64,000 nt of DNA, taken from positions 2,336,001 to 2,400,000 of the forward strand of contig OZ245056.1 in NCBI GenBank assembly GCA_965224705.1, given 5' to 3'. Below are positions 1 to 64,000 of this stretch, piece by piece. The notes beneath the pieces are model-generated. The model did not search any database. It was not told the DNA's origin and worked only from the letters and a program-made list of their open reading frames with translations. Source of the DNA: Spirochaetaceae bacterium. GTDB lineage: Bacteria; Spirochaetota; Spirochaetia; DSM-2461. The position numbers were made by a program, and so were the translations under genes. How positions within the stretch are numbered: the stretch's first letter is position 1; each line of letters opens with the position of its first letter.

Positions 1-1581
1 CAGTTGGGAAATGAAGGATTGGATGTTCTCGTAACGCCATTTTGCTATTTGACTGTTATGCTGAAACTCCTGAGACAGATGACTCCAGTACTCGATTTCT
101 TCCACAATTTCCTTGAGAAGACTGGCAAGTGTGGTTTTCTTCTCCTGACTACGGCTGAATAGGCTCCTGTATTGCTCGATAAAATCGACAAATTCGGCCA
201 ATCCTGCACGTGTCTTCTCATTGATCATGTTTTCGTTGCTGAAGACTATACTGGAGGCGGTAGAGTAGAGAGTATGACCGTTTCTCCCTGCCATCTTCAC
301 AATTATTTCCAGAGTGGATTTTCCTATTCCACGGCGGGGTGTATTGATGATTCGAAGGAAGTTCACATCATCATCAGGATTATCGATCACTCTGAGATAA
401 GCTATGATGTCCTTGATTTCCTGCCGACTGTAGAAACTGGTTCCTCCACTGACAGAATAGGGGATGTCGCTGGAGAGAAGGGCTGTTTCAATGCTCCTCA
501 TGAGGGTATTTGTTCTTACAAGTATTCCTATTCTGCCGTAGGAAATGTTGTGTTCAATCCGGGAGGAAATAATTGTCTCGGCTATTGATTCCGCTTCTTC
601 AATTTCATTTTCCGGGGTCATGAACTGTATCGTCATCTCTTCATGCTGATTATGAGTCCATAGATTCTTATTCTTTCTATCACTGTTGTTGGCTATAACG
701 GCGTTCGCTGCTTTGAGAATGGTTCCGGTTGAGCGGTAGTTTCTTTCCATCTTGATTTCCTGCAGATCCGGAAAATCCTTTTCAAAACTGAGAATATTGG
801 TGAAATCAGCGCCTCTCCAGGAGTATATGGATTGATCATCATCGCCAACACAGCATAGATTCCTGTGCTTCTCACCAAGAAGCTTCACCAATTGGTACTG
901 GATGGCCGATGTGTCCTGGAATTCATCGACCATTATGTATCTATAGCGTTGACTGTATTCATTCAGTATTGCTTCATCGTTTTCAAAAAGTTTGAGAGGT
1001 TCCACTATGAGGTCGTCGAAATCCACAGCATTATGGATTCGCATCAAGGATGTATACTCATCATACATTGGTTTGTGGATGCTGTTGATTTCATCCCAAT
1101 GCATTCGACGGGTTTTTATACCGGAAAATAGATTGGCCAGGGCATTTATTTCCGAGAGTTCATAGTTGATTTTGAGTTCCCTGGCTGCTTTCTTGAGAGT
1201 ACTGATTTTTTCGGACAGGTCATAGATGGTGAATTTCGGCCGGAGTCCAGTTACTTTTCCCTGTTCGTTAAGTATACGGACACCGAAGGCGTGAAAGGTG
1301 GATACTGTGAGATTGGAGAGCTTTTGCCTGAGAAGATCTTTCACTCTCTCCTGCATTTCTCCAGCGGCTTTGTTGGTGAAGGTAAGAGCCAGTATGTTTG
1401 ACTGTGGTATCCCCTGATTCAGCATCCAGGCTATCCGTGCCGTAATGACACCAGTTTTTCCACTGCCGGCACCGGCGACAATAAGCAGGGGACCCTCTAT
1501 CGTGTTGACCGCCAGTTTCTGCTCAGGATTGAGCTGTTTTAATACTTTTTCAAGAGATTTCCCGGAGTTTGATTCAGACAT
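1..1581 (-). CDS. UvrD/PcrA/Rep family ATP-dependent DNA helicase (5' part; runs off the window edge)
   Basis: Absent from the ORF track; translated by hand from ATG 1581: QLNPEQKLAV...LIVAGAGSGKT (motif I), ALTFTNKAA, STFHAFG, VDEFQDTS, VGDDDQSIYSWRGA, ERNYRST. Confidence 0.93.
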   Translation of the reverse strand, partial: MSESNSGKSLEKVLKQLNPEQKLAVNTIEGPLLIVAGAGSGKTGVITARIAWMLNQGIPQSNILALTFTNKAAGEMQERVKDLLRQKLSNLTVSTFHAFGVRILNEQGKVTGLRPKFTIYDLSEKISTLKKAARELKINYELSEINALANLFSGIKTRRMHWDEINSIHKPMYDEYTSLMRIHNAVDFDDLIVEPLKLFENDEAILNEYSQRYRYIMVDEFQDTSAIQYQLVKLLGEKHRNLCCVGDDDQSIYSWRGADFTNILSFEKDFPDLQEIKMERNYRSTGTILKAANAVIANNSDRKNKNLWTHNQHEEMTIQFMTPENEIEEAESIAETIISSRIEHNISYGRIGILVRTNTLMRSIETALLSSDIPYSVSGGTSFYSRQEIKDIIAYLRVIDNPDDDVNFLRIINTPRRGIGKSTLEIIVKMAGRNGHTLYSTASSIVFSNENMINEKTRAGLAEFVDFIEQYRSLFSRSQEKKTTLASLLKEIVEEIEYWSHLSQEFQHNSQIAKWRYENIQSFISQL

Positions 1582-2050
1582 GTTTGATAAGAAGATCCAG
1601 TGCTTCGACACCAAGAAGAGTAATGGTGGAAACGATGAGACCGGATATGGCAACACCGGCCAGTACGGCCAGCATTGTTCGCCGTCGGCTCAATCCCAGA
1701 AACCAGGCCGCAAAGGTTCCAGTCCAGACTCCAGTCACAGGCAGTGGTATGCCGACAAAAACTGTTATTCCCCAGAATCCCCACCGATCAATTTTGTTGA
1801 TGAGCTTCCGCCTGGCTCTCTCAACAAATCTGTCAAAAAGCCGACGATAGAAACCCACTTTGTAGAATAGTCTGTGGGCGGTATCCAGGAAGACGTATGC
1901 AACAGGTGCGACCATGGCATTGACAATGACACAGTATGGGTAGGCTATATACAGCGGATAATTACCTTCAAGAAGAGCGTAGGGCAAACCTCCACGAAGT
2001 TCAGCTATTGGTAGAAGTGTGAGCAAAGTTGTCCAGATCCAATGTCTCAT
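1574..2050 (-). CDS. Small multi-drug export family (COG2426-like) membrane protein
   Basis: LLPIAELRGGLPY and FVGIPLPVTGVWTG motifs; about 4 hydrophobic helices. Confidence 0.8.
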   Translation of the reverse strand: MRHWIWTTLLTLLPIAELRGGLPYALLEGNYPLYIAYPYCVIVNAMVAPVAYVFLDTAHRLFYKVGFYRRLFDRFVERARRKLINKIDRWGFWGITVFVGIPLPVTGVWTGTFAAWFLGLSRRRTMLAVLAGVAISGLIVSTITLLGVEALDLLIKHV

Positions 2051-2084
2051 AATGCTGTCAGCATGGCTGGAAGAATGAAAGGAG

Positions 2085-2990
2085 TCAAGTGAGAGGAATG
2101 CGGTAATGGGCTATTGCTCTTAAAAGCCTTCTCATCAAAAAAAAGGCACGCGGCTCCAGGGATTCAGGAGTATCGAAAGGTGTGTGTTTCTTCTGCCAGG
2201 TTTCAGGTGTAGTTTTACTCATTCTCTCCCTGTGCTTTGCAGGTTCATCTCTCCTGGTTTCTCCTGTTTCCCTGGATGCCGATTTCAGTAACTCCCTGGC
2301 TTCCAGCCTTGGCAGCAGTGAAATCTGGATTGCTGGATAACCACCAAGAAGTAAACCCAGGTCGTCAGAGAATTCGGGGTTTATACCATAGTCAACATCC
2401 CGGGAGAATTTTTTGAGTAATTTCTCCAGAGTATTGTGAGCTTTCGATATGGAGTTGTTTCCTATCTGCAACCCTGCCTTGTGTAAACTGTGTCCCCAGA
2501 CAAGAGTATCACCAATTCCGCACATGTCGAGTACAAGAAAAAGTATGTTGTTGATTCCCAACCGATTCAAATGTCTGGCAAGCATCCAGCTTCCCTGATC
2601 GGTGGCTTTCATGTCCCCTGTGAGTTCTTCCTTATCTGTAAAAAGAATCTGTGTATGATGCAGCAGTTTTTCCTGCTTCATTTCTTCCCAGAAGGAGAGG
2701 AGTTGAAAGACGGCTGCAGAATTGTCGTTTGCTCCCGGGGAGTTTTCCACACGATCATAATGAGCTGTTAAGGTTATCCGATAGTATTTCTGCTCCTGCA
2801 TTTTCGGAGTTGGCAGCAGGATGTGCTTTGATTGGCCCAGGGGGATGACTTTGTAAAGGATCTCCCGGCGGTTAATTGATCGTGTAAGAACTTCAAACCT
2901 GTCAGCATCATGCCTGCAGAATGCGTCAAGTTCCTTTTTATCCATCTCAGGAAGAGGTAGATAACTAAGGCGATCAATTTCTTTTCCCAT
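2085..2990 (-). CDS. M28 family metallopeptidase
   Basis: TAHYD, PGANDNSAAV, FTDKEE, LDMCG and SD motifs typical of M28 aminopeptidases. Confidence 0.8.
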   Translation of the reverse strand: MGKEIDRLSYLPLPEMDKKELDAFCRHDADRFEVLTRSINRREILYKVIPLGQSKHILLPTPKMQEQKYYRITLTAHYDRVENSPGANDNSAAVFQLLSFWEEMKQEKLLHHTQILFTDKEELTGDMKATDQGSWMLARHLNRLGINNILFLVLDMCGIGDTLVWGHSLHKAGLQIGNNSISKAHNTLEKLLKKFSRDVDYGINPEFSDDLGLLLGGYPAIQISLLPRLEARELLKSASRETGETRRDEPAKHRERMSKTTPETWQKKHTPFDTPESLEPRAFFLMRRLLRAIAHYRIPLT

Positions 2991-3107
2991 TTTGAACTTG
3001 TATACAATTTCAGAAGTATTGTATATCCTTGAGCGAATAAGGGCATCTGCATAAACAACAATTGAGTTTGCGGCTGCTCAGAAGAACTAGACTCGAGGGA
3101 TATTGTT

Positions 3108-4757
3108 GTGATTAATGCACTTGCCAGAAATTCTTTCTATAAGAAGAGAAAAGGACCGGTTGTTCTATGCATCATGGATGGTGTGGGGATTGGGAAATAC
3201 GACGAGGGGAATGCGGTCAAAGCTGCCCGAATGGAATACTTCAATGAGGCCTGGAACAATTGGCCATCAACTCTGTTGAAGGCCCACGGCAGGATGGTTG
3301 GATTGCCTTCTGATGGAGATATGGGCAATTCTGAGGTAGGACACAATGCCATGGGATGTGGACGGGTTTTTGCCCAGGGTGCAAAACTGGTCAATGAGGC
3401 CATAGATACAGGTAGACTCTTCCAGGGGAAAACCTGGGTAAAACTCATAGACAACGTGAAGAAGACAGGGGGAACTCTTCATTTCGTCGGTTTGATCTCT
3501 GATGGAAATGTCCACTCTCACCTGGATCACCTGAAAGCCTTGATTAATGGAGCAAAGTCTTCCGGAGTCAGCACGGTTCGTATTCATGGTCTGCTGGATG
3601 GAAGGGATGTCGGGGAAACCAGTGCCCTTGATTTCTTCACACCCTTTGAAAAGTTTCTGGAAGATGTTTCAGATGACGCTTTTGACGCAGGATTGGCCTC
3701 CGGCGGGGGGCGTATGAACATAACAATGGATCGATATGATGCTGACTGGAGTATGGTTGAACGTGGTTGGAAAACCCATGTTCTTGCCGAAGGAGAGGTT
3801 TTTGAGAGTGCGACCCAGGCCATTAAAACTCTCAGGGAGAGAACAGGGGCTATAGACCAGGATTTGCCTGCTTTCGTTGTTGCAGGAAGGGATGGAAAAC
3901 CTGCCGGACCCATTATTGATGGTGACAGTGTGATCTTATTCAACTTTCGGGGTGACAGGGCTATAGAATTATCAAAGGCTTTTGAGAGTGGACCGGAATT
4001 CGACAGATTTAATCGGGTGCGAGTTCCCGATGTGGAGTTTGCGGGTATGATGGAGTACGATGGGGATGCCCACATCCCTGGTCAGTATTTAGTGACACCT
4101 CCGGCCATTGATAGAACTATGGCCGAATACCTGGTTAAATCAGGGGTACGGCAATTCTCAATCAGTGAAACTCAGAAATTCGGGCATGTTACATATTTCT
4201 GGAATGGAAATCGGACTGGATACTTTAATGAGTCCCTGGAAACCTATGTGGAGATCCCCTCAGATATTGTTCCATTTGAGCAAAGACCGGCTATGAAGTG
4301 TGCGGAAATTGCTGACAGAGTGATTGATGTTGTCAGGAACGGTGAGTATGAATTCATCAAAATCAATTTCCCCAATGGAGACATGGTGGGACATACAGGT
4401 GTGTTTCAAGCGGCACAGGCTTCCCTGGAATGCATGGATCTTCAAATCGGACGCTTGATCAAAGCGGTAGAATCTGTGGGAGGAGTACTTATTCTTACCG
4501 CTGATCATGGGAATTCAGATGACATGTACGAACGAAAGAAGGGGGAAGTTGTGTATAAGGAAAATGGTAAACCCAAAGCTAAAACATCGCACACCCTGAA
4601 TCCGGTTCCTTTCCTGCTGTTCGACCCCAACTACAATGGGGAGTATTCACAGAAATTCAATGAGGAACTGGGTATAAGTTCAGTAGCGGCTACCTGCATA
4701 AACCTCCTTGGCTTTGAGGCCCCGGAGGACTATGATCCTTCCATCATTAATTTCTAA
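3108..4757 (+). CDS. gpmI: 2,3-bisphosphoglycerate-independent phosphoglycerate mutase
   Basis: IMDGVG, MGNSEVGHNAMG, SDGNVHSH, LDGRDV, FNFRGDR, SETQKFGHVTYF, NGDMVGHTG, TADHGN, TSHT. Confidence 0.97.
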   Translation: MINALARNSFYKKRKGPVVLCIMDGVGIGKYDEGNAVKAARMEYFNEAWNNWPSTLLKAHGRMVGLPSDGDMGNSEVGHNAMGCGRVFAQGAKLVNEAIDTGRLFQGKTWVKLIDNVKKTGGTLHFVGLISDGNVHSHLDHLKALINGAKSSGVSTVRIHGLLDGRDVGETSALDFFTPFEKFLEDVSDDAFDAGLASGGGRMNITMDRYDADWSMVERGWKTHVLAEGEVFESATQAIKTLRERTGAIDQDLPAFVVAGRDGKPAGPIIDGDSVILFNFRGDRAIELSKAFESGPEFDRFNRVRVPDVEFAGMMEYDGDAHIPGQYLVTPPAIDRTMAEYLVKSGVRQFSISETQKFGHVTYFWNGNRTGYFNESLETYVEIPSDIVPFEQRPAMKCAEIADRVIDVVRNGEYEFIKINFPNGDMVGHTGVFQAAQASLECMDLQIGRLIKAVESVGGVLILTADHGNSDDMYERKKGEVVYKENGKPKAKTSHTLNPVPFLLFDPNYNGEYSQKFNEELGISSVAATCINLLGFEAPEDYDPSIINF

Positions 4758-4844
4758 CGGCAGCCAGAGAGGTTTTGCTGCAGTCATTTTGTATTGTTAT
4801 GGCAGTGATTCGACGAAAGAAGATCCGCATTGTATCTTTTTCGG

Positions 4845-4957
4845 AGTATCAGAAAGCTTGTTAAACTCTCTCTGTTTCTAGCAGTTGCAGGGTTCTAAGC
4901 CGTCAAAACAGCCGTGCTAAAGAAATATTTTTCTGATTTAACAAGCTTGCTGACACT
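4845..4957. mobile_element. MITE family A, 113-bp copy
   Basis: Ends AGTATCAGAAAGCTTGTTAA...TTAACAAGCTTGCTGACACT match the terminal inverted repeats (TIRs) of the IS at 33006-36514. Confidence 0.75.
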
Positions 4958-5046
4958 CGTGTTTTTTTTAACTCACAGTTTCAGCCATATGACGATTAAC
5001 TTGTTAAGAAGCGTAAATTATTGAGTTGGAAAGGGCGGTGAAGATT

Positions 5047-5466
5047 TCAAGCATGGTTCAGCAGTTCTTTTTCTATTCGTGTTTTAAGCATTGTAAATAC
5101 CCTGTCAAATGAGGCGTTAATTTCTTCTTCACTGCCTGTTGCGGCGGCAGGGTCAGGGGTGCTCCAGTGGAGTCTCTCATATTTGCCAGGGAAGACGGGG
5201 CAAACTTCGCTTGCGGCGGCATCACAGACTGTTATGACCAGATCAAAACTTGTTTCCACAAACTCATTCCATGACTTACTGTACAGTTTGCCTATCTCAA
5301 TTCCATGGCGTTTAAGCGTTTCAAGGGATTTAGGATGTACAAATCCGGCTGGCTTGCTGCCCGCACTCATGGCTTTGCAGCGTCCAGTTCCCAGATGATT
5401 GATGAGAGCCTCGGCCATCACCGAGCGGCAGGAATTACCGGTGCAGAGAACAAGGATGTTTTTCAT
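5047..5466 (-). CDS. arsC: Arsenate reductase, LMW-PTP/thioredoxin type
   Basis: LCTGNSCRS P-loop, ITVCD, CPVFPG, HW..PDP. Confidence 0.9.
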   Translation of the reverse strand: MKNILVLCTGNSCRSVMAEALINHLGTGRCKAMSAGSKPAGFVHPKSLETLKRHGIEIGKLYSKSWNEFVETSFDLVITVCDAAASEVCPVFPGKYERLHWSTPDPAAATGSEEEINASFDRVFTMLKTRIEKELLNHA

Positions 5467-5558
5467 CTCACAGTATCCATTTTTTAGACTTCGCCGTGCA
5501 GTGGGCTATGCCGCTGATACTCGTCGAAACGGAGCCGCCGCAGGGATCATGATGCTCA

Positions 5559-8500
5559 CTACTTATTCTCGTTAACACGTATAATGATGCTCGCCTTTTT
5601 CAAGCCGGTCCAGTTTCCGGTACCGGCGGCAGTAATCTGGTAGGCAGTATAGGCCTGTACCGCTGCGGATGGACCAACCGTAATCGTGCCCGTCTCAGGA
5701 TTGATGCTTATACCATCAGGCAAAGTTCCGCCGTTCAGGGGAGTCATGCTGTATGTCACTGTAAATCCGGAACTGCTCCATTGAGGAGTGCGTGACTTGC
5801 TTCTACCCTCACGAACACTGATATTATCATACGAGAGTATGGCGTCAGTGGGCAGCTCTTTCTGCTTCTGCTCGTTAACACGTATAATGATGCTCGCCTT
5901 TTTCAAGCCGGTCCAGTTTCCGGTACCGGCGGCAGTAATCTGGTAGGCAGTATAGGCCTGTACCGCTGCGGATGGACCAACCGTAATCGTGCCCGTCTCA
6001 GGATTGATGCTTATACCATCAGGCAAAGTTCCGCCGTTCAGGGGAGTCATGCTGTATGTCACTGTAAATCCGGAACTGCTCCATTGAGGAGTGCGTGACT
6101 TGCTTCCACCCTCACGAACACTGATATTATCATACGAGAGTATGGCGTCAGTGGGCAGCTCTTTCTGCTTCTGCTCGTTAACACGTATAATGATGCTCGC
6201 CTTTTTCAAACCGGTCCAGTTTCCGGTACCGGCGGCAGTAATCTGGTAGGCAGTATAGGCCTGTACCGCTGCGGATGGACCAACCGTAATCGTGCCCGTC
6301 TCAGGATTGATGCTTATATCATCAGGCAAAGTTCCGCCGTTCAGGGGAGTCATGCTGTATGTCACTATAAATCCGGAACTGCTCCATTGAGGAGTGCGTG
6401 ACTTGCTTTTACCCTCACGAACACTGATATTATCATACGAGAGTATGGCGTCAGTGGGCAGTGTATACTGTATCTGTAAGGAATGTATCGCACTCCAGGC
6501 TCCTGCTTGCCCATCGCTGTTCAAAGCACGCACTCGCCAGTAATGCGTGTAAAGATTTGTCAGTACCAATCCATGTGTGTAGTTCGCAGCAGTCACTTCA
6601 ACGTTAACAGCAGAACTGCTACTCAGATCTGCTTCGCTGTTCGCTATCTGTAACTGATATTTGTCTGCACCTTTCACTGTATTCCAGCTGAAGGTGGGGG
6701 TGGTGTCCGCAGTGGTGCTGTTATCAGCAGGACTCAGACCGTTCATCGCCGCACCGAATTCTGTCCGCAGGGAATAGGCCTCACTCCAGGCCCCTGTCTG
6801 TCCTTTAGCGTTTAAAGCACGCACTCGCCAGTAATGCGTGTGAAGATTCGCCAGTGCCGTTACAGGTGTGTAGTTCGTACCGGTCACATCAACAGCAGGA
6901 CTGCCATCCAGTTCCGATTCACTGTCGGCTATCTGTATCTGATATCTGTCCGCTCCGCTCACGGTAGTCCAGCCGAATGCAGGGGTGGTATCCGTAGTGG
7001 TGCTTCCGTCGGCGGGATTCAGGCCGCTCATCGCCGCACCGAATTCTATCCGCAGGGAATGTGCCGTACTCCAGGCCCCTGCCTGCCCATCGCTATTCAA
7101 AGCACGTACTCGCCAGTAATGTGTCTGAAGATTTGTCAGGGCTGATCCAGGTGTATAGTTCGTACCGGTCACATCAACAGCAGGACTGCTATCCAGTTCC
7201 GCTTCGCTGTCTGCTATTTGTATCTGGTATTTGTCCGCTCCGCTCACGGTAGTCCAGCCGAAAGCAGGCGTGGTGTCCGTGGTGCTGAATCCGTCAGCGG
7301 GACTCAGGCCGTTAATCGCCGCACCAAATTCTATTCCTAAGGAATATGTCTCACTCCAGACTCCTGCCTGCCCATCACCGTTTAAAGCACGCACTCGCCA
7401 GTAATGCGTCTGAAGATTCTTCAGGGACGATCCAGGTGTGTAGTTCGTACCGGTCACATCAACAGCAGGACTGCCATCCAGTTCCGATTCACTGTCTGCT
7501 ATCTGTATCTGATATCTGTCCGCTTCGTTTACGGTAGTCCATCCAAACGCAGGCGTGGTGTCCGTGGTGTTGAATCCGTCAGCGGGACTCAGACCGTTAA
7601 TTGTCACACCAAATGTTGTCCGCAGGGAATGTGCCGTACTCCAGGCTCCTGCCTGCCCATCGCTATTCAAAGCACGCACTCGCCAGTAATGCATCTGAAG
7701 ATTCGTCAGTGCCGTTACAGGTGTGTAGTCCGTACCGGTCACTTCAGCGTAAATATCAGAACTGTTACTCAGTTCTATTTCGCTGTCCTCTATCTGTATC
7801 TGATATTTATTCGCTCCGCTCACAGCATTCCAGCCGAAAGCAGGCGTGGTGTCCGTGGTGCTGAATCCGTCAGCGGGACTCAGGCCGTTAATCGCCGCAC
7901 CAAATTCTATTCCTAAGGAATATGTCTCACTCCAGACTCCTGCCTGCCCATCACCGTTTAAAGCACGCACTCGCCAGTAATGCGTCTGAAGATTCTTCAG
8001 GGACGATCCAGGTGTGTAGTTCGTACCGGTCACATCAACAGCAGGACTGCCATCCAGTTCCGATTCACTGTCTGCTATCTGTATCTGATATCTGTCCGCT
8101 TCGTTTACGGTAGTCCATCCAAACGCAGGCGTGGTGTCCGTGGTGTTGAATCCGTCAGCGGGACTCAGACCGTTAATTGTCACACCAAATGTTGTCCGCA
8201 GGGAATGTGCCTCACTCCAGGCTCCTGCCTGCCCATCGCTATTCAAAGCACGCACTCGCCAGTAATGCATCTGAAGATTCGTCAGTGCCGTTACAGGTGT
8301 GTAGTCCGTACCGGTCACTTCAGCGTAAATATCAGAACTGTTACTCAGTTCTATTTCGCTGTCCTCTATCTGTATCTGATATTTATTCGCTCCGCTCACA
8401 GCATTCCAGCCGAAAGCAGGCGTGGTGTCCGTGGTGCTGAATCCGTCAGCGGGACTCAGGCCGTTAATCGCCGCACCAAATTCTATCCGCAAGGAATAGG

Positions 8501-11500
8501 TTTCACTCCAGACTCCTGCCTGCCCATCACCGTTTAAAGCACGCACTCGCCAGTAATGCGTCTGAAGATTCTTCAGGGACGATCCAGGTGTGTAGTTCGT
8601 ACCGGTCACATCAACAGCAGGACTGCCATCCAGTTCCGATTCACTGTCTGCTATCTGTATCTGATATCTGTCCGCTTCGTTTACGGTAGTCCATCCAAAC
8701 GCAGGGGTGGTATCCGTGGTGGTGCTTCTATCAGCGGGACTCAGGCCGTTAATCGCCGCACCAAATTCTATTCCTAAGGAATGTGTCTCACTCCAGGCTC
8801 CTGCCTGCCCATTGCTCAAAGCACGCACTCGCCAGTAATGTGTCTGAAGATTCGTCAGGGCCGATCCATGTGTGTAGCCCGTACCGGTCACTCCAACGTC
8901 AATATCGGGACTCCCATCCAGTTCCGCTTTGCTGCCTGCTATCTGTATCTGGTATCTGTCCGCTCCGCTTACGGCATTCCATCCAAACGCAGGGGTGGTG
9001 TCCGTGGTGGTGAATCCGTTGTCGGGACTCAGGCCGTTAATCGCCGCACCAAATTCTACTCCCAGGGAATAGGCCGCGCTCCAGTCTCCCGCCTGATTAC
9101 TCCCGTCCAAAGCACGCACTCGCCAGTAATGTGTCTGAAAATTCGTCAATGCTGTCTCAAGTGTGTAGACCGTACCGGTCACATCAACAGCAGGACTCCC
9201 ATCCAGTTCCGCTTTGCTGCCTGCTATCTGTATCTGGTATTTGTCCGCTCCGTCCAGATTAGTCCAGACGAAGGTGGGGGTGGTATCCGCAGTGGTGCTT
9301 CCGTCAGCGGGACTCAGGCCGTTAATCGCCGCACCAAATTCTATCCGTAAGGAATGTGTCGCACTCCAGTCCCCCGCCTGATTGCTCCCGTTCAAAGCAC
9401 GCACTCGCCAGTAATGCGTCTGAAGATTCGTCAGTGCTGCTGCAGGTGTGTATTCCGTACCGGTCACTTCAACGCCAATGGAAGAACTGCTGCTCAGTTC
9501 TGCTTCGCTGCCTGCTATCTGTATCTGATATTTATTCGCTCCGCTCACAGCATTCCAGTTGAAGGAAGGCGTGGTGCTCAAAGTGTTGCTTCCGTCAGCG
9601 GGACTCAGGCCGTTAATCACCGCACCAAATTCTATCCGCAAGGAATAGGTTTCACTCCAGACTCCTGCCTGCCCATCACCGTTTAAAGCACGCACTCGCC
9701 AGTAATGCGTCTGAAGATTCTTCAGGGACGATCCAGGTGTGTAGTTCGTACCGGTCACATCAACAGCAGGACTGCCATCCAGTTCCGATTCACTGTCTGC
9801 TATCTGTATCTGATATCTGTCCGCTTCGTTTACGGCATTCCATCCAAACGCAGGGGAGGTCTCCGCAGTGTTGCTTCCGTCAGCGGGACTCAGGCCGTTA
9901 ATCGCCGCACCAAATTCTACTCCCAGGGAATAGGCCGCGCTCCAGTCCCCCGCCTGATTGCTCCCGTCCAAAGCACGCACTCGCCAGTAATATGTCTGGA
10001 AATTAGTCAATGCTGTCTCAAGTGTGTAGACCGTACCGGCCACGTCAACATCAGGACTGCCATCCAGTTCCGCTTCACTGTCTGCTATCTGTATCTGGTA
10101 TTTGTCCGCTCCGTCCAGATTAGTCCAGACAAAGGTGGGGGTGGTATCCGCAGTGGTGCTTCCGTCAGTGGGACCCAGACCGCTTATCGCCGCACCAAAT
10201 TCTATCTGTAAGGAATGTGTCGCACTCCAGTCCCCCGCCTGATTGCTCCCGTTCAAAGCACGCACTCGCCAGTAATGCGTCTGAAGATTCGCCAGGGCCG
10301 ATCCATGTGTGTATTCCGTACCGGTTACTTCAGCGTCAACGGAAGAACTGCTGCCCAGTTCTGTTTCACTGCCTGCTATTTGTATTTGATATTTATTCGC
10401 TCCGCTCACAGCATTCCAGCTAAAGGCGGGCATGGTATCCGTGGTGGTGCTTCCGTCAGCGGGACTCAGGCCGCTTATCGCCGCACCAAATTCTATTCGT
10501 AAGGAATGTGTCTCACTCCAGGCCCCTGCCTGCCCATTGCCGTTCAAAGCACGCACTCGCCAGTAATACGTCTGAAGATTCGTCAGTGTTGATCCATGTG
10601 TGTATTCCGTTTCGTTTACTTCAACGTTAACATCAGGATTGCTATCCAGTTTCGCTTCGCTGTCTGCTATTTGTATCTGGTATTTGTCCGCTCCGCTTAC
10701 GGCATCCCATTCGAAAGCAGGCGCAGTTTCCATGGTGCTTCCGTTAGCGGGACTCAGGCCGTTAATCGTCGCACCAAATTCTACCCCCAGGGAATAGGCC
10801 GCGCTCCAACTCCCCGCCTGATTGCTCCCGTTCAAAGCACGCACTCGCCAGTAATGTGTCTGAAAATTCGTCAATGCTGTCTCAAGTGTGTAGACCGTAC
10901 CGGTCACGTCAACAGCAGGACTGCTATCCAGTTCCGCTTCACTGTCTGCTATTTGTATCTGGTATTCGTCCGCTCCGTCCACGGCATTCCATCCGAAAGC
11001 AGGCGTGGTGTCCGTGGTGGTGCTTCCGTCAGCGGGACTCAGTCCGTTTATCCCCATACCAAATCTCATCAGCAAGGAATGCGTCGCACTCCAGGTTCCT
11101 GTTTGCCCATCGCCGCTCAAAGCACGCACTCGCCAGTAATGCGTATTAAGATTCGTCAGCTTCGTTACAGGTGTATAGTCAGTACCACTCACTTCAACGT
11201 CAACAGAAGAACTGCTGCCCAGTTCTGCTTCGCTGTCTGCTATCTGTATTTGATATTTATCCGCTCCTTCCACAGAATTCCAGCTGAAGGCGGGCATGGT
11301 GTCCGAGATGCTGCTTCCATCGGCAGGACTCAGGCCGCTAATCGCTGCACCAAATTCTATCCGCAGGGAATACGTCACACTCCAGGTTCCCGCCTCTTCA
11401 TCGCCGTTTAAAGCACGCATTCGCCAATAATACGTCTGAAGATTCGTCAACGCCTCTCCAGTCGTGTAGTTCGTGTCGCTTACTTCAACGTCAATGGCAG

Positions 11501-12107
11501 GACTGTCATTCAGTTTCGCTTCACTGCCTGCTATCTGTATTTGATATTTGTCCGCTCCTTCCACGGTAGTCCAGCTAAAGGTGGGGGTGGTGTCCGAGGT
11601 GCTGCTTCCATTGGCAGGACTCATGCCGTTTAACGCGTCATTTCCACTATCTTTTCTTCCCAGCGTAAACGACCGCCCCGCAGTCCACTTACCCCACTTA
11701 CCGTCCTTCTTTGCTGCAGCCCGCCAGTAGTAGGTAAGTTCACTGTTCAGCAATGCCGTTATGTTCATGATATTGCTCGACAGCGTTTCATTAATGTACA
11801 CAGGATTCCCGGAGAAACTATTGCTGGTGGATATTTCCAGCTTATACGCTTCGGCATTCAGAACCTCATAGACGACAAACTGCAGAGAGGCCATCTCCGC
11901 TCCGTCTTCGGTCACCGCTTCAATTTCATCCGCTGAGTCTACAACGGTGTAGGTTTGACCGTCTGTACCATCAAGGGCGGTTTTGTCTGGCAGAGAGCAG
12001 GCTGTTAGAAACAGGATGGGCGTGATGATAATCGCAGCCTGACGAATCAGTCCGAAACGATGGGATAACAGCCATACAAAAAGACATCTTGTGATTGCCT
12101 TGTTCAT
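5559..12107 (-). CDS. Large repetitive surface lipoprotein (about 19 Fn3-like repeats plus 3 C-terminal Ig-like repeats), probable adhesin
   Basis: Lipobox-like FLTA-C near the N-terminus; 95-97-aa units GLSPADG..TTPxFxW...YQIQIA...THYWRVRA...GxWS; three 101-aa units with LPDGISINPETGTI. Confidence 0.8.
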   Translation of the reverse strand: MNKAITRCLFVWLLSHRFGLIRQAAIIITPILFLTACSLPDKTALDGTDGQTYTVVDSADEIEAVTEDGAEMASLQFVVYEVLNAEAYKLEISTSNSFSGNPVYINETLSSNIMNITALLNSELTYYWRAAAKKDGKWGKWTAGRSFTLGRKDSGNDALNGMSPANGSSTSDTTPTFSWTTVEGADKYQIQIAGSEAKLNDSPAIDVEVSDTNYTTGEALTNLQTYYWRMRALNGDEEAGTWSVTYSLRIEFGAAISGLSPADGSSISDTMPAFSWNSVEGADKYQIQIADSEAELGSSSSVDVEVSGTDYTPVTKLTNLNTHYWRVRALSGDGQTGTWSATHSLLMRFGMGINGLSPADGSTTTDTTPAFGWNAVDGADEYQIQIADSEAELDSSPAVDVTGTVYTLETALTNFQTHYWRVRALNGSNQAGSWSAAYSLGVEFGATINGLSPANGSTMETAPAFEWDAVSGADKYQIQIADSEAKLDSNPDVNVEVNETEYTHGSTLTNLQTYYWRVRALNGNGQAGAWSETHSLRIEFGAAISGLSPADGSTTTDTMPAFSWNAVSGANKYQIQIAGSETELGSSSSVDAEVTGTEYTHGSALANLQTHYWRVRALNGSNQAGDWSATHSLQIEFGAAISGLGPTDGSTTADTTPTFVWTNLDGADKYQIQIADSEAELDGSPDVDVAGTVYTLETALTNFQTYYWRVRALDGSNQAGDWSAAYSLGVEFGAAINGLSPADGSNTAETSPAFGWNAVNEADRYQIQIADSESELDGSPAVDVTGTNYTPGSSLKNLQTHYWRVRALNGDGQAGVWSETYSLRIEFGAVINGLSPADGSNTLSTTPSFNWNAVSGANKYQIQIAGSEAELSSSSSIGVEVTGTEYTPAAALTNLQTHYWRVRALNGSNQAGDWSATHSLRIEFGAAINGLSPADGSTTADTTPTFVWTNLDGADKYQIQIAGSKAELDGSPAVDVTGTVYTLETALTNFQTHYWRVRALDGSNQAGDWSAAYSLGVEFGAAINGLSPDNGFTTTDTTPAFGWNAVSGADRYQIQIAGSKAELDGSPDIDVGVTGTGYTHGSALTNLQTHYWRVRALSNGQAGAWSETHSLGIEFGAAINGLSPADRSTTTDTTPAFGWTTVNEADRYQIQIADSESELDGSPAVDVTGTNYTPGSSLKNLQTHYWRVRALNGDGQAGVWSETYSLRIEFGAAINGLSPADGFSTTDTTPAFGWNAVSGANKYQIQIEDSEIELSNSSDIYAEVTGTDYTPVTALTNLQMHYWRVRALNSDGQAGAWSEAHSLRTTFGVTINGLSPADGFNTTDTTPAFGWTTVNEADRYQIQIADSESELDGSPAVDVTGTNYTPGSSLKNLQTHYWRVRALNGDGQAGVWSETYSLGIEFGAAINGLSPADGFSTTDTTPAFGWNAVSGANKYQIQIEDSEIELSNSSDIYAEVTGTDYTPVTALTNLQMHYWRVRALNSDGQAGAWSTAHSLRTTFGVTINGLSPADGFNTTDTTPAFGWTTVNEADRYQIQIADSESELDGSPAVDVTGTNYTPGSSLKNLQTHYWRVRALNGDGQAGVWSETYSLGIEFGAAINGLSPADGFSTTDTTPAFGWTTVSGADKYQIQIADSEAELDSSPAVDVTGTNYTPGSALTNLQTHYWRVRALNSDGQAGAWSTAHSLRIEFGAAMSGLNPADGSTTTDTTPAFGWTTVSGADRYQIQIADSESELDGSPAVDVTGTNYTPVTALANLHTHYWRVRALNAKGQTGAWSEAYSLRTEFGAAMNGLSPADNSTTADTTPTFSWNTVKGADKYQLQIANSEADLSSSSAVNVEVTAANYTHGLVLTNLYTHYWRVRALNSDGQAGAWSAIHSLQIQYTLPTDAILSYDNISVREGKSKSRTPQWSSSGFIVTYSMTPLNGGTLPDDISINPETGTITVGPSAAVQAYTAYQITAAGTGNWTGLKKASIIIRVNEQKQKELPTDAILSYDNISVREGGSKSRTPQWSSSGFTVTYSMTPLNGGTLPDGISINPETGTITVGPSAAVQAYTAYQITAAGTGNWTGLKKASIIIRVNEQKQKELPTDAILSYDNISVREGRSKSRTPQWSSSGFTVTYSMTPLNGGTLPDGISINPETGTITVGPSAAVQAYTAYQITAAGTGNWTGLKKASIIIRVNENK
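5562..6461 (-). repeat. Three near-identical 303-bp tandem coding repeats
   Basis: GTTAACACGTATAATGATGCTCGCC recurs at 5571, 5874 and 6177 (period 303 bp). Confidence 0.95.
6465..11635 (-). repeat. Array of 18 coding repeats of about 285-291 bp (Fn3-like), with a 576-bp higher-order unit
   Basis: GCACGCACTCGCCAGTAATG-like motif about every 288 bp; identical antisense ORFs start at 7346 and 7922. Confidence 0.93.
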
Positions 12108-12162
12108 CAGAATAATTCCTCCGGTTAATATATGTTAAATTGAATCTATCACAGCATTCGAG

Positions 12163-12263
12163 AATGCACAATACAATACAGAATAATGCAATGTAATGCT
12201 AAATAATGCAACACAATGCAATCATCGTGCTAAATAATGCAATAATTATGCTAAATAATGCAA
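12163..12263. repeat. AT-rich short-period repeat array upstream of the lipoprotein gene
   Basis: TGCTAAATAATGCAA exact at 12197, 12228 and 12249; AATGC-like cores about every 10-11 bp. Confidence 0.75.
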
Positions 12264-12525
12264 CATTGAATGATTTCGAATGGGCGGATGATTACATCCA
12301 CAAATGAGCAATGCCTTGATGATCGGGTTTATTTATTATCGTTGTCAAACCACTTAAGAAACGCCTGCATTTTTTTCCAGACGGTTTGCACCTGGTGCTT
12401 CGGGAGCGTTTTTTCTTTCCCGACGGAGCCGGAAATAACCGCATGGGATCTCTTCCGGCAGTGCTCAGCCGCCGACGATTATTCATGTCAGTCAAACAGG
12501 CGATCCTTTATTTAAAGGTTTGTGC

Positions 12526-12748
12526 AGTGTCAGGAAGCCTGTTGGATGAAACAATTGCTTCCATTAAAAGAATTAATATATTATGGAACAATATTTACAC
12601 AATAACTTGCTGGAGAGACTTCTCATCATTCCAGATGAGTAATTCACTGAATCACAACTATCAATGAGTATTGAACGACTGTATTGGGCAAGGATCCTCA
12701 CCTAACCGGATTACAATGAAACCAGGTCATAACAAGCTTCCTGACACT
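12526..12748. mobile_element. MITE family A, 223-bp copy
   Basis: TIRs AGTGTCAGGAAGCCTGTT...AACAAGCTTCCTGACACT; interior homologous to the copy at 13268. Confidence 0.85.
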
Positions 12749-12800
12749 GCATACGCCTGAGTTTGAACTTCGTCATTTGATGTCTGACATCTGGAATAAT

Positions 12801-12887
12801 CGGAGAGACAGGGATTCGAACCCTGGGTACCGTAAACGGTACAACGGATTTCGAGTCCGTCCGATTCAACCGCTCTCGCATCTCTCC
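12801..12887 (-). tRNA. tRNA-Ser(CGA)
   Basis: Reverse complement GGAGAGATG...ACGGA-CT-CGA-AA-TCCGT, long variable arm, GGTTCGAATCC...CTCTCCG. Confidence 0.95.
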
Positions 12888-12891
12888 CATT

Positions 12892-12964
12892 ATGCCCTGG
12901 AGGACTCGAACCTCCGACCTTCAGGTCCGCAACCTGACACTCTATCCAACTGAGCTAAGGGCAC
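12892..12964 (-). tRNA. tRNA-Arg(GCG)
   Basis: Reverse complement GTGCCCTTAGCTCAGTTGGATAGAG...TCAGG-TT-GCG-GA-CCTGA...GGTTCGAGTCC. Confidence 0.95.
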
Positions 12965-12983
12965 ATGATTGCTCACAGGAAAA

Positions 12984-13070
12984 CGGAGAGGGTGGGATTC
13001 GAACCCACGGTGCAGTCACCCACACAACTCCTTAGCAGGGAGCCCGATTCAGCCGCTCTCGCACCTCTCC
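12984..13070 (-). tRNA. tRNA-Ser(GCT)
   Basis: Anticodon arm GCTCC-CT-GCT-AA-GGAGT, long variable arm, GGTTCGAATCC. Confidence 0.95.
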
Positions 13071-13115
13071 AGAAATCTAATTATCCTGAGGATCCCTGTG
13101 AGCACCTCCAGGTAG

Positions 13116-13200
13116 CGGAGGGGGTGGGATTCGAACCCACGGTAAGTTGCCCTACACCGGTTTTCAAGACCGGCTCCATAAACCGCTCGGTCACCCCTCC
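13116..13200 (-). tRNA. tRNA-Ser(TGA)
   Basis: Anticodon arm CCGGT-CT-TGA-AA-ACCGG, long variable arm, GGTTCGAATCC. Confidence 0.95.
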
Positions 13201-13267
13201 TGTTTCAACACGTTAAACAATATGATGGTGCTGTGTCAATAAATCATTCCCTTCAACTTGCATATAG

Positions 13268-13489
13268 AGTGTCAGGAAGCTTGTAGAGATGAAGTGAAAG
13301 CAATCTTTACAAGGATAATATATTATGGATAAAGTAATTACAGTGGTATTTGATTGGCGTGATTTTTCAACTCTCAGAATGATTTTTCATCAAAACTATA
13401 ACCATAAGCAGTAAAAAAACTGCATCAGGCAGAAAACTTCATCTTACCCGGGTACAATGCAAACAGACACCTACAGGCTTCCTGACACT
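13268..13489. mobile_element. MITE family A, 222-bp copy
   Basis: TIRs AGTGTCAGGAAGCTTGTAG...CTACAGGCTTCCTGACACT; colinear with 12526-12748 (shared TAATATATTATGGA and TACAATG). Confidence 0.85.
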
Positions 13490-13542
13490 GTAAAAGAGAT
13501 TGATGTATCCTGTGATAAAGAATCCACAGACGGAGTGATTCA

Positions 13543-14388
13543 ATGCCGGATATCAGTGTTATCGTTCCCACGTTCAATAGATCAGAATTCGTTTGTCATG
13601 CTCTGGATTCCATTTTAATGCAAACATACAGGAATATGGAAGTGATTATTGTGGATGATGGGAGTACAGATAGCACTGAAGTTTGCATACGGGAGATAAT
13701 AACGAGGGAAGAACATGTTCCAATTCAGTATGTTAAAACGACCAGGCAGGGGGTGGCCTTTGCACGAAACATGGGTGTGAGTCAGTCGACTGGAAACTGG
13801 ATTGCCTTTCTCGATTCGGATGACAGGTGGATACCAGAAAAACTCAGCCGACAGATGGAGTTTCTTCGGGAGAATTCTGACAGCCGGATTGTCTATACCC
13901 AGGAACGCTGGATTCGTTCCGGTCGGCGGGTTAATCCTCCAGCGGTTTACAGAAAGTATTCAGGGGATGTTTTTGTCCATTGTCTGCCTGTATGTATGAT
14001 AGGAACTTCCTCTGTCTTAATGGAGAAAACTTTGTTCAGGGAAGTTGGAGAATTCGATGCAGAATATCCTGTGTGCGAAGATTACGAGCTCTGGCTGCGA
14101 ATTGCCAGCCTTCATCCGATAGCATTGATTGAAAAGGATCTGGTCTGGAAATATGGCGGTCATACAGATCAACTTTCAACCAATTATGTTGGAATTGATT
14201 ACTGGCGGATTAAAGCCCTGTGCGGGATTCTCCAGAAGAGAGATCTTTCAATGCCCCGTATGAAAGCTGTACATCAGGAGATAAGGCGTAAAGCAGACAT
14301 TCTTCTGAGAGGGAATAAAAAACATGGTAGAATCAGACAGAATGATGCCGTTATTTCCATGATCCGTGGAGTATGGCCGGAATTCTAA
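13543..14388 (+). CDS. Glycosyltransferase family 2
   Basis: ISVIVPTFNR, IIVDDGSTD, ARNMG, AFLDSDDRW, CEDYELWLR. Confidence 0.92.
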   Translation: MPDISVIVPTFNRSEFVCHALDSILMQTYRNMEVIIVDDGSTDSTEVCIREIITREEHVPIQYVKTTRQGVAFARNMGVSQSTGNWIAFLDSDDRWIPEKLSRQMEFLRENSDSRIVYTQERWIRSGRRVNPPAVYRKYSGDVFVHCLPVCMIGTSSVLMEKTLFREVGEFDAEYPVCEDYELWLRIASLHPIALIEKDLVWKYGGHTDQLSTNYVGIDYWRIKALCGILQKRDLSMPRMKAVHQEIRRKADILLRGNKKHGRIRQNDAVISMIRGVWPEF

Positions 14389-14936
14389 CCAGATTCAATT
14401 CCACGGTTGGAGAGGGCCAGCTTCTCAAGCTTGGGATCAATGACCGCACGGCAATACCCCTGATTGCGATTATTGTCATAGTAATACTGGTGGTAATCTT
14501 CAGCTGGCCAGAAAGTTTCCAGAGGAAGTATCCGGGTGACCAGGGAATCTGGAAAGGTACCAGATTTATCCATTTCAGCAAAGGATTTATCGGCGGCGGC
14601 TTTTTGAGATTCGTCGGTATAGAATATGACAGATCGGTATTGGGTGCCGATGTCATTGCCCTGCCGGTTCAGAGTGGAAGGATCATGGGCCTTCCAGAAA
14701 ACCTCCAGCAGGGCTGTCAGAGGACTGATTTCGGGGTTGTAGACAATTTCGACAACCTCGGCATGTCCACTTGTTCCGGAGCAGACCTGCTCATAACTCG
14801 GGTTTGTCAGATGACCTCCCGCATATCCTGGTCTGGTGGATTGCACTCCCGGTATTCGTCTGAAAATGGCTTCAATACACCAGAAACAACCGCCTCCCAA
14901 AACTATGATTTCGTGATTTCTGTCCATTACAGGCAT
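14385..14936 (-). CDS. msrA: Peptide-methionine (S)-S-oxide reductase
   Basis: GGGCFWC, GYAGG, GHAEVV, HDP.TLNRQGND.GTQYRS, AEDYHQYY. Confidence 0.97.
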   Translation of the reverse strand: MPVMDRNHEIIVLGGGCFWCIEAIFRRIPGVQSTRPGYAGGHLTNPSYEQVCSGTSGHAEVVEIVYNPEISPLTALLEVFWKAHDPSTLNRQGNDIGTQYRSVIFYTDESQKAAADKSFAEMDKSGTFPDSLVTRILPLETFWPAEDYHQYYYDNNRNQGYCRAVIDPKLEKLALSNRGIESG

Positions 14937-15030
14937 GATAATATAAAGACTTCTTGAATTCTACTTGTTTTGATCCACAGATTGATCAATACATCCTTCG
15001 AATCGGATACTTTCTTCTGAGCCAGACTCC

Positions 15031-16290
15031 ATGCTAAACTGCATCATGGATTTTCGACGTTATATTCCTGATACAGATGAAGAGGCTGTCTGCCGGATAT
15101 GGGAAGAATGCGGCTGGTTGGACCTTCAGGGAAAGAACAAGGATATTCTGCCTTCCTATCGGGCCTTTCTTGACTGTTCGGATGCGGAAGTTGCTCTCAG
15201 CGGCGGGGAAGCCGAGTGTCTGGTTACCACACATTCGGGAACTATTACCATGCTGGACACCGAACTGTCCCTGAGAGCTGTAACCAGTGTCACCGCAGGC
15301 AGGCCCGTCCGGCGTCTGGGTGCAGCCGGACAAATGACCGCCAGAGCCGTCATACGTGCTGGGGAGTTGGGGGAGGCATGCGCCGCCCTGGGTATTTTCG
15401 ACCAGGGTTATTATGACCGGTTCGGTTTCGGCACTTTTCCCTACGTTCATTCGGTGTCACTTGATCCTCTCAACCTCAATGTTCCCCGTTTAACCCGTAC
15501 CCCGATACGGTTAAGCAGGAAGGATATTCCCCGTATCACGGCCAATATCCGGGAGCGGCATTTTCATCACGGTCTGGTGAAGATCGTTCATGAAGGTTAT
15601 CTGTCCCTTTCGATGGCTGAGTTGGAAAACAGCTTTGGTCTGGGTTTTGAAAACGATGCGGGCCGTCTTACCCATCACATCTGGATTGAACCCAGAGGAG
15701 AAGAGAATGGCCCTTATGAAGTGAGCTGGTTTGTTTTCGAGAATTACACAGGTTTGATTGAACTATTATCTCTGCTGAAGAGTTTTGGTGACCAGGTCAA
15801 TATGATCAAAATGAACGAACCCTGGGGGATACAGCTGCAGGATCTGATGTTACGGCCCTTCCGCAGCCAGGAAATTTCCAGGGGCAGCAGCTATAAAACC
15901 GGCATTGTGGCCGAAGCTTACCAGCAGATCCGCATTCTCGATATGAACCAGTGCCTGGCACCGTTGAAGCTGACTGGCGGCGAAATCAGTTTCAACCTGG
16001 AACTCATCGACCCCATTGAGTCCTTTCTGCAAACTGATTTTTCCTGGAGAGGGATCGGGGGCGACTGGAACATTATCATGGGCGGGGAGGGTTCTGCTGC
16101 CGGATCCGGGAAGAAAGAGGGTTTGCCGCTGATGCGGGCCTCAGTCAACGATTTTACCCGCCTCATCTTCGGTGTTGCTCCTGCTTCGGGTCTGGCCGCA
16201 ACAGGGAATATCCAGGCCCCGGATACATTGCTGAGTTCCCTGGACCAGAAGCTGCGCCTGCCGGTTCCCAGCATGGAACAGGGCTTTTAA
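15031..16290 (+). CDS. Eis-like GNAT acetyltransferase (start may be ATG 15046)
   Basis: VTSVTAGRPVRRLGAAG acetyl-CoA loop and YYDRFGF; length and C-terminal SCP2-like region fit Eis architecture. Confidence 0.65.
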   Translation: MLNCIMDFRRYIPDTDEEAVCRIWEECGWLDLQGKNKDILPSYRAFLDCSDAEVALSGGEAECLVTTHSGTITMLDTELSLRAVTSVTAGRPVRRLGAAGQMTARAVIRAGELGEACAALGIFDQGYYDRFGFGTFPYVHSVSLDPLNLNVPRLTRTPIRLSRKDIPRITANIRERHFHHGLVKIVHEGYLSLSMAELENSFGLGFENDAGRLTHHIWIEPRGEENGPYEVSWFVFENYTGLIELLSLLKSFGDQVNMIKMNEPWGIQLQDLMLRPFRSQEISRGSSYKTGIVAEAYQQIRILDMNQCLAPLKLTGGEISFNLELIDPIESFLQTDFSWRGIGGDWNIIMGGEGSAAGSGKKEGLPLMRASVNDFTRLIFGVAPASGLAATGNIQAPDTLLSSLDQKLRLPVPSMEQGF

Positions 16291-16335
16291 CCCGGGCTGA
16301 CCGATCAGGGCAGGATACCGGAACAGGGATGTGTT

Positions 16336-18300
16336 TCAGGGCGAATACGATTCCAACTCCTCAAGCCATAATTGAACATCTGCATCTGATGGCATACGCC
16401 AATCACCCCGTGGGGAAAGGGCCAGAGTTCCCACTTTCGGTCCATCCGGCATACAGGATCGCTTGAACTGTTGGGAGAAGAAACGTCTGTAAAACGAACC
16501 AAGCCATTTCATGAGGGTTTGTGTATCGTAGGCATCGGCGAAGGCATTTCCAGCCATTCTTAAAATCTTTGCAGGACCGAAGCCATGGCGTATACAGTGA
16601 AAAAGAAAGAAATCATGAAGTTCGTATGGTCCAATGACCTCCTCTGTTTTCTGAACAATCCTGCCATTATCATCCGGAGGGAGGAGCTCCGGTGAAACTG
16701 GAGTATCAAGGATGTCCTGAAGGATAGATTTCACCTCAGGTGAAGTCCGGTTCTCAGAAGCCCAGTGTATCAGGTACTTTACCAGAGTTTTGGGAACACC
16801 GGCATTGACCGCATACATGGACATGTGGTCGCCGTTGTAGGTACACCAGCCCAGAGCCAGTTCGGAAAGATCGCCTGTACCAACGACAAGCCCGTTTAAC
16901 ATATTGGCCTGGTTCATCAGAATTGCCGTCCGGCAGCGGGCCTGGATGTTTTCATAAGCAGTATCAACCGGTTTTCCAGAATGACCCAATTCCCTCATCT
17001 GAGCCGTGCATGTTTCTCGAATATCAATGGTTTTTAGTGAGAGGCCCAAACCTGTGCAGAGTTTTTTAACGTTGTTCAGAGTACGGGGGCTTGTTCCGAA
17101 TCCTGGCATGGTGATGGCATGTATCCCTTCAAGGGGGTAGGACAGGTTCTGGAATGCCTGCAAGGTCACTAAAAGGGCCAGGGTGGAATCCAGACCGCCA
17201 GAGAGACCAATGACAGCATCTGTTATACCGGCATGTTCCATGCGGACTGCAAGACCTGTGGACTGGATGACTGAAATTTCATGGCATCGTGCTTCTCTTT
17301 CCTCAGGTTTGGCAGGGACGAATGGATGTGGATTGACCGGGCGAAATTCAGGGCCATGGTCAGTATTGTTCTTCTGAACCCGTCCGCTGAAATTTATGCT
17401 GCGATATGGCCGGTCCTTGAGTTCTTTCTGTAAGGCTGATCCAAAGGTTTGTGAAACCCGCCGTTCATGATCCAGTAATTCTGTATCGACGTCTGCCAGA
17501 ATCATGTCCGATTCGGTCTGAAATCGTCTGGATTCAGACAGGATGCACCCGTTCTCGGCAATCAGGGCATGACCACCGAAAACTGTATCGGTCGTGGATT
17601 CTCCTGTACCAGCCGAAACGTAAACGTAGCTGCAGAGGCATCGGGCCGATTGTTGAGAGACAAGGCTTCGGCGATAATCAGCCTTGCCAACCAGTTCATT
17701 GCTGGCCGACATATTGAAAATCAACTGGGCACCGGCCATGGCATGTCGGGATGATGGGGGAACAGGTACCCAGAGGTCTTCACATATTTCTACAGCGAAA
17801 CTTGCCTGTCTGTTGTTCTCATGCTGGAAGAGCAGGTTGGGGCCAAATGGTACTTTCTGGCCGGCAAAGCTTACCTCGTCAAATTGAGCTTCATCCCCTG
17901 AAGTGAACCAGCGATTCTCATAGTACTCCCGGGAGTTGGGGATGTAGGTTTTCGGGACCATGCCAAGAATGGAATTGCCGCCTCTGACCACAACGGCCAC
18001 GTTGTAAAGCCTTCCCTTCCGGGGAAATGGTAGACCAAATGCCATCAAAGCACTCCGGGCGGAAGTCTCATCAATGATGCGCGTGGCCTCATCCTCTGCC
18101 GATTTGAGAAGTTGTGACTGGAGAAATAAATCTCCACAGGAATAACCCGTTACCGCCAGTTCCGGGAAGAGAACGAAATCGGCCCCATTCTCACAGGCAT
18201 CTTGAAAACTATGTATTATGGCATCGGCATTGTCTCGTGCTGCAGCAGGTTTCACCTTTGGGATGACGGCGGCAACTCTGACGTAACCCATATTGATCAT
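16336..18300 (-). CDS. nadE: Glutamine-dependent NAD(+) synthetase
   Basis: Nitrilase domain (FPEL, PKTYIPN.REYYE.RWF, EICEDLW) plus GLSGGLDSTLALL, ENIQAR, GTGDLSELALGW, QQFKRSCMPDGPKV. Confidence 0.97.
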   Translation of the reverse strand: MINMGYVRVAAVIPKVKPAAARDNADAIIHSFQDACENGADFVLFPELAVTGYSCGDLFLQSQLLKSAEDEATRIIDETSARSALMAFGLPFPRKGRLYNVAVVVRGGNSILGMVPKTYIPNSREYYENRWFTSGDEAQFDEVSFAGQKVPFGPNLLFQHENNRQASFAVEICEDLWVPVPPSSRHAMAGAQLIFNMSASNELVGKADYRRSLVSQQSARCLCSYVYVSAGTGESTTDTVFGGHALIAENGCILSESRRFQTESDMILADVDTELLDHERRVSQTFGSALQKELKDRPYRSINFSGRVQKNNTDHGPEFRPVNPHPFVPAKPEEREARCHEISVIQSTGLAVRMEHAGITDAVIGLSGGLDSTLALLVTLQAFQNLSYPLEGIHAITMPGFGTSPRTLNNVKKLCTGLGLSLKTIDIRETCTAQMRELGHSGKPVDTAYENIQARCRTAILMNQANMLNGLVVGTGDLSELALGWCTYNGDHMSMYAVNAGVPKTLVKYLIHWASENRTSPEVKSILQDILDTPVSPELLPPDDNGRIVQKTEEVIGPYELHDFFLFHCIRHGFGPAKILRMAGNAFADAYDTQTLMKWLGSFYRRFFSQQFKRSCMPDGPKVGTLALSPRGDWRMPSDADVQLWLEELESYSP

Positions 18301-18364
18301 GGATTCATCTTATTGTCAGATAGGGATCGAGTCCACTGTATATGCAGGATTTCCTCCGGGTCGC

Positions 18365-19168
18365 TTAAAGATCCTGATAGGCCATACACCAGTTGTTCAT
18401 CAGAATACCAAAGGCCACTCCCACATTGAGGGAAGCCTTTGGACCTGGAAGGGATATACTCACTATACCTCCCCCGGCAACAGCTCTGTCCATCAGAGGG
18501 GGCGATACTCCCAGTTCTTCTGAACCAAGTACAACAGTTCCCGTCTCAGGAAATCTAAATTCCGAAATGTCTATGCCGCCGGTTTCAAGAGCATAGACCA
18601 CTCCGCAGTCTTCAGAGGTCAATTCATTCATTGCCTTTACGGCCCATGGGACTCCTTCTCCATACATCATCGCACTTCGGCGGGCTCGCTGATGATCCAG
18701 AGAAACGCAGTCGGGTGAAATCCATATCTTCTCTATACCAAAGGCCTGGGCGGTTCGTGCAATGGAACCTACATTGAATGGGCTCCGCAGACCATCAAGG
18801 TACACCCGTCCGCGAATACTGGATCTGATCTTTCCGGTCCCGGGAAATCCATCGCGTGGATATTGCGCATCCCAGTCGGCCCAGTCTTTTTCCAGAGCAT
18901 TCAGCATACTGTGCCTGAGAGTATTGAGTTCCCGGTAAATGGAAACTAAGGGAGAAAGATTTAAGGATTCCTGAATGTGGGAGGCTTGTTCTTTTATTTC
19001 TTCAATCCATGCATCATCTTCCTGAATAAGTCGAAGAAGATCTTTCAAAAAGGATGAATCGATTAATTCTCCATACGCAATGCTGGCTTCGAAATTCCGA
19101 ATGATCAGCACTGTCTTTCGCTGACGTGTCCCTTCTGGCAATGATGCCAGTTTCCTGAGGTTTATCAT
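18365..19168 (-). CDS. TrmH/SpoU family RNA methyltransferase
   Basis: LDGLRSPFNVGSIARTA, VLGSEELGVS, SLNVGVAFGI. Confidence 0.9.
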   Translation of the reverse strand: MINLRKLASLPEGTRQRKTVLIIRNFEASIAYGELIDSSFLKDLLRLIQEDDAWIEEIKEQASHIQESLNLSPLVSIYRELNTLRHSMLNALEKDWADWDAQYPRDGFPGTGKIRSSIRGRVYLDGLRSPFNVGSIARTAQAFGIEKIWISPDCVSLDHQRARRSAMMYGEGVPWAVKAMNELTSEDCGVVYALETGGIDISEFRFPETGTVVLGSEELGVSPPLMDRAVAGGGIVSISLPGPKASLNVGVAFGILMNNWCMAYQDL

Positions 19169-19365
19169 CAGGTTATTCCAGAGAATTCATTTTTATTAGT
19201 TTTTATTCGATCAATAATCATCAGATTCATACTGTATGAGGTTTCTAATTCAGGATCAAAACGTGGGAAATTTTCTAAATAGCGTGCAGTTTAACGTGTG
19301 AATACTGCTGATTGACAAATAATTCAAGTATGGGCAGAAGTCGATTAATAAGGCAGGTTTTGCTG

Positions 19366-19650
19366 TCAGACTCCAAATGCATCCATGATCTCATCAGCCA
19401 CGGCCTTAATAACAGCATCGTCCATATAGTTGGGGTCCTGCAGCTTATTCTTAACTTCTTCCACTCTATCCATGCGAACATCGGGAGTTGCCCGGACAAT
19501 GTCGCCGGTTTGCTGCAAGGCGGCAGAACGTCTTGCTTCTTCGGATACAGCAACTGAATCAGGAGAAATCTGCCTTGTTACCTTGTCTGGGTTATTTTTT
19601 TTGTTAATTCTGGCAACGGGATCAATCGGTCCCAGCCTGTCAATGGTCAT
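19366..19650 (-). CDS. flgM: Anti-sigma-28 factor FlgM
   Basis: 94 aa; DSVAVSEEA...PDVRMDRVEEVKNKLQDPNY pattern typical of spirochete FlgM. Confidence 0.8.
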   Translation of the reverse strand: MTIDRLGPIDPVARINKKNNPDKVTRQISPDSVAVSEEARRSAALQQTGDIVRATPDVRMDRVEEVKNKLQDPNYMDDAVIKAVADEIMDAFGV

Positions 19651-19678
19651 GTTTGCTCCTAACTCCGATTCATTTAAA

Positions 19679-19705
19679 GTATCGGCAATGGGCCTGTAAT
19701 GATAA
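19679..19705 (-). promoter_or_regulatory. Candidate sigma-28 promoter of flgM
   Basis: Minus strand TTAT-N15-GCCGATAC upstream of the GGAG RBS; good -10 box, weak -35 box. Confidence 0.45.
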
Positions 19706-19746
19706 CCGACTCTATAAGAAAAAGTAACATTTTTCCCTTAAAAACA

Positions 19747-20424
19747 CTACTTCTCTTCGCCTGCAATGAGGACAATCTCACCCTTTATTGTATTCCTTCT
19801 GGAGAGTTTGGACAAGAGTTCCAGGGGTGTTCCTGACAGAAATTCTTCAAATTTTTTTGTTATTTCCCGGCCAATAAGGATTCTGCACGTTGGTGCAAGC
19901 TCCTCAAAGTCTTTAAGTAGACTGATAATACGGAATGGAGATTCATAGAGTATGAATACCATCGAAATCTGCAGAAGTTCTTTGAGGCGTTTTCGCCGTC
20001 TGCCGCTCTTCGGGGACAGGAATCCTTCGAAAACAAATCCCCTTGCGGCTATTCCGGCAACGCTCATCACGGCTGTTATCGCCGATGCACCAGGCAGTGG
20101 AACTATGTTATGTTCGGATTCCCTCACTATACGAACCAGCCGACTTCCGGGATCGCTTATGCACGGAGTTCCTGCATCGGAAACATAAGCCACATCATTT
20201 CCCTGGTTTAAGAGTTTCACTATGCCCCGGGCACTGTTCTCCTCATTGTGGGAACGGCAGCTCAGGAGCATGGATGGGGAAATCTCATAGTGCTCCAGGA
20301 GTTTCCGTGTTTGACGGGTATCTTCAGCCGCAATCACCTCCACACTCCCCAGTATCCGGACGGCTCTGTAGGTAATATCTTCCAGATTTCCGATTGGTGT
20401 TGCGGTTATATATAAAGTGGCCAT
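19747..20424 (-). CDS. rsmI: 16S rRNA (cytidine1402-2'-O)-methyltransferase
   Basis: LYITATPIGNLEDITYRA, AEDTR, SDAGTPCISDPG, YESPFR, REITKKFEE, KGEIV. Confidence 0.96.
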   Translation of the reverse strand: MATLYITATPIGNLEDITYRAVRILGSVEVIAAEDTRQTRKLLEHYEISPSMLLSCRSHNEENSARGIVKLLNQGNDVAYVSDAGTPCISDPGSRLVRIVRESEHNIVPLPGASAITAVMSVAGIAARGFVFEGFLSPKSGRRRKRLKELLQISMVFILYESPFRIISLLKDFEELAPTCRILIGREITKKFEEFLSGTPLELLSKLSRRNTIKGEIVLIAGEEK

Positions 20425-20438
20425 TGAATCAGTTTCAC

Positions 20439-22025
20439 CTATATATCCCAGATATCGCTGTACTCATGACGTTTTTCACAGTACTTGCAGGTAAATGTAT
20501 TGTCATGGCTGCGGTAGAAGTACGGTGGAATGTGCTGATAAGCTTCAGGCCAGGTGATGCAATCAGGATTTTTGCACGATATCTCAGAGAATTTGTAGAT
20601 TCTTGGCGGCATGGCAAGGCGGTACTTGGCCTTTACCGAATGATTTTCTATGAGATTGACCGTGCAATTCGGCGAAACGGCTGCCAGTTTCTTTAATTCA
20701 TATGGCTTCATTTCCATAACATCGGGGAGGGACATGATGCCTTTGAAGGAGTCAGAAGATCCCGTTGTATGAAAAACACCGTGAGATCCTCTGAGGTCAA
20801 GATTGAGTATACGGCGGATATTGTCTATTCGATCCCATATCTCCCGGGGAGGGCTGTCTCGGGAAATATGGTCGATCACGGTACCATTCTCCACAGGTTT
20901 AATTCCTACTTTGAACCGATCTTTGACATGAGTTTTCCGGGTTACCTTTATTCTTGTGATAAAGGGAGAGTTATTGTCTCTGGAAGCTATTGTCTGCCCG
21001 TTGAAATCGCTGCCCACCTGACCCGCAAGCATCGCTAATTCAATCACCCGGGTGAAGTAGCCATTGACACTCTGACTATCCCACCCATTTAACGGTGTTC
21101 GATCGAGGAATGAGGGGATGACAGGTGTTTTTCTGTGTCTGGGCAGGGGATGATAGAACCGGGTGGATGCAGGCAGCTTCGCCAGCCATTTCCTGTTAAA
21201 TGTGACAGACTGCCTCAATGCGGCTTCTTTATCCTTTATCTCGTCACCCATACGTTCAAGCTGCAGCCGGGTGAAATACCAACTGCTGCTCACTTCCCCG
21301 GATTTCAGATACTCAGCAATACTCGGCCATTCCCTGATTTCAAAGCCGTTATCCTTCATTCTTCTTTTGTAGTTTCCGGGAAGGGAAAGTTCCTCAGGGG
21401 CCACCAGATCAACGGTTACCGAGTTGAATATCCTGAGTCCATCAGTTTTGGAATGGATTGTACGTCCATGTCTGAGATCTCCAATCAGTGCAAGATGTAT
21501 GGAGGAGAAGTCCCAGTTTTGATGTTCAAGGAATGTGAATTCATCGAGAAACTCCTGTGTCGGGTGTTCATGCCGCCCATCACCGGCATTGATAAAAATG
21601 GGAACTTCCCGTCTGGATTTTTCGGCATAATCTCTCAACTCTTCTTCAAGAGCCCGGCACACACCCTCCATTCGGGTTCTCATGATGAAGATGGAGCTTC
21701 GACTGTATCCAAAAAGCATCTTCACAGTGTCGACAAGGCTCTCAGATTTAATAAACGATGATGAAGAGGCATCGAAAATGTTCAGTTTGACATCGTGAAA
21801 ATTGACTGCATTTCGAAATGATTCTTTAGTGCGTGTGGAATTCTCCAGAAACATGAGATATATACTGAGTTCCGGGTTGGTTATGCGATAGGCATCGAGA
21901 TTTTTTCCAGCCATCCAGTCGGTTTTGAACTCACGGGTTTTTTGATAAAGATATCGCTGCTCATCGACACTGAGGTCTGATACAACGGTAAGGGCACGTC
22001 CCTTAAAAGGATGATTATCAGGCAT
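20439..22025 (-). CDS. pyrBI: Fused aspartate carbamoyltransferase catalytic/regulatory subunit
   Basis: PyrB motifs (ENSTRTKESF, NAGDGRHEHPTQ, GDLRHGRTIHS, YFTRLQLER, YHPLPR) then PyrI motifs (VENGTVIDHI, CKNPDC...FTCKYCE). Confidence 0.92.
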   Translation of the reverse strand: MPDNHPFKGRALTVVSDLSVDEQRYLYQKTREFKTDWMAGKNLDAYRITNPELSIYLMFLENSTRTKESFRNAVNFHDVKLNIFDASSSSFIKSESLVDTVKMLFGYSRSSIFIMRTRMEGVCRALEEELRDYAEKSRREVPIFINAGDGRHEHPTQEFLDEFTFLEHQNWDFSSIHLALIGDLRHGRTIHSKTDGLRIFNSVTVDLVAPEELSLPGNYKRRMKDNGFEIREWPSIAEYLKSGEVSSSWYFTRLQLERMGDEIKDKEAALRQSVTFNRKWLAKLPASTRFYHPLPRHRKTPVIPSFLDRTPLNGWDSQSVNGYFTRVIELAMLAGQVGSDFNGQTIASRDNNSPFITRIKVTRKTHVKDRFKVGIKPVENGTVIDHISRDSPPREIWDRIDNIRRILNLDLRGSHGVFHTTGSSDSFKGIMSLPDVMEMKPYELKKLAAVSPNCTVNLIENHSVKAKYRLAMPPRIYKFSEISCKNPDCITWPEAYQHIPPYFYRSHDNTFTCKYCEKRHEYSDIWDI

Positions 22026-22032
22026 TTATGAC

Positions 22033-23565
22033 TTACTCCAATCCATCGACCGTCTCCAGGGTGGAACTTGATAACTGCAGGATGCCTCCATCAGAATCCT
22101 GAACATAGAGATCTGTCCTGTCAATGAATATGGAAGACCACGGTTCAACCGCAACAGGACTTATGGCTATTCTTTCCAGCTCCAGATTAAATTTCCCCAA
22201 TCGCCACTCATTGTTTTCTGATGTTATCAGATAGATGCTTCTATCATGAACTGTAATCAAACTACCAGGAAACACTTCATGGCTGCCTTCCTTCTTCGTT
22301 TCCAATGAGTTCTTATCCAATAACATGAGTTTTACCTGAGTCGTATCACTCGATTTACCTGCAATTACTATCAGAGTATCGGGTAAGAGTACAATTGAGC
22401 GTCCTCGAACAGAGGTCACATCACTGACAGCCATGTTTTCGCCAGCTTCTATATTGTGCTTCACAACTCTTCCGTAGGGGATTCCATTCCCTTCGTTGTC
22501 TACGGTAAGAAACCAGATTGATCGAGTTGATTCAATTTCAGGAGGTCTTTTTTCTGTTGTATCCAGCTTTGCCAGCTGTTTATTCTTATCTTCAGCAATA
22601 TCAGCACGCATATCCATGACATCATCCGTACGTTCATCAATCTTTTCCTGTTCTTCATCAACAGTTCTCTTCTCTTCCCTGAGTGCTTCCTTTTCTGCCT
22701 CCAGTTCTTTCTTTTTCTCTGACTCGGCTGGTGTCATTGCGCCTTCGTCTTCCTTTTCCTGGAGTTTTTTCAGATTTTCGCTAATCTGTTCATCCTTTTT
22801 TTCAAGTTCTTCGCGTTTTTTATCGAGTTCTTCCTGTTCCTTATCGAGTTCTTTTTCTCTCAACTCGACCATTTCCTCCCGGGGCTTCAGTCCCATATCC
22901 TCTTTTTCACGCAGATTTTCAATAACTTCATCCTCCGAAAGTGCTCCGGTATCAATCTTTGGATTCTGTATCCCCCCGCCGCGTAGAGGGATGAGCATCT
23001 GGGTTTGGCCAGGCCAGTTCGAGTAATGAGTATCCAGACCAATTCTGGCCGTACTCAATACCCTGCCTACCGGTGCTTTGTACCGTTCCTGGACGACTGA
23101 CAGGTTACCTCTGTGAACTGCGTTGTAGTAGGTTATAAATTCAGCGAGCAGCCAGGCATCCCTGCCAGGATATCCATATGTTTCTTCAAGAAATCCTGCA
23201 ATAATGTGACGGAGATTGACAACGTGATCCACAGCAGCATTTTCTTCAAGTATGAATACATCGGCATCCAGTCCTTCCGTGATTTCTGGACTTACAATAT
23301 GCCTGACACGATACTTCCCATTGATTGCAGCCTCACGGCTCAAAGCCGGTTCAATTTGTGAGCCAAGGCTGCGTCCAATATTCCGAATCTGCTCAAGGGT
23401 ATTCAAAAACTCATGCGGACCGACATAGTTGATAAAATCAATGTCTTGATTGCCTGTGCTGGCCAGTTCCTCTCTATCAATTTGAACGTCCTGCCCCAAT
23501 AAAGGAACGGCGGATAGTATCATCACAACAGGAAGGATGTACGGGTTCAGTTTTCTATGAAACAT
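22033..23565 (-). CDS. P83/100 family protein (spirochete-specific)
   Basis: Signal peptide; IDFINYVGPH, VDHVVNLRHIIAGFL, LAEFITYYNAVHRG, YSNWPGQTQMLIPL; charged coiled-coil middle. Confidence 0.8.
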   Translation of the reverse strand: MFHRKLNPYILPVVMILSAVPLLGQDVQIDREELASTGNQDIDFINYVGPHEFLNTLEQIRNIGRSLGSQIEPALSREAAINGKYRVRHIVSPEITEGLDADVFILEENAAVDHVVNLRHIIAGFLEETYGYPGRDAWLLAEFITYYNAVHRGNLSVVQERYKAPVGRVLSTARIGLDTHYSNWPGQTQMLIPLRGGGIQNPKIDTGALSEDEVIENLREKEDMGLKPREEMVELREKELDKEQEELDKKREELEKKDEQISENLKKLQEKEDEGAMTPAESEKKKELEAEKEALREEKRTVDEEQEKIDERTDDVMDMRADIAEDKNKQLAKLDTTEKRPPEIESTRSIWFLTVDNEGNGIPYGRVVKHNIEAGENMAVSDVTSVRGRSIVLLPDTLIVIAGKSSDTTQVKLMLLDKNSLETKKEGSHEVFPGSLITVHDRSIYLITSENNEWRLGKFNLELERIAISPVAVEPWSSIFIDRTDLYVQDSDGGILQLSSSTLETVDGLE

Positions 23566-23634
23566 GGTTGATCTCCTCTCAGGTATTATAGCTATAACGG
23601 CCAGGCATGTCTTAAAAATCAGATTATAGTATTC

Positions 23635-25347
23635 TCATCTTTTTTGCAGTCCGGTGGTTTCCCTTATAATATTGATGACTTTGTCTCGAGTTGCCTTATT
23701 GCCTGTATTGTTAATGAGATCCTCAATAAGAGAATAACCAGCAGAGTCTACTATTTTTCCATTGTAGCGGATTAATTCTACAAGGGCGAGGACTGTTTTT
23801 ATCGTTAACTGATTATCGCCTGGCGGAATAGATTTATACTTCTCAGCAATCAATCGCAGTGATGATCCATCCCAGTCCGTTCCTAATCGTCCTAATTCCT
23901 GAATTCCAATTCCTAATGCATGCGGATCAGATTCCTGCCGCAGGCATTGTTGAAGGAAAAATTTCGTACGAAAGTCGTGGCTTTTTCCCAGTAACTGATA
24001 GGCTCTTTCCCGTACCAGACCATAGGAGGTCGTTGATGATTCAGGCCTTACTTCGTGGTCAATCGTACCGGAAGCAGCAAGATCTCTTATCAGCAGATCA
24101 ACCCAGGGAAGTTTTTGATGCATTTCATATTCGCTTTCAAACGCTTCCAATTCCTCCAGCAAAGCAAGGCATTCCGTTACATCTTTTGAAAGCGCCATGC
24201 GTTCTCTTATGGCGAAAGCGGGTATCATTCGTGCTTCTTCCCTGTCGTACACAACAGGTTCTGAGGGAAAGGTGCCCGATCGTCGTGAATTGCCTCGAAA
24301 CTGACTCCACCCACCGCCGGGAACGGAACCTGTGTCCCAGGCATGAACAATCCAGTCGCTTCCTCCGGCGACAAGAATGCCTTCTTCCGTTATTAATGGT
24401 TCTGCAAGAATTGACTTCCCCCGCAGAATGAATTCTCCGCCATCAGCTTCCAATACATGAATACTGCCATCTGGAGTCGGCAGGAAAAAGCTGCCGGATT
24501 CCGATTTCGAGGGAGCTCCTCCGCTTACTTCCAATTGTTCCTGAGATAGAACAGTGCCATCCGTATCAAGTTTGAGAAGAGTTCCATCTCTGTAATACAC
24601 ATGTCCCTGGTTGTTTGTATCGGTGAATATTGCTGATACTCGTTCCCCCCTGGAAGGAAGTTTGAACTGAAGAAGTCTGTCAGCCGTGTATACAGTGAGA
24701 CTTCCCGAGGTACCGCCTGCCCAGAGGCGGCCCGATGAGTCCAGTGCAAGCAGGGATACAGATCCGTCATCTGTCAGTTCTCTGAAGATCTCTCCCCAGA
24801 TATTCACGCCAAGGATGCGTCCATCCAGGAGGGGGAGCCAGAAATTTCCTGATAGATCGACCACTGGTGCAGCCGATGATTCAACTGTAACATCTATTGT
24901 CCAGAGAATAACACCGAATCGGGAAACACAGATAATTCGACCATTGGAGAGAGGCAGTATCAATCTTCCATCAGGAGCAGCCGTCGGCAATGCTGCCATG
25001 TCTGACTTCATCAGAAGCTTCCATCGACCGGTACCTCCTGGAGTAACGGCGATAAGTTCCTGTCTGTCATTCTGAATATAGATTGTACCATCTGGTGCAG
25101 CCAGTAATGAATTGAGCAGCCTGCCCCCAGGCCTGTATATCCACTGGAGATCCCCTGTAAGAGGATGCAGGCTGTACAAAGCCCGGTCATCAGCAATTAT
25201 ATAAATACTGCCGTCAAGCCCCTGGGCAGGGTAAGCTGAGATTTTCCCACTCAGTGCTTTTTGCCACAGTGGTTCTGTATCAAACCCTGAAACAGGAGAG
25301 GTAAATACCAGGCAGTACACAGCCATCCCCAGCATCCATCGTGTCAC
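23635..25347 (-). CDS. Secreted PQQ-like beta-propeller repeat protein with helical C-terminal domain
   Basis: Signal peptide; repeated DGxIY...G...W blades; WSQFRGNSRRSG. Confidence 0.7.
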   Translation of the reverse strand: MTRWMLGMAVYCLVFTSPVSGFDTEPLWQKALSGKISAYPAQGLDGSIYIIADDRALYSLHPLTGDLQWIYRPGGRLLNSLLAAPDGTIYIQNDRQELIAVTPGGTGRWKLLMKSDMAALPTAAPDGRLILPLSNGRIICVSRFGVILWTIDVTVESSAAPVVDLSGNFWLPLLDGRILGVNIWGEIFRELTDDGSVSLLALDSSGRLWAGGTSGSLTVYTADRLLQFKLPSRGERVSAIFTDTNNQGHVYYRDGTLLKLDTDGTVLSQEQLEVSGGAPSKSESGSFFLPTPDGSIHVLEADGGEFILRGKSILAEPLITEEGILVAGGSDWIVHAWDTGSVPGGGWSQFRGNSRRSGTFPSEPVVYDREEARMIPAFAIRERMALSKDVTECLALLEELEAFESEYEMHQKLPWVDLLIRDLAASGTIDHEVRPESSTTSYGLVRERAYQLLGKSHDFRTKFFLQQCLRQESDPHALGIGIQELGRLGTDWDGSSLRLIAEKYKSIPPGDNQLTIKTVLALVELIRYNGKIVDSAGYSLIEDLINNTGNKATRDKVINIIRETTGLQKR

Positions 25348-26510
25348 CGACCGGACTCCAGTATTATAACCGTTTCCATATGAGGAGTCTGGGGATAAAG
25401 ATCAAAAAGACCGATGCGGGAGATGGAATAACCTGAATCCTTGAATTCTCTGATGTCCCGTGCAAGTGAAACAGGATTACATGAAACATAGGCAATGAGA
25501 GGGCAGCCAATTCCCAATAATCCATGGCGAACCCTGGCCGGTAATCCCCTCCGTGGAGGGTTCACCAGGATGAAATCGGGAGCGGAGATCCCGGGATTGC
25601 TTATCCAGTGCTCTACACGCATTGTGTGAAAAACTCCATTGCCTCCAGTATTCTTCATCCAGAACTCTTCGATCCCTGTGTCGGAGTCAACACCCACAAC
25701 CTGCTCGAATTCATCCGCAAGGAAGGCACCGAATAATCCTGCACCTCCGTAAAGATCCCATGCCAGACGGTTTTGCCTGCCATGACTGAAGGCGGCTGTC
25801 CCACCTGCTGCTTCAAGAATAAAGCGCACCAGTTCGTCCAGGGGAATGAGGTTGGATTGAAAAAAGGAAGAGGGCGGAAATCGAAATTTCTTCCCTGCAG
25901 CCTGAGCACAGGCTTCCGGATGTATGCCTTCTACCCAGAAGTTGTTTTCATCTCCAAAAACAATGAGTTCCTCTGGAGTATCTTCGTCAATGGTTGATAA
26001 TCCTTCTCTTAGAAATCTATTCACTCCGTCCGTTGCAACGGGACAGAAATCTACTGCAATCGGAGAATGACTTCGAGTTTCACGAAAGGCTGTCTTTCCG
26101 CTGGGCAAAATAATGGGTTTTATTCGAGAACGGCAGGCTCTGGGTTGGGAGGAGGTCAACGAAATCGAATCAGCAGGTTCAAGACTTATTCCGGCCTGCC
26201 TTTTCAGTGTCTCCCGAAGAATAAGCTCTTTGGATTTGAGCTGGGTCTGATAATCCATGTGCTGCCAGGAACAGCCTCCGCAGAAGGTATAGTATTGACA
26301 GAAAGGTTCACATCGATCGGGTGAGGATTCCAGTATTGTTGTATGGGAGCAGCGTGCCCAGTCTTTTTTTGTTTCAACAACGACCGCAGAAACAGTTTCG
26401 CCCATACATACTCCGGGTACAAAAACGGAACGTCCATCGACACGGATCAGTCCGTTGCCCCCTGAAATAATTTTTTCCACGATTCCCTGTACTCTCTGAC
26501 CGATGTGCAT
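25344..26510 (-). CDS. RlmD/TrmA-family RNA (uracil-5-)-methyltransferase with TRAM domain
   Basis: C...CGGCSWQH cluster motif, SFFQSN, DLYGGAGLF, NPPRRG, YVSCNP.SLARD, DLYPQTPHME. Confidence 0.88.
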   Translation of the reverse strand: MHIGQRVQGIVEKIISGGNGLIRVDGRSVFVPGVCMGETVSAVVVETKKDWARCSHTTILESSPDRCEPFCQYYTFCGGCSWQHMDYQTQLKSKELILRETLKRQAGISLEPADSISLTSSQPRACRSRIKPIILPSGKTAFRETRSHSPIAVDFCPVATDGVNRFLREGLSTIDEDTPEELIVFGDENNFWVEGIHPEACAQAAGKKFRFPPSSFFQSNLIPLDELVRFILEAAGGTAAFSHGRQNRLAWDLYGGAGLFGAFLADEFEQVVGVDSDTGIEEFWMKNTGGNGVFHTMRVEHWISNPGISAPDFILVNPPRRGLPARVRHGLLGIGCPLIAYVSCNPVSLARDIREFKDSGYSISRIGLFDLYPQTPHMETVIILESGR

Positions 26511-26570
26511 TCATTACAGTGTATGGATTATTGCTGTTTATTCAATGATGACCATCGGGATGCCTTACTT

Positions 26571-26712
26571 AGTGTCAGAAAGCTTGTTAACACAATGGAA
26601 ATCCGTATCCGGAAGCGAAATCTGGTCGTTGTGTCCCGCTGTATGTGAAGGTTCAGGAGGAAATTGGAATTCTGGGATGAGTTGAAGAGGGTTTTACAGG
26701 CTTTCTGACACC
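26571..26712 (+). mobile_element. MITE family A, internal-deletion derivative of the IS at 33006-36514
   Basis: Left 20 bp AGTGTCAGAAAGCTTGTTAA identical to the IS left end; last ~110 bp (CCGCTGTATGTGAAGGTT...GTTGAAGAGGGTTTTACAGGCTTTCTGACAC) match the IS right end. Confidence 0.9.
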
Positions 26713-26753
26713 TGGAAAGATGTCGATTTGAATTGCATCCGGCAGCTAAGGTC

Positions 26754-28211
26754 CTAATTGCGAGACCAGAAGGATGGACTTAGAAGGATGAGGACAGAAT
26801 AAACTTCCAGGCGGCCAACAAGCATGGCTGTTGAGAGAACCCATTTCACGACAGGGTGGAAAAAGGAATAGTTCATTGTTGGGCCGACTGAACCGAAACC
26901 AGGGCCTATGTTTCCTACTGTTGCCAGTGCAGTACTGAATCCTGTTATCAAATCGGAACCGAATGAGGTAACCACCAGAGTTGTTCCCAGCAGGCAGCAG
27001 ATGTACAGGATTATGAAACCGGATATGGAGTAAAGAAAATTCTCTTTTACCGAGTTGCCATCAAGTCTTACCTTGAATACGCCTCGTGGCCGGGCCATTA
27101 ATTTCATTTCAACCAGTGCCAGTTTGCAGAGTCCAATGATGCGAATGACTTTGGGACCACCGCCAGTTGAACCGGAGCAGCCTCCAATAAACATGAGGAA
27201 GAACAATACACCCTTTGCGGCCATGGGCCAAAGGTCAAAATCCGCAGTTGCATAACCCGTGGTTGTAATGATGGATGTGACCTGGAATCCAGCATATCTA
27301 AGGGATTCTGCAAAGCTGCCATAGGTATTCATCAGCGAATAAGAAACAAAAAGGACGGCCAGCACGATAACTGTCAGATAAACCTTTAGCTCGGTATTCC
27401 TGAATACATCTCTGATATTCCCATTGAGTAATTTGTGGTAGAGACCAAAATTCATGCCGGCCATAATCATGAATATAGTGATGATCCAGTCGATGTATGC
27501 TGAGTTGTAGGATCCCACACTGGAATTTCTTGGTGAGAATCCCCCAGTCGCCAGAGTGCCGAACGTATGAGTCAATGAGTCGAAAAGACTCATGCCTCCA
27601 ATCATGAGAAGGGAGGTTTCAAGTACAGTCAGTCCCAGGTAAATGAACCAGAGTATTTTAGCTGTCTGAGTGATCTTGGGAGCGACCTTGTCCAGAGTAG
27701 GACCTGGTGCCTCCGCCCGCATCAGCTGGACTCCTCCAACACCAAGGAAGGGAAGAACCGCCACGGTGAGAACAACGATTCCCATACCTCCCAGCCAGTG
27801 AGTAAGGGAACGCCAGAAAAGGACTGCACGAGGCAGAGATTCGATATCGGTGAGGATGGAGGCTCCGGTGGTAGTGAAACCGCTGATAGTTTCAAAAAAT
27901 GCATCAGTGCAGGATGGAATTGCTCTGGAGAGAACAAAGGGCACTGCTCCCACCGCCGAAGCACCCAGCCAGGCCAGTGTAACAAGTATAAAACCTTCCC
28001 GTGTTCTCAGGTGGATATTCTTTGTATGGTTTCGGGTGCTCCAATACACAATACCACTGAGAATCAGGGTAATTATAATGGTAATGCCAAAGGCTTTCGC
28101 GACTGTCAGATCATTGTCCAGTAATGCTATTCCAAGGGGTGCAAGCATGAACAGGGCAATTATTCCAAGCAGCAAAGTTGCCACATGGATAACAGGCAAC
28201 AGGCGTATCAT
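26754..28211 (-). CDS. trkH: Trk potassium uptake membrane protein
   Basis: FFETISGFTTTGAS, WLGGMGI, TLATGGFS, ITTTGYAT, GGCSGSTGGG, GNIGPG, GRLE. Confidence 0.95.
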   Translation of the reverse strand: MIRLLPVIHVATLLLGIIALFMLAPLGIALLDNDLTVAKAFGITIIITLILSGIVYWSTRNHTKNIHLRTREGFILVTLAWLGASAVGAVPFVLSRAIPSCTDAFFETISGFTTTGASILTDIESLPRAVLFWRSLTHWLGGMGIVVLTVAVLPFLGVGGVQLMRAEAPGPTLDKVAPKITQTAKILWFIYLGLTVLETSLLMIGGMSLFDSLTHTFGTLATGGFSPRNSSVGSYNSAYIDWIITIFMIMAGMNFGLYHKLLNGNIRDVFRNTELKVYLTVIVLAVLFVSYSLMNTYGSFAESLRYAGFQVTSIITTTGYATADFDLWPMAAKGVLFFLMFIGGCSGSTGGGPKVIRIIGLCKLALVEMKLMARPRGVFKVRLDGNSVKENFLYSISGFIILYICCLLGTTLVVTSFGSDLITGFSTALATVGNIGPGFGSVGPTMNYSFFHPVVKWVLSTAMLVGRLEVYSVLILLSPSFWSRN

Positions 28212-29623
28212 GTGCCGGCAACCGCTTCTTCGAGTTTTTTCACAGCTTCCCGTGGAGTAATAACGACCAGTCTGTCTCCTGCCAGTATTGTGAGATCTCC
28301 GCCGGGCAGTATGTAATTATCATTGCGATTAACAACCAGGATCAGACTGTCTTTAGGTAATTTCAAGGATTTTACTTTGGAACCAATCATGGGAGAGTTT
28401 TCATCGAGAAGAAAATCAATGATTTCAAAATCCGATCCAGCAATTGTGTAAACTCCGCGTATGTTTCCCCGGCGAAGAATACTCAATATGCTGTCGACCA
28501 TTGTATCCGTTACACTGACGGTAACATCAATATCCATTTCCTGGGCCATGGTTACATAAGAGGCCTTTCTGACCAGTGCAATGGTGCGGGCAATTCCATG
28601 ATTTCTGGCATACAGAGCACTGATTAAATTGAGCTCCTGGTTTCCGGTTGCACAAACCAGTAGATCGAATCCTTCCAGCAGTCCGGATTCACTCACCTCT
28701 TCATCCGATATGTCGGCATTTGTTACACTGGCATTCGGGTAAAGTTCGGCAAGCTCCCGGCTGATGTCATAATCCCTTTCAATGAAGTGAACACTGCGAG
28801 TTTTAAGACTGTGTTTGAATTGGCCCTTTATTCGGGATAATAATCCTGATTCTGAGTTGGATTCCTTTGAGTCGCCAATAAGGTAATCAGCGACATAACG
28901 GCTGATACGGCCGCCGCCAGCAATGGCGATTCTGCGAAGTTCCTGTCGATGAAGTTCAGCAGCATTGAGAAATACTTCTGTGCCGTTGGAGTCGGCAATT
29001 ATGTGTATCATGTCGCCAGCAAGTATTTTTGTCTCACCGGAAGGAACAATGGACTGCTCATTTCTCAGAATAAGCGGAACAAGAAAATCCACTTTGAGAG
29101 AAGCACGACTTTCCCTGATTGTTCTATCAACAAGGGAAGAATGTGATTCTACAGTAACACTGGTCATAGTAATTCCGGAGTCTCTGAAAGGATTCACAAT
29201 CCCGACTGCTCCTCTCTCCAGGGATCGAATCACAGCTCGGGCTGCTTCGACTTCAGGGTTGATAATATGGTCAATGCCATAGAGTCGCTGGCGTACCATG
29301 CGGGTGGTTGAGTAAGCAAGGTTGCGTACACGTGCCACAGTAACAGGTTCATTGTATTCCGCAGCGACGAGGGAACAGGAAATCATGTTTATTTCGTCAG
29401 ATTCCGTTACACTGACGAAGAAATCTGCATTTTTAACGTCGGCCTGCTGAAGCATGGGAAGGCTGTTTCCCTCTCCTACAAGTACCCGGCAATCCAGACG
29501 ATCATTTGCCTGGTCTGCTGACTGGGGATCTTTTTCTATGAGTGTAACCTCTTTCCCTTCGGATACAAGCTGCCGGGCCAAACGCCAGCCAACAAGCCCG
29601 GCCCCGAGAATCACCACATACAT
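28208..29623 (-). CDS. trkA: Trk system potassium uptake regulatory protein
   Basis: Two RCK N/C pairs; ILGAGLVG, IAGGGRI, INPE; overlaps the trkH start. Confidence 0.92.
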   Translation of the reverse strand: MYVVILGAGLVGWRLARQLVSEGKEVTLIEKDPQSADQANDRLDCRVLVGEGNSLPMLQQADVKNADFFVSVTESDEINMISCSLVAAEYNEPVTVARVRNLAYSTTRMVRQRLYGIDHIINPEVEAARAVIRSLERGAVGIVNPFRDSGITMTSVTVESHSSLVDRTIRESRASLKVDFLVPLILRNEQSIVPSGETKILAGDMIHIIADSNGTEVFLNAAELHRQELRRIAIAGGGRISRYVADYLIGDSKESNSESGLLSRIKGQFKHSLKTRSVHFIERDYDISRELAELYPNASVTNADISDEEVSESGLLEGFDLLVCATGNQELNLISALYARNHGIARTIALVRKASYVTMAQEMDIDVTVSVTDTMVDSILSILRRGNIRGVYTIAGSDFEIIDFLLDENSPMIGSKVKSLKLPKDSLILVVNRNDNYILPGGDLTILAGDRLVVITPREAVKKLEEAVAGT

Positions 29624-29668
29624 AGATCCAGCTTAACCTGACATGGTCTTGATTGTCGAGATGGGATA

Positions 29669-30046
29669 TTACCTGTCCGTATATTCATTGAGAACCCTGT
29701 TGAAGTTTTCAGTACCCTGGGTGATTTCCCTTTGCAAGTCATCAATTAGATTCTTAAGTTCACCCGGATCAAGCTTTTTCAGAGCATCCCTGCTGCGGCG
29801 ATTCAATTCTTGCTGCAGCTTCTCATTGTTAAAGGTGTCTGTGATATCATTGAGAAATCGGTCAGCAGCATCATTGATAACCGGTGCAGATCCAATCACG
29901 ATTTCCTTTGATTTTCTTTTTAGATCCATGCCAGTAGATTCCTCTATTGTGACAAAGAATTTGTTCCGCTTGACCGGATCTGATAAATGCGAGTAGGCAA
30001 GCAGTCCCACAGCAACAAGGCATAACAACCATAGAATTCTTCTCAT
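29669..30046 (-). CDS. Hypothetical protein with N-terminal signal/anchor
   Basis: AGGAG RBS, hydrophobic N-terminus, co-oriented between valS and trkA. Confidence 0.65.
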   Translation of the reverse strand: MRRILWLLCLVAVGLLAYSHLSDPVKRNKFFVTIEESTGMDLKRKSKEIVIGSAPVINDAADRFLNDITDTFNNEKLQQELNRRSRDALKKLDPGELKNLIDDLQREITQGTENFNRVLNEYTDR

Positions 30047-30066
30047 CTGGACATCTCCTGTTTACC

Positions 30067-32718
30067 TTATCGGCTTCCCAGGCTGTTAAGGTATTCTAAA
30101 TTACGACTGGCAGAACTCTCCAGTTCCAGCAATGTGTCCCTTTCCTTATCTATAATTGCCTGCGGAGCACGAGAAATGAAATCAGTGTTTGCGAGCTTTT
30201 TCTTCTTACCGTTTATCAGTGACCGGGTTTTTTTTAAAGACTTTTGAAACTTCTTCACGGCCTCCTCAATGTCAATGAAGTTTTTGATATAGACATGAGC
30301 GGTGAAACCTCTTCCTATAACGGCAATTGAACCATCAAGGTTTTCTCCAGCAGAGATCATGCCCATGTCGTTAGAACGAACCAGTATACCGGTCAGTTCT
30401 TCCGTACCGATTAATGCCCTGCCGGATTCTCCTGTTATTTCAACGCGAACTTTTATGAATTGTGAAGGAGGTATTGTAAACTCGCTCCTGAGGGTTCGAA
30501 TCCCGGTTACCAGATTCTTGAGAGTATTAAAGGTTGACTCGGCATCAGAATCCTCAAGTGCATCATCGACATTTGGGTAGGGGCTTATGATGAGAGGCTC
30601 TCTTTCTCCCGGTAGTTTGCTCCATATCTCCTCGGTAATATAGGGAAGGAAGGGGTGGAGGAGTTTAAGTGACTGTTCAAGTGACCGTATAAGCATCGCA
30701 GCAATTCTGTCTTTTTCAGTTTCATCCTCACCGTAGAGACCTGGTTTGGCTGCTTCCACATACCAGTCGCAGTAGTCGTTCCAGAAGAATTCATACACTG
30801 AGTGAGCCATCTCGTCGAAACGGAAGGAGGTCATGGCGGATTCAACGGCTTGAACAGTTTTATTCAATCGGTGCCATATCCATCGATCGGCCAGAGTCCT
30901 CTGTTCGGGTGAATCCGGACTGTTGAGATTGCCAGGGTTTCGATTCGCCGAATTCATTAGAATGAATCGTGCGGCATTCCAGACCTTGTTGGCAAACTTG
31001 GACCCCAGTTTACAGGAATCCATGTCCAGTGGAATATCTTCTCCCTGAGCTGAGAGATAGGTTAAGGTGAATTTCATGGCATCAGCTCCATAGTTTTTCA
31101 CCACATCCATCGGATCGATGCCGTTTCCAAGGCTCTTGGACATTTTTCTCCCTTTTTTATCCCGTATCAACCCTGTAATGTAGATGTTTTTGAATGGAAC
31201 CTGGCCCATGAATTCCAAACCAGCCATTATCATGCGGGCCACCCAGAAAAAGATTATGTCGTAGCCGGTTACGAGGGTCGTGGTAGGGTAGAATCGGGCC
31301 AGATCCGGTGTCTTCTCGGGCCAGCCCAAAGTGCTGAATGGCCAGAGCCAGGATGAGAACCAGGTGTCAAGAACATCTGGATCTCGAAGGATTTCTCCTT
31401 TGCAGTTCGGGCAGTCTGGGGGATCTTCTCGGAGAACATAAAGCTGGCCGCAGGACTGGCAGGTAAAAGCTGGGATCTGGTGCCCCCACCATATCTGTCG
31501 GCTCACACACCAATCGCGGAGATTTTCAAGCCAATGCCTGTAGGTGTTTCCCCACTTTCTTGGATAAAAGTTTATTTCTCCATTTCTCCAGGCTTCCAGT
31601 GCTTTTTCAGCCATGGGTTTCATTCGTACAAACCACTGTTCTGAGAGAAAGGGTTCTACAACTGTGGCACAGCGGTAGCAGTGTCCCACCTGGTGAGTGT
31701 GTTCCCTGTATCTGTCCAGGGCACCAGTTTCCTGCAGCATTTTCACAGTTATCTGACGGGCCTGACTTGCGGTTAATCCCTGAATGAACTGGGGAACCAT
31801 CTTGTTCATCGTTCCATCACTGTTCATCACATTGATCGATTCCAGTCCATGCCGTTTACCTGTTTCATAATCGTTGGGATCATGGGCCGGTGTTATTTTC
31901 AAGCAGCCGGTACCAAATTGCCTATCAACACAGGAATCTGCAATAATGGGGATTTCCCTATCCATGAGGGGAAGTTTTACAGTTCGGCCGATGAATGATT
32001 TGTACCGTTCGTCATCAGGATGAACAGCCACAGCGGTATCCCCAAACATTGTTTCGGGCCTGGTGGTCACAACGGTTAAACACTCATTACCATCGGTAAG
32101 GGGATAGCGGATTTCCCACAGTCCTCCTTGTTTTTCTATATGATCCACTTCATCGTCTGCCAGGGCGGTTCCACAGGCAGGACACCAGTTCACAAGGTAT
32201 TCACCTTTATACAGGAGATTTTTCTCGTAGAGGGAAACAAAAACTTCTCGAACGGCTTTTGTATATTCGGAGTCCATGGTAAAACGTTCACGGCTCCAGT
32301 CACAGGATGAACCGATGGTTTCCAGTTGTCTGGTGATGATTGCATGATGTTCATCTTTGACTCTCCAGGTTTCCGCAATGAATTTCTCCCGGCCCAGATC
32401 GTGCCGATCTTTTCCTCTTTCTTTCAAACGGCGTTCTACAACGTTTTGTGTGGCGATACCGGCATGATCTGTACCCGGCAGCCAGAGGGCTGGATGCCCT
32501 TTCATCCTCCAGTAACGGATGAGCAAATCCTGGAGTGTGTTGTTCAACCCATGTCCCATGTGCAGGATGCCGGTTACATTGGGCGGTGGAATAACGATGA
32601 CATAGGGATTATTCCCACTGGAATTCGGGGCAAAATATCCCCCCTCCTTCCATAGCGAGTATATTCTTTCTTCAAAGTCCTCAGGGTTATATGATTTGGG
32701 CAGTTCTATTTGTTTCAT
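30067..32718 (-). CDS. valS: Valine--tRNA ligase
   Basis: PPPNVTGILHMGH, DHAGIATQ, TTRPET, DWCVSRQIWWGH, DVLDTWFSS, KMSKS. Confidence 0.98.
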   Translation of the reverse strand: MKQIELPKSYNPEDFEERIYSLWKEGGYFAPNSSGNNPYVIVIPPPNVTGILHMGHGLNNTLQDLLIRYWRMKGHPALWLPGTDHAGIATQNVVERRLKERGKDRHDLGREKFIAETWRVKDEHHAIITRQLETIGSSCDWSRERFTMDSEYTKAVREVFVSLYEKNLLYKGEYLVNWCPACGTALADDEVDHIEKQGGLWEIRYPLTDGNECLTVVTTRPETMFGDTAVAVHPDDERYKSFIGRTVKLPLMDREIPIIADSCVDRQFGTGCLKITPAHDPNDYETGKRHGLESINVMNSDGTMNKMVPQFIQGLTASQARQITVKMLQETGALDRYREHTHQVGHCYRCATVVEPFLSEQWFVRMKPMAEKALEAWRNGEINFYPRKWGNTYRHWLENLRDWCVSRQIWWGHQIPAFTCQSCGQLYVLREDPPDCPNCKGEILRDPDVLDTWFSSWLWPFSTLGWPEKTPDLARFYPTTTLVTGYDIIFFWVARMIMAGLEFMGQVPFKNIYITGLIRDKKGRKMSKSLGNGIDPMDVVKNYGADAMKFTLTYLSAQGEDIPLDMDSCKLGSKFANKVWNAARFILMNSANRNPGNLNSPDSPEQRTLADRWIWHRLNKTVQAVESAMTSFRFDEMAHSVYEFFWNDYCDWYVEAAKPGLYGEDETEKDRIAAMLIRSLEQSLKLLHPFLPYITEEIWSKLPGEREPLIISPYPNVDDALEDSDAESTFNTLKNLVTGIRTLRSEFTIPPSQFIKVRVEITGESGRALIGTEELTGILVRSNDMGMISAGENLDGSIAVIGRGFTAHVYIKNFIDIEEAVKKFQKSLKKTRSLINGKKKKLANTDFISRAPQAIIDKERDTLLELESSASRNLEYLNSLGSR

Positions 32719-33558
32719 GTGTTTTCCTCAGGTAGAGAATTATGATCAAAATACTGCATTATAGTACAGTGGGGAAGGACGGAGAAGACCTGTCGCTGAG
32801 CCGGTCAGGACGATTGTACCTGAAACCCGTTATAACCTCAGGCAAGCAGTTATTATCCCATCCAGTTTTCTTTCATCCGGCAGCAATTCTGGCCTTAATG
32901 ACTTGTCCTTATCAGAGACACATCGGTATTCCCTCAAATGGGCTCGAATTCTCATCAAACACATCAGCAGAAAAAGCAGTAAACTTAAACACTGTAACCT
33001 CAATTCAGTGTCAGAAAGCTTGTTAATGCAACAAAAACCTCCTGTCAGGCTCGTTATAACATAGTAAGAAAACAATTTATAAAGGAGTTTGACCATGCCA
33101 TTCCCTCACTGCCCCAACCCGAAATGTATCCATTTCAGTGCCCCAGAGCAAAAAAACTGGTTTTCGATACACAGTTCCTACCACACAGAAGCATTTGGAA
33201 CAGTCCAGCGCTACATCTGCAATGACTGCAAAAGAACCTTTTCCTCCCAGGGCAATTGCATCTAAAATCCACTTATGAAAGCCTTATTCATGATTCTTAA
33301 CCGCAGAGAACGCAGAGAGCGCAGAGTGTTCAAGATAAATGTTGACCAATCTGTTTATGCTATAGAGACGAAAAAACCCGGACTAAAGTAAGACTTTTTC
33401 TCCATTTTTGGGTGTTTTGCCCAAAATGTGGGTGCGTCCATGCGCCCACGGGCAGCTCTAAGCGGTTTTAAGAGCTCCCCTATATCTCTCTGCGTACCTC
33501 TGCGTTCTCTGCGGTTTAATGCCGCTTTGAGGAGATTCCACATTCTTTGAGACACTAG

Positions 33559-35243
33559 CCCCTATTTCTCACCAAGACCTTGAGACAAAGCAGGCTTCCC
33601 ATGCTAAAATATTTACATGAAAAAAAATACAAAACGAAAAGAAGCCCGCTTTGCTAATACAGAGTGTAAAGCCCATCAGCTCGAATTGCAAGGGATGGAA
33701 ATCGGAAAATCCCGCAAAATTATTGTAAAGAATGACGGCAAGGTCAACAGCTCCGATGCCGGATTTCTTCTGCTCCAGCAGGTTGAGCAGAAGCACAGAA
33801 TTATTGAAAAGCTGTCAGATTTCTTCACCGATAAAAGAGATCAGGGAAAAATTACACATAGCCTGAGTGCTCTTCTGAAACAGAGAATCTTCGGAATCTG
33901 TCAGGGCTATGAAGATCTCAATGATCATGAACAATTGCGCGATGATCCGCTGCTTCAGTATATATGCGGACGGGATGATAAAACTCCAGCTGCAGGAAAG
34001 AGCACCCTGAACAGATTGGAACTCGGTCATGAACTGGATGAAAAAACCAAGGACCGGTACAGCAAAATCACCTGGGATGCCGAGGGGATTGAAGAGCTGC
34101 TCTGTCAACTGTTTCTTGAGAGTTTCGAGGAGCCGCCGAAAACCCTGATTCTGGATTTTGATGCCACTGACATTCCCATCCACGGCGAGCAGCAGAGGCG
34201 GTTTTTTCACGGATATTACGATCACTACTGCTACCTTCCGCTCTATGTGTTCTGTGATGATTTTCCCCTGATCGCCCGCCTGCGGTCGTCCAGCGTGGAT
34301 GCCTGTGAGAGTACCGAAGAGATTCTGGTCAAGCTGGTTGGCGCGATCAGGGCCAGATTTCCTGATGTCCGTATCATTTTCCGTGGAGACTCGGACTTCT
34401 GCCGTGAGAGTATACTGAAGCAGTGTGAGATATTAAAAGTCAAATATATCACCGGTATGGCAGGAAATACGCGGCTACTGAAGAAAATTGAACCGCAGAT
34501 GGCTGAGGCTGAAAAGCTCTTCGTTAAGAGCAAAGCAGCCGAACGTGTTTTTACCCGTTTTTCCTGGAGGACCCAAAGCAGCTGGAGTCGCAATCGGGAT
34601 GTCATTGCCAAGGCGGAACATCTGCCGGGCAAGAAGAATCCCCGCTTTATTGTGACTGACATACCTGTTGAAGAAGGGGATGCCCAATCGCTGTATGAAG
34701 ATGTCTACTGTGCACGCGGCGATATGGAGAATCGCATCAAAGAGCAGCAGCTTTATCTGTTTGCCGACCGCACCTCCAGCTATTGGGTGAGTTCGAATCA
34801 GCTCCGATTGTACTTTTCGACAATCGCCTATATATTCTTTGTCCATCTTCGAAAGACAATTCAGCAGGTCAGCGGCGATGAAACCCGGAGCCTGTCCTCT
34901 ACGATCCGATTAAGAATGCTTAAAGTGTCAGCCGCTGTAAAGATTACGGTTCGCCGAGTCTGGATCAGTCTTCCGGAGAGTTTTCCCTGGTGGGACATTT
35001 GGATACGAACATCCCGGGCCATCTGAGCGGTAATAAAAGCAGTTGAGAGTTCTAATCTGGGTTCCTTGGGGAAGCTGTGCCCCGAGGGTTGAAAAAACGG
35101 AAGAAAATCAGAAGAAATCGACTTAATTTGGGCGGAAATAACAAGGATCAATCAACTGGAAACTTTTTGTTCGATATATTAGGGGAGAGAACAGAAATTC
35201 TCCAAGATTTTTTATGCAGTTTTATGTTGGTGAGAAATAGGGG
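33559..35243 (+). mobile_element. IS1380 family insertion sequence, 1685 bp
   Basis: Perfect 17-bp TIRs CCCCTATTTCTCACCAA / TTGGTGAGAAATAGGGG; CTAG duplicated at 33555-33558 and 35244-35247. Confidence 0.93.
33617..35026 (+). CDS. IS1380 family transposase (intact)
   Basis: SSDAG.LLL, QGYEDLNDH..LRDDP, LDFDATD..IHGEQ..FFHGYYDHYCYLPLY, RGDS, NPRFIVT, YCARGDMENRIKEQQL. Confidence 0.95.
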   Translation: MKKNTKRKEARFANTECKAHQLELQGMEIGKSRKIIVKNDGKVNSSDAGFLLLQQVEQKHRIIEKLSDFFTDKRDQGKITHSLSALLKQRIFGICQGYEDLNDHEQLRDDPLLQYICGRDDKTPAAGKSTLNRLELGHELDEKTKDRYSKITWDAEGIEELLCQLFLESFEEPPKTLILDFDATDIPIHGEQQRRFFHGYYDHYCYLPLYVFCDDFPLIARLRSSSVDACESTEEILVKLVGAIRARFPDVRIIFRGDSDFCRESILKQCEILKVKYITGMAGNTRLLKKIEPQMAEAEKLFVKSKAAERVFTRFSWRTQSSWSRNRDVIAKAEHLPGKKNPRFIVTDIPVEEGDAQSLYEDVYCARGDMENRIKEQQLYLFADRTSSYWVSSNQLRLYFSTIAYIFFVHLRKTIQQVSGDETRSLSSTIRLRMLKVSAAVKITVRRVWISLPESFPWWDIWIRTSRAI

Positions 35244-35541
35244 CTAGATAAAAATTTCCATTGACCTCGAAAATCAGTGTTTTTCATTCTTTTTGGGACA
35301 GAATTAGATGCAATTACCCTGCTTTTCCTCCCAGACTTTTTCAATCGATTACTATGCGAAAAAAGTCATCGACTACGAGGAACTTCTACAGCATCTGGTG
35401 ACCTCTTCCGGTGTGAACGACATCAGCCGTCATCTGGAGGTTTCTTCCGATACGGTACAGAACCGATGCGAAAGACTGGCCCGTTCCGCCATGGCAATCC
35501 ATGCCCGGCTGTTGAAAAAACTCCCCATGAGGGAATCCATG

Positions 35542-35703
35542 GAGTCTGTCGGACTTTAAGACTTCGAGGCGATTTTTGATGATTTTTTCCTGATGCAAGG
35601 CGACAAAAACTCAAGCGTAGCTGGGCTACGTGAGTATTTTGGCAACGCAGCAGCAGGGGAAAAGGGCAAAAATCGAGCCGTGAGGCGTAAGTCCGACAGA
35701 CTC
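35542..35703. mobile_element. MITE family C, 162-bp copy
   Basis: Perfect 15-bp TIRs GAGTCTGTCGGACTT / AAGTCCGACAGACTC; 4-bp duplication CATG at 35538-35541 and 35704-35707. Confidence 0.9.
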
Positions 35704-36669
35704 CATGGCCGCCGATGGACTGGAGTCCTTTTCCTTCTCTCAATACTATCCCAACCACATCAACATCTTTGCCGGAAGTGAGTCCGAGTTCATCTATGAG
35801 ACCGGGTTTGCCAATCTCAGGAGGAAAGGAAGAATGACTTCCCGTCAGAAATTGATCCGAAAAAAGCTGGAGGCCCGGGGCAGGGCGGATCCCGGGGCCA
35901 TTGAGAAATCGGTGAGAAGTCTGACAGAAGATTTGATTCAATTTCTTATGAAGAAAAAGGTTGTGCATAAGCTTCTCTTCACGGATATGCACAGGGCATA
36001 CACCCGGGCCTTTGCGAAAACCGAGCATTTTCTCCACTTCTTCATCCGGATCATGACATCTTCAAGGTCGGCCAGAACCATGGATAATCCGATGTTTCCT
36101 ATTAACTACATTGACCGTCAGATCAGGAAAGATATTTCAGATCATGTCAGGGAGACGGTCAAGTTTGCCAAATCTCCCGCTGCGATGATGATTCGATTTG
36201 TTCTTTATCGTCACTATCACAACTGCATGATTCCATGGAGGGTGAAGGAAGCCAGGAAGAAGAAGGACACAACTCATGCTGAGAAGGCCGGGATCACCAG
36301 GAAGAAACTTCGCAAGGCAGTGAGCAAATACTGGTTGAAGAGGGCCTTTCTGAGCAGGGTCAATCTGGGTGCGGCAGAGAAGAAGACCTGGTTGTGTGAG
36401 TGGCGTAATCCGGGAGTGGAATCCGGCCGTTATGATCCGCTGTATGTGAAGGTTTAGGATGAGATCGGACTCCCGGGATGGGTTGAAGAGGGTTTTACAG
36501 GCTTTCTGACACTGGATATTTCAATCAAAGAAAGTATACAGGATGCGATGGATTTGTTTAATCGGTGCAGAAAAAATAGATTCACAGCAATTTCCTCCAA
36601 CTAAAATAAAAAACTTTTTTTTCCAGAAAAAATGAATAATGCCCCACTTGAAAGAGTCATACAGGATGT

Positions 36670-39600
36670 ATGAAGAATCGCTTTTTCCATTGGTTACCAA
36701 CATCAGGAGTCTGGTCTTATCGATTTGCAAGTTTACTTTTTACCTGTGTCATCATTTCCTGGAGTGTTTTCCCCCAGACCATACCCCTTCTTCCCAGCAC
36801 CAACCATGCCTTGCTGGAGGTTTACATTGATCAGGCTGCCAGTACTCGGACTCGCAATGACTGGCTGCGCATAGCCCGAGGTGGATTTGAATCGGTTCTG
36901 GCCGAATGGGAGGCCGCTGCTGCCCTTGTTATTACTGACAGTCGTGTTCTGCAATCTGGTAGGAAGAAGGTGTTGAAAGATCTTGAACAAAGTCTGTCAA
37001 CAGGATTGTCCGAATGGGCTGTTACTCAGTTTCGCAACCAGCATGACCCCCGGGGATTCTCAGATTTCTGGGTTCAAATGAGAGAGGCCGCCCTGACCGC
37101 AACATTTGAATCCCGGAGCGGAGAATTTATCAAAGATGAAAAAGGGCGGCTGGTTGTTATAAAAGCTGACAGGGAGACACTTGCCGAAGATTCGGCTGCA
37201 TTTAAAAACTTCTGGGATGAGCTTATAGACCAGAAGGTTGATGATTGGTATTCAGGGGCCCAGACGGCTTTTTCGGAATTGCTTCTGGATTTTGGTTCCG
37301 AAGAAGCAGCCATTCTTGAAACATATCGTCAGAGTACACTTTCGTCACTGAAGCAGTCGTATTCCAGGGAACTTTCAAAAATGACCCGCCTTACCGAATC
37401 GGCTATGATTCACTATCGCCTCAAAAATATAGTTGATTCCGACTCTGATGCAGGCGGGCAGGATGTGATTCCCTCGGAAACCAGAGCCATGCTCAACCAG
37501 GTTCAAAACGATGCAGAGGCTGGTTTGACACGCTTGAAGGATGGACTGAATGTCAACCAGGATGCACCCGAAGTGAAGAAAGCTGATATAGATGCCGCCC
37601 GATGGAGGGCGAGTTTCCGGGAAGAACTGGAAAAGGGCATACTTCTCTGGAGGGAGGCTGAAGAGAGGCTTCTGATGAACCGGATCGAATGGGAGAAAAA
37701 GGCCGGTTATGATCTTGTTCTGACTCGAAAAAGGTGGGATAAGGCATTCCGGGAGTTGGCCGAAGCCAATGAAAAGTGGCTTGATGACTATCAGCGGATC
37801 TGGAATGAGGGTCAGGATCGCTGGGAAATCCAGAGCCGTCAGATGCAGAACACTCTGGAAAATGCCCGCAGTGAAATGGCATCAAACATCAATGGCCGCC
37901 ATGATTCCATGGTTCAGAGGGTGTCTACTCTGGTGGATATTCTTGGCCAGTCTCTGATAATGATGAGCACGGCCCGGGAAAACTTTGCGTACTGGATGAA
38001 CAAAGCAGCTCCCTACAGTCAGCAAACTCTGGAGCAGGTATCATGGGATATCGAGGATCTGAGAGCACGCTATAACAGAGCTGTTAATTTGAAGAAATAC
38101 AGTCATGGCCTGCGGTGGAGTTTTCTTTTCTTTAATGATAAAGCCGGAGAACAGGCCCGTTACTGGCTGGAAGACATCTACAACGTGTATCTGGAACGTG
38201 CGCAGGATGTCAGAGCCGATCTGTATCAGACATACAATTTATCGGTTTTCGGAGAAAGCGGACTTGATGAAATGGGACTCAAGGACCTTACCTCTGAACT
38301 GAAGAATGGTCAGTGGGAACAGATCTTTTTAGATGACTATCAGGTGGAACTGCTCAAGGCCAGAGCGGCTGCTTCGTATTGGGAGAAGGAACTGGAGATT
38401 GCCGCTGCCGTTACCCGCTACGCAGAAAAGCCGAGTTCCATTCTGGGAAGTGAAGAAGAAAAGAATGAGGTGGATAGAGCCTGGACGGAGAGCTTTGATG
38501 CGTACCAGAAGGCCCTCGAAACATATCAGGCGGGCATCAAAAAACTTGAAATGGCAAACCTGGATCTCAAGGAAAATAGCAGAAAATTGACCGAAGTGCA
38601 GAAAATTTTGACCGGATACAGGGAAGAACTCGCAGAAGCCCGGGCAGTTTACCAGAATGAAATACTTTTAAAAGAGCTGGATTCTTCCCGGTACTTCAAG
38701 GAACAGATTCGAGATTCCTATGTGAGGTTACTGGAACTTTACGGATTGACTGATGATGAGAAGAAAAGTACCGAGAGTTTCTATATGGATTATCTCAATA
38801 AGAATAGGGCATATGAGGGAGAATTCTCCCTCTCTCAGACATCTCTTCTGGTCACGGAACTCATTGAAGGTGATCCGGGCAGAATTCCTCCCATACTTTC
38901 TCTGCAGGATCTGGGAGTCCGTTATGAGAATGCCAGAGATTGGAATACGGCCAACTTGTTTTCTGCCAGTCGATTGAATCCAGACTTCATGGAGAAGTTT
39001 CAAAAGGCCTGGAACCTGAGCATTGATGAAGAGGTTTATCTCAAGGCGACCAAACTGGTGAAAGGCCTGTCAGCACAATATGATGCTGATGGTACACTGG
39101 ATACAGAGGCCATGGTCATTTTTCAGGCTGATATTGCTGCTATAACGGCAGGACTTTTGAGAAACTATAGAACCGAACTGGAATCGGTTGTGAATCAGAT
39201 AGTTCTTCTCACCTCTGAACATATTTTTGAGGACACAGGATGGGCGGGAAGCTCTGTTGATCTTTCCCGAGCTGAAAGTGAAGAGGATGTGAAATCAGCC
39301 CTCAAAGATGAAGCACAGCGGGCAAAGTTCACATTGATTGCAGATCGGATCACCTTCGATAAGGAAGTTCTGTTCAAGCTGAAGCAGAATCTTGACAATT
39401 GGATGGCAGGCGGTTTGAAAGAAACTGATTTTCGTCCCATCCAGCCCAATGATATCAATGATCAGCAATCAGTACTGGCCTGGATTTACTATTCCAGTCT
39501 CCATGAGAATGCTTCTTTCTCAGTCCGTCTCAAAAAGGATCTGGAATTCCTGGCTGAACTGGAAGAGGTTGCCGGTGAAGAGGAGACAATCAAGAATTTT

Positions 39601-42600
39601 TCCTCACTGGCTGAAGCCTTCCGTCAGCTTATTCCTGCCAATCCCCTTGCGTCCATCTACATCAATGGTAGAAGTCTTCTGATGAGAAATGATGAAGACT
39701 ACGGGGCGATCTTTCTGGCTGATCAATTCAGCACTCATGATCAGTCGGTCCAGGGTATTTCTCACTGGAATATCTTTGGCCCTTATTCTGTTTCCGGGCG
39801 GCAGATGGCAGAAAAATCGACCATTGCTGAAATCTATCGAATTATTTCCCGTCATGGTCTGGCCGATAGTTCAGATGGCGCATGGCAGTTCCTGAACCCT
39901 GAAACGGTATGGGAAAACGCTCATTTTCAATCCAGAGAAGAAGTTTCCCACATGCTTGTACACCTTTCCCGCGATCTGGAAGACATGCCGACGGCCCGAC
40001 CTGTAACCGAGCATGTTATGGAAGCTCTGGAAAGGTGGCAGAAAAGCCTGGAGGACTACTTCCTGGTAAAAAGTCATTCATTCTCTGATGATCTGGATGA
40101 AGAGGAGATACAAACCAGACTGGAAGAGCTTGAAGCTGCACGGGAAGTTGTGAAAATGAATACCCAGAGACACTCCCGCATTGAATCGACCAGTGAACCA
40201 TTGATGATGTTGGCCCTCAGTATTCTGATTCATCCCAATGAGAGTTCTGCCAGTGAAACCTTCATCAGAATTTCAGCCAGTGAATTAGCCGGGATGCTGA
40301 CAGATCTGAACTCTGATCTGGATGCAGAATCCACCTGGCTTCCTTTATTGACAGACCTTAAAGAGACCCTGGGAATTCAGCCGGATGATGAGGTGGCAGG
40401 CGTGCTGGACGATCATTTCTTACCAGCACGGATTCTGGCTGCACAATATGTGAGAGAGGCCTCTGGAATTGCCAGGGGAGAGGCTGCTTATGCCGATCAG
40501 ATTCTCTATTCCAGATTGACCGGGTTGTCTCTGGAGTCTTACGCATCCATGATCGGTCAATTTGAATCCGAAAACTCTCCTGGAGAGTTGTTAAACGATT
40601 CGTATGCTTCGAGAGGGAATCTGGATGAACTGCAGAATAATACCGCATGGGAGGACATTCTTGCCCCGGCTCTCTCAGATTTGCCGGGATCGAAACTGTA
40701 TCAGGCCACTCTGGCTGAGATCCTGATAACTCTGACCGATGAGCCCACTGCCCGGTGGTATCTGGCCCAGGAGGGCATCGACATCAACTTTGATTCTACA
40801 GGATACAGCCGCCATTATGCTCTGGATGAGAGAGCTGCACTTTTTTTTCTGAAGAGAGAAGCTCTGTGGGGGACGTTGACCGATGAGAAGAAGGAAGAGT
40901 TCAGCCTTTCCGATGAATCGGCCCGGGAACTGGAGAAGTTTTCCCTCATTGCTGAAGCACTTCATCGATACATACCGGCGGTGGATGGAAATCTCATCGA
41001 ATACCTTGGCGGCATCAATGGCATCAGTGAATCCGAAGCGGGCATCATCCTTTCAGACCGCTGGAACGATCTTTATTTTCAGAAGAGTATTCAGGAGCGT
41101 ACACTTTCTGACGCGGATCAGTTTCTCTGGGTTAATTCCAGCCTTGATTCTTTAAATCAATACCACAAAGCTGCGGCCTTTTCTCAAGTCAGTCATCTGG
41201 CAGAGAAAACTCGAAATACTCTGGCGGCAGAAAGTAAGAGCCTTGACCGGGAAGACTCCAGGCTGAAATATGCCGTGAGAAGAAATGAACTGAGGGAAAA
41301 ATCTCCGGGCATCTGGCGGCTTTACCTGGATGCAAAATACATGCAGCTGAGGGAGAATGAAGAATGGAGCGGATCAATCGGAGAGACAGAAGAATTCAGG
41401 ACAGGTGAGACTGAATTTATTGACCGGGTCCCGCTGTATCAGGGAGAATCTCTTCCCCTGGACAGCAGGAGAACTATTTATCAGGCGAAGGACAGGACTC
41501 AGGCCGCTCTTCTGGAAACCTTCAATCAGCTTGCTCTGACGACTGACAAATTGAATGATGTCCTCAAAACCCGGGACGAAGAAAGTATCAGTGATTCCTC
41601 CATGGAAAGATTCAAACTCTGGGCGGAAGAGCTTTCTTCCAGGATCGGAACTCACTTTGAACCTGAGAAGGATCCCGTTCCGACCGATGTCTTTCAGGTA
41701 AACCAATCTTTGAAAATAGAAGTGGAATCTTCTCGCAGTGAATGGCACAGGCGGGAGTCTGAGATTTCATCCCTCCAGTCAAAAATTCGCTCCTTTGGAC
41801 AGAGCATATCCAATTGGATCGAAAACATAGATCAACAATCCCGGCCTTTTATCACTGGATCTCAGCAGGTAATCAAAGATTTGAACGTAAAAATTGATGC
41901 GGTGGAAGAAAGATGGAAGAATCTCATCGGCCCGAAAGATGATCCCCAGGCGGATACTTACAGGGGAGCCGAATACCGCTACTCAAGGTCATATAATGAA
42001 GTTCAATCCAGTCTGAAATCCCTTGATGCAGCGAAGCAGAACTTCAAAAAGTCAAAGGCCATCCGGGATTACTCATCAAGCTATCATCTGTATCTTGGGC
42101 GGGATATTGCTTCGGAGGAAAGACCGGCAGACAGGGGTGAATCCCTCCAGATGGATGAACTTCAACAGATAATTGATGCTGCCCGTCCTGAGAAGTATCT
42201 GGGTCAGGTTTCCACCCAGTATCATCGGAGCAGGATTGTTGTGGAAACTCTTGAGAATATCCAGCAGAAAACAGCCGATTCTCTTTCTGAACGAGACAGC
42301 CTCTACAGAAAACAATCAGAAGAAGTGAACAGTGCCCGAAGGCTGGAGGTGGCTCTGAAGAGTCTCTCCAATGTTTTAACAGATTATACGGAAAAAACTC
42401 TGGGTGAATATGAGAGAATCTACCAGAAAAGGGAAGCAGTCCTCCGCAAATTCACCCTGGACCTTGGGGATGAGGACGACTTTATCTACAACTTCCGGAC
42501 TGATCCAGGCGGCTCAAAACTTATGGAAGAACAGGTTCTTCTCAACGGCATGGATGTACACTGGGACAGAGATGGCCGTGCACATATAACCTTTGATTTG

Positions 42601-45600
42601 AATGGATTTGATGAACCTGACAGGGAATCCAGTGTCAGTGGAGATCCTTCTGAAATAAAAGAATTAAGGAGGGTACGGAGTTTCTATGGCTACAAATTTG
42701 AGAAAACAAATCATGACTATTACATGGATATGATTGAGCAGGTTGATAGATCGTCGGAGTATATGAGCGAGGAAGAATTAAAGCAGCCCCTGTACCGATT
42801 GAGAGATGATGAAGAACGTCTATCCCGACTCAAACAGTTTTTCGGGATTGAACCTGCTGCTGATGGGATGCAGACGTATGAAGATCTTCTCCACCAACTT
42901 CTTGTTTTTATGAGCCGAAAAGATAGGAGCACCCTTGCCCAATGGCTTAACAGTGTTACCTATGAAACCGCACATTTCTGGAAGCATTTCCCCAGGAAAG
43001 GGAGTTCCGATTACGCCTATTCCATGGCCATGCGTTACAGTGTCTTTGGTAAGAGTCCTGAAGAGGTATACGGTGGGCGGATCAGGGAAGAATCTTCAGG
43101 AGCTTCTTATAATGTCTATATAAACTCATTCCAATCTGACTTTGAAGCCATTGAATCGAAAAGAGATACTCTCTATCAGTTCTTTAAATTCGCCGTGCTC
43201 AGTAACAAACTGAAGAGTTCATCGCCAATTATCAGCTTTCAGAGAATGAATGAGAGCCTGGGACAGATGCTGCTTTACGTGTATACAGAAAGGCGGGTTA
43301 GTAGTTGGTGGGATCGATTCTGGACTCCCCATGCCCACAGCGTAGCTCGAAAAAAGGCGGATGAGAACAGGGATTATTATACGGAACAGGCTCAAACTTT
43401 CCTCAACCTGTCCCGTGAATATGCAGATCTCACTCGAAAAGAGTCCTCGATAAAATCTCAATTGAATATTGTCAATGGAAAGGATGATCTGGGCATGCAG
43501 CAGCTCTTCACCGCACTGGGAGAAGCTGTATGGCATGCTTCTACTCGCCAGAAATTGGAGTTGGCGGACTGGTTACAAATAACAGAAGACCATGAATCCT
43601 TCCCTGATAAATGGACGGCCTCCCAATGGGCTGCAAACCTGGCCATCTGCTTTGCTCCCCTGACGAACACCCTGAACCCCACTGTTCTTGATGCAGCCGG
43701 AAGCTTTGGTCAGTTGATGGATTTACTGGTCGGGATTTCTACAATCCAGCGTGAATCCAGGGAAAATACCCGGAATACCTATCTCTACGGCCTGAATGGA
43801 ATTGCCGAAAACCATGAAAACAATGTTCTCGAGTTCAAAGAAGCCTGGAAGGATTTCCAGAAATCCGGCCTCCTGCCCCTTAAGAACTATAATCTGGATG
43901 ATGCGGAATCCAGATTGAACAGGTGGACTGTCAACGGGGAAAAATCAGATCTTGCGCCTCACATTCAGTACTACCTGAATCAGTATGTCCGGGATGCCGT
44001 CCCGGTTTCTCAAATCCAGATCGATCTTCAGACGGCAATGATGAAATACAGGGATCTCATCGGTGAGAATCCCCTGGAGGCCAATCAAGCCTTCATGGAA
44101 GCGGCCGAATACTTCTCGACGATACTGCAGAATTACCGTATCGGGGAAACCTTCATCGCATCGGCCCGTCAAGCCTGGAGTCAACCGGTGTTCAATAAGC
44201 GGGATATCCTGACAGATTCATGGAATGCGGACAAAACTCTTTATGAGGAACTTCTTTCCGGCAGTAATTCCCAGGGCATCCTGGCGAGCAGATATATTCT
44301 GCCCGGATTGAAGGAAATACTGGGTTCCGTGTTCAATGCCCGAATGGATGGCTGGCAGGAAGTTCGTCTGGCCCGGATGTCTGATATGGTGAAGGAAGGA
44401 CAGCTTCAACACGAGCAATGGAATAAGCAGATGCAGGCCATCCTTGCCCGGGGGAAGATGGAATGGCAGCTTGCCAGAATCCGGCTTGAGGCTGAAAGAG
44501 AAAACTGGAAGGAGGATTTTCAAAACAGTTTTCAGGAGAATCTGGAGGCCTGGAATCTTCAATACCAGCTTTTTCTGGAGAAAAAAACATCCTGGGTGTC
44601 TCAAACAACAAAGCAGGCGGTGAATATTGGCGACAGGGATATCCTTCTCCGATTCGGTGCCGCTGCCCGGGAATCTATTGCGGAAGCGGAAAAATTCGTC
44701 ATGCCTGACTTGCCGGATCCCCCCGATCTCAGTAATTTCATGGGCCGCATACTGGATACCACCCTCCTTGCCGGTCTGCTTGAAAATGCACATGGGTTAA
44801 ATGATGGCATTGATGCCATAGAGCCGGTTGTATTTACTTCTCTGACTGAAAACAGCTACCTCACCGGGGACATTCTGGACAAGATTCGTTTCTACCAGAC
44901 AGAAGAAAACGAAGAACTCAGTGCACGAATGGCATTAATTCAGTATGAACGCATGCTTGACACCCTTCATAAGGCTGTTAAGGGTCTCAGGGAGAGTGTT
45001 CACACAGCGAACGCCGATTTTGCTGACAGCATGAAGAACATGCTCATGGCTGGTGGTTTCAAGCGGGTGGGGAAAAATTTTATAAAGAACACAATGGTAA
45101 CTTCCACTCTGTGGGAAACCAAATACGCCGATCATTACATCGAAGGCAGCAGTGACTACGAACCCAATATAAGAAATCTCAGCAAAGAAATGGTTCCCGT
45201 CAGTGATTCCCTTATCGAAGAGTTTGGTTATGTCGGCATACAGGCTCTTCTTGACAGGGCTGTCCAGGGCCTTGAAGATGAGCAGAAACGCATTTTTGGC
45301 GGCGAGGCCGTTTACATAGCTCAAACAATGACTGAGTACTCAGAGAAATACGACGAGTATGATAACAGCAGTAAAAAATGGATAACACGTACCCGTACCT
45401 GGTATGAGGTTGATCCTGATGAAACCATCAGTGCAGAAGAATACAGAAAGCAGGTTCGAGCATGGGAGAATGCCGATTCCGATCAGCAGTCCCGATCCCG
45501 TTACATCAAGCAGAACGGAGGAGAATTCAACGCCCACATTGGCTATGCTCCTCAATTCAAGCCCCAGCCTGACACAAATTTACGCCTTTCTGACTGGAAG

Positions 45601-48060
45601 CAGAATGTCCGCTTCACGGGATCCGGGGAACAGGGCCGTATCATTGGCCTTTTCTCCCAGCATCAACTGATTGAAGCCGTCGCTATCGCTGAATTCAATA
45701 AACCTTTCTATGAGAAAAAACTCTGGGATGACCGTTTCATCGATTTCAAGTCCTTGAGTCTCCGATCAGTTGTTGATATCAGTACAGCCATTGCCGCTGC
45801 TGTAGTCAGTACCGTTGCGACAGTTGTTGTTCCTGCCGCTGGAATTCCGATGATGATGGCAACAGCCGCCCTGACGGCCGGTATTACACTGACCGATGAT
45901 CTGGTTTTTTCAATAGCTGATATGGCAACCGGTTACCGCACACCTGCACAGGCCATGGAAAGTCTGGTGAAAAAAAACTTATCCACCTTTGCCTCAAGTG
46001 CCATCGGTTCCATCGGGTCCGGAATCTTTGAAGGTGCCGGTGCCCTGGGAAAATCTCTCATCGTAGCCGCCCGGACCGGTACAAATCAGGTGGCAGTTTC
46101 CACGATTAACGCCATAGATTTCACGGCCGCTGATGGTGACTTCTTTGATGAAGATGCTTTTTTGGGAGGATTGAATCCAGGAAGTATCGTCATGGGTATG
46201 GCCGGGAGTTTTGTTCAATTCAGCCTGAATGAAGTCAATCTCGCAGGTTATCTTGGAATGGATTACAAACAGGGTCAGATTCTGCACCGAACCATTGGTA
46301 CAGGTGTCAATGCCTCACTGGAATACGGTTTTCAGGGAGAAACTTCTCTGAATCTTCTGAGCTTTTCGGACTTTTTCATGCCGTTCTCCGGGGATGGAAA
46401 GGCTGCTTCGAATTCCAGGATCTTCAACAGTTTTGCTCATGTTGATGTCGGGCTCTTACAGGTTAATCTGGGACAGGATGGTATAACCGCCAACATTGGA
46501 ATGGGTGGGCATCGGATGAATGCCGGTGCCATAGTCCATGCCATCAACGGACTTGACATTTATAGAGAGAATGCCCGTATTGCCCGTTCCAATATCGATG
46601 ATGATCTAACAGTCGCCATGCGGACCCTATACTCTGCCCGGGCTGAGAATGGAGGAACCCGGGTCATGAGAGATCTCTATGAGGACATTCTTGTCGGGAA
46701 AAGGGCCAGGCTGCGGACAGCAAACCGTCAGACATATGATGGAAAAACCGAACTACTCGGTGGGATACGTGTCATTAATTTGAACAAAGAGGGAAAGAGC
46801 GATTTTGATCTGGCTGTACTTCTTGCTCACGAGGCCTGGCGGGATGGAATTGATTCGGGAGAACTGGCCAATAAGATCGAAACCTCGAATGCGGCCTTTG
46901 GGCACATGAGTGTTGCGGCACAGATTGCTTCCACCTATGGATACGACTCTCTGAATGAACATAATGCTGATGAAGCCCGTGCCTTCAATGAAGCCGGTAT
47001 CAGTGGTGACTGGAATGAAGTTGGTGGAATGGTTGAACGATATGATTGGAGTGGAGAGTATTGGAAGTTAATCAGGAAAGAAGATGCATCGTATAAAATT
47101 GTATGGGATGGGGAAAAGAATCTGTATGATGAGAATGGAAATCTTCTTTCCATTGATACAACGGATTCCTATGCCCTGAGTCTTTCAAAATACCTGGGGT
47201 TAGCCAGAACAAATGACTGGCGCAGGGCGGCAGTTCTATTGACGGATAAGGGTGTCAATATAAACAAAGAACGAAATGGATACGTACAGAGCCGTGAGCA
47301 TCGGCAGGAAAATGGTCGGTTGGGTCTGGATGAAATACTCTCTTTCAATGTGGGAAGCAAGAGGCAGGGAGAAATCGATTCCTACCTGTCATCCCGTAAG
47401 CAATACATAAATAAATACAATATGTGGGATATGGTCAATCTTGATGGCAGGTTGTCGAAAATTGGAGGAAAACATGTCCGGAACAGAGCTGAAAGAGCTC
47501 GGATTGACTTCTATCAGGATGTCGCTTCGAATCCTGAGAATCTATGGAAAATGAGAGGAAATTCCCTGACCAATCCTGTGCAGACAGTTGAAGATGGTCA
47601 GGAGACCTATATTACTGTTGCAGACAGGTATAATTATACGGATGAAGCCGGTGTTCATTACAACGGAATCCATAGGGTTTTATTCAGCGAAAACAAAGCT
47701 GTGGATATTGGGAGTCAGGGAATATCCAGCCCGGTATTCACAATCGGCCCTACCACCTTCATGCGTCCGCGATGGCAAAACGTTGACAAAAAAGACTCCG
47801 GATATGGATATTTTGCATCAGGTTTGAGTCGTAACTTCGGATTTATATCAGGTCACTTGAATGATAATAACAGTATTCAGAAGGATTTAGATCATTTATT
47901 TGATAATGCGGACCAGGCGGGATTTAATGTTGTTCAACTACCTGATTACACTTCCTATGGGATGACCGGAACTACCGGGAACTCCACAGCCATACATCTT
48001 CATTATGAGGTAGGCCATTATGACACTATGTATGAGCGTTTGCGGAAGTGGCTGCCTTAG
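36670..48060 (+). CDS. Giant (3796 aa) putatively secreted protein: coiled-coil body, hydrophobic segment, HEAWRDG motif, C-terminal M23-peptidase-like domain
   Basis: 11.4-kb uninterrupted ORF; signal-peptide-like N-terminus; C-terminal AVDIG...SGHL...GTTGNSTAIHLHYEV. Confidence 0.85.
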   Translation: MKNRFFHWLPTSGVWSYRFASLLFTCVIISWSVFPQTIPLLPSTNHALLEVYIDQAASTRTRNDWLRIARGGFESVLAEWEAAAALVITDSRVLQSGRKKVLKDLEQSLSTGLSEWAVTQFRNQHDPRGFSDFWVQMREAALTATFESRSGEFIKDEKGRLVVIKADRETLAEDSAAFKNFWDELIDQKVDDWYSGAQTAFSELLLDFGSEEAAILETYRQSTLSSLKQSYSRELSKMTRLTESAMIHYRLKNIVDSDSDAGGQDVIPSETRAMLNQVQNDAEAGLTRLKDGLNVNQDAPEVKKADIDAARWRASFREELEKGILLWREAEERLLMNRIEWEKKAGYDLVLTRKRWDKAFRELAEANEKWLDDYQRIWNEGQDRWEIQSRQMQNTLENARSEMASNINGRHDSMVQRVSTLVDILGQSLIMMSTARENFAYWMNKAAPYSQQTLEQVSWDIEDLRARYNRAVNLKKYSHGLRWSFLFFNDKAGEQARYWLEDIYNVYLERAQDVRADLYQTYNLSVFGESGLDEMGLKDLTSELKNGQWEQIFLDDYQVELLKARAAASYWEKELEIAAAVTRYAEKPSSILGSEEEKNEVDRAWTESFDAYQKALETYQAGIKKLEMANLDLKENSRKLTEVQKILTGYREELAEARAVYQNEILLKELDSSRYFKEQIRDSYVRLLELYGLTDDEKKSTESFYMDYLNKNRAYEGEFSLSQTSLLVTELIEGDPGRIPPILSLQDLGVRYENARDWNTANLFSASRLNPDFMEKFQKAWNLSIDEEVYLKATKLVKGLSAQYDADGTLDTEAMVIFQADIAAITAGLLRNYRTELESVVNQIVLLTSEHIFEDTGWAGSSVDLSRAESEEDVKSALKDEAQRAKFTLIADRITFDKEVLFKLKQNLDNWMAGGLKETDFRPIQPNDINDQQSVLAWIYYSSLHENASFSVRLKKDLEFLAELEEVAGEEETIKNFSSLAEAFRQLIPANPLASIYINGRSLLMRNDEDYGAIFLADQFSTHDQSVQGISHWNIFGPYSVSGRQMAEKSTIAEIYRIISRHGLADSSDGAWQFLNPETVWENAHFQSREEVSHMLVHLSRDLEDMPTARPVTEHVMEALERWQKSLEDYFLVKSHSFSDDLDEEEIQTRLEELEAAREVVKMNTQRHSRIESTSEPLMMLALSILIHPNESSASETFIRISASELAGMLTDLNSDLDAESTWLPLLTDLKETLGIQPDDEVAGVLDDHFLPARILAAQYVREASGIARGEAAYADQILYSRLTGLSLESYASMIGQFESENSPGELLNDSYASRGNLDELQNNTAWEDILAPALSDLPGSKLYQATLAEILITLTDEPTARWYLAQEGIDINFDSTGYSRHYALDERAALFFLKREALWGTLTDEKKEEFSLSDESARELEKFSLIAEALHRYIPAVDGNLIEYLGGINGISESEAGIILSDRWNDLYFQKSIQERTLSDADQFLWVNSSLDSLNQYHKAAAFSQVSHLAEKTRNTLAAESKSLDREDSRLKYAVRRNELREKSPGIWRLYLDAKYMQLRENEEWSGSIGETEEFRTGETEFIDRVPLYQGESLPLDSRRTIYQAKDRTQAALLETFNQLALTTDKLNDVLKTRDEESISDSSMERFKLWAEELSSRIGTHFEPEKDPVPTDVFQVNQSLKIEVESSRSEWHRRESEISSLQSKIRSFGQSISNWIENIDQQSRPFITGSQQVIKDLNVKIDAVEERWKNLIGPKDDPQADTYRGAEYRYSRSYNEVQSSLKSLDAAKQNFKKSKAIRDYSSSYHLYLGRDIASEERPADRGESLQMDELQQIIDAARPEKYLGQVSTQYHRSRIVVETLENIQQKTADSLSERDSLYRKQSEEVNSARRLEVALKSLSNVLTDYTEKTLGEYERIYQKREAVLRKFTLDLGDEDDFIYNFRTDPGGSKLMEEQVLLNGMDVHWDRDGRAHITFDLNGFDEPDRESSVSGDPSEIKELRRVRSFYGYKFEKTNHDYYMDMIEQVDRSSEYMSEEELKQPLYRLRDDEERLSRLKQFFGIEPAADGMQTYEDLLHQLLVFMSRKDRSTLAQWLNSVTYETAHFWKHFPRKGSSDYAYSMAMRYSVFGKSPEEVYGGRIREESSGASYNVYINSFQSDFEAIESKRDTLYQFFKFAVLSNKLKSSSPIISFQRMNESLGQMLLYVYTERRVSSWWDRFWTPHAHSVARKKADENRDYYTEQAQTFLNLSREYADLTRKESSIKSQLNIVNGKDDLGMQQLFTALGEAVWHASTRQKLELADWLQITEDHESFPDKWTASQWAANLAICFAPLTNTLNPTVLDAAGSFGQLMDLLVGISTIQRESRENTRNTYLYGLNGIAENHENNVLEFKEAWKDFQKSGLLPLKNYNLDDAESRLNRWTVNGEKSDLAPHIQYYLNQYVRDAVPVSQIQIDLQTAMMKYRDLIGENPLEANQAFMEAAEYFSTILQNYRIGETFIASARQAWSQPVFNKRDILTDSWNADKTLYEELLSGSNSQGILASRYILPGLKEILGSVFNARMDGWQEVRLARMSDMVKEGQLQHEQWNKQMQAILARGKMEWQLARIRLEAERENWKEDFQNSFQENLEAWNLQYQLFLEKKTSWVSQTTKQAVNIGDRDILLRFGAAARESIAEAEKFVMPDLPDPPDLSNFMGRILDTTLLAGLLENAHGLNDGIDAIEPVVFTSLTENSYLTGDILDKIRFYQTEENEELSARMALIQYERMLDTLHKAVKGLRESVHTANADFADSMKNMLMAGGFKRVGKNFIKNTMVTSTLWETKYADHYIEGSSDYEPNIRNLSKEMVPVSDSLIEEFGYVGIQALLDRAVQGLEDEQKRIFGGEAVYIAQTMTEYSEKYDEYDNSSKKWITRTRTWYEVDPDETISAEEYRKQVRAWENADSDQQSRSRYIKQNGGEFNAHIGYAPQFKPQPDTNLRLSDWKQNVRFTGSGEQGRIIGLFSQHQLIEAVAIAEFNKPFYEKKLWDDRFIDFKSLSLRSVVDISTAIAAAVVSTVATVVVPAAGIPMMMATAALTAGITLTDDLVFSIADMATGYRTPAQAMESLVKKNLSTFASSAIGSIGSGIFEGAGALGKSLIVAARTGTNQVAVSTINAIDFTAADGDFFDEDAFLGGLNPGSIVMGMAGSFVQFSLNEVNLAGYLGMDYKQGQILHRTIGTGVNASLEYGFQGETSLNLLSFSDFFMPFSGDGKAASNSRIFNSFAHVDVGLLQVNLGQDGITANIGMGGHRMNAGAIVHAINGLDIYRENARIARSNIDDDLTVAMRTLYSARAENGGTRVMRDLYEDILVGKRARLRTANRQTYDGKTELLGGIRVINLNKEGKSDFDLAVLLAHEAWRDGIDSGELANKIETSNAAFGHMSVAAQIASTYGYDSLNEHNADEARAFNEAGISGDWNEVGGMVERYDWSGEYWKLIRKEDASYKIVWDGEKNLYDENGNLLSIDTTDSYALSLSKYLGLARTNDWRRAAVLLTDKGVNINKERNGYVQSREHRQENGRLGLDEILSFNVGSKRQGEIDSYLSSRKQYINKYNMWDMVNLDGRLSKIGGKHVRNRAERARIDFYQDVASNPENLWKMRGNSLTNPVQTVEDGQETYITVADRYNYTDEAGVHYNGIHRVLFSENKAVDIGSQGISSPVFTIGPTTFMRPRWQNVDKKDSGYGYFASGLSRNFGFISGHLNDNNSIQKDLDHLFDNADQAGFNVVQLPDYTSYGMTGTTGNSTAIHLHYEVGHYDTMYERLRKWLP

Positions 48061-48318
48061 AGCCTGTCGGACTTACGTCTCACGGCTCAATTTTTGCCCT
48101 TCTCTCCAGAAGCAAGCCTCCTGCTTGCTTCTGGAGAGCCGCCTTCGTTTTCTCGCTATCGCTCGGCACTCTCTCAGGATGCGAGTCCATAGACTCGCAT
48201 ACCCTGCTGCTGCGTTGCCAAAATACTCACGCAGCCCAGCTACGCTTAAGTTTTTGTCGCCTTGCATCAGGAAGAAATCATCAAAAATCGCCTCAAAGCC
48301 TTAAAGTCCGACAGACTC
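48060..48318. mobile_element. MITE family C, 259-bp copy (inverted relative to the 35542 copy)
   Basis: Ends GAGCCTGTCGGACTT...AAGTCCGACAGACTC; interior matches the reverse complement of 35542-35703 plus about 97 extra bp; flanks CTTA/CTCA. Confidence 0.88.
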
Positions 48319-48410
48319 CTCAGGAGATGCGGGTCGAATCTGCTGTTCGAGTTATGGGCAATTCGGGGGGTTCCCCCCAGGGCCTGGGATTGGTACACTA
48401 ATCATCCTAG

Positions 48411-48463
48411 GAGCCTGTCGAACTTCCGCCTTGCGGCGCAAAGTCTTAAAGTCCGACAGACTC
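48411..48463. mobile_element. MITE family C, 53-bp mini copy
   Basis: GAGCCTGTCGAACTT...AAGTCCGACAGACTC; flanks CTAG/CTGG. Confidence 0.8.
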
Positions 48464-48477
48464 CTGGAAGTGATATT

Positions 48478-49359
48478 ATGGATCAAATTACACAACTTGA
48501 AAGTCTTGGTATTCATATACTTCGGGAAGCATATGCTAATTTCACCAATCTCTGTATGCTGTGGTCAATTGGAAAAGACTCGACAGTACTCCTGTGGTTA
48601 GCCCGCAAGGCCTTCCATGGTCATGTTCCTTTTCCCCTGGTTCACATTGATACGCATTACAAGATTCCTGAGATGATTGAATACAGGGACAGGCTTACCC
48701 GTGAGTGGCATCTGCCAATGGTTTACGGCGAGAACAGGGCCGCTCTTGAAGCCCGGCAAACCTTTCCCGATGGCAATGTCGACCGTATCACCTGCTGTCG
48801 TCTGCTCAAGTCAGAAGCTCTCAGGAATACTCTGAACGGCACATGGCCGCGGTATCGATACAATCATCAGGATGGTGAGTACCAGGTGGACAGGGATACG
48901 GAGGCCTACACCGGAGTCATTGTGGGGGTAAGATCGGATGAGGAGGGATCCCGGTCCAAAGAAAGATACTTCTCTCCCCGGGATACGGAGAATATCTGGG
49001 AGGTGGAAGATCAACCTCCAGAGTTCTGGAACCAGTTCAAAACAGATTTTGCTCCGAATACTCATATCCGTATTCATCCCCTGCTGGATTGGACTGAAAC
49101 GAATATCTGGGAATACATAGAACGTGAATCCATTGCAACTGTTTCCCTCTACTACGATCAGGGAGATGGCCGACGGTACAGATCCCTGGGGTGTGGACCC
49201 TGTACCCATGCGGTGAAATCCGGCGCAAAAAACGTTCAGGACATCATCACTGAATTGAAGTCAGGTCAATTCTCAAATATTGCCGAGCGTTCAGGACGGG
49301 CCCAGGACAAAGAAGATGGCGGGGGACTGGAAACACTTCGCCGTGAAGGTTACATGTAG
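48478..49359 (+). CDS. cysD: Sulfate adenylyltransferase subunit 2
   Basis: [68 protein letters not shown]...LRREGYM; start moved to ATG 48478 because the upstream in-frame sequence is MITE. Confidence 0.95.
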
Positions 49360-51155
49360 TGACCGAACAGATGAATGTGGTTATCACTGGCCATGTTGAC
49401 CACGGAAAGAGTACTGTAATCGGTCGTTTGATGGCGGATACAGGCAGTTTACCGGATGGAAAACTCGAGCAGGTACAGGCTTCATGCCGCCGGAACTCAA
49501 AACCCTTTGAATATGCGTTCCTCCTGGATGCCCTCAAAGATGAACAGAGCCAGGGCATAACCATTGATTCGGCCCGGGTCTTCTTCAACACCAAGAAGCG
49601 TCACTACATCATAATTGACGCCCCCGGTCATATTGAATTCCTCAAAAACATGGTGACAGGAGCATCCAGGGCGGAAGCTGCCTTTCTCTGCATTGATGCT
49701 CATGAAGGAGTGCAGGAAAACTCCAAACGGCATGGGTACCTCCTATCCATGCTTGGAATCAAGCAGATATGTGTTCTGGTGAACAAGATGGATCTTGTAA
49801 ACTACGATTCCAGAACCTTCAAATCCGTTGTTCGGAAGTTTTCCCGGTTCCTACGGAATATCAATATGAGAAATGTTCCGTTTATACCGGTTTCCGGCAT
49901 GAACGGAGATAATATTACAACCATCAGCCAGGCAATGCCATGGTGGGATGGCCATACAGTTCTTTCCCTCATTGATTCATTTCAGAAGGAAGAGATTCCA
50001 TTGAACATGCCCTTCCGCATGCCGGTTCAGGGAGTGTATAAGTTTACGGCACTGGAAGATAACCGTCGCATTGTTGCCGGAACAGTTTCTTCGGGAACTC
50101 TTAAAAAAGGTGATGAGATTGTCTTTTATCCATCGGGGAAGAGAAGTCATATAGCCAGTATAGAGGATTTTCCGGACAAAAAGATTGAAGCAGTTGGAGC
50201 AGGTGAGGCAACGGGTTTCACCCTGACCGAACAGATTTACATCAAGCGCGGAGATCTTGCCGCAAAGTCAGATGAAAAACCTCCACTGTCCGGGAACTTG
50301 ATCAGGGTTAATCTTTTCTGGCTTGGTAAAAAACCTCTGGTCCGGGACAGGGAGTACTTCCTGAAAATAGGTACTGAGCGGGTCCGAATGCAGCTGGTGG
50401 ATACTATGAAAGTGATTGATGCTTCCAATCTTAATACTGATGGAATGAAGAAGATGGTTGAGCGTCATGATGTGGCGGACTGTGTTCTCACGACCCAACG
50501 TCCCATTGCTTTCGATCTGGTTGAAGATTTTCCCCAGACCAGTCGCTTTGTTATTGTCGATGGGTATGAAATTGCCGGAGGCGGCATTATTAATCAGTCT
50601 CTCCGGGGAAGAATTGCCCAGTACAGAGACCAGGTTATGAACCGGAACCTTAAATGGGATGTGGGTAATATTACCAGAGTGAGCCGAAGCGAGAAGTATG
50701 GACATCAATCAGCCCTGATTCTTGTTGGAGGACCTGAGGACAGACGCAAAGCAAATTTTGCACGAACTGTTGAAGAAAGGCTTTTCAACCTTGAAACCAA
50801 GGTGTACTACCTGGGAGTTCAGAATGTTCTGGCTGGCCTGGAATCTGATCTGGTTGTAAAAAGAGATGCCATTTACCCGAAGGACAGGGATGAAATGATA
50901 CGCCGCCTTGCTGAGTTGAGCAATATCCTTGTGGATGCCGGTATTGTTCTTGTGGCAACAGTATCTGAATTGAGTCAGGAAGAACAGGAGATTTTTACAA
51001 CTTCTGTTTCTCCAGTATCCGTTTTTACTATCTGGGTTGGCTCAGCAGAAGGTTCCGCTGTGAATGCGGACTACATAATTGAGAAGACGGAGACAGCTCC
51101 CGATCATCTGGATCCTGTGATGAAACTGCTTAAAGAGAAAGGAATTGGAATATGA
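49359..51155 (+). CDS. cysN: Sulfate adenylyltransferase subunit 1 with degenerate C-terminal APS-kinase-like domain
   Basis: [32 protein letters not shown]-terminal domain CysC-like (YYL...GLESDL...RRLAELS.ILVDAG) but without a P-loop. Confidence 0.92.
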
Positions 51156-52444
51156 GATTCTCACCAACTTCTTACCAACTGGTTTCAGTTAAATCGGGGA
51201 AAGTCTATTCCGATACCAATGAATGGACTTTGAGCCTTCCTGAAGAATCTCCATCCCTGATTCGGGCAGTGTACAGAGAGAAAAAGCTCAGTATCAGGAG
51301 TGATCTGGAAGGATTATACTGTTTTGCCGACTGGCTTCCTGTCAAACGAACGCTGAGGGGGGCATCGGTACCGATCACGTTCAGAAGTACAGCCCTGGCC
51401 GTTGAACTTGGCCTGAACAATCTCTGGATAACTTTCAGTGGGTGGTGGCCGGAGAAGGGCATCACCATGATCACCGGTACTTTTAAGGAATGCGAAGCAT
51501 ACACCGTATGTGCCCGTATGGGTGAACACTTTCCCCATGTTCTCGTGGTTGCTTCGGCCGGAAACACGGCAAGAGCTTTTGCCCATGTGTGTTCAGACAA
51601 TAACATTCCCCTGCTTCTTTTTGTTCCACAGGATAACACAGGTGATGTCTGGCTGGACAAACCCCTGGCTGATTGTGTGAAGCTTGTCTGTCCTGCGGCC
51701 GGTGGGGATTACTACGATGCGATTCGCATGAGTGAGGCTGCGGTTGCAGGTTCAAGCCTGTTTATTGCAGAGGGGGGGGCAAAGAACATCGCTCGCCGGG
51801 ATGGCATGGGAACCACAGTATTATCTGCCGCGGTAATCATTGGCCGTATCCCGGATGTCTACTTCCAGGCAGTGGGAAGTGGAACCGGGGCCATTGCCGC
51901 GTGGGAGGCAGCCATGCGGCTGGCTGCTGATGGCCGATTCGGAAAGAATTCCATGCGGCTTATGGTGAGTCAGAATGAGCCTTTTACACCTATGGCGGAT
52001 TCCTGGAATGCTGACAGCCGGGATTTTATTGTAAAAGATGATGAATCGGCGAGAAAGCTTGCAGGACAGGTGAATGCAAAGGTTCTCACCAATCGACGAC
52101 CTCCCTGGGCAATCCCCGGCGGTTTGTATGATGCCCTGAAATCCACGGGGGGATCTATTCTTACCGCATCCAATGAGGAAGCCTTCAGGGCAGGTGAAAG
52201 ATTCGCAGAACTGGAAGGTTGTGATATCACTCCGGCAGCTTCAGTGGCCGTGGCTTCCTTATTCGATTCAGTAAAAACGGGCAAAGTCGGAAAGGATGAA
52301 GTGGTGATGCTCAATGTAACAGGTGGTGGAGTCCGCGGAATAAAAGAACATGGAGAACTGCATCACATCATCCCGGAGGAAATACTCCCATTGGATTCTT
52401 CTGATGAGAGTATTGTTGAAATCTGTGAGAAGCTCTTCAACTGA
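51152..52444 (+). CDS. Cysteate synthase (CapA-like, threonine-synthase fold)
   Basis: SLIRAVY, FADWLPV, FSGWWPE...TGTFKECEA (PLP Lys), [64 protein letters not shown]. Confidence 0.9.
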
Positions 52445-52534
52445 ATTCAATATTTCATGTATAGTGCACAGGAAGGATATCGCTGAATGCAAACTGCAGG
52501 CGAACCCTACCAGCTGATGAGTATTGGAGATTAA

Positions 52535-53824
52535 ATGATTGATATTTTTGCAAAATGTGCGACCAGTGAAGGATACTTCGGAGAACTCAGGACTGCCGGA
52601 GACCGATTTTACACATTACCGGTTATCGATGACATTCCCGGCCCCCTGATGAAGATTCAGGGTCGTGAAAGCATTATGTGGTCGGTCAATAACTACATCG
52701 GCCTTGCCAATGACGCAGAAATCAAAGCTGCTGCGATTGAGGCGGCGGAGAAGTGGTCTGTCAGTTCACCGATGGGCTCCCGTATGATGAGTGGTACGAC
52801 AGGTGAGCATCTGGATCTGGAGAAGTCATTGGCTGAATATGCCCGAAAAGAAGACGCTTTCCTGTTTAATTACGGTTACATGGGTGTCGTGGGAACTGTT
52901 ACCTCCCTCTGTGGACCTGATGATATTCTCATCGTGGACAGGCTTGCGCATGCCTGTATAATTGATGCGGCGTTCAGTGCGAAGGGCGGTCAGGGAGGTA
53001 AACCCATGGTCCGGTTTTTTCGTCACAATGATATGAATGATCTGGAATCGGTACTTGGCAGTGTCAACAAAAACCGTAAGGGCGGGGTGATGATATTGAT
53101 CGAAGGTGTCTACGGAATGACTGGAGACCTGGCTGATCTTCGGAATATTACAATGCTGGCAGAAAAGTACAGTGCCCGTATATTCATTGATGATGCCCAT
53201 GGCATTGGAGTTATGGGTAATCAGGGTCGAGGTACGGCTGATTTCTTTGGTGTCCAGGAGAAAATTGACATTTATTTTGGCACATTTGCGAAAACATTTG
53301 CTTCTATCGGGGGGTATGCGGCTACAAGCACTCAGGTTCGGGACTGGATTGCCTTCAATGCTCGAACTCAGGTCTTTGCCAAAGCCCTTCCCATGGTCTA
53401 TGTTAAATCCCTTCAAGTTGCCCTCAAGAAGGTTATCAATGGAAATGACAGACGTGCTGTCATGTGGGAACGTTCCAACCGATTAAAGAATGGTCTTCGA
53501 GAACTGGGCTGTCATATCGGTTCTGGTGAATCCCCCATATGTGCTGTTTACATTCCTGCCGGGGAAAGTCTGGAAGAACTGATCAAAAAAGTTCTCACCT
53601 ATCTGAGAAGAAATGGAGTTTTCTGCACAGGAGTTATCTGGCCCGTCATTCCCCCGGGGATTGTGATGCTTCGAATGATTCCAACTGCCGCTCATACAGA
53701 AGAACACGTGGCTGAAACAGTTGAAGTATTTAGACGAATGCGGGAAGACTTGCATGTGAAGTTTTCTCTGGCTGAAGAGGAAATTGCCAAAGTTGATAAA
53801 ATATACAGGAAGGGAGCTTTATAA
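52535..53824 (+). CDS. PLP-dependent alpha-oxoamine synthase, probably cysteate C-fatty-acyltransferase (CapB/SulA-like)
   Basis: WSVNNYIGLA, PMGSRMMSG, NYGYMG, HACIID, RHND, EGVYGMTGD, DDAHG, GTFAK253, QVFAK283ALP; follows cysteate synthase. Confidence 0.8.
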   Translation: MIDIFAKCATSEGYFGELRTAGDRFYTLPVIDDIPGPLMKIQGRESIMWSVNNYIGLANDAEIKAAAIEAAEKWSVSSPMGSRMMSGTTGEHLDLEKSLAEYARKEDAFLFNYGYMGVVGTVTSLCGPDDILIVDRLAHACIIDAAFSAKGGQGGKPMVRFFRHNDMNDLESVLGSVNKNRKGGVMILIEGVYGMTGDLADLRNITMLAEKYSARIFIDDAHGIGVMGNQGRGTADFFGVQEKIDIYFGTFAKTFASIGGYAATSTQVRDWIAFNARTQVFAKALPMVYVKSLQVALKKVINGNDRRAVMWERSNRLKNGLRELGCHIGSGESPICAVYIPAGESLEELIKKVLTYLRRNGVFCTGVIWPVIPPGIVMLRMIPTAAHTEEHVAETVEVFRRMREDLHVKFSLAEEEIAKVDKIYRKGAL

Positions 53825-53862
53825 AAAGGCCCAGGCTCCCAGGAATCTACAGGGAGAGAGTT

Positions 53863-53946
53863 TACCGGCGGCCGGACTTGAACCGGCACGGCACATGTGC
53901 CAGCAGATTTTAAGTCTGCTGTGTCTACCTATTCCACCACGCCGGC
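53863..53946 (-). tRNA. tRNA-Leu(TAA)
   Basis: Reverse complement GCCGGCGTGGTGGAATAGGTAGACAC-AGCAGA-CT-TAA-AA-TCTGCT...GGTTCAAGTCCGGCCGCCGGTA. Confidence 0.95.
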
Positions 53947-54026
53947 TGCATATGTCATCTTAATCGTGCCCATGGGTTGGGTCAACGGTGAATCATATGT
54001 TAGAATAATCTGGAAGGAGAATAATA

Positions 54027-55109
54027 ATGAGTATCAAAATTCTCGACAATATCAAACCGGGTGTTGTCTACGGAAATGATTTAAAAAGACTGTTTGAAAT
54101 TTGTAAGAGTCAGGGGTTTGCTCTTCCGGCAGTGAATTGTGTCAATACTGAATCAGTTAATGGTGCACTTGAAGCAGCTGCCAGAGTTAATTCACCTGTT
54201 ATTATCCAGTTCTCCAATGGGGGATCAACGTTTTTTGCCGGGAAGGGTCTTAAACCCGCCAGGGGCCGGGCCGATGTCATTGGAGGTATTGCTGCTGCCA
54301 ATCACATCCATCATGTTGCGGAGGCCTATGGTATTCCCGTTGTTCTTCACACAGATCATTGTGCGAAGAAGCTGCTGCCATGGCTGGATGGACTGCTGGA
54401 TGCCGGTGAAGAGTTTTACAAGGAAAAGGGTCGGCCGCTTTACAGCTCTCACATGCTTGATCTCTCGGAAGAACCCATTGAAGAGAATGTGAGGATTTCC
54501 GGTGAGTATCTCAGGCGTTTAAGTTCTCTGGATATGTATCTTGAAATGGAACTGGGTATCACTGGCGGTGAAGAAGATGGTGTTGATAACTCGGATAGAG
54601 ATCCAGCCGATCTGTACTCAAAACCTGAGGAAATTGATTATGCCTATACCGAACTGAATAAAATCAGTCCCAATTTCACCATAGCGGCGGCATTCGGTAA
54701 TGTGCATGGGGTGTACAAACCAGGAAATGTCAAACTGACACCGGCCATTCTTGATCAAGGGCAGAAGTATATAGTCCGTAAACACAATCTGACCAATCCT
54801 CATCCAGTCACCTATGTATTTCATGGCGGTTCAGGTTCTTCCCAGGATGAAATCCGCAGAAGTATTGAATACGGTGTGGTGAAAATGAACATTGATACCG
54901 ATACTCAATGGGCGACATGGACAGGAGTGCTGAATTTCTATAAGGAAAACGAAGCTTTTCTGCAGAGCCAGTTGGGGAATCCCAATGGTGCCGATGCACC
55001 GAATAAGAAATACTATGATCCAAGAGTCTGGCTCAGAAAAGGCCAGGAAACGCTGGTGGCTCGTATCATTGAAGCATTCGAAAGCCTCAACGCTGCAGGG
55101 CGTAATTAG
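54027..55109 (+). CDS. fbaA: Class II fructose-bisphosphate aldolase
   Basis: FALPAVN, HTDHCAKKLLPW, SSHMLDLSEE, ELGITGGEEDGVDN, FGNVHGVYKPG, FHGGSGS, KMNIDTD, NKKYYDPR. Confidence 0.97.
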   Translation: MSIKILDNIKPGVVYGNDLKRLFEICKSQGFALPAVNCVNTESVNGALEAAARVNSPVIIQFSNGGSTFFAGKGLKPARGRADVIGGIAAANHIHHVAEAYGIPVVLHTDHCAKKLLPWLDGLLDAGEEFYKEKGRPLYSSHMLDLSEEPIEENVRISGEYLRRLSSLDMYLEMELGITGGEEDGVDNSDRDPADLYSKPEEIDYAYTELNKISPNFTIAAAFGNVHGVYKPGNVKLTPAILDQGQKYIVRKHNLTNPHPVTYVFHGGSGSSQDEIRRSIEYGVVKMNIDTDTQWATWTGVLNFYKENEAFLQSQLGNPNGADAPNKKYYDPRVWLRKGQETLVARIIEAFESLNAAGRN

Positions 55110-55127
55110 AGTCATTGCTCATTAGAA

Positions 55128-55955
55128 TTGATTCCCCATTTCATGGACAGATCGAAAAACTGTTACCTTCCCTGTAGAATTATCGATTCCCATTTTCATG
55201 CTCTACACATGAGAAAAAGAGGAATGAATCTTACGGAAATTTTTCGCACTGCATTTTCCAATGGCCTGACAGGGGCCATAGATGTTGCAGTCAATGAGAA
55301 CGATTTTGATGAGCGCCTTGGATTCTCCAATGAATTTGAACTGATCAAGCTTTCGGCCGGTATTCATCCCCTATCATCGGCCAGCGATGGAAAAACAACA
55401 TGGCATGAACGTTTCGAAGTGATCCGGGAACAGGCCAGGCACCCCGATGTTGTGGCAGTTGGGGAAAGCGGACTTGATTTCTACAGGGATCATGTACCGG
55501 TCAGGGTGCAGAAAATGGCATTCAGGGAGCACCTGGATCTGGCTTCAGAACTCAACAAGCCAATAATCATTCATAACCGGGAAGCTGACAGGGATATTTT
55601 GGAACTGGTCAGAGGATCTTCCTGCCGCAGGGGTGTATTTCATTGTTTCTCATCCAACAGGGAAACGGCTGAGCAGGCCCTGGAACTGGGATATTACATA
55701 TCCCTGGCGGGAAACCTCACATACAGGAAGATGGGGATACTTCATGAGGCTGTCAGGATCATTCCCAGGGACAGAATACTTATCGAAACAGATTCGCCTT
55801 ATCTGGCTCCGCAGCATGTAAGAAGGCAGAATAATCATCCTGGATTCATTGGGTATACACTGGAATATCTTGCAGAATTAAGAGGAGAAGACCCCGGGGA
55901 ACTGGCACAGAGCATCAGAGACAATACTCAAAGATTATTCTCAATAGAACCTTAG
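55128..55955 (+). CDS. tatD: TatD family hydrolase (start may be ATG 55143)
   Basis: DSHFH, GIHP, VGESGLDF, IIHNREA, FHCFS, ETDSPYLAP. Confidence 0.93.
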   Translation: MIPHFMDRSKNCYLPCRIIDSHFHALHMRKRGMNLTEIFRTAFSNGLTGAIDVAVNENDFDERLGFSNEFELIKLSAGIHPLSSASDGKTTWHERFEVIREQARHPDVVAVGESGLDFYRDHVPVRVQKMAFREHLDLASELNKPIIIHNREADRDILELVRGSSCRRGVFHCFSSNRETAEQALELGYYISLAGNLTYRKMGILHEAVRIIPRDRILIETDSPYLAPQHVRRQNNHPGFIGYTLEYLAELRGEDPGELAQSIRDNTQRLFSIEP

Positions 55956-57128
55956 AGGCAGGTAAATGGAAACCTCAGTTCCTTTCTTGACGGCACTCTG
56001 AATTTCAACAGTTCCATTATGGGCTTCTACGACTGTTTTTACAATGTGCATTCCCAGTCCTGTGCCTCCATGCTCTGAATTCGTGTAAAAAGGATCAAAT
56101 ACATGTGTTCTTGTTTCATAGTCCATGCCAATACCATTATCTGCCACAGTTAGACACAGATAGTTGCCTTTTCTCTTTGAAGAAACAATGATTCTGTTGT
56201 TTTTCAGACATGCCTTCAATGAGTTATCAACCAGATTGATAAGAACTCTCAGGATGCGTTCAACATCAAGCAATATGACTTCCTTGAACTCATTACTCCA
56301 TATTAGATCTATTTCCTTTGATTTTGCTGATGCGCCTATACTGTCATTAAGAGATTTAAATAAATCGGCTGTTTTTGAAGGGGCATATACCAGATGTATT
56401 TCACCCTTGGAGTAATCAAGCAGTTCATTGGTTAAACCAGTAAGTCTTACGGTTTCACGATGAATCTGATTTGTGTATTTTTTTAATTCCAGAGTATTCT
56501 CATCATCTCCTTCCAGTTTGAGGGCCAGCATATCCGCATAGGCATTGATGACTGAGAGAGGATTTCGGAGATCGTGCATTATCATTGATGAGAATTTACC
56601 CAGGCTGGAGAGACGATCCTGACGCAGGAGTTGTCTCTGAGCCTGTTTCAGATTATTATTCGCAATGATCAGTTCATTATTGCGCATACGAAGTTCGTGT
56701 ACGAAACTGTCATTACTGCTGCGAACTATACGAGAGATACCCTTCATCAAGGATAATGCTATTGTACCGCGGTCTTTTAATAATTTACGGAAATCATCCG
56801 TTGAAATTGTATAACCGGAGACAGTAGACTGGGTAACCATCGTTGCACTGCGCGGCAACTCATCGACTACACTTAATTCACCGACGAGATTCGGTGCTTC
56901 TGTAACCGTTAGAAGATCGGCACTGTCCGTACCATAATCTACCCATATTCCAACTTTGCCTGTCAGTATTACAAAAAGCCTGTCGGCATCCAGACCCTGA
57001 TTGGCAATTACGGTGTTTTTGTCGATTTTTATTGCATGACAAATATCAGCAATTGCACATCGATCTTCATCGGTTAAATCAGTAAAGGACGCAATTGCAA
57101 CCAGCTTTTCAGCAACACTGTTCATCAT
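55941..57128 (-). CDS. cNMP-binding-domain sensor histidine kinase
   Basis: N-terminal GEL...PRSAT cNMP motif; H-box HDLRNPL, NLVDNS, DNGIGM, F.PFYT, GGTGLG. Confidence 0.9.
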   Translation of the reverse strand: MMNSVAEKLVAIASFTDLTDEDRCAIADICHAIKIDKNTVIANQGLDADRLFVILTGKVGIWVDYGTDSADLLTVTEAPNLVGELSVVDELPRSATMVTQSTVSGYTISTDDFRKLLKDRGTIALSLMKGISRIVRSSNDSFVHELRMRNNELIIANNNLKQAQRQLLRQDRLSSLGKFSSMIMHDLRNPLSVINAYADMLALKLEGDDENTLELKKYTNQIHRETVRLTGLTNELLDYSKGEIHLVYAPSKTADLFKSLNDSIGASAKSKEIDLIWSNEFKEVILLDVERILRVLINLVDNSLKACLKNNRIIVSSKRKGNYLCLTVADNGIGMDYETRTHVFDPFYTNSEHGGTGLGMHIVKTVVEAHNGTVEIQSAVKKGTEVSIYLPLRFY

Positions 57129-57193
57129 GACAAATCAGCTCAAGATTTCTTTTCAGCACGGCAAAAATTCTGGTTTACTATGCTTTTTTGGAC

Positions 57194-57892
57194 TCACCAT
57201 GCATCTATCATATCATCACTGTCCCGGCTTTCTTCGGCAAAAAGATCCGTTACAGCCCGGATGTCATCAAAATAAATGTAGTATTTTCCATAAGTTTCTG
57301 CGACATTGCATACAATATTGAAGCCGGTAATGCTGACACCCATCCGGTCATTATAATGATAATCACGCTGCTTTAAACTGACTGGAACGGTAACAGTAAG
57401 CTTTTTCCAGCCGGAAAAATTGAGTTTTCCCATTGGAATTACTGCATGATTTCCAAACTGATCGGCCAATGTCAGTTCCAGCTTGTGTTCAGTGTTTCTT
57501 CCAGCTACCCATACCGATATTGTTTTTGTTATTCCTTCAATAGGCAGAGGTCTGGTTGGTTTGAGGGAGAAGGTGATTGCACCTCTATGGTAAAACTCAA
57601 TTTTGGCACCAACAACTCTTTCATCTTTCTCACCCAGACCGAACTGTTGTTCATCTTCAATGACTTCTTTGTTGTTTGAACCACCAAAGAAGGTTCTGAG
57701 TGACATGAAACCATGGTCAGCCGGTATAATACCATACCACAAACCCGTGTCCTCCATCTTGCTGACTGAGATCTCTTTGAGTTTTTGCTGGGCAGTGAGT
57801 TTACCTATTTGTTCAGGGTTAATTTCATTCTGGGCAAACCCTGCGGATAAAACCAGCGTTAAGACAATTACTGTAGCTATAAATTTCTTCAT
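57194..57892 (-). CDS. flaA: Flagellar filament outer-layer (sheath) protein FlaA
   Basis: Signal peptide MKKFIATV from ATG 57892; RPLPIEGITKTISVWVAGRN, MGKLNFSGWKKLTV, YIYFDD.RAVTDLF. Confidence 0.85.
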   Translation of the reverse strand: MKKFIATVIVLTLVLSAGFAQNEINPEQIGKLTAQQKLKEISVSKMEDTGLWYGIIPADHGFMSLRTFFGGSNNKEVIEDEQQFGLGEKDERVVGAKIEFYHRGAITFSLKPTRPLPIEGITKTISVWVAGRNTEHKLELTLADQFGNHAVIPMGKLNFSGWKKLTVTVPVSLKQRDYHYNDRMGVSITGFNIVCNVAETYGKYYIYFDDIRAVTDLFAEESRDSDDMIDAW

Positions 57893-57893
57893 T

Positions 57894-58676
57894 TTATTCT
57901 CCTGCTGTCCAGATTTCTTGAGTTCTTTGTTTTGTGACCAGATGATATCCATCATATTGTGTGTTGTGTATATCCGTAAGTATTTTCAAATGATCCAGAT
58001 ACAGATTGAAGCCGGACACAAGTTCTTCCGGATGAGTTGAGATTACTATTTTTGTCAGACTCAGCGAAGGAACAAGTTTTATGTAATTGGAAGACTGTTT
58101 TATGTGGTTTGGCATTGTGATGAACATGTTTTTCCAGCCAATGAACTTCAGGCTTCCTGGATCTCGGAGATTTTCATTTCTAAATGGATGAAGGCGGTGG
58201 GATATCCCGTTGAAATCTCTAAAAAGAAACTCTATGTTGTAGTTATAATTTGATCCCCAAACCCAGAAATCAAGAGTATGTACCCGTCCAGGCAAGGGTA
58301 CAGCCTTGGGAATGAATTCTCCATCATTCTCAACGCCGGGAATGATCTCTATCTGATTATATCCTTGCCGTATAAATGCAGCGTTGATTCCGAATACACC
58401 CAGCGTTTCAGGTTCTCCAGGATCTGTACCGAATAAGTCAGAAGGCCATTCATTCATGGCATATGCCAGGCGCGGACGGTTTTCTTCGGAGAACTTACTT
58501 CCCCTGACCTGCCATACAATGGGTTCCCCGGTGTCACTAAAGTACCCGGATTCCGGCCCATCCCAGGTTTCAATTATCCTCGACTCCAGTCTTACGGTAA
58601 TCTCGTCTGCACCAAGTGCACCTGACAGTACTACCATCAGTATGATCAAAGTCGAATAAAGGCTGTTTCTTTCCAT
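57894..58676 (-). CDS. flaA: Flagellar filament outer-layer (sheath) protein FlaA, second paralog
   Basis: AAGGAG RBS before ATG 58676; GSKF, F.RQGYN.IEI, PLPGRV..LDFWVWGSNYNY, GSLKFIGWKN, YLDHLKILTD. Confidence 0.85.
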   Translation of the reverse strand: MERNSLYSTLIILMVVLSGALGADEITVRLESRIIETWDGPESGYFSDTGEPIVWQVRGSKFSEENRPRLAYAMNEWPSDLFGTDPGEPETLGVFGINAAFIRQGYNQIEIIPGVENDGEFIPKAVPLPGRVHTLDFWVWGSNYNYNIEFLFRDFNGISHRLHPFRNENLRDPGSLKFIGWKNMFITMPNHIKQSSNYIKLVPSLSLTKIVISTHPEELVSGFNLYLDHLKILTDIHNTQYDGYHLVTKQRTQEIWTAGE

Positions 58677-58730
58677 TCTTAATCTCCTTATTTGTGATAA
58701 GCAAAACGGTGAACAATCACGTTCATAATA

Positions 58731-58760
58731 ATTATAGAATTGACTGCTTGAATGAGTCAA
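58731..58760 (-). promoter_or_regulatory. Candidate sigma-70 promoter of the flaA pair
   Basis: Minus strand TTGACT-N18-TATAAT, 55 bp upstream of the ATG. Confidence 0.6.
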
Positions 58761-59613
58761 ACCATTTTCGCCTATATTTCAATCTACCGGGGTAAAAAAT
58801 AAGCGATTCCTGATTCTTATCACCCATCACTGATAAAAGAATTTTTCTCATCCTTCTATCATCATTTTCTATACTGGCAATAATCCTTTTACTCCAGTAT
58901 CCTGTTGAGGCCGCTGATTCCGTTATAACTGGCGGTTGAATATCCTGAGTTCCATGGTAGGCCTCAGTATTCATTGAACCGGCCAAAAGAAGTAATACCG
59001 ATGCCTCAGCTGCTTCCTCTACAAAACCATCAGGTAACCTGTCCGTATTGATATCACTAATAACCGGGAAGTTCAAGATTGGATAACGCCCGTTTGTTAT
59101 ACTTTCATATGAAGTGAGTAAACTCTCAATTTCTCCGTTATGGAGTATCAGTGCTGGTTTACCCTGATCAACAGCCATATTTCCTGCAATTTCTCCCATC
59201 CTTATGTAGTTTTGTGTTTTGTCCAGGGCGATACCCGTCACATTTTCAGGAGAATCGGCCAGTGGTTCTCCTCCGGCGATTATTACCTGGCTCCTTTTCA
59301 GTAATGGCCGCTTTGCTTCCTCAGCATTCCATGGGGTAAGAACCACGATATCAGGAATATATGCTAATTCTGCAATTATTTCTGAAAGTGTTTCATCATC
59401 ACTCTGTACTTCATGGATTACACGGATGCCATTCAAACGGGAATTCAATGCAAGCCACCAGCTGTATATCTCCCGGTTGCCAATAGTATCGGCATAAGGA
59501 TCGGATATGAATAGAGCTGTTTGCTGTGAACAACCTGGATTGTTTCCGGCCAAGAGGAGGATGAACAATGTCCAGAGACAGGTTCTCAATATCGACTTAG
59601 ATCGACCAGCCAC
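58732..59613 (-). CDS. Hypothetical exported protein
   Basis: 293-aa ORF with hydrophobic N-terminus, overlapping the upstream gene in an operon-like run. Confidence 0.6.
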   Translation of the reverse strand: MAGRSKSILRTCLWTLFILLLAGNNPGCSQQTALFISDPYADTIGNREIYSWWLALNSRLNGIRVIHEVQSDDETLSEIIAELAYIPDIVVLTPWNAEEAKRPLLKRSQVIIAGGEPLADSPENVTGIALDKTQNYIRMGEIAGNMAVDQGKPALILHNGEIESLLTSYESITNGRYPILNFPVISDINTDRLPDGFVEEAAEASVLLLLAGSMNTEAYHGTQDIQPPVITESAASTGYWSKRIIASIENDDRRMRKILLSVMGDKNQESLIFYPGRLKYRRKWFDSFKQSIL

Positions 59614-60250
59614 GTGAGTCCATATAAATCATTGCAGATGACCCGGCCGCCAGCACAATGACAATGAGCCATGCAGTAATTTTTTCATTGTAAATGTAGA
59701 GCATTGGAATAAGTGTAAACAGTGATGGCAGAATTAAAGCCACTGCCAGTATGAGAAATTGTATTCTTCGTTCCATTCTGAGACCATGATCAAGAATAAA
59801 GGCTGTACAGCTCAGCACTGCTATCCAGACAAGGGGCGTAAAAAGATATCGATAAACTTCAAACCCTGGATCCAGGGAAAGAGCTGTCCATACCATATAA
59901 ACAGTGGCTATACCGCTGAACCATCCGGCCAGATTTCTAATCCGGGATTTAGATGTTGGTCTGGTAATGTAGAACGCTGTGACAGTGATCACTCCTGGAG
60001 TCATGGCCCATCCACTGCCCCTGAACCAGTTCCAGAAATACAAATGCATGGAATCCAGCCCGAAAACCATTCTGGATGACAGGCTCAGAGTCAATAATAA
60101 CGAGCCCATTCCAACCAACAGGCCACTGAACCAGGGCATGAGAATTCCCTGCCAGCCTGATAAGGGGGGAGGATAATATGAAATAATCAATAGATACCAG
60201 AGCGGCGCAGCAACAACAAGAAATAAACTCATGAAACCTAAAACTAACAC
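59597..60250 (-). CDS. Hypothetical multi-pass membrane protein
   Basis: About 6-7 hydrophobic segments; downstream of rsmA. Confidence 0.65.
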   Translation of the reverse strand: MLVLGFMSLFLVVAAPLWYLLIISYYPPPLSGWQGILMPWFSGLLVGMGSLLLTLSLSSRMVFGLDSMHLYFWNWFRGSGWAMTPGVITVTAFYITRPTSKSRIRNLAGWFSGIATVYMVWTALSLDPGFEVYRYLFTPLVWIAVLSCTAFILDHGLRMERRIQFLILAVALILPSLFTLIPMLYIYNEKITAWLIVIVLAAGSSAMIYMDSRGWSI

Positions 60251-60276
60251 AGGCAGGAGATGTAGGCAATGACTGA

Positions 60277-61137
60277 TTAAGAGGTAAACAATTTGTTTGT
60301 CAGAGCTACCCAGATTTCCGGCCCCATAGTTTCTGCCCTCTGGTTGAGTGCTATCCCCTGATCTCTCAAAATGGATTTGACAGTATCAATACTGGGGAAT
60401 TTTTCAATGTTTCGGGCCGTGTTGAGATTATTATTGATTGTTTTACGCCGTGCATGAAACAGGCTGCGGGTGAGCAGCTGTAATAGATTCAGGTCTGAAA
60501 TCTCTCCATAAGGCTTTGATGGTTCAAGGATTATGATCCGGGATTGTACCCGGGGAACAGGATAAAATGAATTTGGAGATAATCTTCCTCCATCAGTAAT
60601 GCTGTAATTGGCCTGGCAAAGAATTGAAAACGAGGAGTATGCTTTTGTTCCTGTTGAGGCAAGCATGCGCTGAGCCATTTCTTCCTGCACTGTCACAACC
60701 CATCGTTTGGGCATGCATTGAGCTTCTGTAAATGATGCAATGATTGCTGATGCTGCATTGTAGGGAAGATTACCTGTAATTCGGTCTGGATATTCAATTT
60801 CCCATTGATCCTTCCAGGTTTTCATTACATCGCCTGAGATGAGTTTCATGCCTTGAGACGTGTAGGAATCTATGAGCCATTGACAGCAGGCCGGGTCAAT
60901 CTCAAAAACAGTCAGGCAGGAAGATTCGTGTAGTATTAGTTCAGTCATGGCTCCCAGACCTGAACCAATTTCCCAGACTTTTGTGCCAGGTGAGATATCG
61001 AGAAATTCAATGATTTTTTTTCTTGCTCCCTGGTTGATAAGATAGTTTTGCCCCCATCGTTTCCGTGGAGACAGATTATGGGCTTTGAGAAATTTGCGGA
61101 TTGAGGCTGGGGAGTTGTGGTTCAACTGTGTGGACAT
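60277..61137 (-). CDS. rsmA: 16S rRNA adenine dimethyltransferase
   Basis: KRWGQNYL, WEIGSGLGAMT, FEID, GNLPYNAAS, FYPVPRVQS, RRKTI.NNL, RAE. Confidence 0.95.
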   Translation of the reverse strand: MSTQLNHNSPASIRKFLKAHNLSPRKRWGQNYLINQGARKKIIEFLDISPGTKVWEIGSGLGAMTELILHESSCLTVFEIDPACCQWLIDSYTSQGMKLISGDVMKTWKDQWEIEYPDRITGNLPYNAASAIIASFTEAQCMPKRWVVTVQEEMAQRMLASTGTKAYSSFSILCQANYSITDGGRLSPNSFYPVPRVQSRIIILEPSKPYGEISDLNLLQLLTRSLFHARRKTINNNLNTARNIEKFPSIDTVKSILRDQGIALNQRAETMGPEIWVALTNKLFTS

Positions 61138-62557
61138 TGTTCTTATAAAGTGTTGGCAGTATAGTACCGACGGCCATAATTGGCCAAGATAGGAATGGAC
61201 TTACGCGCAAAGCAGGAACTCTGGAGAAGAAACTGGCCATGACTGTCATCAACTCCACCATTGTATCCAGAAAGATTATGTTGAATTCCGTGATTCTGCC
61301 AACTGGAATAAGCATGAGGACTGTTCCAGCAGCCATGGATAATGCGACAGGAGGTGTGAGAAATGCTGCCGATACAATGGCAATGGGTCGCCAGATTCCA
61401 AACGCCTTTGTAATAATTGGCATGGCAGCAGTTTGAGCACCAATACTAATTCCAATAATTCCAGCAGTATGGACAGGGATATAACGTTTGAGAATGCTGC
61501 TTAAACTCAAGCCCCCTGTCAGTATGCCGACAAGTGCCGTATAGCTTAACAGAAATGAAAGGGAGTTGACACTTCGCGGGAAGAGAATTATCTGGAAAAT
61601 GAAGGCAGTACACAGGTAGTTGAGAGGGGATGTCTGATAACCTCTGTATCTGTCTCGTGTCCACATTGTATACATGAGTACCGCCCGTACCAGTGAAGGA
61701 CGGAATCCTGCCATGAGTAGGTAGACGACTACAACCAGGAGTGATGCCATGCTTGAACCTTTCATGCCAAGAATGACCATTGTTATGCGTCTGATTGCAA
61801 CGGCAATTAATCCTACATGAAAACCTGACAGTGCCAGTAGATGCATGCACCCTGCTTCACGGAATTGCCTGATTATACGCGAGCCGGAGTCAATTCTGCG
61901 GCCAAGAATGAGTGCTGAGAGAAATGTAAAAGTATCATGGGAGGTTCTTTCCAGACCCTCACTCATCTTTCCAAGTAAGGAATGTCTCCATTTCAACAGC
62001 CGGGATCTCCATTCATTGGGAGTTATTTCATCCGAATACCAGAATAATGGTTTTTCAGTATACCCTGTCGATTGAATAATACGGCCAAATCCAATCTCCA
62101 GAGGTGACGATTGGCCAAAAACTGTCACTCGTCCTTTTGCTTCTGCGGTCAAGTTTTCCGAACTGGCTTCAAGAAGGATTGCATCGGCGGTCCAGAGGCC
62201 TTTTTTTATGAGAACGGGATCTTCAATCAGCATACATTTCACTTCCCTGACATCCTCCATCCTGATCCCATGGGTGGTTCGAATTGTCTGCAGGGGGATT
62301 CGTATCTGGGACAAACCGGAAATAATAAATCCTGACAGAACGAGTATGAGAATACTTGAAATCTCCCTCAATCGAACCTGCAGTGAGTAATGCCATCTTT
62401 CGGGATGAAACCCGACAAACAGTAAGATCAGAAGAATGAAACCAGTTCCGTAAATAATCCAGTACACAACAGAAATCCAGCCGTATGAACTGACCGCCAG
62501 GTAAACAGCACATCCAGAAGCAATCGGAGGAGGTTTTGACCATTGATGGTTTTTCAT
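61076..62557 (-). CDS. comEC: ComEC/Rec2 family competence membrane protein (no beta-lactamase domain)
   Basis: ALILG, FREAGCMHLLALSGFHV, PSLVRAVLM, SFLLSY.A. Confidence 0.85.
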   Translation of the reverse strand: MKNHQWSKPPPIASGCAVYLAVSSYGWISVVYWIIYGTGFILLILLFVGFHPERWHYSLQVRLREISSILILVLSGFIISGLSQIRIPLQTIRTTHGIRMEDVREVKCMLIEDPVLIKKGLWTADAILLEASSENLTAEAKGRVTVFGQSSPLEIGFGRIIQSTGYTEKPLFWYSDEITPNEWRSRLLKWRHSLLGKMSEGLERTSHDTFTFLSALILGRRIDSGSRIIRQFREAGCMHLLALSGFHVGLIAVAIRRITMVILGMKGSSMASLLVVVVYLLMAGFRPSLVRAVLMYTMWTRDRYRGYQTSPLNYLCTAFIFQIILFPRSVNSLSFLLSYTALVGILTGGLSLSSILKRYIPVHTAGIIGISIGAQTAAMPIITKAFGIWRPIAIVSAAFLTPPVALSMAAGTVLMLIPVGRITEFNIIFLDTMVELMTVMASFFSRVPALRVSPFLSWPIMAVGTILPTLYKNNVHTVEPQLPSLNPQISQSP

Positions 62558-62629
62558 ACTATGGAAGACTGCTTCAAAACCAGTAATCGTGGTTTTCTGT
62601 GAGAAATACTTTTGAGGTGCCCTTTGCGC

Positions 62630-62917
62630 CAGGGTAATCGCATCTAATTCTATCCCAAAAGAATGAAAAACACTGATTTTTGGGGATCGAATGGAGTTTT
62701 CTTCAATAGGAGGAGTTTATCAACTTTTCGTTATCGTTGTGAGGTGAATAATTACCTTAATCACTCTGCGCTCTCTGCGTCCTCTGCGGTTAAAAAACAT
62801 GAATAAGGTATAAACCGCAGAGGACGCGGAGGTACGCAGAGCAATATGCATGAATAAAGACTGATGAATAATTACCTTGAACACTCTGTTTAGTGGATTT
62901 TAGATGCGATTGCCCTG
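62630..62917. mobile_element. MITE family B, 288-bp copy (inverted relative to the 33248 copy)
   Basis: TIRs CAGGGTAATCGCATCTAA / TTAGATGCGATTGCCCTG; exact 10-bp duplication CCCTTTGCGC at 62620-62629 and 62918-62927. Confidence 0.92.
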
Positions 62918-62972
62918 CCCTTTGCGCTGTCTGGACTTGATTCTGGCTCCTTATCAGATTATACTGAGTTCT

Positions 62973-63908
62973 GTGAATTTAAGGCGGTTAATTGAGATAT
63001 CAATCTTCATTGCCCTCTCCTGTGCTGTGGTACACGCTGATGAAGGTGTCCATCCCCTGAGTATTGAAGCTCTGCGGGAGAGGAAGTATTCAGCCGGTAC
63101 CATTACCTTCCTGAATTCAGTTCCTGCACTGGAAGGTTTGGAAGCCCGTGAGTTCCAATATGAATCCGATGGAAATACTGTGTACGGGCTTATCGAAAAA
63201 CCCATTGGAAAAGCTCCGCCGGGCGGCTGGCCTGTTATACTCCTGGCTCACGGTTACATACCGCCGAATCTTTATTCAACCACAAAAAACTATCGTCTGG
63301 TAACTCAGTATTATGCAGCAGGAGGTTTTTTCGTGGTTAAACCTGACTATCGTGGGCATGGGCGGTCTACAAACCGCAGCCGTAGTCCTGCCCGAACGGT
63401 CGATTACACGGTTGATGTAATGAATCTCATCGCCGGACTCAAAATGATCTCCGATGTCGATTCGGAAAACATCTTTCTTTATGGTCATTCCATGGGCGGC
63501 GAAATAGGTCTGAGGATCATGACCATTTCCAATGATCTTAAGGGATCCACACTCTGGGCACCGGTCACCCGAGATTTCCCGGAAAACACCCTGTACTTTC
63601 TCAGGAAACGGAATTACAAAGAAGCCGCCCAGCGACTGGAGTTAATCAACACAGAAATACCCCCTGAAGCCCATGCTTCCATAACACCAAACAACTATCT
63701 GGATTCCATTAATACACCTTTGATCATTCATCATGGGAGTGCAGACGAATCGGTTCCCTTTAATTGGAGTCAACCGTTCCGACAACGCCTCGATGCTGCA
63801 GGAGTTCCTTATACCTTTTATGAGTACCCAGGGGAAAATCATAACATTTCAAAAAGCTTTTATAAGGTAATGACTATCGATATGGAATTTTTTCGAAATC
63901 TAATGTAG
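62973..63908 (+). CDS. Secreted alpha/beta hydrolase (S9 peptidase-like)
   Basis: HGYIPP, PDYRGHG, GHSMGG nucleophile elbow, HHGSADESVP, YPGENH; GTG 62973 gives a signal peptide. Confidence 0.85.
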   Translation: MNLRRLIEISIFIALSCAVVHADEGVHPLSIEALRERKYSAGTITFLNSVPALEGLEAREFQYESDGNTVYGLIEKPIGKAPPGGWPVILLAHGYIPPNLYSTTKNYRLVTQYYAAGGFFVVKPDYRGHGRSTNRSRSPARTVDYTVDVMNLIAGLKMISDVDSENIFLYGHSMGGEIGLRIMTISNDLKGSTLWAPVTRDFPENTLYFLRKRNYKEAAQRLELINTEIPPEAHASITPNNYLDSINTPLIIHHGSADESVPFNWSQPFRQRLDAAGVPYTFYEYPGENHNISKSFYKVMTIDMEFFRNLM

Positions 63909-63940
63909 AGTTTTGATTCCTGTGAGTTAAAATACCTGTC

Positions 63941-64000
63941 TCAGCTGAGTCCTTCCGCATAGGTTTTGAAGCGTTCCAGACTCCTTGCTGTTTCCCTGCG
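63941..64000 (-). CDS. 3' end of a gene entering from the right edge
   Basis: Open frame RRETARSLERFKTYAEGLS* converging on the hydrolase; too short to assign. Confidence 0.35.
   Translation of the reverse strand, partial: RRETARSLERFKTYAEGLS

Follow-up and report, generated by a model that had tools for sequence, protein, structure and literature searches.

Four co-oriented genes, encoding the two subunits of a sulfate adenylyltransferase, a cysteate synthase and a predicted cysteate acyltransferase (CFAT), lie between a dispersed repeat and a convergent tRNA gene in the analysed window, a 64,000-nt stretch of a spirochete genome. Coordinates are positions in this window unless marked G000, the host genome.

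48060..48470, no strand: dispersed repeat element immediately 5' of cysD, in the position that an SDR gene occupies in several genus relatives (genome matches, contig ends)
48478..49359, + strand: cysD, sulfate adenylyltransferase small subunit, 293 aa, ATG start (PRK05253 327.7 bits, cut-off 195; PF01507)
49359..51155, + strand: cysN, 598 aa, the ATP sulfurylase GTPase subunit, ending in an APS-kinase-like tail (TIGR02034 337.1 bits, cut-off 336.1)
50709..51038, + strand: degenerate APS-kinase domain of CysN, likely inactive (apsK TIGR00455 40.5 bits against a cut-off of 138.7; PF01583 weak)
51152..52444, + strand: archaeal-type cysteate synthase, a PLP enzyme, 430 aa (TIGR03844 458.8 bits, cut-off 324.9; PDB 9K3C, E 8e-152)
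52535..53824, + strand: predicted cysteate acyltransferase (CFAT/SulA/CapB clade, SH-aLRT 100), 429 aa (PDB 28EH, E 4.7e-96; 7U7H, 9.5e-95)
52778..52780, + strand: Ser82 codon; Ala in solved CFATs, Ser in SPT (alignment)
53291..53293, + strand: Lys253 codon, the PLP lysine (CO-CFAT Lys250; alignments)
53381..53383, + strand: Lys283 codon (SulA Lys281, CO-CFAT Lys280), the residue distinguishing CFAT from SPT (alignments; PMC9304779)
53863..53946, - strand: tRNA-Leu(TAA), convergent, at the downstream end of the cluster (ARAGORN)
G000 1159438-1160496, outside the window: two-domain VOC metalloenzyme with a glyoxalase fold (PF00903)

The sequence-only reading had described four co-oriented genes with overlaps and a 90-bp gap, and the open reading frames and family profiles bear this out: the cysD stop and the GTG start of cysN have one base in common, cysN runs 4 bases into the cysteate synthase gene, and a gap of 90 bases follows before the CFAT gene. 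Its call of a spirochete host is likewise confirmed by two FlaA genes within the window and by the nearest named relatives, Spirochaetaceae MAGs at 69-96% identity. Upstream of cysD, positions 48050-48477 match 196 merged places in the genome, and loose contig ends accumulate at 48060 and 48320; an SDR gene lies 5' of cysD in loci L083, L084, L088, L089, L092 and L110. A promoter and terminator scan returned promoter signals at chance level, with none upstream of cysD. In three RNA runs from one study, cysN, the synthase and the CFAT gene are covered at a depth of 2-5 by short contigs of near-identical sequence, with no silent control region for scale. The four genes are predicted to be co-transcribed.

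The cysteate synthase and the acyltransferase

The synthase scores above the TIGR03844 cut-off and matches the cysteate synthase 9K3C over its full length, with Lys112 aligned to the PLP lysine motif, whereas threonine synthases match at 2e-10 or weaker. The function class assigned in the sequence-only reading therefore stands, and the CapA type named there does not: by family score, the enzyme is of the archaeal/Alistipes type (TIGR03844). CapA was set apart through PMC10191378 rather than by direct sequence comparison; that study describes the archaeal-type synthase as distinct and distant from CapA and assigns it to Alistipes and Odoribacter. The nearest named non-spirochete relatives are from Prolixibacteraceae (57-59%), whose rows nest next to this genus with a support of 96 in an unrooted FastTree of 36 rows (6 best matches). 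A transfer from spirochetes to Prolixibacteraceae is suggested as a lead only.

The fourth gene product has its two best solved relatives in CapB/CO-CFAT of Capnocytophaga ochracea (PDB 28EH; PMC13692747) and SulA of Alistipes finegoldii (PDB 7U7H; PMC9304779). It scores 325 and 321 bits to these two CFATs against 213 for the best SPT (E 3.9e-62), and falls below every curated alpha-oxoamine synthase cut-off (SPT-CFB 277.5 against 640, BioF 275.4 against 426, Kbl 271.1 against 460). In a quick tree (79 of 120 sequences, 18 Bacteroidota rows, 30 divergent CFATs of the Bacteroidota sample left out), it forms one clade with Bacteroidota CFATs (SH-aLRT 100, branch 1.09), with the rows that exceed the SPT and Kbl cut-offs falling elsewhere; PDB sequences were not among the rows, and the anchor L112/L149 scores 610 bits to 7U7H. 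The tree check of the 429-aa protein places it with CFATs and not with SPT or Kbl. Spirochete CFATs branch outside the sampled Bacteroidota CFATs (identity only about 36-41%), and this quick tree shows no sign of a recent transfer from Bacteroidota, as its spirochete rows do not fall within the set of 18 from Bacteroidota.

According to PMC9304779, a second active-site lysine (SulA K281) separates CFAT from SPT. Its equivalent, K283, is kept together with Y115, E190, A252 and K253 in 65/65 spirochete and 31/31 Bacteroidota CFATs aligned, and in none of 24 other alpha-oxoamine synthases is a K283 equivalent found. The catalytically required G114, Y115, H139 and K253 are all present and F248 is also CFAT-type; position 113, Phe in SulA and CO-CFAT, is Tyr here as in 11 of the 31 Bacteroidota sequences. 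SulA, CO-CFAT and the spirochete enzyme share the PLP lysine, the second lysine, Asn52, Gly114-Tyr115, His139, Cys141 and a single clade, whereas the spirochete enzyme has Ser82 for Ala, Tyr113 for Phe and Val280 for Met/Leu. Ser82 occurs in 64/65 spirochete and 0/31 Bacteroidota CFATs aligned, with one further CFAT of the Bacteroidota sample (L233) having Ser there; Ala82 has been described as a small residue lining the pocket beside the cysteate side chain, and not as a required one. Overall, solved relatives, K283 and clade agree with the earlier proposal that the alpha-oxoamine synthase is a CFAT. The fourth gene is likely a CFAT, for which cysteate condensation and a preference for cysteate over serine are predicted.

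Sulfite supply, distribution and a co-occurring VOC protein

An APS reductase expected elsewhere in the genome was found at G000 1663217-1664254 (TIGR02055, 251 bits over 235), and SerC is also encoded above its cut-off. In L090, L091, L238, L239, L244 and L245, cysH lies directly 3' of the CFAT gene. The proposed coupling to sulfate activation holds in that cysD-cysN adjoin the synthase and CFAT genes and the APS reductase is in the genome. Searches for siroheme sulfite reductase (NIR_SIR) found none in G000 or among the synthase-positive genomes of the order, and sulfopyruvate decarboxylase ComD had 0 matches in G000 (95% complete), with a control search positive in 6/14 genomes. An intact APS kinase was not found in G000, and the CysN tail, here and in genus relatives, lacks the canonical APS-kinase P-loop. 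With none of these three enzymes found, the sulfite likely goes to cysteate.

Within a sample of 301 Spirochaetota genomes, the cysteate synthase was found in 25, the CFAT in 24 (matches of E 1.2e-90 or better, the next being 1.5e-77) and a VOC protein in 20. All CFAT and VOC carriers fall inside the 25, five of which show no VOC. The host's own order includes 23 genomes of at least 90% completeness, 17 with all three genes and six with none, although kin are not independent and such co-occurrence counts overstate. PF01507 (CysD/CysH) is present in those 17 and in G324, the only one of 38 order genomes with siroheme sulfite reductase. A synteny survey across Spirochaetota, suggested in the sequence-only reading, revealed that the gene order recurs: of 31 named spirochete loci, many of them running to a contig edge, 11 keep cysD-cysN-synthase-CFAT unbroken, and the order continued by cysH recurs in several families. 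Most loci have the synthase and CFAT genes side by side, and the two still occur together where they are unlinked.

The VOC protein, which the sequence-only reading had missed, is an addition from this co-occurrence analysis. It is encoded within 19 of 31 named CFAT loci, and in a sample of 191 Bacteroidota genomes it was found in 38 of 70 with CFAT and in 0 of 121 without; SDR, CFAT and VOC genes are contiguous in one genome of that sample (L233). The predicted model (pLDDT 95) matches the paired glyoxalase fold, including PcpA (4HUZ; Z 24.2, rmsd 3.1, 276 aligned) and maize glyoxalase I (6BNN/5D7Z; Z 22.2 to 6BNN), and GLOD4 and methylmalonyl-CoA epimerase are alike in fold, whereas identity to known two-domain VOC enzymes is 11-18%. 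Sequence searches gave no solved close relative, and structure and Atlas searches gave generic VOC matches only, so that function is not assignable from fold. Gln/His10, Glu71, His/Glu258 and Glu309 are candidate metal ligands, with E71 and E309 in 70/70 sequences. The sulfonolipid and capnine papers compared do not mention this protein.

Late steps and the candidate lipid product

No protein could be identified as the CapC or the N-acyltransferase that the sequence-only reading supposed to lie elsewhere in the genome, and neither of two candidates examined follows the distribution of the pathway. Fifteen SDR matches in G000 are candidates for a 3-ketocapnine reductase (CapC/KCR). One of them, at G000 388537-389343, is linked by synteny to the pathway genes in genus relatives as well as in L233/L246 and may be CapC; across the phylum sample it occurs in only 1 of 25 synthase-positive genomes, and a family that lacks CFAT has it in 37 of 45 genomes. 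A ceramide-synthase-like GNAT protein, which has no NCBIfam match at 1e-15, was rejected as the N-acyltransferase, being present in 16 of 38 order genomes including four without the pathway and sitting in another cluster. The sulfonolipid literature compared names no N-acylating enzyme of the pathway.

For the sulfonolipid product, the genes of the predicted first steps are in place, and no finished capnine lipid appears in one lipid table for likely carriers: Table S46 of PMC11129491, covering one growth condition and positive-mode ions, lists none for Oceanispirochaeta strains M1 and M2. These strains are probably the source of P0160, a K283-bearing CFAT orthologue recorded under 'unclassified Ocean...'. 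For Labilibaculum, a companion study reported capnine lipids at 10-33%. A sulfur-lipid reading of the 'unknown phospho-sugar lipid' in Table S46 was rejected, as a phosphorus formula fits within 0.4 mmu and a one-sulfur formula is off by 1.3-1.7 mmu. LpxC was not found in G000.

Interpretation and comparison with known systems

From the gene identities, residues, tree position, gene order and co-occurrence, we infer that the four genes quite probably form a dedicated module leading from sulfate to a cysteate-derived 3-ketocapnine-type base, the predicted start of a sulfonolipid. CysD and CysN would form APS, and sulfite would be released from it by the APS reductase, whose gene lies elsewhere in this genome and immediately follows CFAT in several relatives. 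The synthase would add sulfite to O-phosphoserine from SerC, and the CFAT would condense the cysteate with an acyl thioester. Because no sulfite reductase was found, cysteate is the likely sulfite sink. The VOC protein may have as its substrate the keto intermediate, or what is made from it.

A more far-reaching version is offered tentatively and is on the whole doubtful: an old spirochete branch of sulfonolipid synthesis, in which VOC isomerises or epimerises 3-ketocapnine to give a non-textbook sulfonate lipid missed by standard capnine lipidomics, with VOC an overlooked pathway component in roughly half of the Bacteroidota that have CFAT, and with the Prolixibacteraceae synthase possibly derived from spirochetes.

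The archaeal cysteate synthase family is known from coenzyme M synthesis, and its presence here would fit a non-lipid use of cysteate (coenzyme M, an osmolyte or an exported sulfonate), with the CFAT as a bystander or a maker of trace signal molecules. The failure of the SDR and GNAT candidates to track, leaving no reductase or N-acyltransferase assigned, and the lack of a bulk sulfonolipid in Table S46 point the same way. Coenzyme M was rejected on the ComD result, and non-lipid use in general is improbable given the adjacency and co-occurrence of synthase and CFAT and the four loci (L094, L099, L108, L114) that keep CFAT with the synthase absent from its usual place.

The synthase might also make cysteate while the CFAT has shifted to serine or another small amino acid, yielding a sphingoid or other amino-ketone, as the SPT-like Ser82, the roughly 40% identity to Bacteroidota CFATs and the capnine-free Table S46 would allow. 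This is very improbable in view of the CFAT-type K283, Y115, E190, F248 and A252, the CFAT clade, and a CFAT never found without the synthase in the 301 genomes; additionally, in CO-CFAT, an A82S mutant exists and no pocket mutant gained serine activity. That cysD-cysN belong to ordinary assimilation of sulfate, or to sulfation, and adjoin the other genes incidentally, as Alkalispirochaeta-type loci with synthase-CFAT without adjacent cysDN and the unlinked genes of family f16 might suggest, is scarcely credible given that no siroheme sulfite reductase was found in G000 or the synthase-positive genomes of its order, the lack of an intact APS kinase for PAPS in G000 and the five-gene order recurring across families.

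Starting from phosphoserine and sulfite, the favoured sulfate-to-sulfonolipid module would carry out the first two reactions of the CapA-CapB-CapC capnine pathway (PMC10191378, PMC11211663). It differs in having another synthase family, a dedicated cysD-cysN-cysH supply, a co-occurring VOC, a reductase at candidate level and a predicted lipid. Unlike SulA and CapB, the spirochete CFAT, with its predicted activity, is clustered with sulfite-supply genes. A 2023 review regarded sulfonolipid synthesis as apparently confined to Bacteroidota; a gut survey assigned its filtered matches to 42 species of that phylum and one of Firmicutes. No description of the pathway in spirochetes was found in the literature, and the phyla in Fig. 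4 of PMC11211663 (13) and in PMC11525784 (21) could include Spirochaetota.

With a conserved version on separate branches in several spirochete families, bioactive sulfonolipids would reach a second phylum, one with animal-associated members (Olavius and Stewartia records), and would be weaker markers of Bacteroidota. The VOC protein provides a new candidate enzyme for a pathway with unassigned late steps, and the cultured strains among the carriers would allow the pathway to be tested.

The gene cluster and its enzymes

The four open reading frames proposed by the sequence-only reading, with their overlaps and the 90-base gap, were all borne out by the ORF coordinates.

Features of the cluster and its flanks, in window coordinates
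48060..48470, upstream of cysD: dispersed repeat, present at ~196 places in the genome
48478..49359, + strand: cysD
49359..51155, + strand: cysN
51152..52444, + strand: cysteate synthase
52535..53824, + strand: cysteate acyltransferase (CFAT)
Downstream of the cluster, convergent: tRNA-Leu

The repeat has sharp ends near 48060 and 48320 and occupies the spot where relatives carry an SDR (candidate reductase family) gene; a 3796-aa ORF (36670-48060) with no Pfam match ends just short of it. Cluster G+C is 48.1%, compared with 47.1% for the genome. The spirochete host assigned earlier agrees with FlaA genes inside the window and with the nearest named CFAT relatives, namely Spirochaetaceae MAGs, an Olavius algarvensis endosymbiont and Alkalispirochaeta-type genomes.

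The acyltransferase assignment of the fourth gene likewise stood: it scored 325 bits against CO-CFAT and 321 bits against SulA, versus 213 bits for the best serine palmitoyltransferase (SPT), and in a quick IQ-TREE run (79 of 120 sequences) the CFATs formed a single clade (SH-aLRT 100) that excluded the SPT- and Kbl-like sequences. The spirochete members fell outside the 18 Bacteroidota rows, with support for spirochete monophyly of only 75. In the alignment, K283 occurs in 65/65 spirochete and 31/31 Bacteroidota CFATs and in none of 24 other synthases; Lys281 is given in part of PMC9304779 as the residue distinguishing SulA from SPT, and Tyr115, Lys250 and Lys280 in part of PMC13692747 as weighing most in CO-CFAT. 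The pockets differ at one position, where spirochetes carry Ser82 (64 of 65 rows), whereas Bacteroidota carry Ala in all 31 aligned rows.

The product of the third gene is a cysteate synthase of the archaeal type: it scores 458.8 bits on TIGR03844 and matches PDB 9K3C at E 8e-152. The accessible part of PMC10191378 distinguishes this type from CapA and places it in Alistipes and Odoribacter instead of CapA; the earlier CapA label is therefore unsuitable.

Sulfate activation and sulfite supply

CysD and CysN each scored above the cut-off of their family. CysN ends in a remnant of an APS kinase that scores far under the APS-kinase cut-off and lacks the canonical P-loop. An APS reductase had been expected outside the window, and the genome search located one above the TIGR02055 cut-off, along with SerC.

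Features elsewhere in the genome (G000)
C1:1663217-1664254 (L122): APS reductase
C1:612129-624981 (L254): separate cluster of FabF-like, ACP, HMG-CoA-synthase-like, enoyl-CoA hydratase-like, SDR and GNAT genes

The L122 enzyme is extended at its N-terminus by a further domain (~100 aa) that bears a CxxC motif and may serve as a built-in redox partner. In relatives, cysH lies directly 3' of CFAT. Neither a siroheme sulfite reductase nor ComD was found in G000, and searches of the order detected the siroheme enzyme in just one of its 38 genomes, which lacks cysteate synthase. These absences, in genomes 71-99% complete, make it likely that sulfate activation here feeds cysteate synthesis rather than assimilation.

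L254 also holds a second alpha-oxoamine synthase, and its GNAT resembles bacterial ceramide synthase; a second, branched sphingoid-type lipid pathway is possible.

Distribution, gene order and a VOC partner

Cysteate synthase was found in 25 of 301 Spirochaetota genomes, with CFAT in 24 of these and in none of the other 276; family f16 carries the synthase in 17/17. Within the order (n = 38), synthase and CFAT occur in 26 and 25 genomes, respectively, and both in the same 17 of 23 near-complete genomes (at least 90% complete). Gene order varies: the 31 named loci include the full cluster (11), synthase-CFAT pairs without cysDN (10) and CFAT without a neighbouring synthase (4), and the genes are unlinked in f16.

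At four Alkalispirochaeta-type loci (L094, L099, L108, L114), TetR is directly followed by CFAT and the synthase is absent from its usual position; these may depend on external cysteate. At L109:5584-7722, SDR directly precedes CFAT without cysDN or synthase, and frameshifts in both genes indicate decay or assembly error. SPT-like proteins occur in several CFAT-negative spirochete families (L076-L081; L076 with 589 of 640 bits on SPT-CFB). In the Bacteroidota sample, L212 and L221 (genome G448, C3:207852-211755) place an SPT above the curated cut-off ~1.5 kb from CFAT; part of PMC10191378 suggests that the two pathways are possibly mutually exclusive.

The sequence-only gene list overlooked a partner, a two-domain glyoxalase-fold (VOC) protein of 350 aa that co-occurs with CFAT in both phylum samples. 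It lies inside 19 of the 31 named loci and, in G000, 1.2 Mb from the cluster. All 20 VOC-positive genomes among the 301 Spirochaetota belong to the 25 with synthase, the order's near-complete carriers are the same 17 of 23, and all 38 carriers among 191 Bacteroidota-sample genomes belong to the 70 with CFAT, one having SDR-CFAT-VOC contiguous. In these samples VOC therefore depends on CFAT, while many CFAT carriers dispense with it. Its confident structure model (pLDDT 95) shares a fold with PcpA, glyoxalase I and GLOD4; sequence identity to these is 11-18%. The candidate ligands (Q/H10, E71, H/E258, E309) and three invariant arginines suggest a predicted metal site of isomerase/epimerase type acting on an anionic substrate. 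Rhodothermales are among the named homologues, and their relative Salinibacter makes halocapnine (part of PMC5167729), a link that is only suggestive.

Late steps, lipid evidence and overall reading

The SDR gene that lies 5' of cysD in six genus relatives is also encoded in G000; its presence does not follow that of the pathway across the phylum, and neither does that of a GNAT, the candidate N-acylation enzyme. A more serious conflict is that section 11 and Tables S45-S47 of PMC11129491, which list intact polar lipids for the Oceanispirochaeta strains M1 and M2, contain no capnine lipid. A CFAT orthologue is recorded for unclassified Oceanispirochaeta (P0160) with a median 85% identity to genus g128, where all nine CFAT carriers have synthase and VOC; M1 and M2 are predicted to hold the whole cluster. 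Capnine lipids of 10-33% are reported in Labilibaculum in part of PMC12927429, and the method is therefore able to detect them. The predicted product might form in small amounts or only under some conditions, be secreted, or differ in structure.

The pathway is known mainly from Bacteroidota, and in the literature searches no title or abstract start reported it in spirochetes; the string 'spiro' is absent from the accessible parts of PMC9304779, PMC11525784, PMC10191378, PMC11211663 and PMC12927429. Part of PMC11211663 describes loose homologues in 13 phyla, shown in a figure, among which Spirochaetota may be included. Combined, these results establish the four-gene module and make it quite probable that it produces a cysteate-derived long-chain base. 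As a variant of an established pathway, it lies in a phylum for which no report was found, and it comes with one new candidate enzyme, the VOC protein.

Follow-up and report, generated by a model that had tools for sequence, protein, structure and literature searches.

A predicted cysteate C-fatty-acyltransferase encoded behind sulfate activation and cysteate synthase genes in a Spirochaetaceae bacterium

The gene run and its surroundings

The window analyzed here, the whole stretch of 64,000 nucleotides, contains a run of cysD, cysN, a cysteate synthase gene and, in last place, the gene of an alpha-oxoamine synthase (AOS) of the cysteate C-fatty-acyltransferase (CFAT) type (Table 1). The spacing is operon-like: cysD and cysN overlap by 1 nt, cysN and the cysteate synthase gene by 4 nt, and the latter is followed, after a gap of 90 nt, by the CFAT gene on the same strand. 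The named relatives of the cysteate synthase, at 57-59% identity, include Maribellus, Draconibacterium and Prolixibacteraceae among others. The kinase-like domain of CysN scores only 40.5 bits with TIGR00455 (cut-off 138.7) and its P-loop is not intact. The likely cysD start gives a protein of 293 aa that matches its relatives, and a longer open reading frame from 48262 is false, produced by a dispersed repeat just upstream of the gene (48059-48470). This MITE- or REP-like repeat has genomic matches at 168 places after merging, of which 24 span 150 nt or more, and shows very high depth in read sets.

Table 1. Positions of the pathway genes and active-site codons. Plain numbers are window positions; those prefixed G000:C1 refer to the host genome.
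Feature	Position	Strand	Evidence
Sulfate adenylyltransferase small subunit, CysD	48478..49359	+	NF003587, 327.7 bits against cut-off 195
Sulfate adenylyltransferase large subunit, CysN, with degenerate C-terminal APS-kinase-like domain	49359..51155	+	TIGR02034, 337.1 bits against cut-off 336.1
Cysteate synthase, archaeal (TIGR03844) type	51152..52444	+	458.8 bits against cut-off 324.9
Predicted CFAT (CFAT/SulA/CapB-type AOS), 429 aa	52535..53824	+	PDB ranking, NCBIfam cut-offs, model
K253 codon, PLP Schiff-base lysine (SulA K251, CoCFAT K250)	53291..53293	+	Alignment
K283 codon, trans-subunit active-site wall lysine (SulA K281, CoCFAT K280)	53381..53383	+	Alignment; role from papers
APS reductase	G000:C1:1663217-1664254	-	Over cut-off
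Candidate SDR (possible 3-ketocapnine reductase, CapC/KCR)	G000:C1:388537-389343	-	Orthologues at CFAT loci
Double-VOC protein, uncharacterised	G000:C1:1159417-1160538	-	Genome search

One read run covers positions 48291-55200 without differences. Two RNA-library runs yielded short contigs identical to parts of the CFAT gene at depth 2-5, contigs being unable to show transcription. Scans for promoters (7 sites, 7.5 expected) and for terminator-like sites (11, with 6.4 expected, sd 2.8) returned nothing usable in either case.

Directly upstream of the repeat and cysD lies the gene of a 3796-aa protein without a Pfam match (36670-48060, +), and a tRNA-Leu(TAA) gene (53863-53946, -) immediately follows the CFAT gene on the opposite strand. 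Elsewhere the window contains FlaA genes, a cluster of three tRNA-Ser genes and one tRNA-Arg gene (12801-13200, -) and a gene for a 2182-aa protein with a lipoprotein-like N-terminus, about 18 near-identical repeats of about 96 aa and three C-terminal repeats (5559-12107, -). Also, a fused PyrB-PyrI-like aspartate carbamoyltransferase (20439-22025, -) and a transposase-like ORF (33617-35026, +) were recognized by eye.

Further genes of sulfate and cysteate metabolism are found outside the window in the host genome (3.0 Mb, 95% complete), which encodes SerC over cut-off and an APS reductase with an additional N-terminal domain of about 100 aa that harbors a CxxC motif and is possibly a fused thioredoxin-like module. 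In two other loci (L091 and L095) an APS reductase gene lies directly 3' of the CFAT gene. No NIR_SIR domain of sulfite reductase was detected in the 95% complete host genome by a search that was positive in 11 of 14 controls, and only 5 of 30 CFAT-positive spirochaete genomes contain one. As no sulfite reductase was found, sulfate activation appears to serve cysteate formation.

Family assignment and the second lysine

The best PDB matches of the CFAT protein are CoCFAT (28EH, E 4.7e-96) and SulA (7U7H, E 9.5e-95), the serine palmitoyltransferase (SPT) 3A2B being far behind (E 3.9e-62; HMMER). The predicted structure (pLDDT 93.8) has the fold-type I AOS scaffold with its PLP lysine. Structure comparison was discarded as a means of separating the AOS subfamilies, with SPT, KBL and SulA falling within about 2 Z units and 28EH not among the rows compared.

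The NCBIfam models for SPT, BioF, KBL and ALAS all score below cut-off (277.5 of 640, 275.4 of 426, 271.1 of 460 and 207.6 of 339 bits, respectively). These scores bear on the possibility that the protein is a housekeeping KBL or BioF and that cysteate is made for coenzyme M or for catabolism, as the JGI label 'glycine C-acetyltransferase' of many homologues and the occurrence of TIGR03844 over cut-off in Methanosarcina, among the controls, might suggest. Against it, in addition to the unreached KBL and BioF cut-offs, stand a KBL-like gene that adjoins a threonine-dehydrogenase-like gene elsewhere in the genome and the lack of any ComE over cut-off in the host genome, making such a role hardly credible. 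The genome carries other AOS paralogues besides this separate KBL-like gene, and two ACP-like ORFs.

One of the paralogues, with Cys at the position of K283, is found at G000:C1:612129-627388 among ORFs that by eye resemble KS, AT, HMG-CoA synthase, two enoyl-CoA hydratases, SDRs, FabZ and MMPL proteins, and may belong to a beta-branching lipid or polyketide pathway.

The first-pass annotation had read a PLP lysine and a second lysine 30 residues apart in the protein, together with three motifs reminiscent of the CapB subfamily. The translation confirms K253 (GTFAK, 249-253) and K283 (QVFAKALP, 279-286), as well as PMGSRMMSG (79-87), NYGYMG (112-117) and HACIID (139-144), and the PDB ranking bears out the SulA/CapB/CFAT assignment. 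The proposed alignment with SulA also holds: K253 and K283 fall on K251 and K281 of SulA and on K250 and K280 of CoCFAT, equivalences read by eye from the HMMER alignments, and the S. multivorum SPT 3A2B has FSAS in the K283 stretch. The papers on CoCFAT and SulA single out 19 positions, 16 of which are identical in the spirochaete protein (N52, G81, G114, Y115, H139, C141, E190, D219, H222, F248, T250, A252, K253, F281, K283 and R380), among them the entire sulfonate-contact and first-shell set of CoCFAT (N52, G114, Y115, H139, C141, E187, H219, F245, T247, A249 and F278 in CoCFAT numbering).

The three differing positions are A82S, F113Y and M277V relative to CoCFAT. The second and third substitutions (here Y113 and V280) are also found in 15 and 8 of 32 Bacteroidota CFAT-like loci, respectively. 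At pocket position 82, where CFATs are described as having a small Ala (G81-A82), the spirochaete protein has Ser, as do 114 of 120 homologues, and Ala occupies the position in 31 of the 32 Bacteroidota loci, so that S82 is a nearly clade-specific variant. The accessible text of PMC13692747 gives Ala82 as a difference from SPT and does not demonstrate a requirement for it. Overall identity between spirochaete CFAT and Bacteroidota CFAT-like proteins is about 35-42%. Taken as a sequence-based assignment, membership in the CFAT family is well supported, in a phylum for which the papers searched report no such pathway.

Position 283 is Lys in all 120 close homologues, and with lysine making up 5.6% of the protein this conservation is not due to chance. 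The same residue occurs in all 54 rows of core spirochaetes, where some genomes are counted twice, in 14 of the 15 rows belonging to other families of spirochaetes (one row being truncated) and in all 32 Bacteroidota CFAT-like loci, compared with none of 8 other AOS loci. Its occurrence in more distant proteins was assessed by taking the top 150 from 17,358 representatives (50% identity): 147 have a residue at this position, Lys in 15 cases, and the 143 that keep the PLP lysine have Ala (62), Thr (40) or Lys (14) among others. Three proteins with K283 (P0132, named Planctomycetaceae, P0136 and P0147) are devoid of Y115, C141 and E190 and fall outside the CFAT clade, and two proteins with His at this position branch nearer to the CFAT group than they do. 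The view of the second lysine as a signature of cysteate specificity therefore stands as regards a strong marker and falls as regards an exclusive one; K283 should be read together with G114-Y115, E190 and A252. The lysine itself is published knowledge.

Three distant representatives (P0125, whose cluster includes a member named Rhodothermaceae, P0126 and P0127; 1049-1127 aa) are fusions of FAAL/AMP-binding, ACP and CFAT-type domains that keep K283 and Y115. Since they carry the same lysine, dedicated assembly lines also make use of the CFAT domain, and these proteins could be self-contained assembly lines for sulfonate lipids.

As to the function of the second lysine, the first-pass annotation proposed, subject to confirmation, that Lys281 of SulA binds the cysteate sulfonate. 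This is not what the published experiments report. The SulA K281A variant binds cysteate normally, according to the part of PMC9304779 available, and in the 2026 cysteate-bound structure of CoCFAT the hydrogen bonds to the sulfonate come, as given in the accessible text of PMC13692747, from Asn52, His139 and Lys250. The same text describes K280' of the partner subunit as lining the pocket, with its backbone amide bound to the PLP phosphate, and K280A as retaining less than 10% activity. Given the structure and the SulA data, the proposed role is unsupported. A neutralization of the sulfonate by the K283 side chain, acting as a specificity switch, would agree with the invariance of the residue in CFAT-like proteins, with the loss of activity in K280A and with the location of K280 within 4 Å of the adduct (PMC13692747, in part). 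It is nevertheless improbable in view of the normal binding by K281A, the three listed contacts, the presence of Lys at this position in non-CFAT enzymes and the SPT-like first-shell swaps in CoCFAT, from which serine activity was never obtained in the portion of PMC13692747 consulted. By analogy with its published counterparts, K283 would shape the active site rather than grip the sulfonate.

Distribution, phylogeny and partner genes

In order to follow the association of CFAT with cysteate synthase, 41 genomes of near relatives were compared, a CFAT-level match being defined by E below 1e-140. CFAT and cysteate synthase over cut-off were each found in 20 of them, and both in 18; one more genome has the synthase and CFAT fragments, two incomplete genomes have one gene each, and G034 (95% complete) carries CFAT alone without a TIGR03844 match. 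Across 301 Spirochaetota genomes CFAT occurs in 20 and cysteate synthase in 21, with 20 in common. Of the 26 spirochaete loci whose upstream sequence extends to 1.5 kb or more, 21 have the synthase gene upstream of CFAT. In loci of families f32 and f45 (L081-L089 and L094) CFAT is flanked by genes for a PanE-like reductase, a membrane protein and NfeD-like proteins, the sulfate genes are not beside it and cysteate synthase is encoded elsewhere; co-occurrence of the unlinked genes holds in family f32 as well. Family, residues, gene order and co-occurrence are direct observations here, and the cysteate synthase operon is the strongest evidence for the role of the gene, beyond the lysine. Fisher tests on co-occurrence are descriptive only, as kin are not independent. 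Named relatives, at 69-96% identity, are Spirochaeta sp. UBA2779 and symbionts of Olavius and Stewartia; together with the FlaA genes of the window, they identify the host as a spirochaete.

In a tree of 41 rows (LG+G4; SulA and CoCFAT not among them) the spirochaete CFATs group with the Bacteroidota CFAT-like loci at 100/98, as a sub-branch of their own and apart from the SPTs. Support is 100/100 for a branch of the Bacteroidota rows and 91/93 for a separate one that unites the spirochaete rows with one FAAL-ACP-CFAT fusion; monophyly of the spirochaete CFATs reaches only 57/50. The closeness of the cysteate synthase to that of Prolixibacteraceae raised the possibility of a recent acquisition from Bacteroidales; for CFAT, the corresponding clade of spirochaetes, P0125 and the Prolixibacteraceae locus was rejected (p-AU 5.6e-41). 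Given this rejection and the low monophyly support no donor or direction is claimed, and the spirochaete sequences fit an apparently old lineage without a direction of transfer. Archaeal-type cysteate synthase was found in 1 of 151 Bacteroidota genomes, itself without a CFAT match at E 1e-70, and its pairing with CFAT is thus not general in that phylum.

These data bear on whether the spirochaete clade could have switched substrate, to serine or a different small amino acid, and make sphingoid bases. The SPT-like S82, the long branch separating spirochaete from Bacteroidota CFATs and a fold search in which SPT and KBL rank as high as SulA point in that direction, yet the co-occurrence with cysteate synthase is near-perfect even where the genes are unlinked, all the other CFAT residues are retained and the SPT model score is far below cut-off, so that a shift of this kind is highly improbable.

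Also recurrent is a double-VOC protein of about 355 aa, whose gene lies close to CFAT in 19 of the 31 spirochaete loci, downstream on the opposite strand. In locus L090 the VOC gene directly follows CFAT on the same strand, and the Bacteroidota locus L143 has an overlapping SDR-CFAT-VOC run. The protein occurs in 17 of 20 CFAT-positive and none of 281 CFAT-negative Spirochaetota genomes, nine of the 17 having a divergent form only (31-35% identical), and in 28 of 54 CFAT-positive and none of 97 CFAT-negative Bacteroidota genomes, kin again not being independent. As half of the CFAT-positive Bacteroidota are without it, it is not needed for all sulfonolipids. Residues Q9, E71, E233 and E309 are invariant, and H258 in the main subgroup. 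The model (pLDDT 95) has as best structural matches four-module VOC proteins at 13-15% identity, including hydroquinone dioxygenase (Z 25.6, rmsd 2.8, 277 aligned), maize glyoxalase I (Z 22.6, rmsd 3.0, 260 aligned) and uncharacterised Bacillus proteins; they give the fold and not the function. Searches of PDB, NCBIfam and Atlas returned generic glyoxalase labels only, and no VOC-sulfonolipid link was found among the literature search results. The protein is a candidate new enzyme of the pathway.

Six of 31 loci (L022, L023, L027, L028, L048 and L049), at the level of the same genus, carry an orthologue of the candidate reductase SDR immediately 5' of the cluster. In Bacteroidota it tracks CFAT and VOC (34 of 54 CFAT-positive and 3 of 97 CFAT-negative genomes). 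As a universal reductase of Spirochaetota it was rejected, being present in none of the 19 other CFAT genomes yet in 45 of 53 genomes of a CFAT-negative family. No N-acyltransferase was identified among the genes analyzed.

Predicted product and comparison with known systems

Judged by its characterised homologues, the most likely product of the gene is the enzyme that opens sulfonolipid synthesis by linking the sulfur amino acid cysteate with a fatty acid; all six CFATs assayed in the accessible part of PMC13692747 gave a cysteate product. We consider it probable, as a whole, that a cysteate-using CFAT is fed here by the upstream sulfate and cysteate genes. CysDN would convert sulfate to APS and the APS reductase encoded elsewhere would yield sulfite, which the cysteate synthase would combine with O-phosphoserine to give cysteate, the substrate of CFAT; the synthase reaction rests on the family name TIGR03844 and on the available text of a review (PMC10191378). 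The reaction, acyl donor and residue roles of CFAT would follow those of its homologues: a homodimeric PLP enzyme presumably carries out the decarboxylative condensation of L-cysteate and a long-chain acyl thioester, the latter probably acyl-ACP, to form a 3-ketocapnine-type sulfonated base. K253 would carry PLP and, once freed, assist in sulfonate binding with N52 and H139, and K283 of the partner subunit would shut the active site.

The lipid evidence concerns Oceanispirochaeta. A CFAT with K251/K281, 60% identical, is recorded under 'unclassified Oceanispirochaeta', a node comprising strains M1 and M2 and one further species, and a VOC protein lies three accession numbers away; from these accession names, M1 and M2 probably carry the gene. 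For both strains, the part of PMC11129491 available reports intact polar lipids consisting of glycolipids, cardiolipins, PC, PG and an unknown phospho-sugar lipid, with capnines given for Lutibacter; section 26 and Tables S45-S46 name no capnine or sulfonolipid for M1 and M2, under one growth condition (pyruvate). The 'unknown phospho-sugar' ions were considered as sulfonolipids and rejected, no one-sulfur CHNOS formula fitting within 2 mmu. Abundant constitutive capnines should not be assumed in spirochaetes. The strains are held in culture collections (PMC11129491, as far as available).

Cysteate could be the substrate and the product a minor, conditional, short-chain or further modified sulfonate instead of a bulk membrane sulfonolipid, which seems possible if somewhat doubtful; equally tentative examples are remodelling by the VOC protein or attachment to a larger, poorly extractable envelope polymer. 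The absence of capnines from the M1/M2 table, the unknown ions without a one-sulfur formula, the tracking of CFAT by the VOC protein and the existence of FAAL-ACP-CFAT fusions would agree with it. On the other side, the table covers a single growth condition and CFAT carriage is deduced from accession names, and many lineages keep the whole sulfate-to-cysteate route, as for a regular cell component. Such a product would leave the enzyme chemistry of the preferred reading, a cysteate-using CFAT, intact and differ in the end product only.

Epimerase and isomerase activities are known kinds of VOC chemistry. A bolder and rather unlikely scenario is that of an old second sulfonolipid lineage in Spirochaetota, in which the VOC metalloprotein would catalyze an additional, so far overlooked step as an epimerase or isomerase on the 3-keto intermediate, yielding either a C2-epimer or a diol base that lacks the amine, like IOR-1. 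The available texts report two product epimers in reductase assays (PMC11211663) and describe IOR-1 of Algoriphagus as a capnine with two hydroxyls (10.1101/052399). If true, this step would explain why classical capnines were unseen in Oceanispirochaeta.

The main point of interest is the host, a spirochaete and not a member of Bacteroidota. Sulfonolipid synthesis appears limited to Bacteroidota in the consulted part of the 2023 review (PMC10191378), and of the 9633 genomes prioritised in a human-gut survey, 9632 were assigned to this phylum. The string 'Spiroch' is absent from the main texts of PMC11525784 and PMC11211663 and from the text supplement of PMC13692747, and no spirochaete sulfonolipid was found in the literature searches or in the accessible portions of PMC11052126, PMC12236494 and PMC12927429, although other distribution surveys may exist. 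Several families of spirochaetes possess the complete sulfate-to-ketocapnine gene set, as does the genus to which the Olavius and Stewartia symbiont records belong, and this weakens capnines as a Bacteroidota biomarker. As sulfonolipids act on choanoflagellates and mammals (PMC9304779, in part), a signalling role in marine symbioses is also raised. The chemistry is already known, and the novel elements are the VOC partner, the variant with Ser82 and the discrepancy with the lipid table of Oceanispirochaeta.

Among the known systems, SulA of Alistipes finegoldii (7U7H; PMC9304779) is matched over its full length, with K251/K281, N53, H140 and R376 all conserved, and has the highest identity (40%) of the structural matches listed (Z 49.5, rmsd 2.0, 384 aligned). 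Alistipes shares with the spirochaete an archaeal-type cysteate synthase (PMC10191378, available text). The predicted spirochaete enzyme differs from SulA in its spirochaete host, in Ser instead of Ala at position 82 and in its clustering with cysDN and cysteate synthase genes. Compared with CoCFAT/CapB of Capnocytophaga ochracea (28EH, 28FA; PMC13692747), the protein retains the sulfonate contacts N52, H139 and K250 as well as the trans K280, with the three substitutions given above, whereas Capnocytophaga uses CapA, which the same part of PMC10191378 places as only distant kin of the archaeal-type synthase found in the spirochaete. The S. multivorum SPT (3A2B) has the same fold (Z 51.7, rmsd 2.0, 391 aligned), the same PLP chemistry and S82 in common, but has Ala in place of K283, Asp in place of E190 and Ser in place of C141 and A252.
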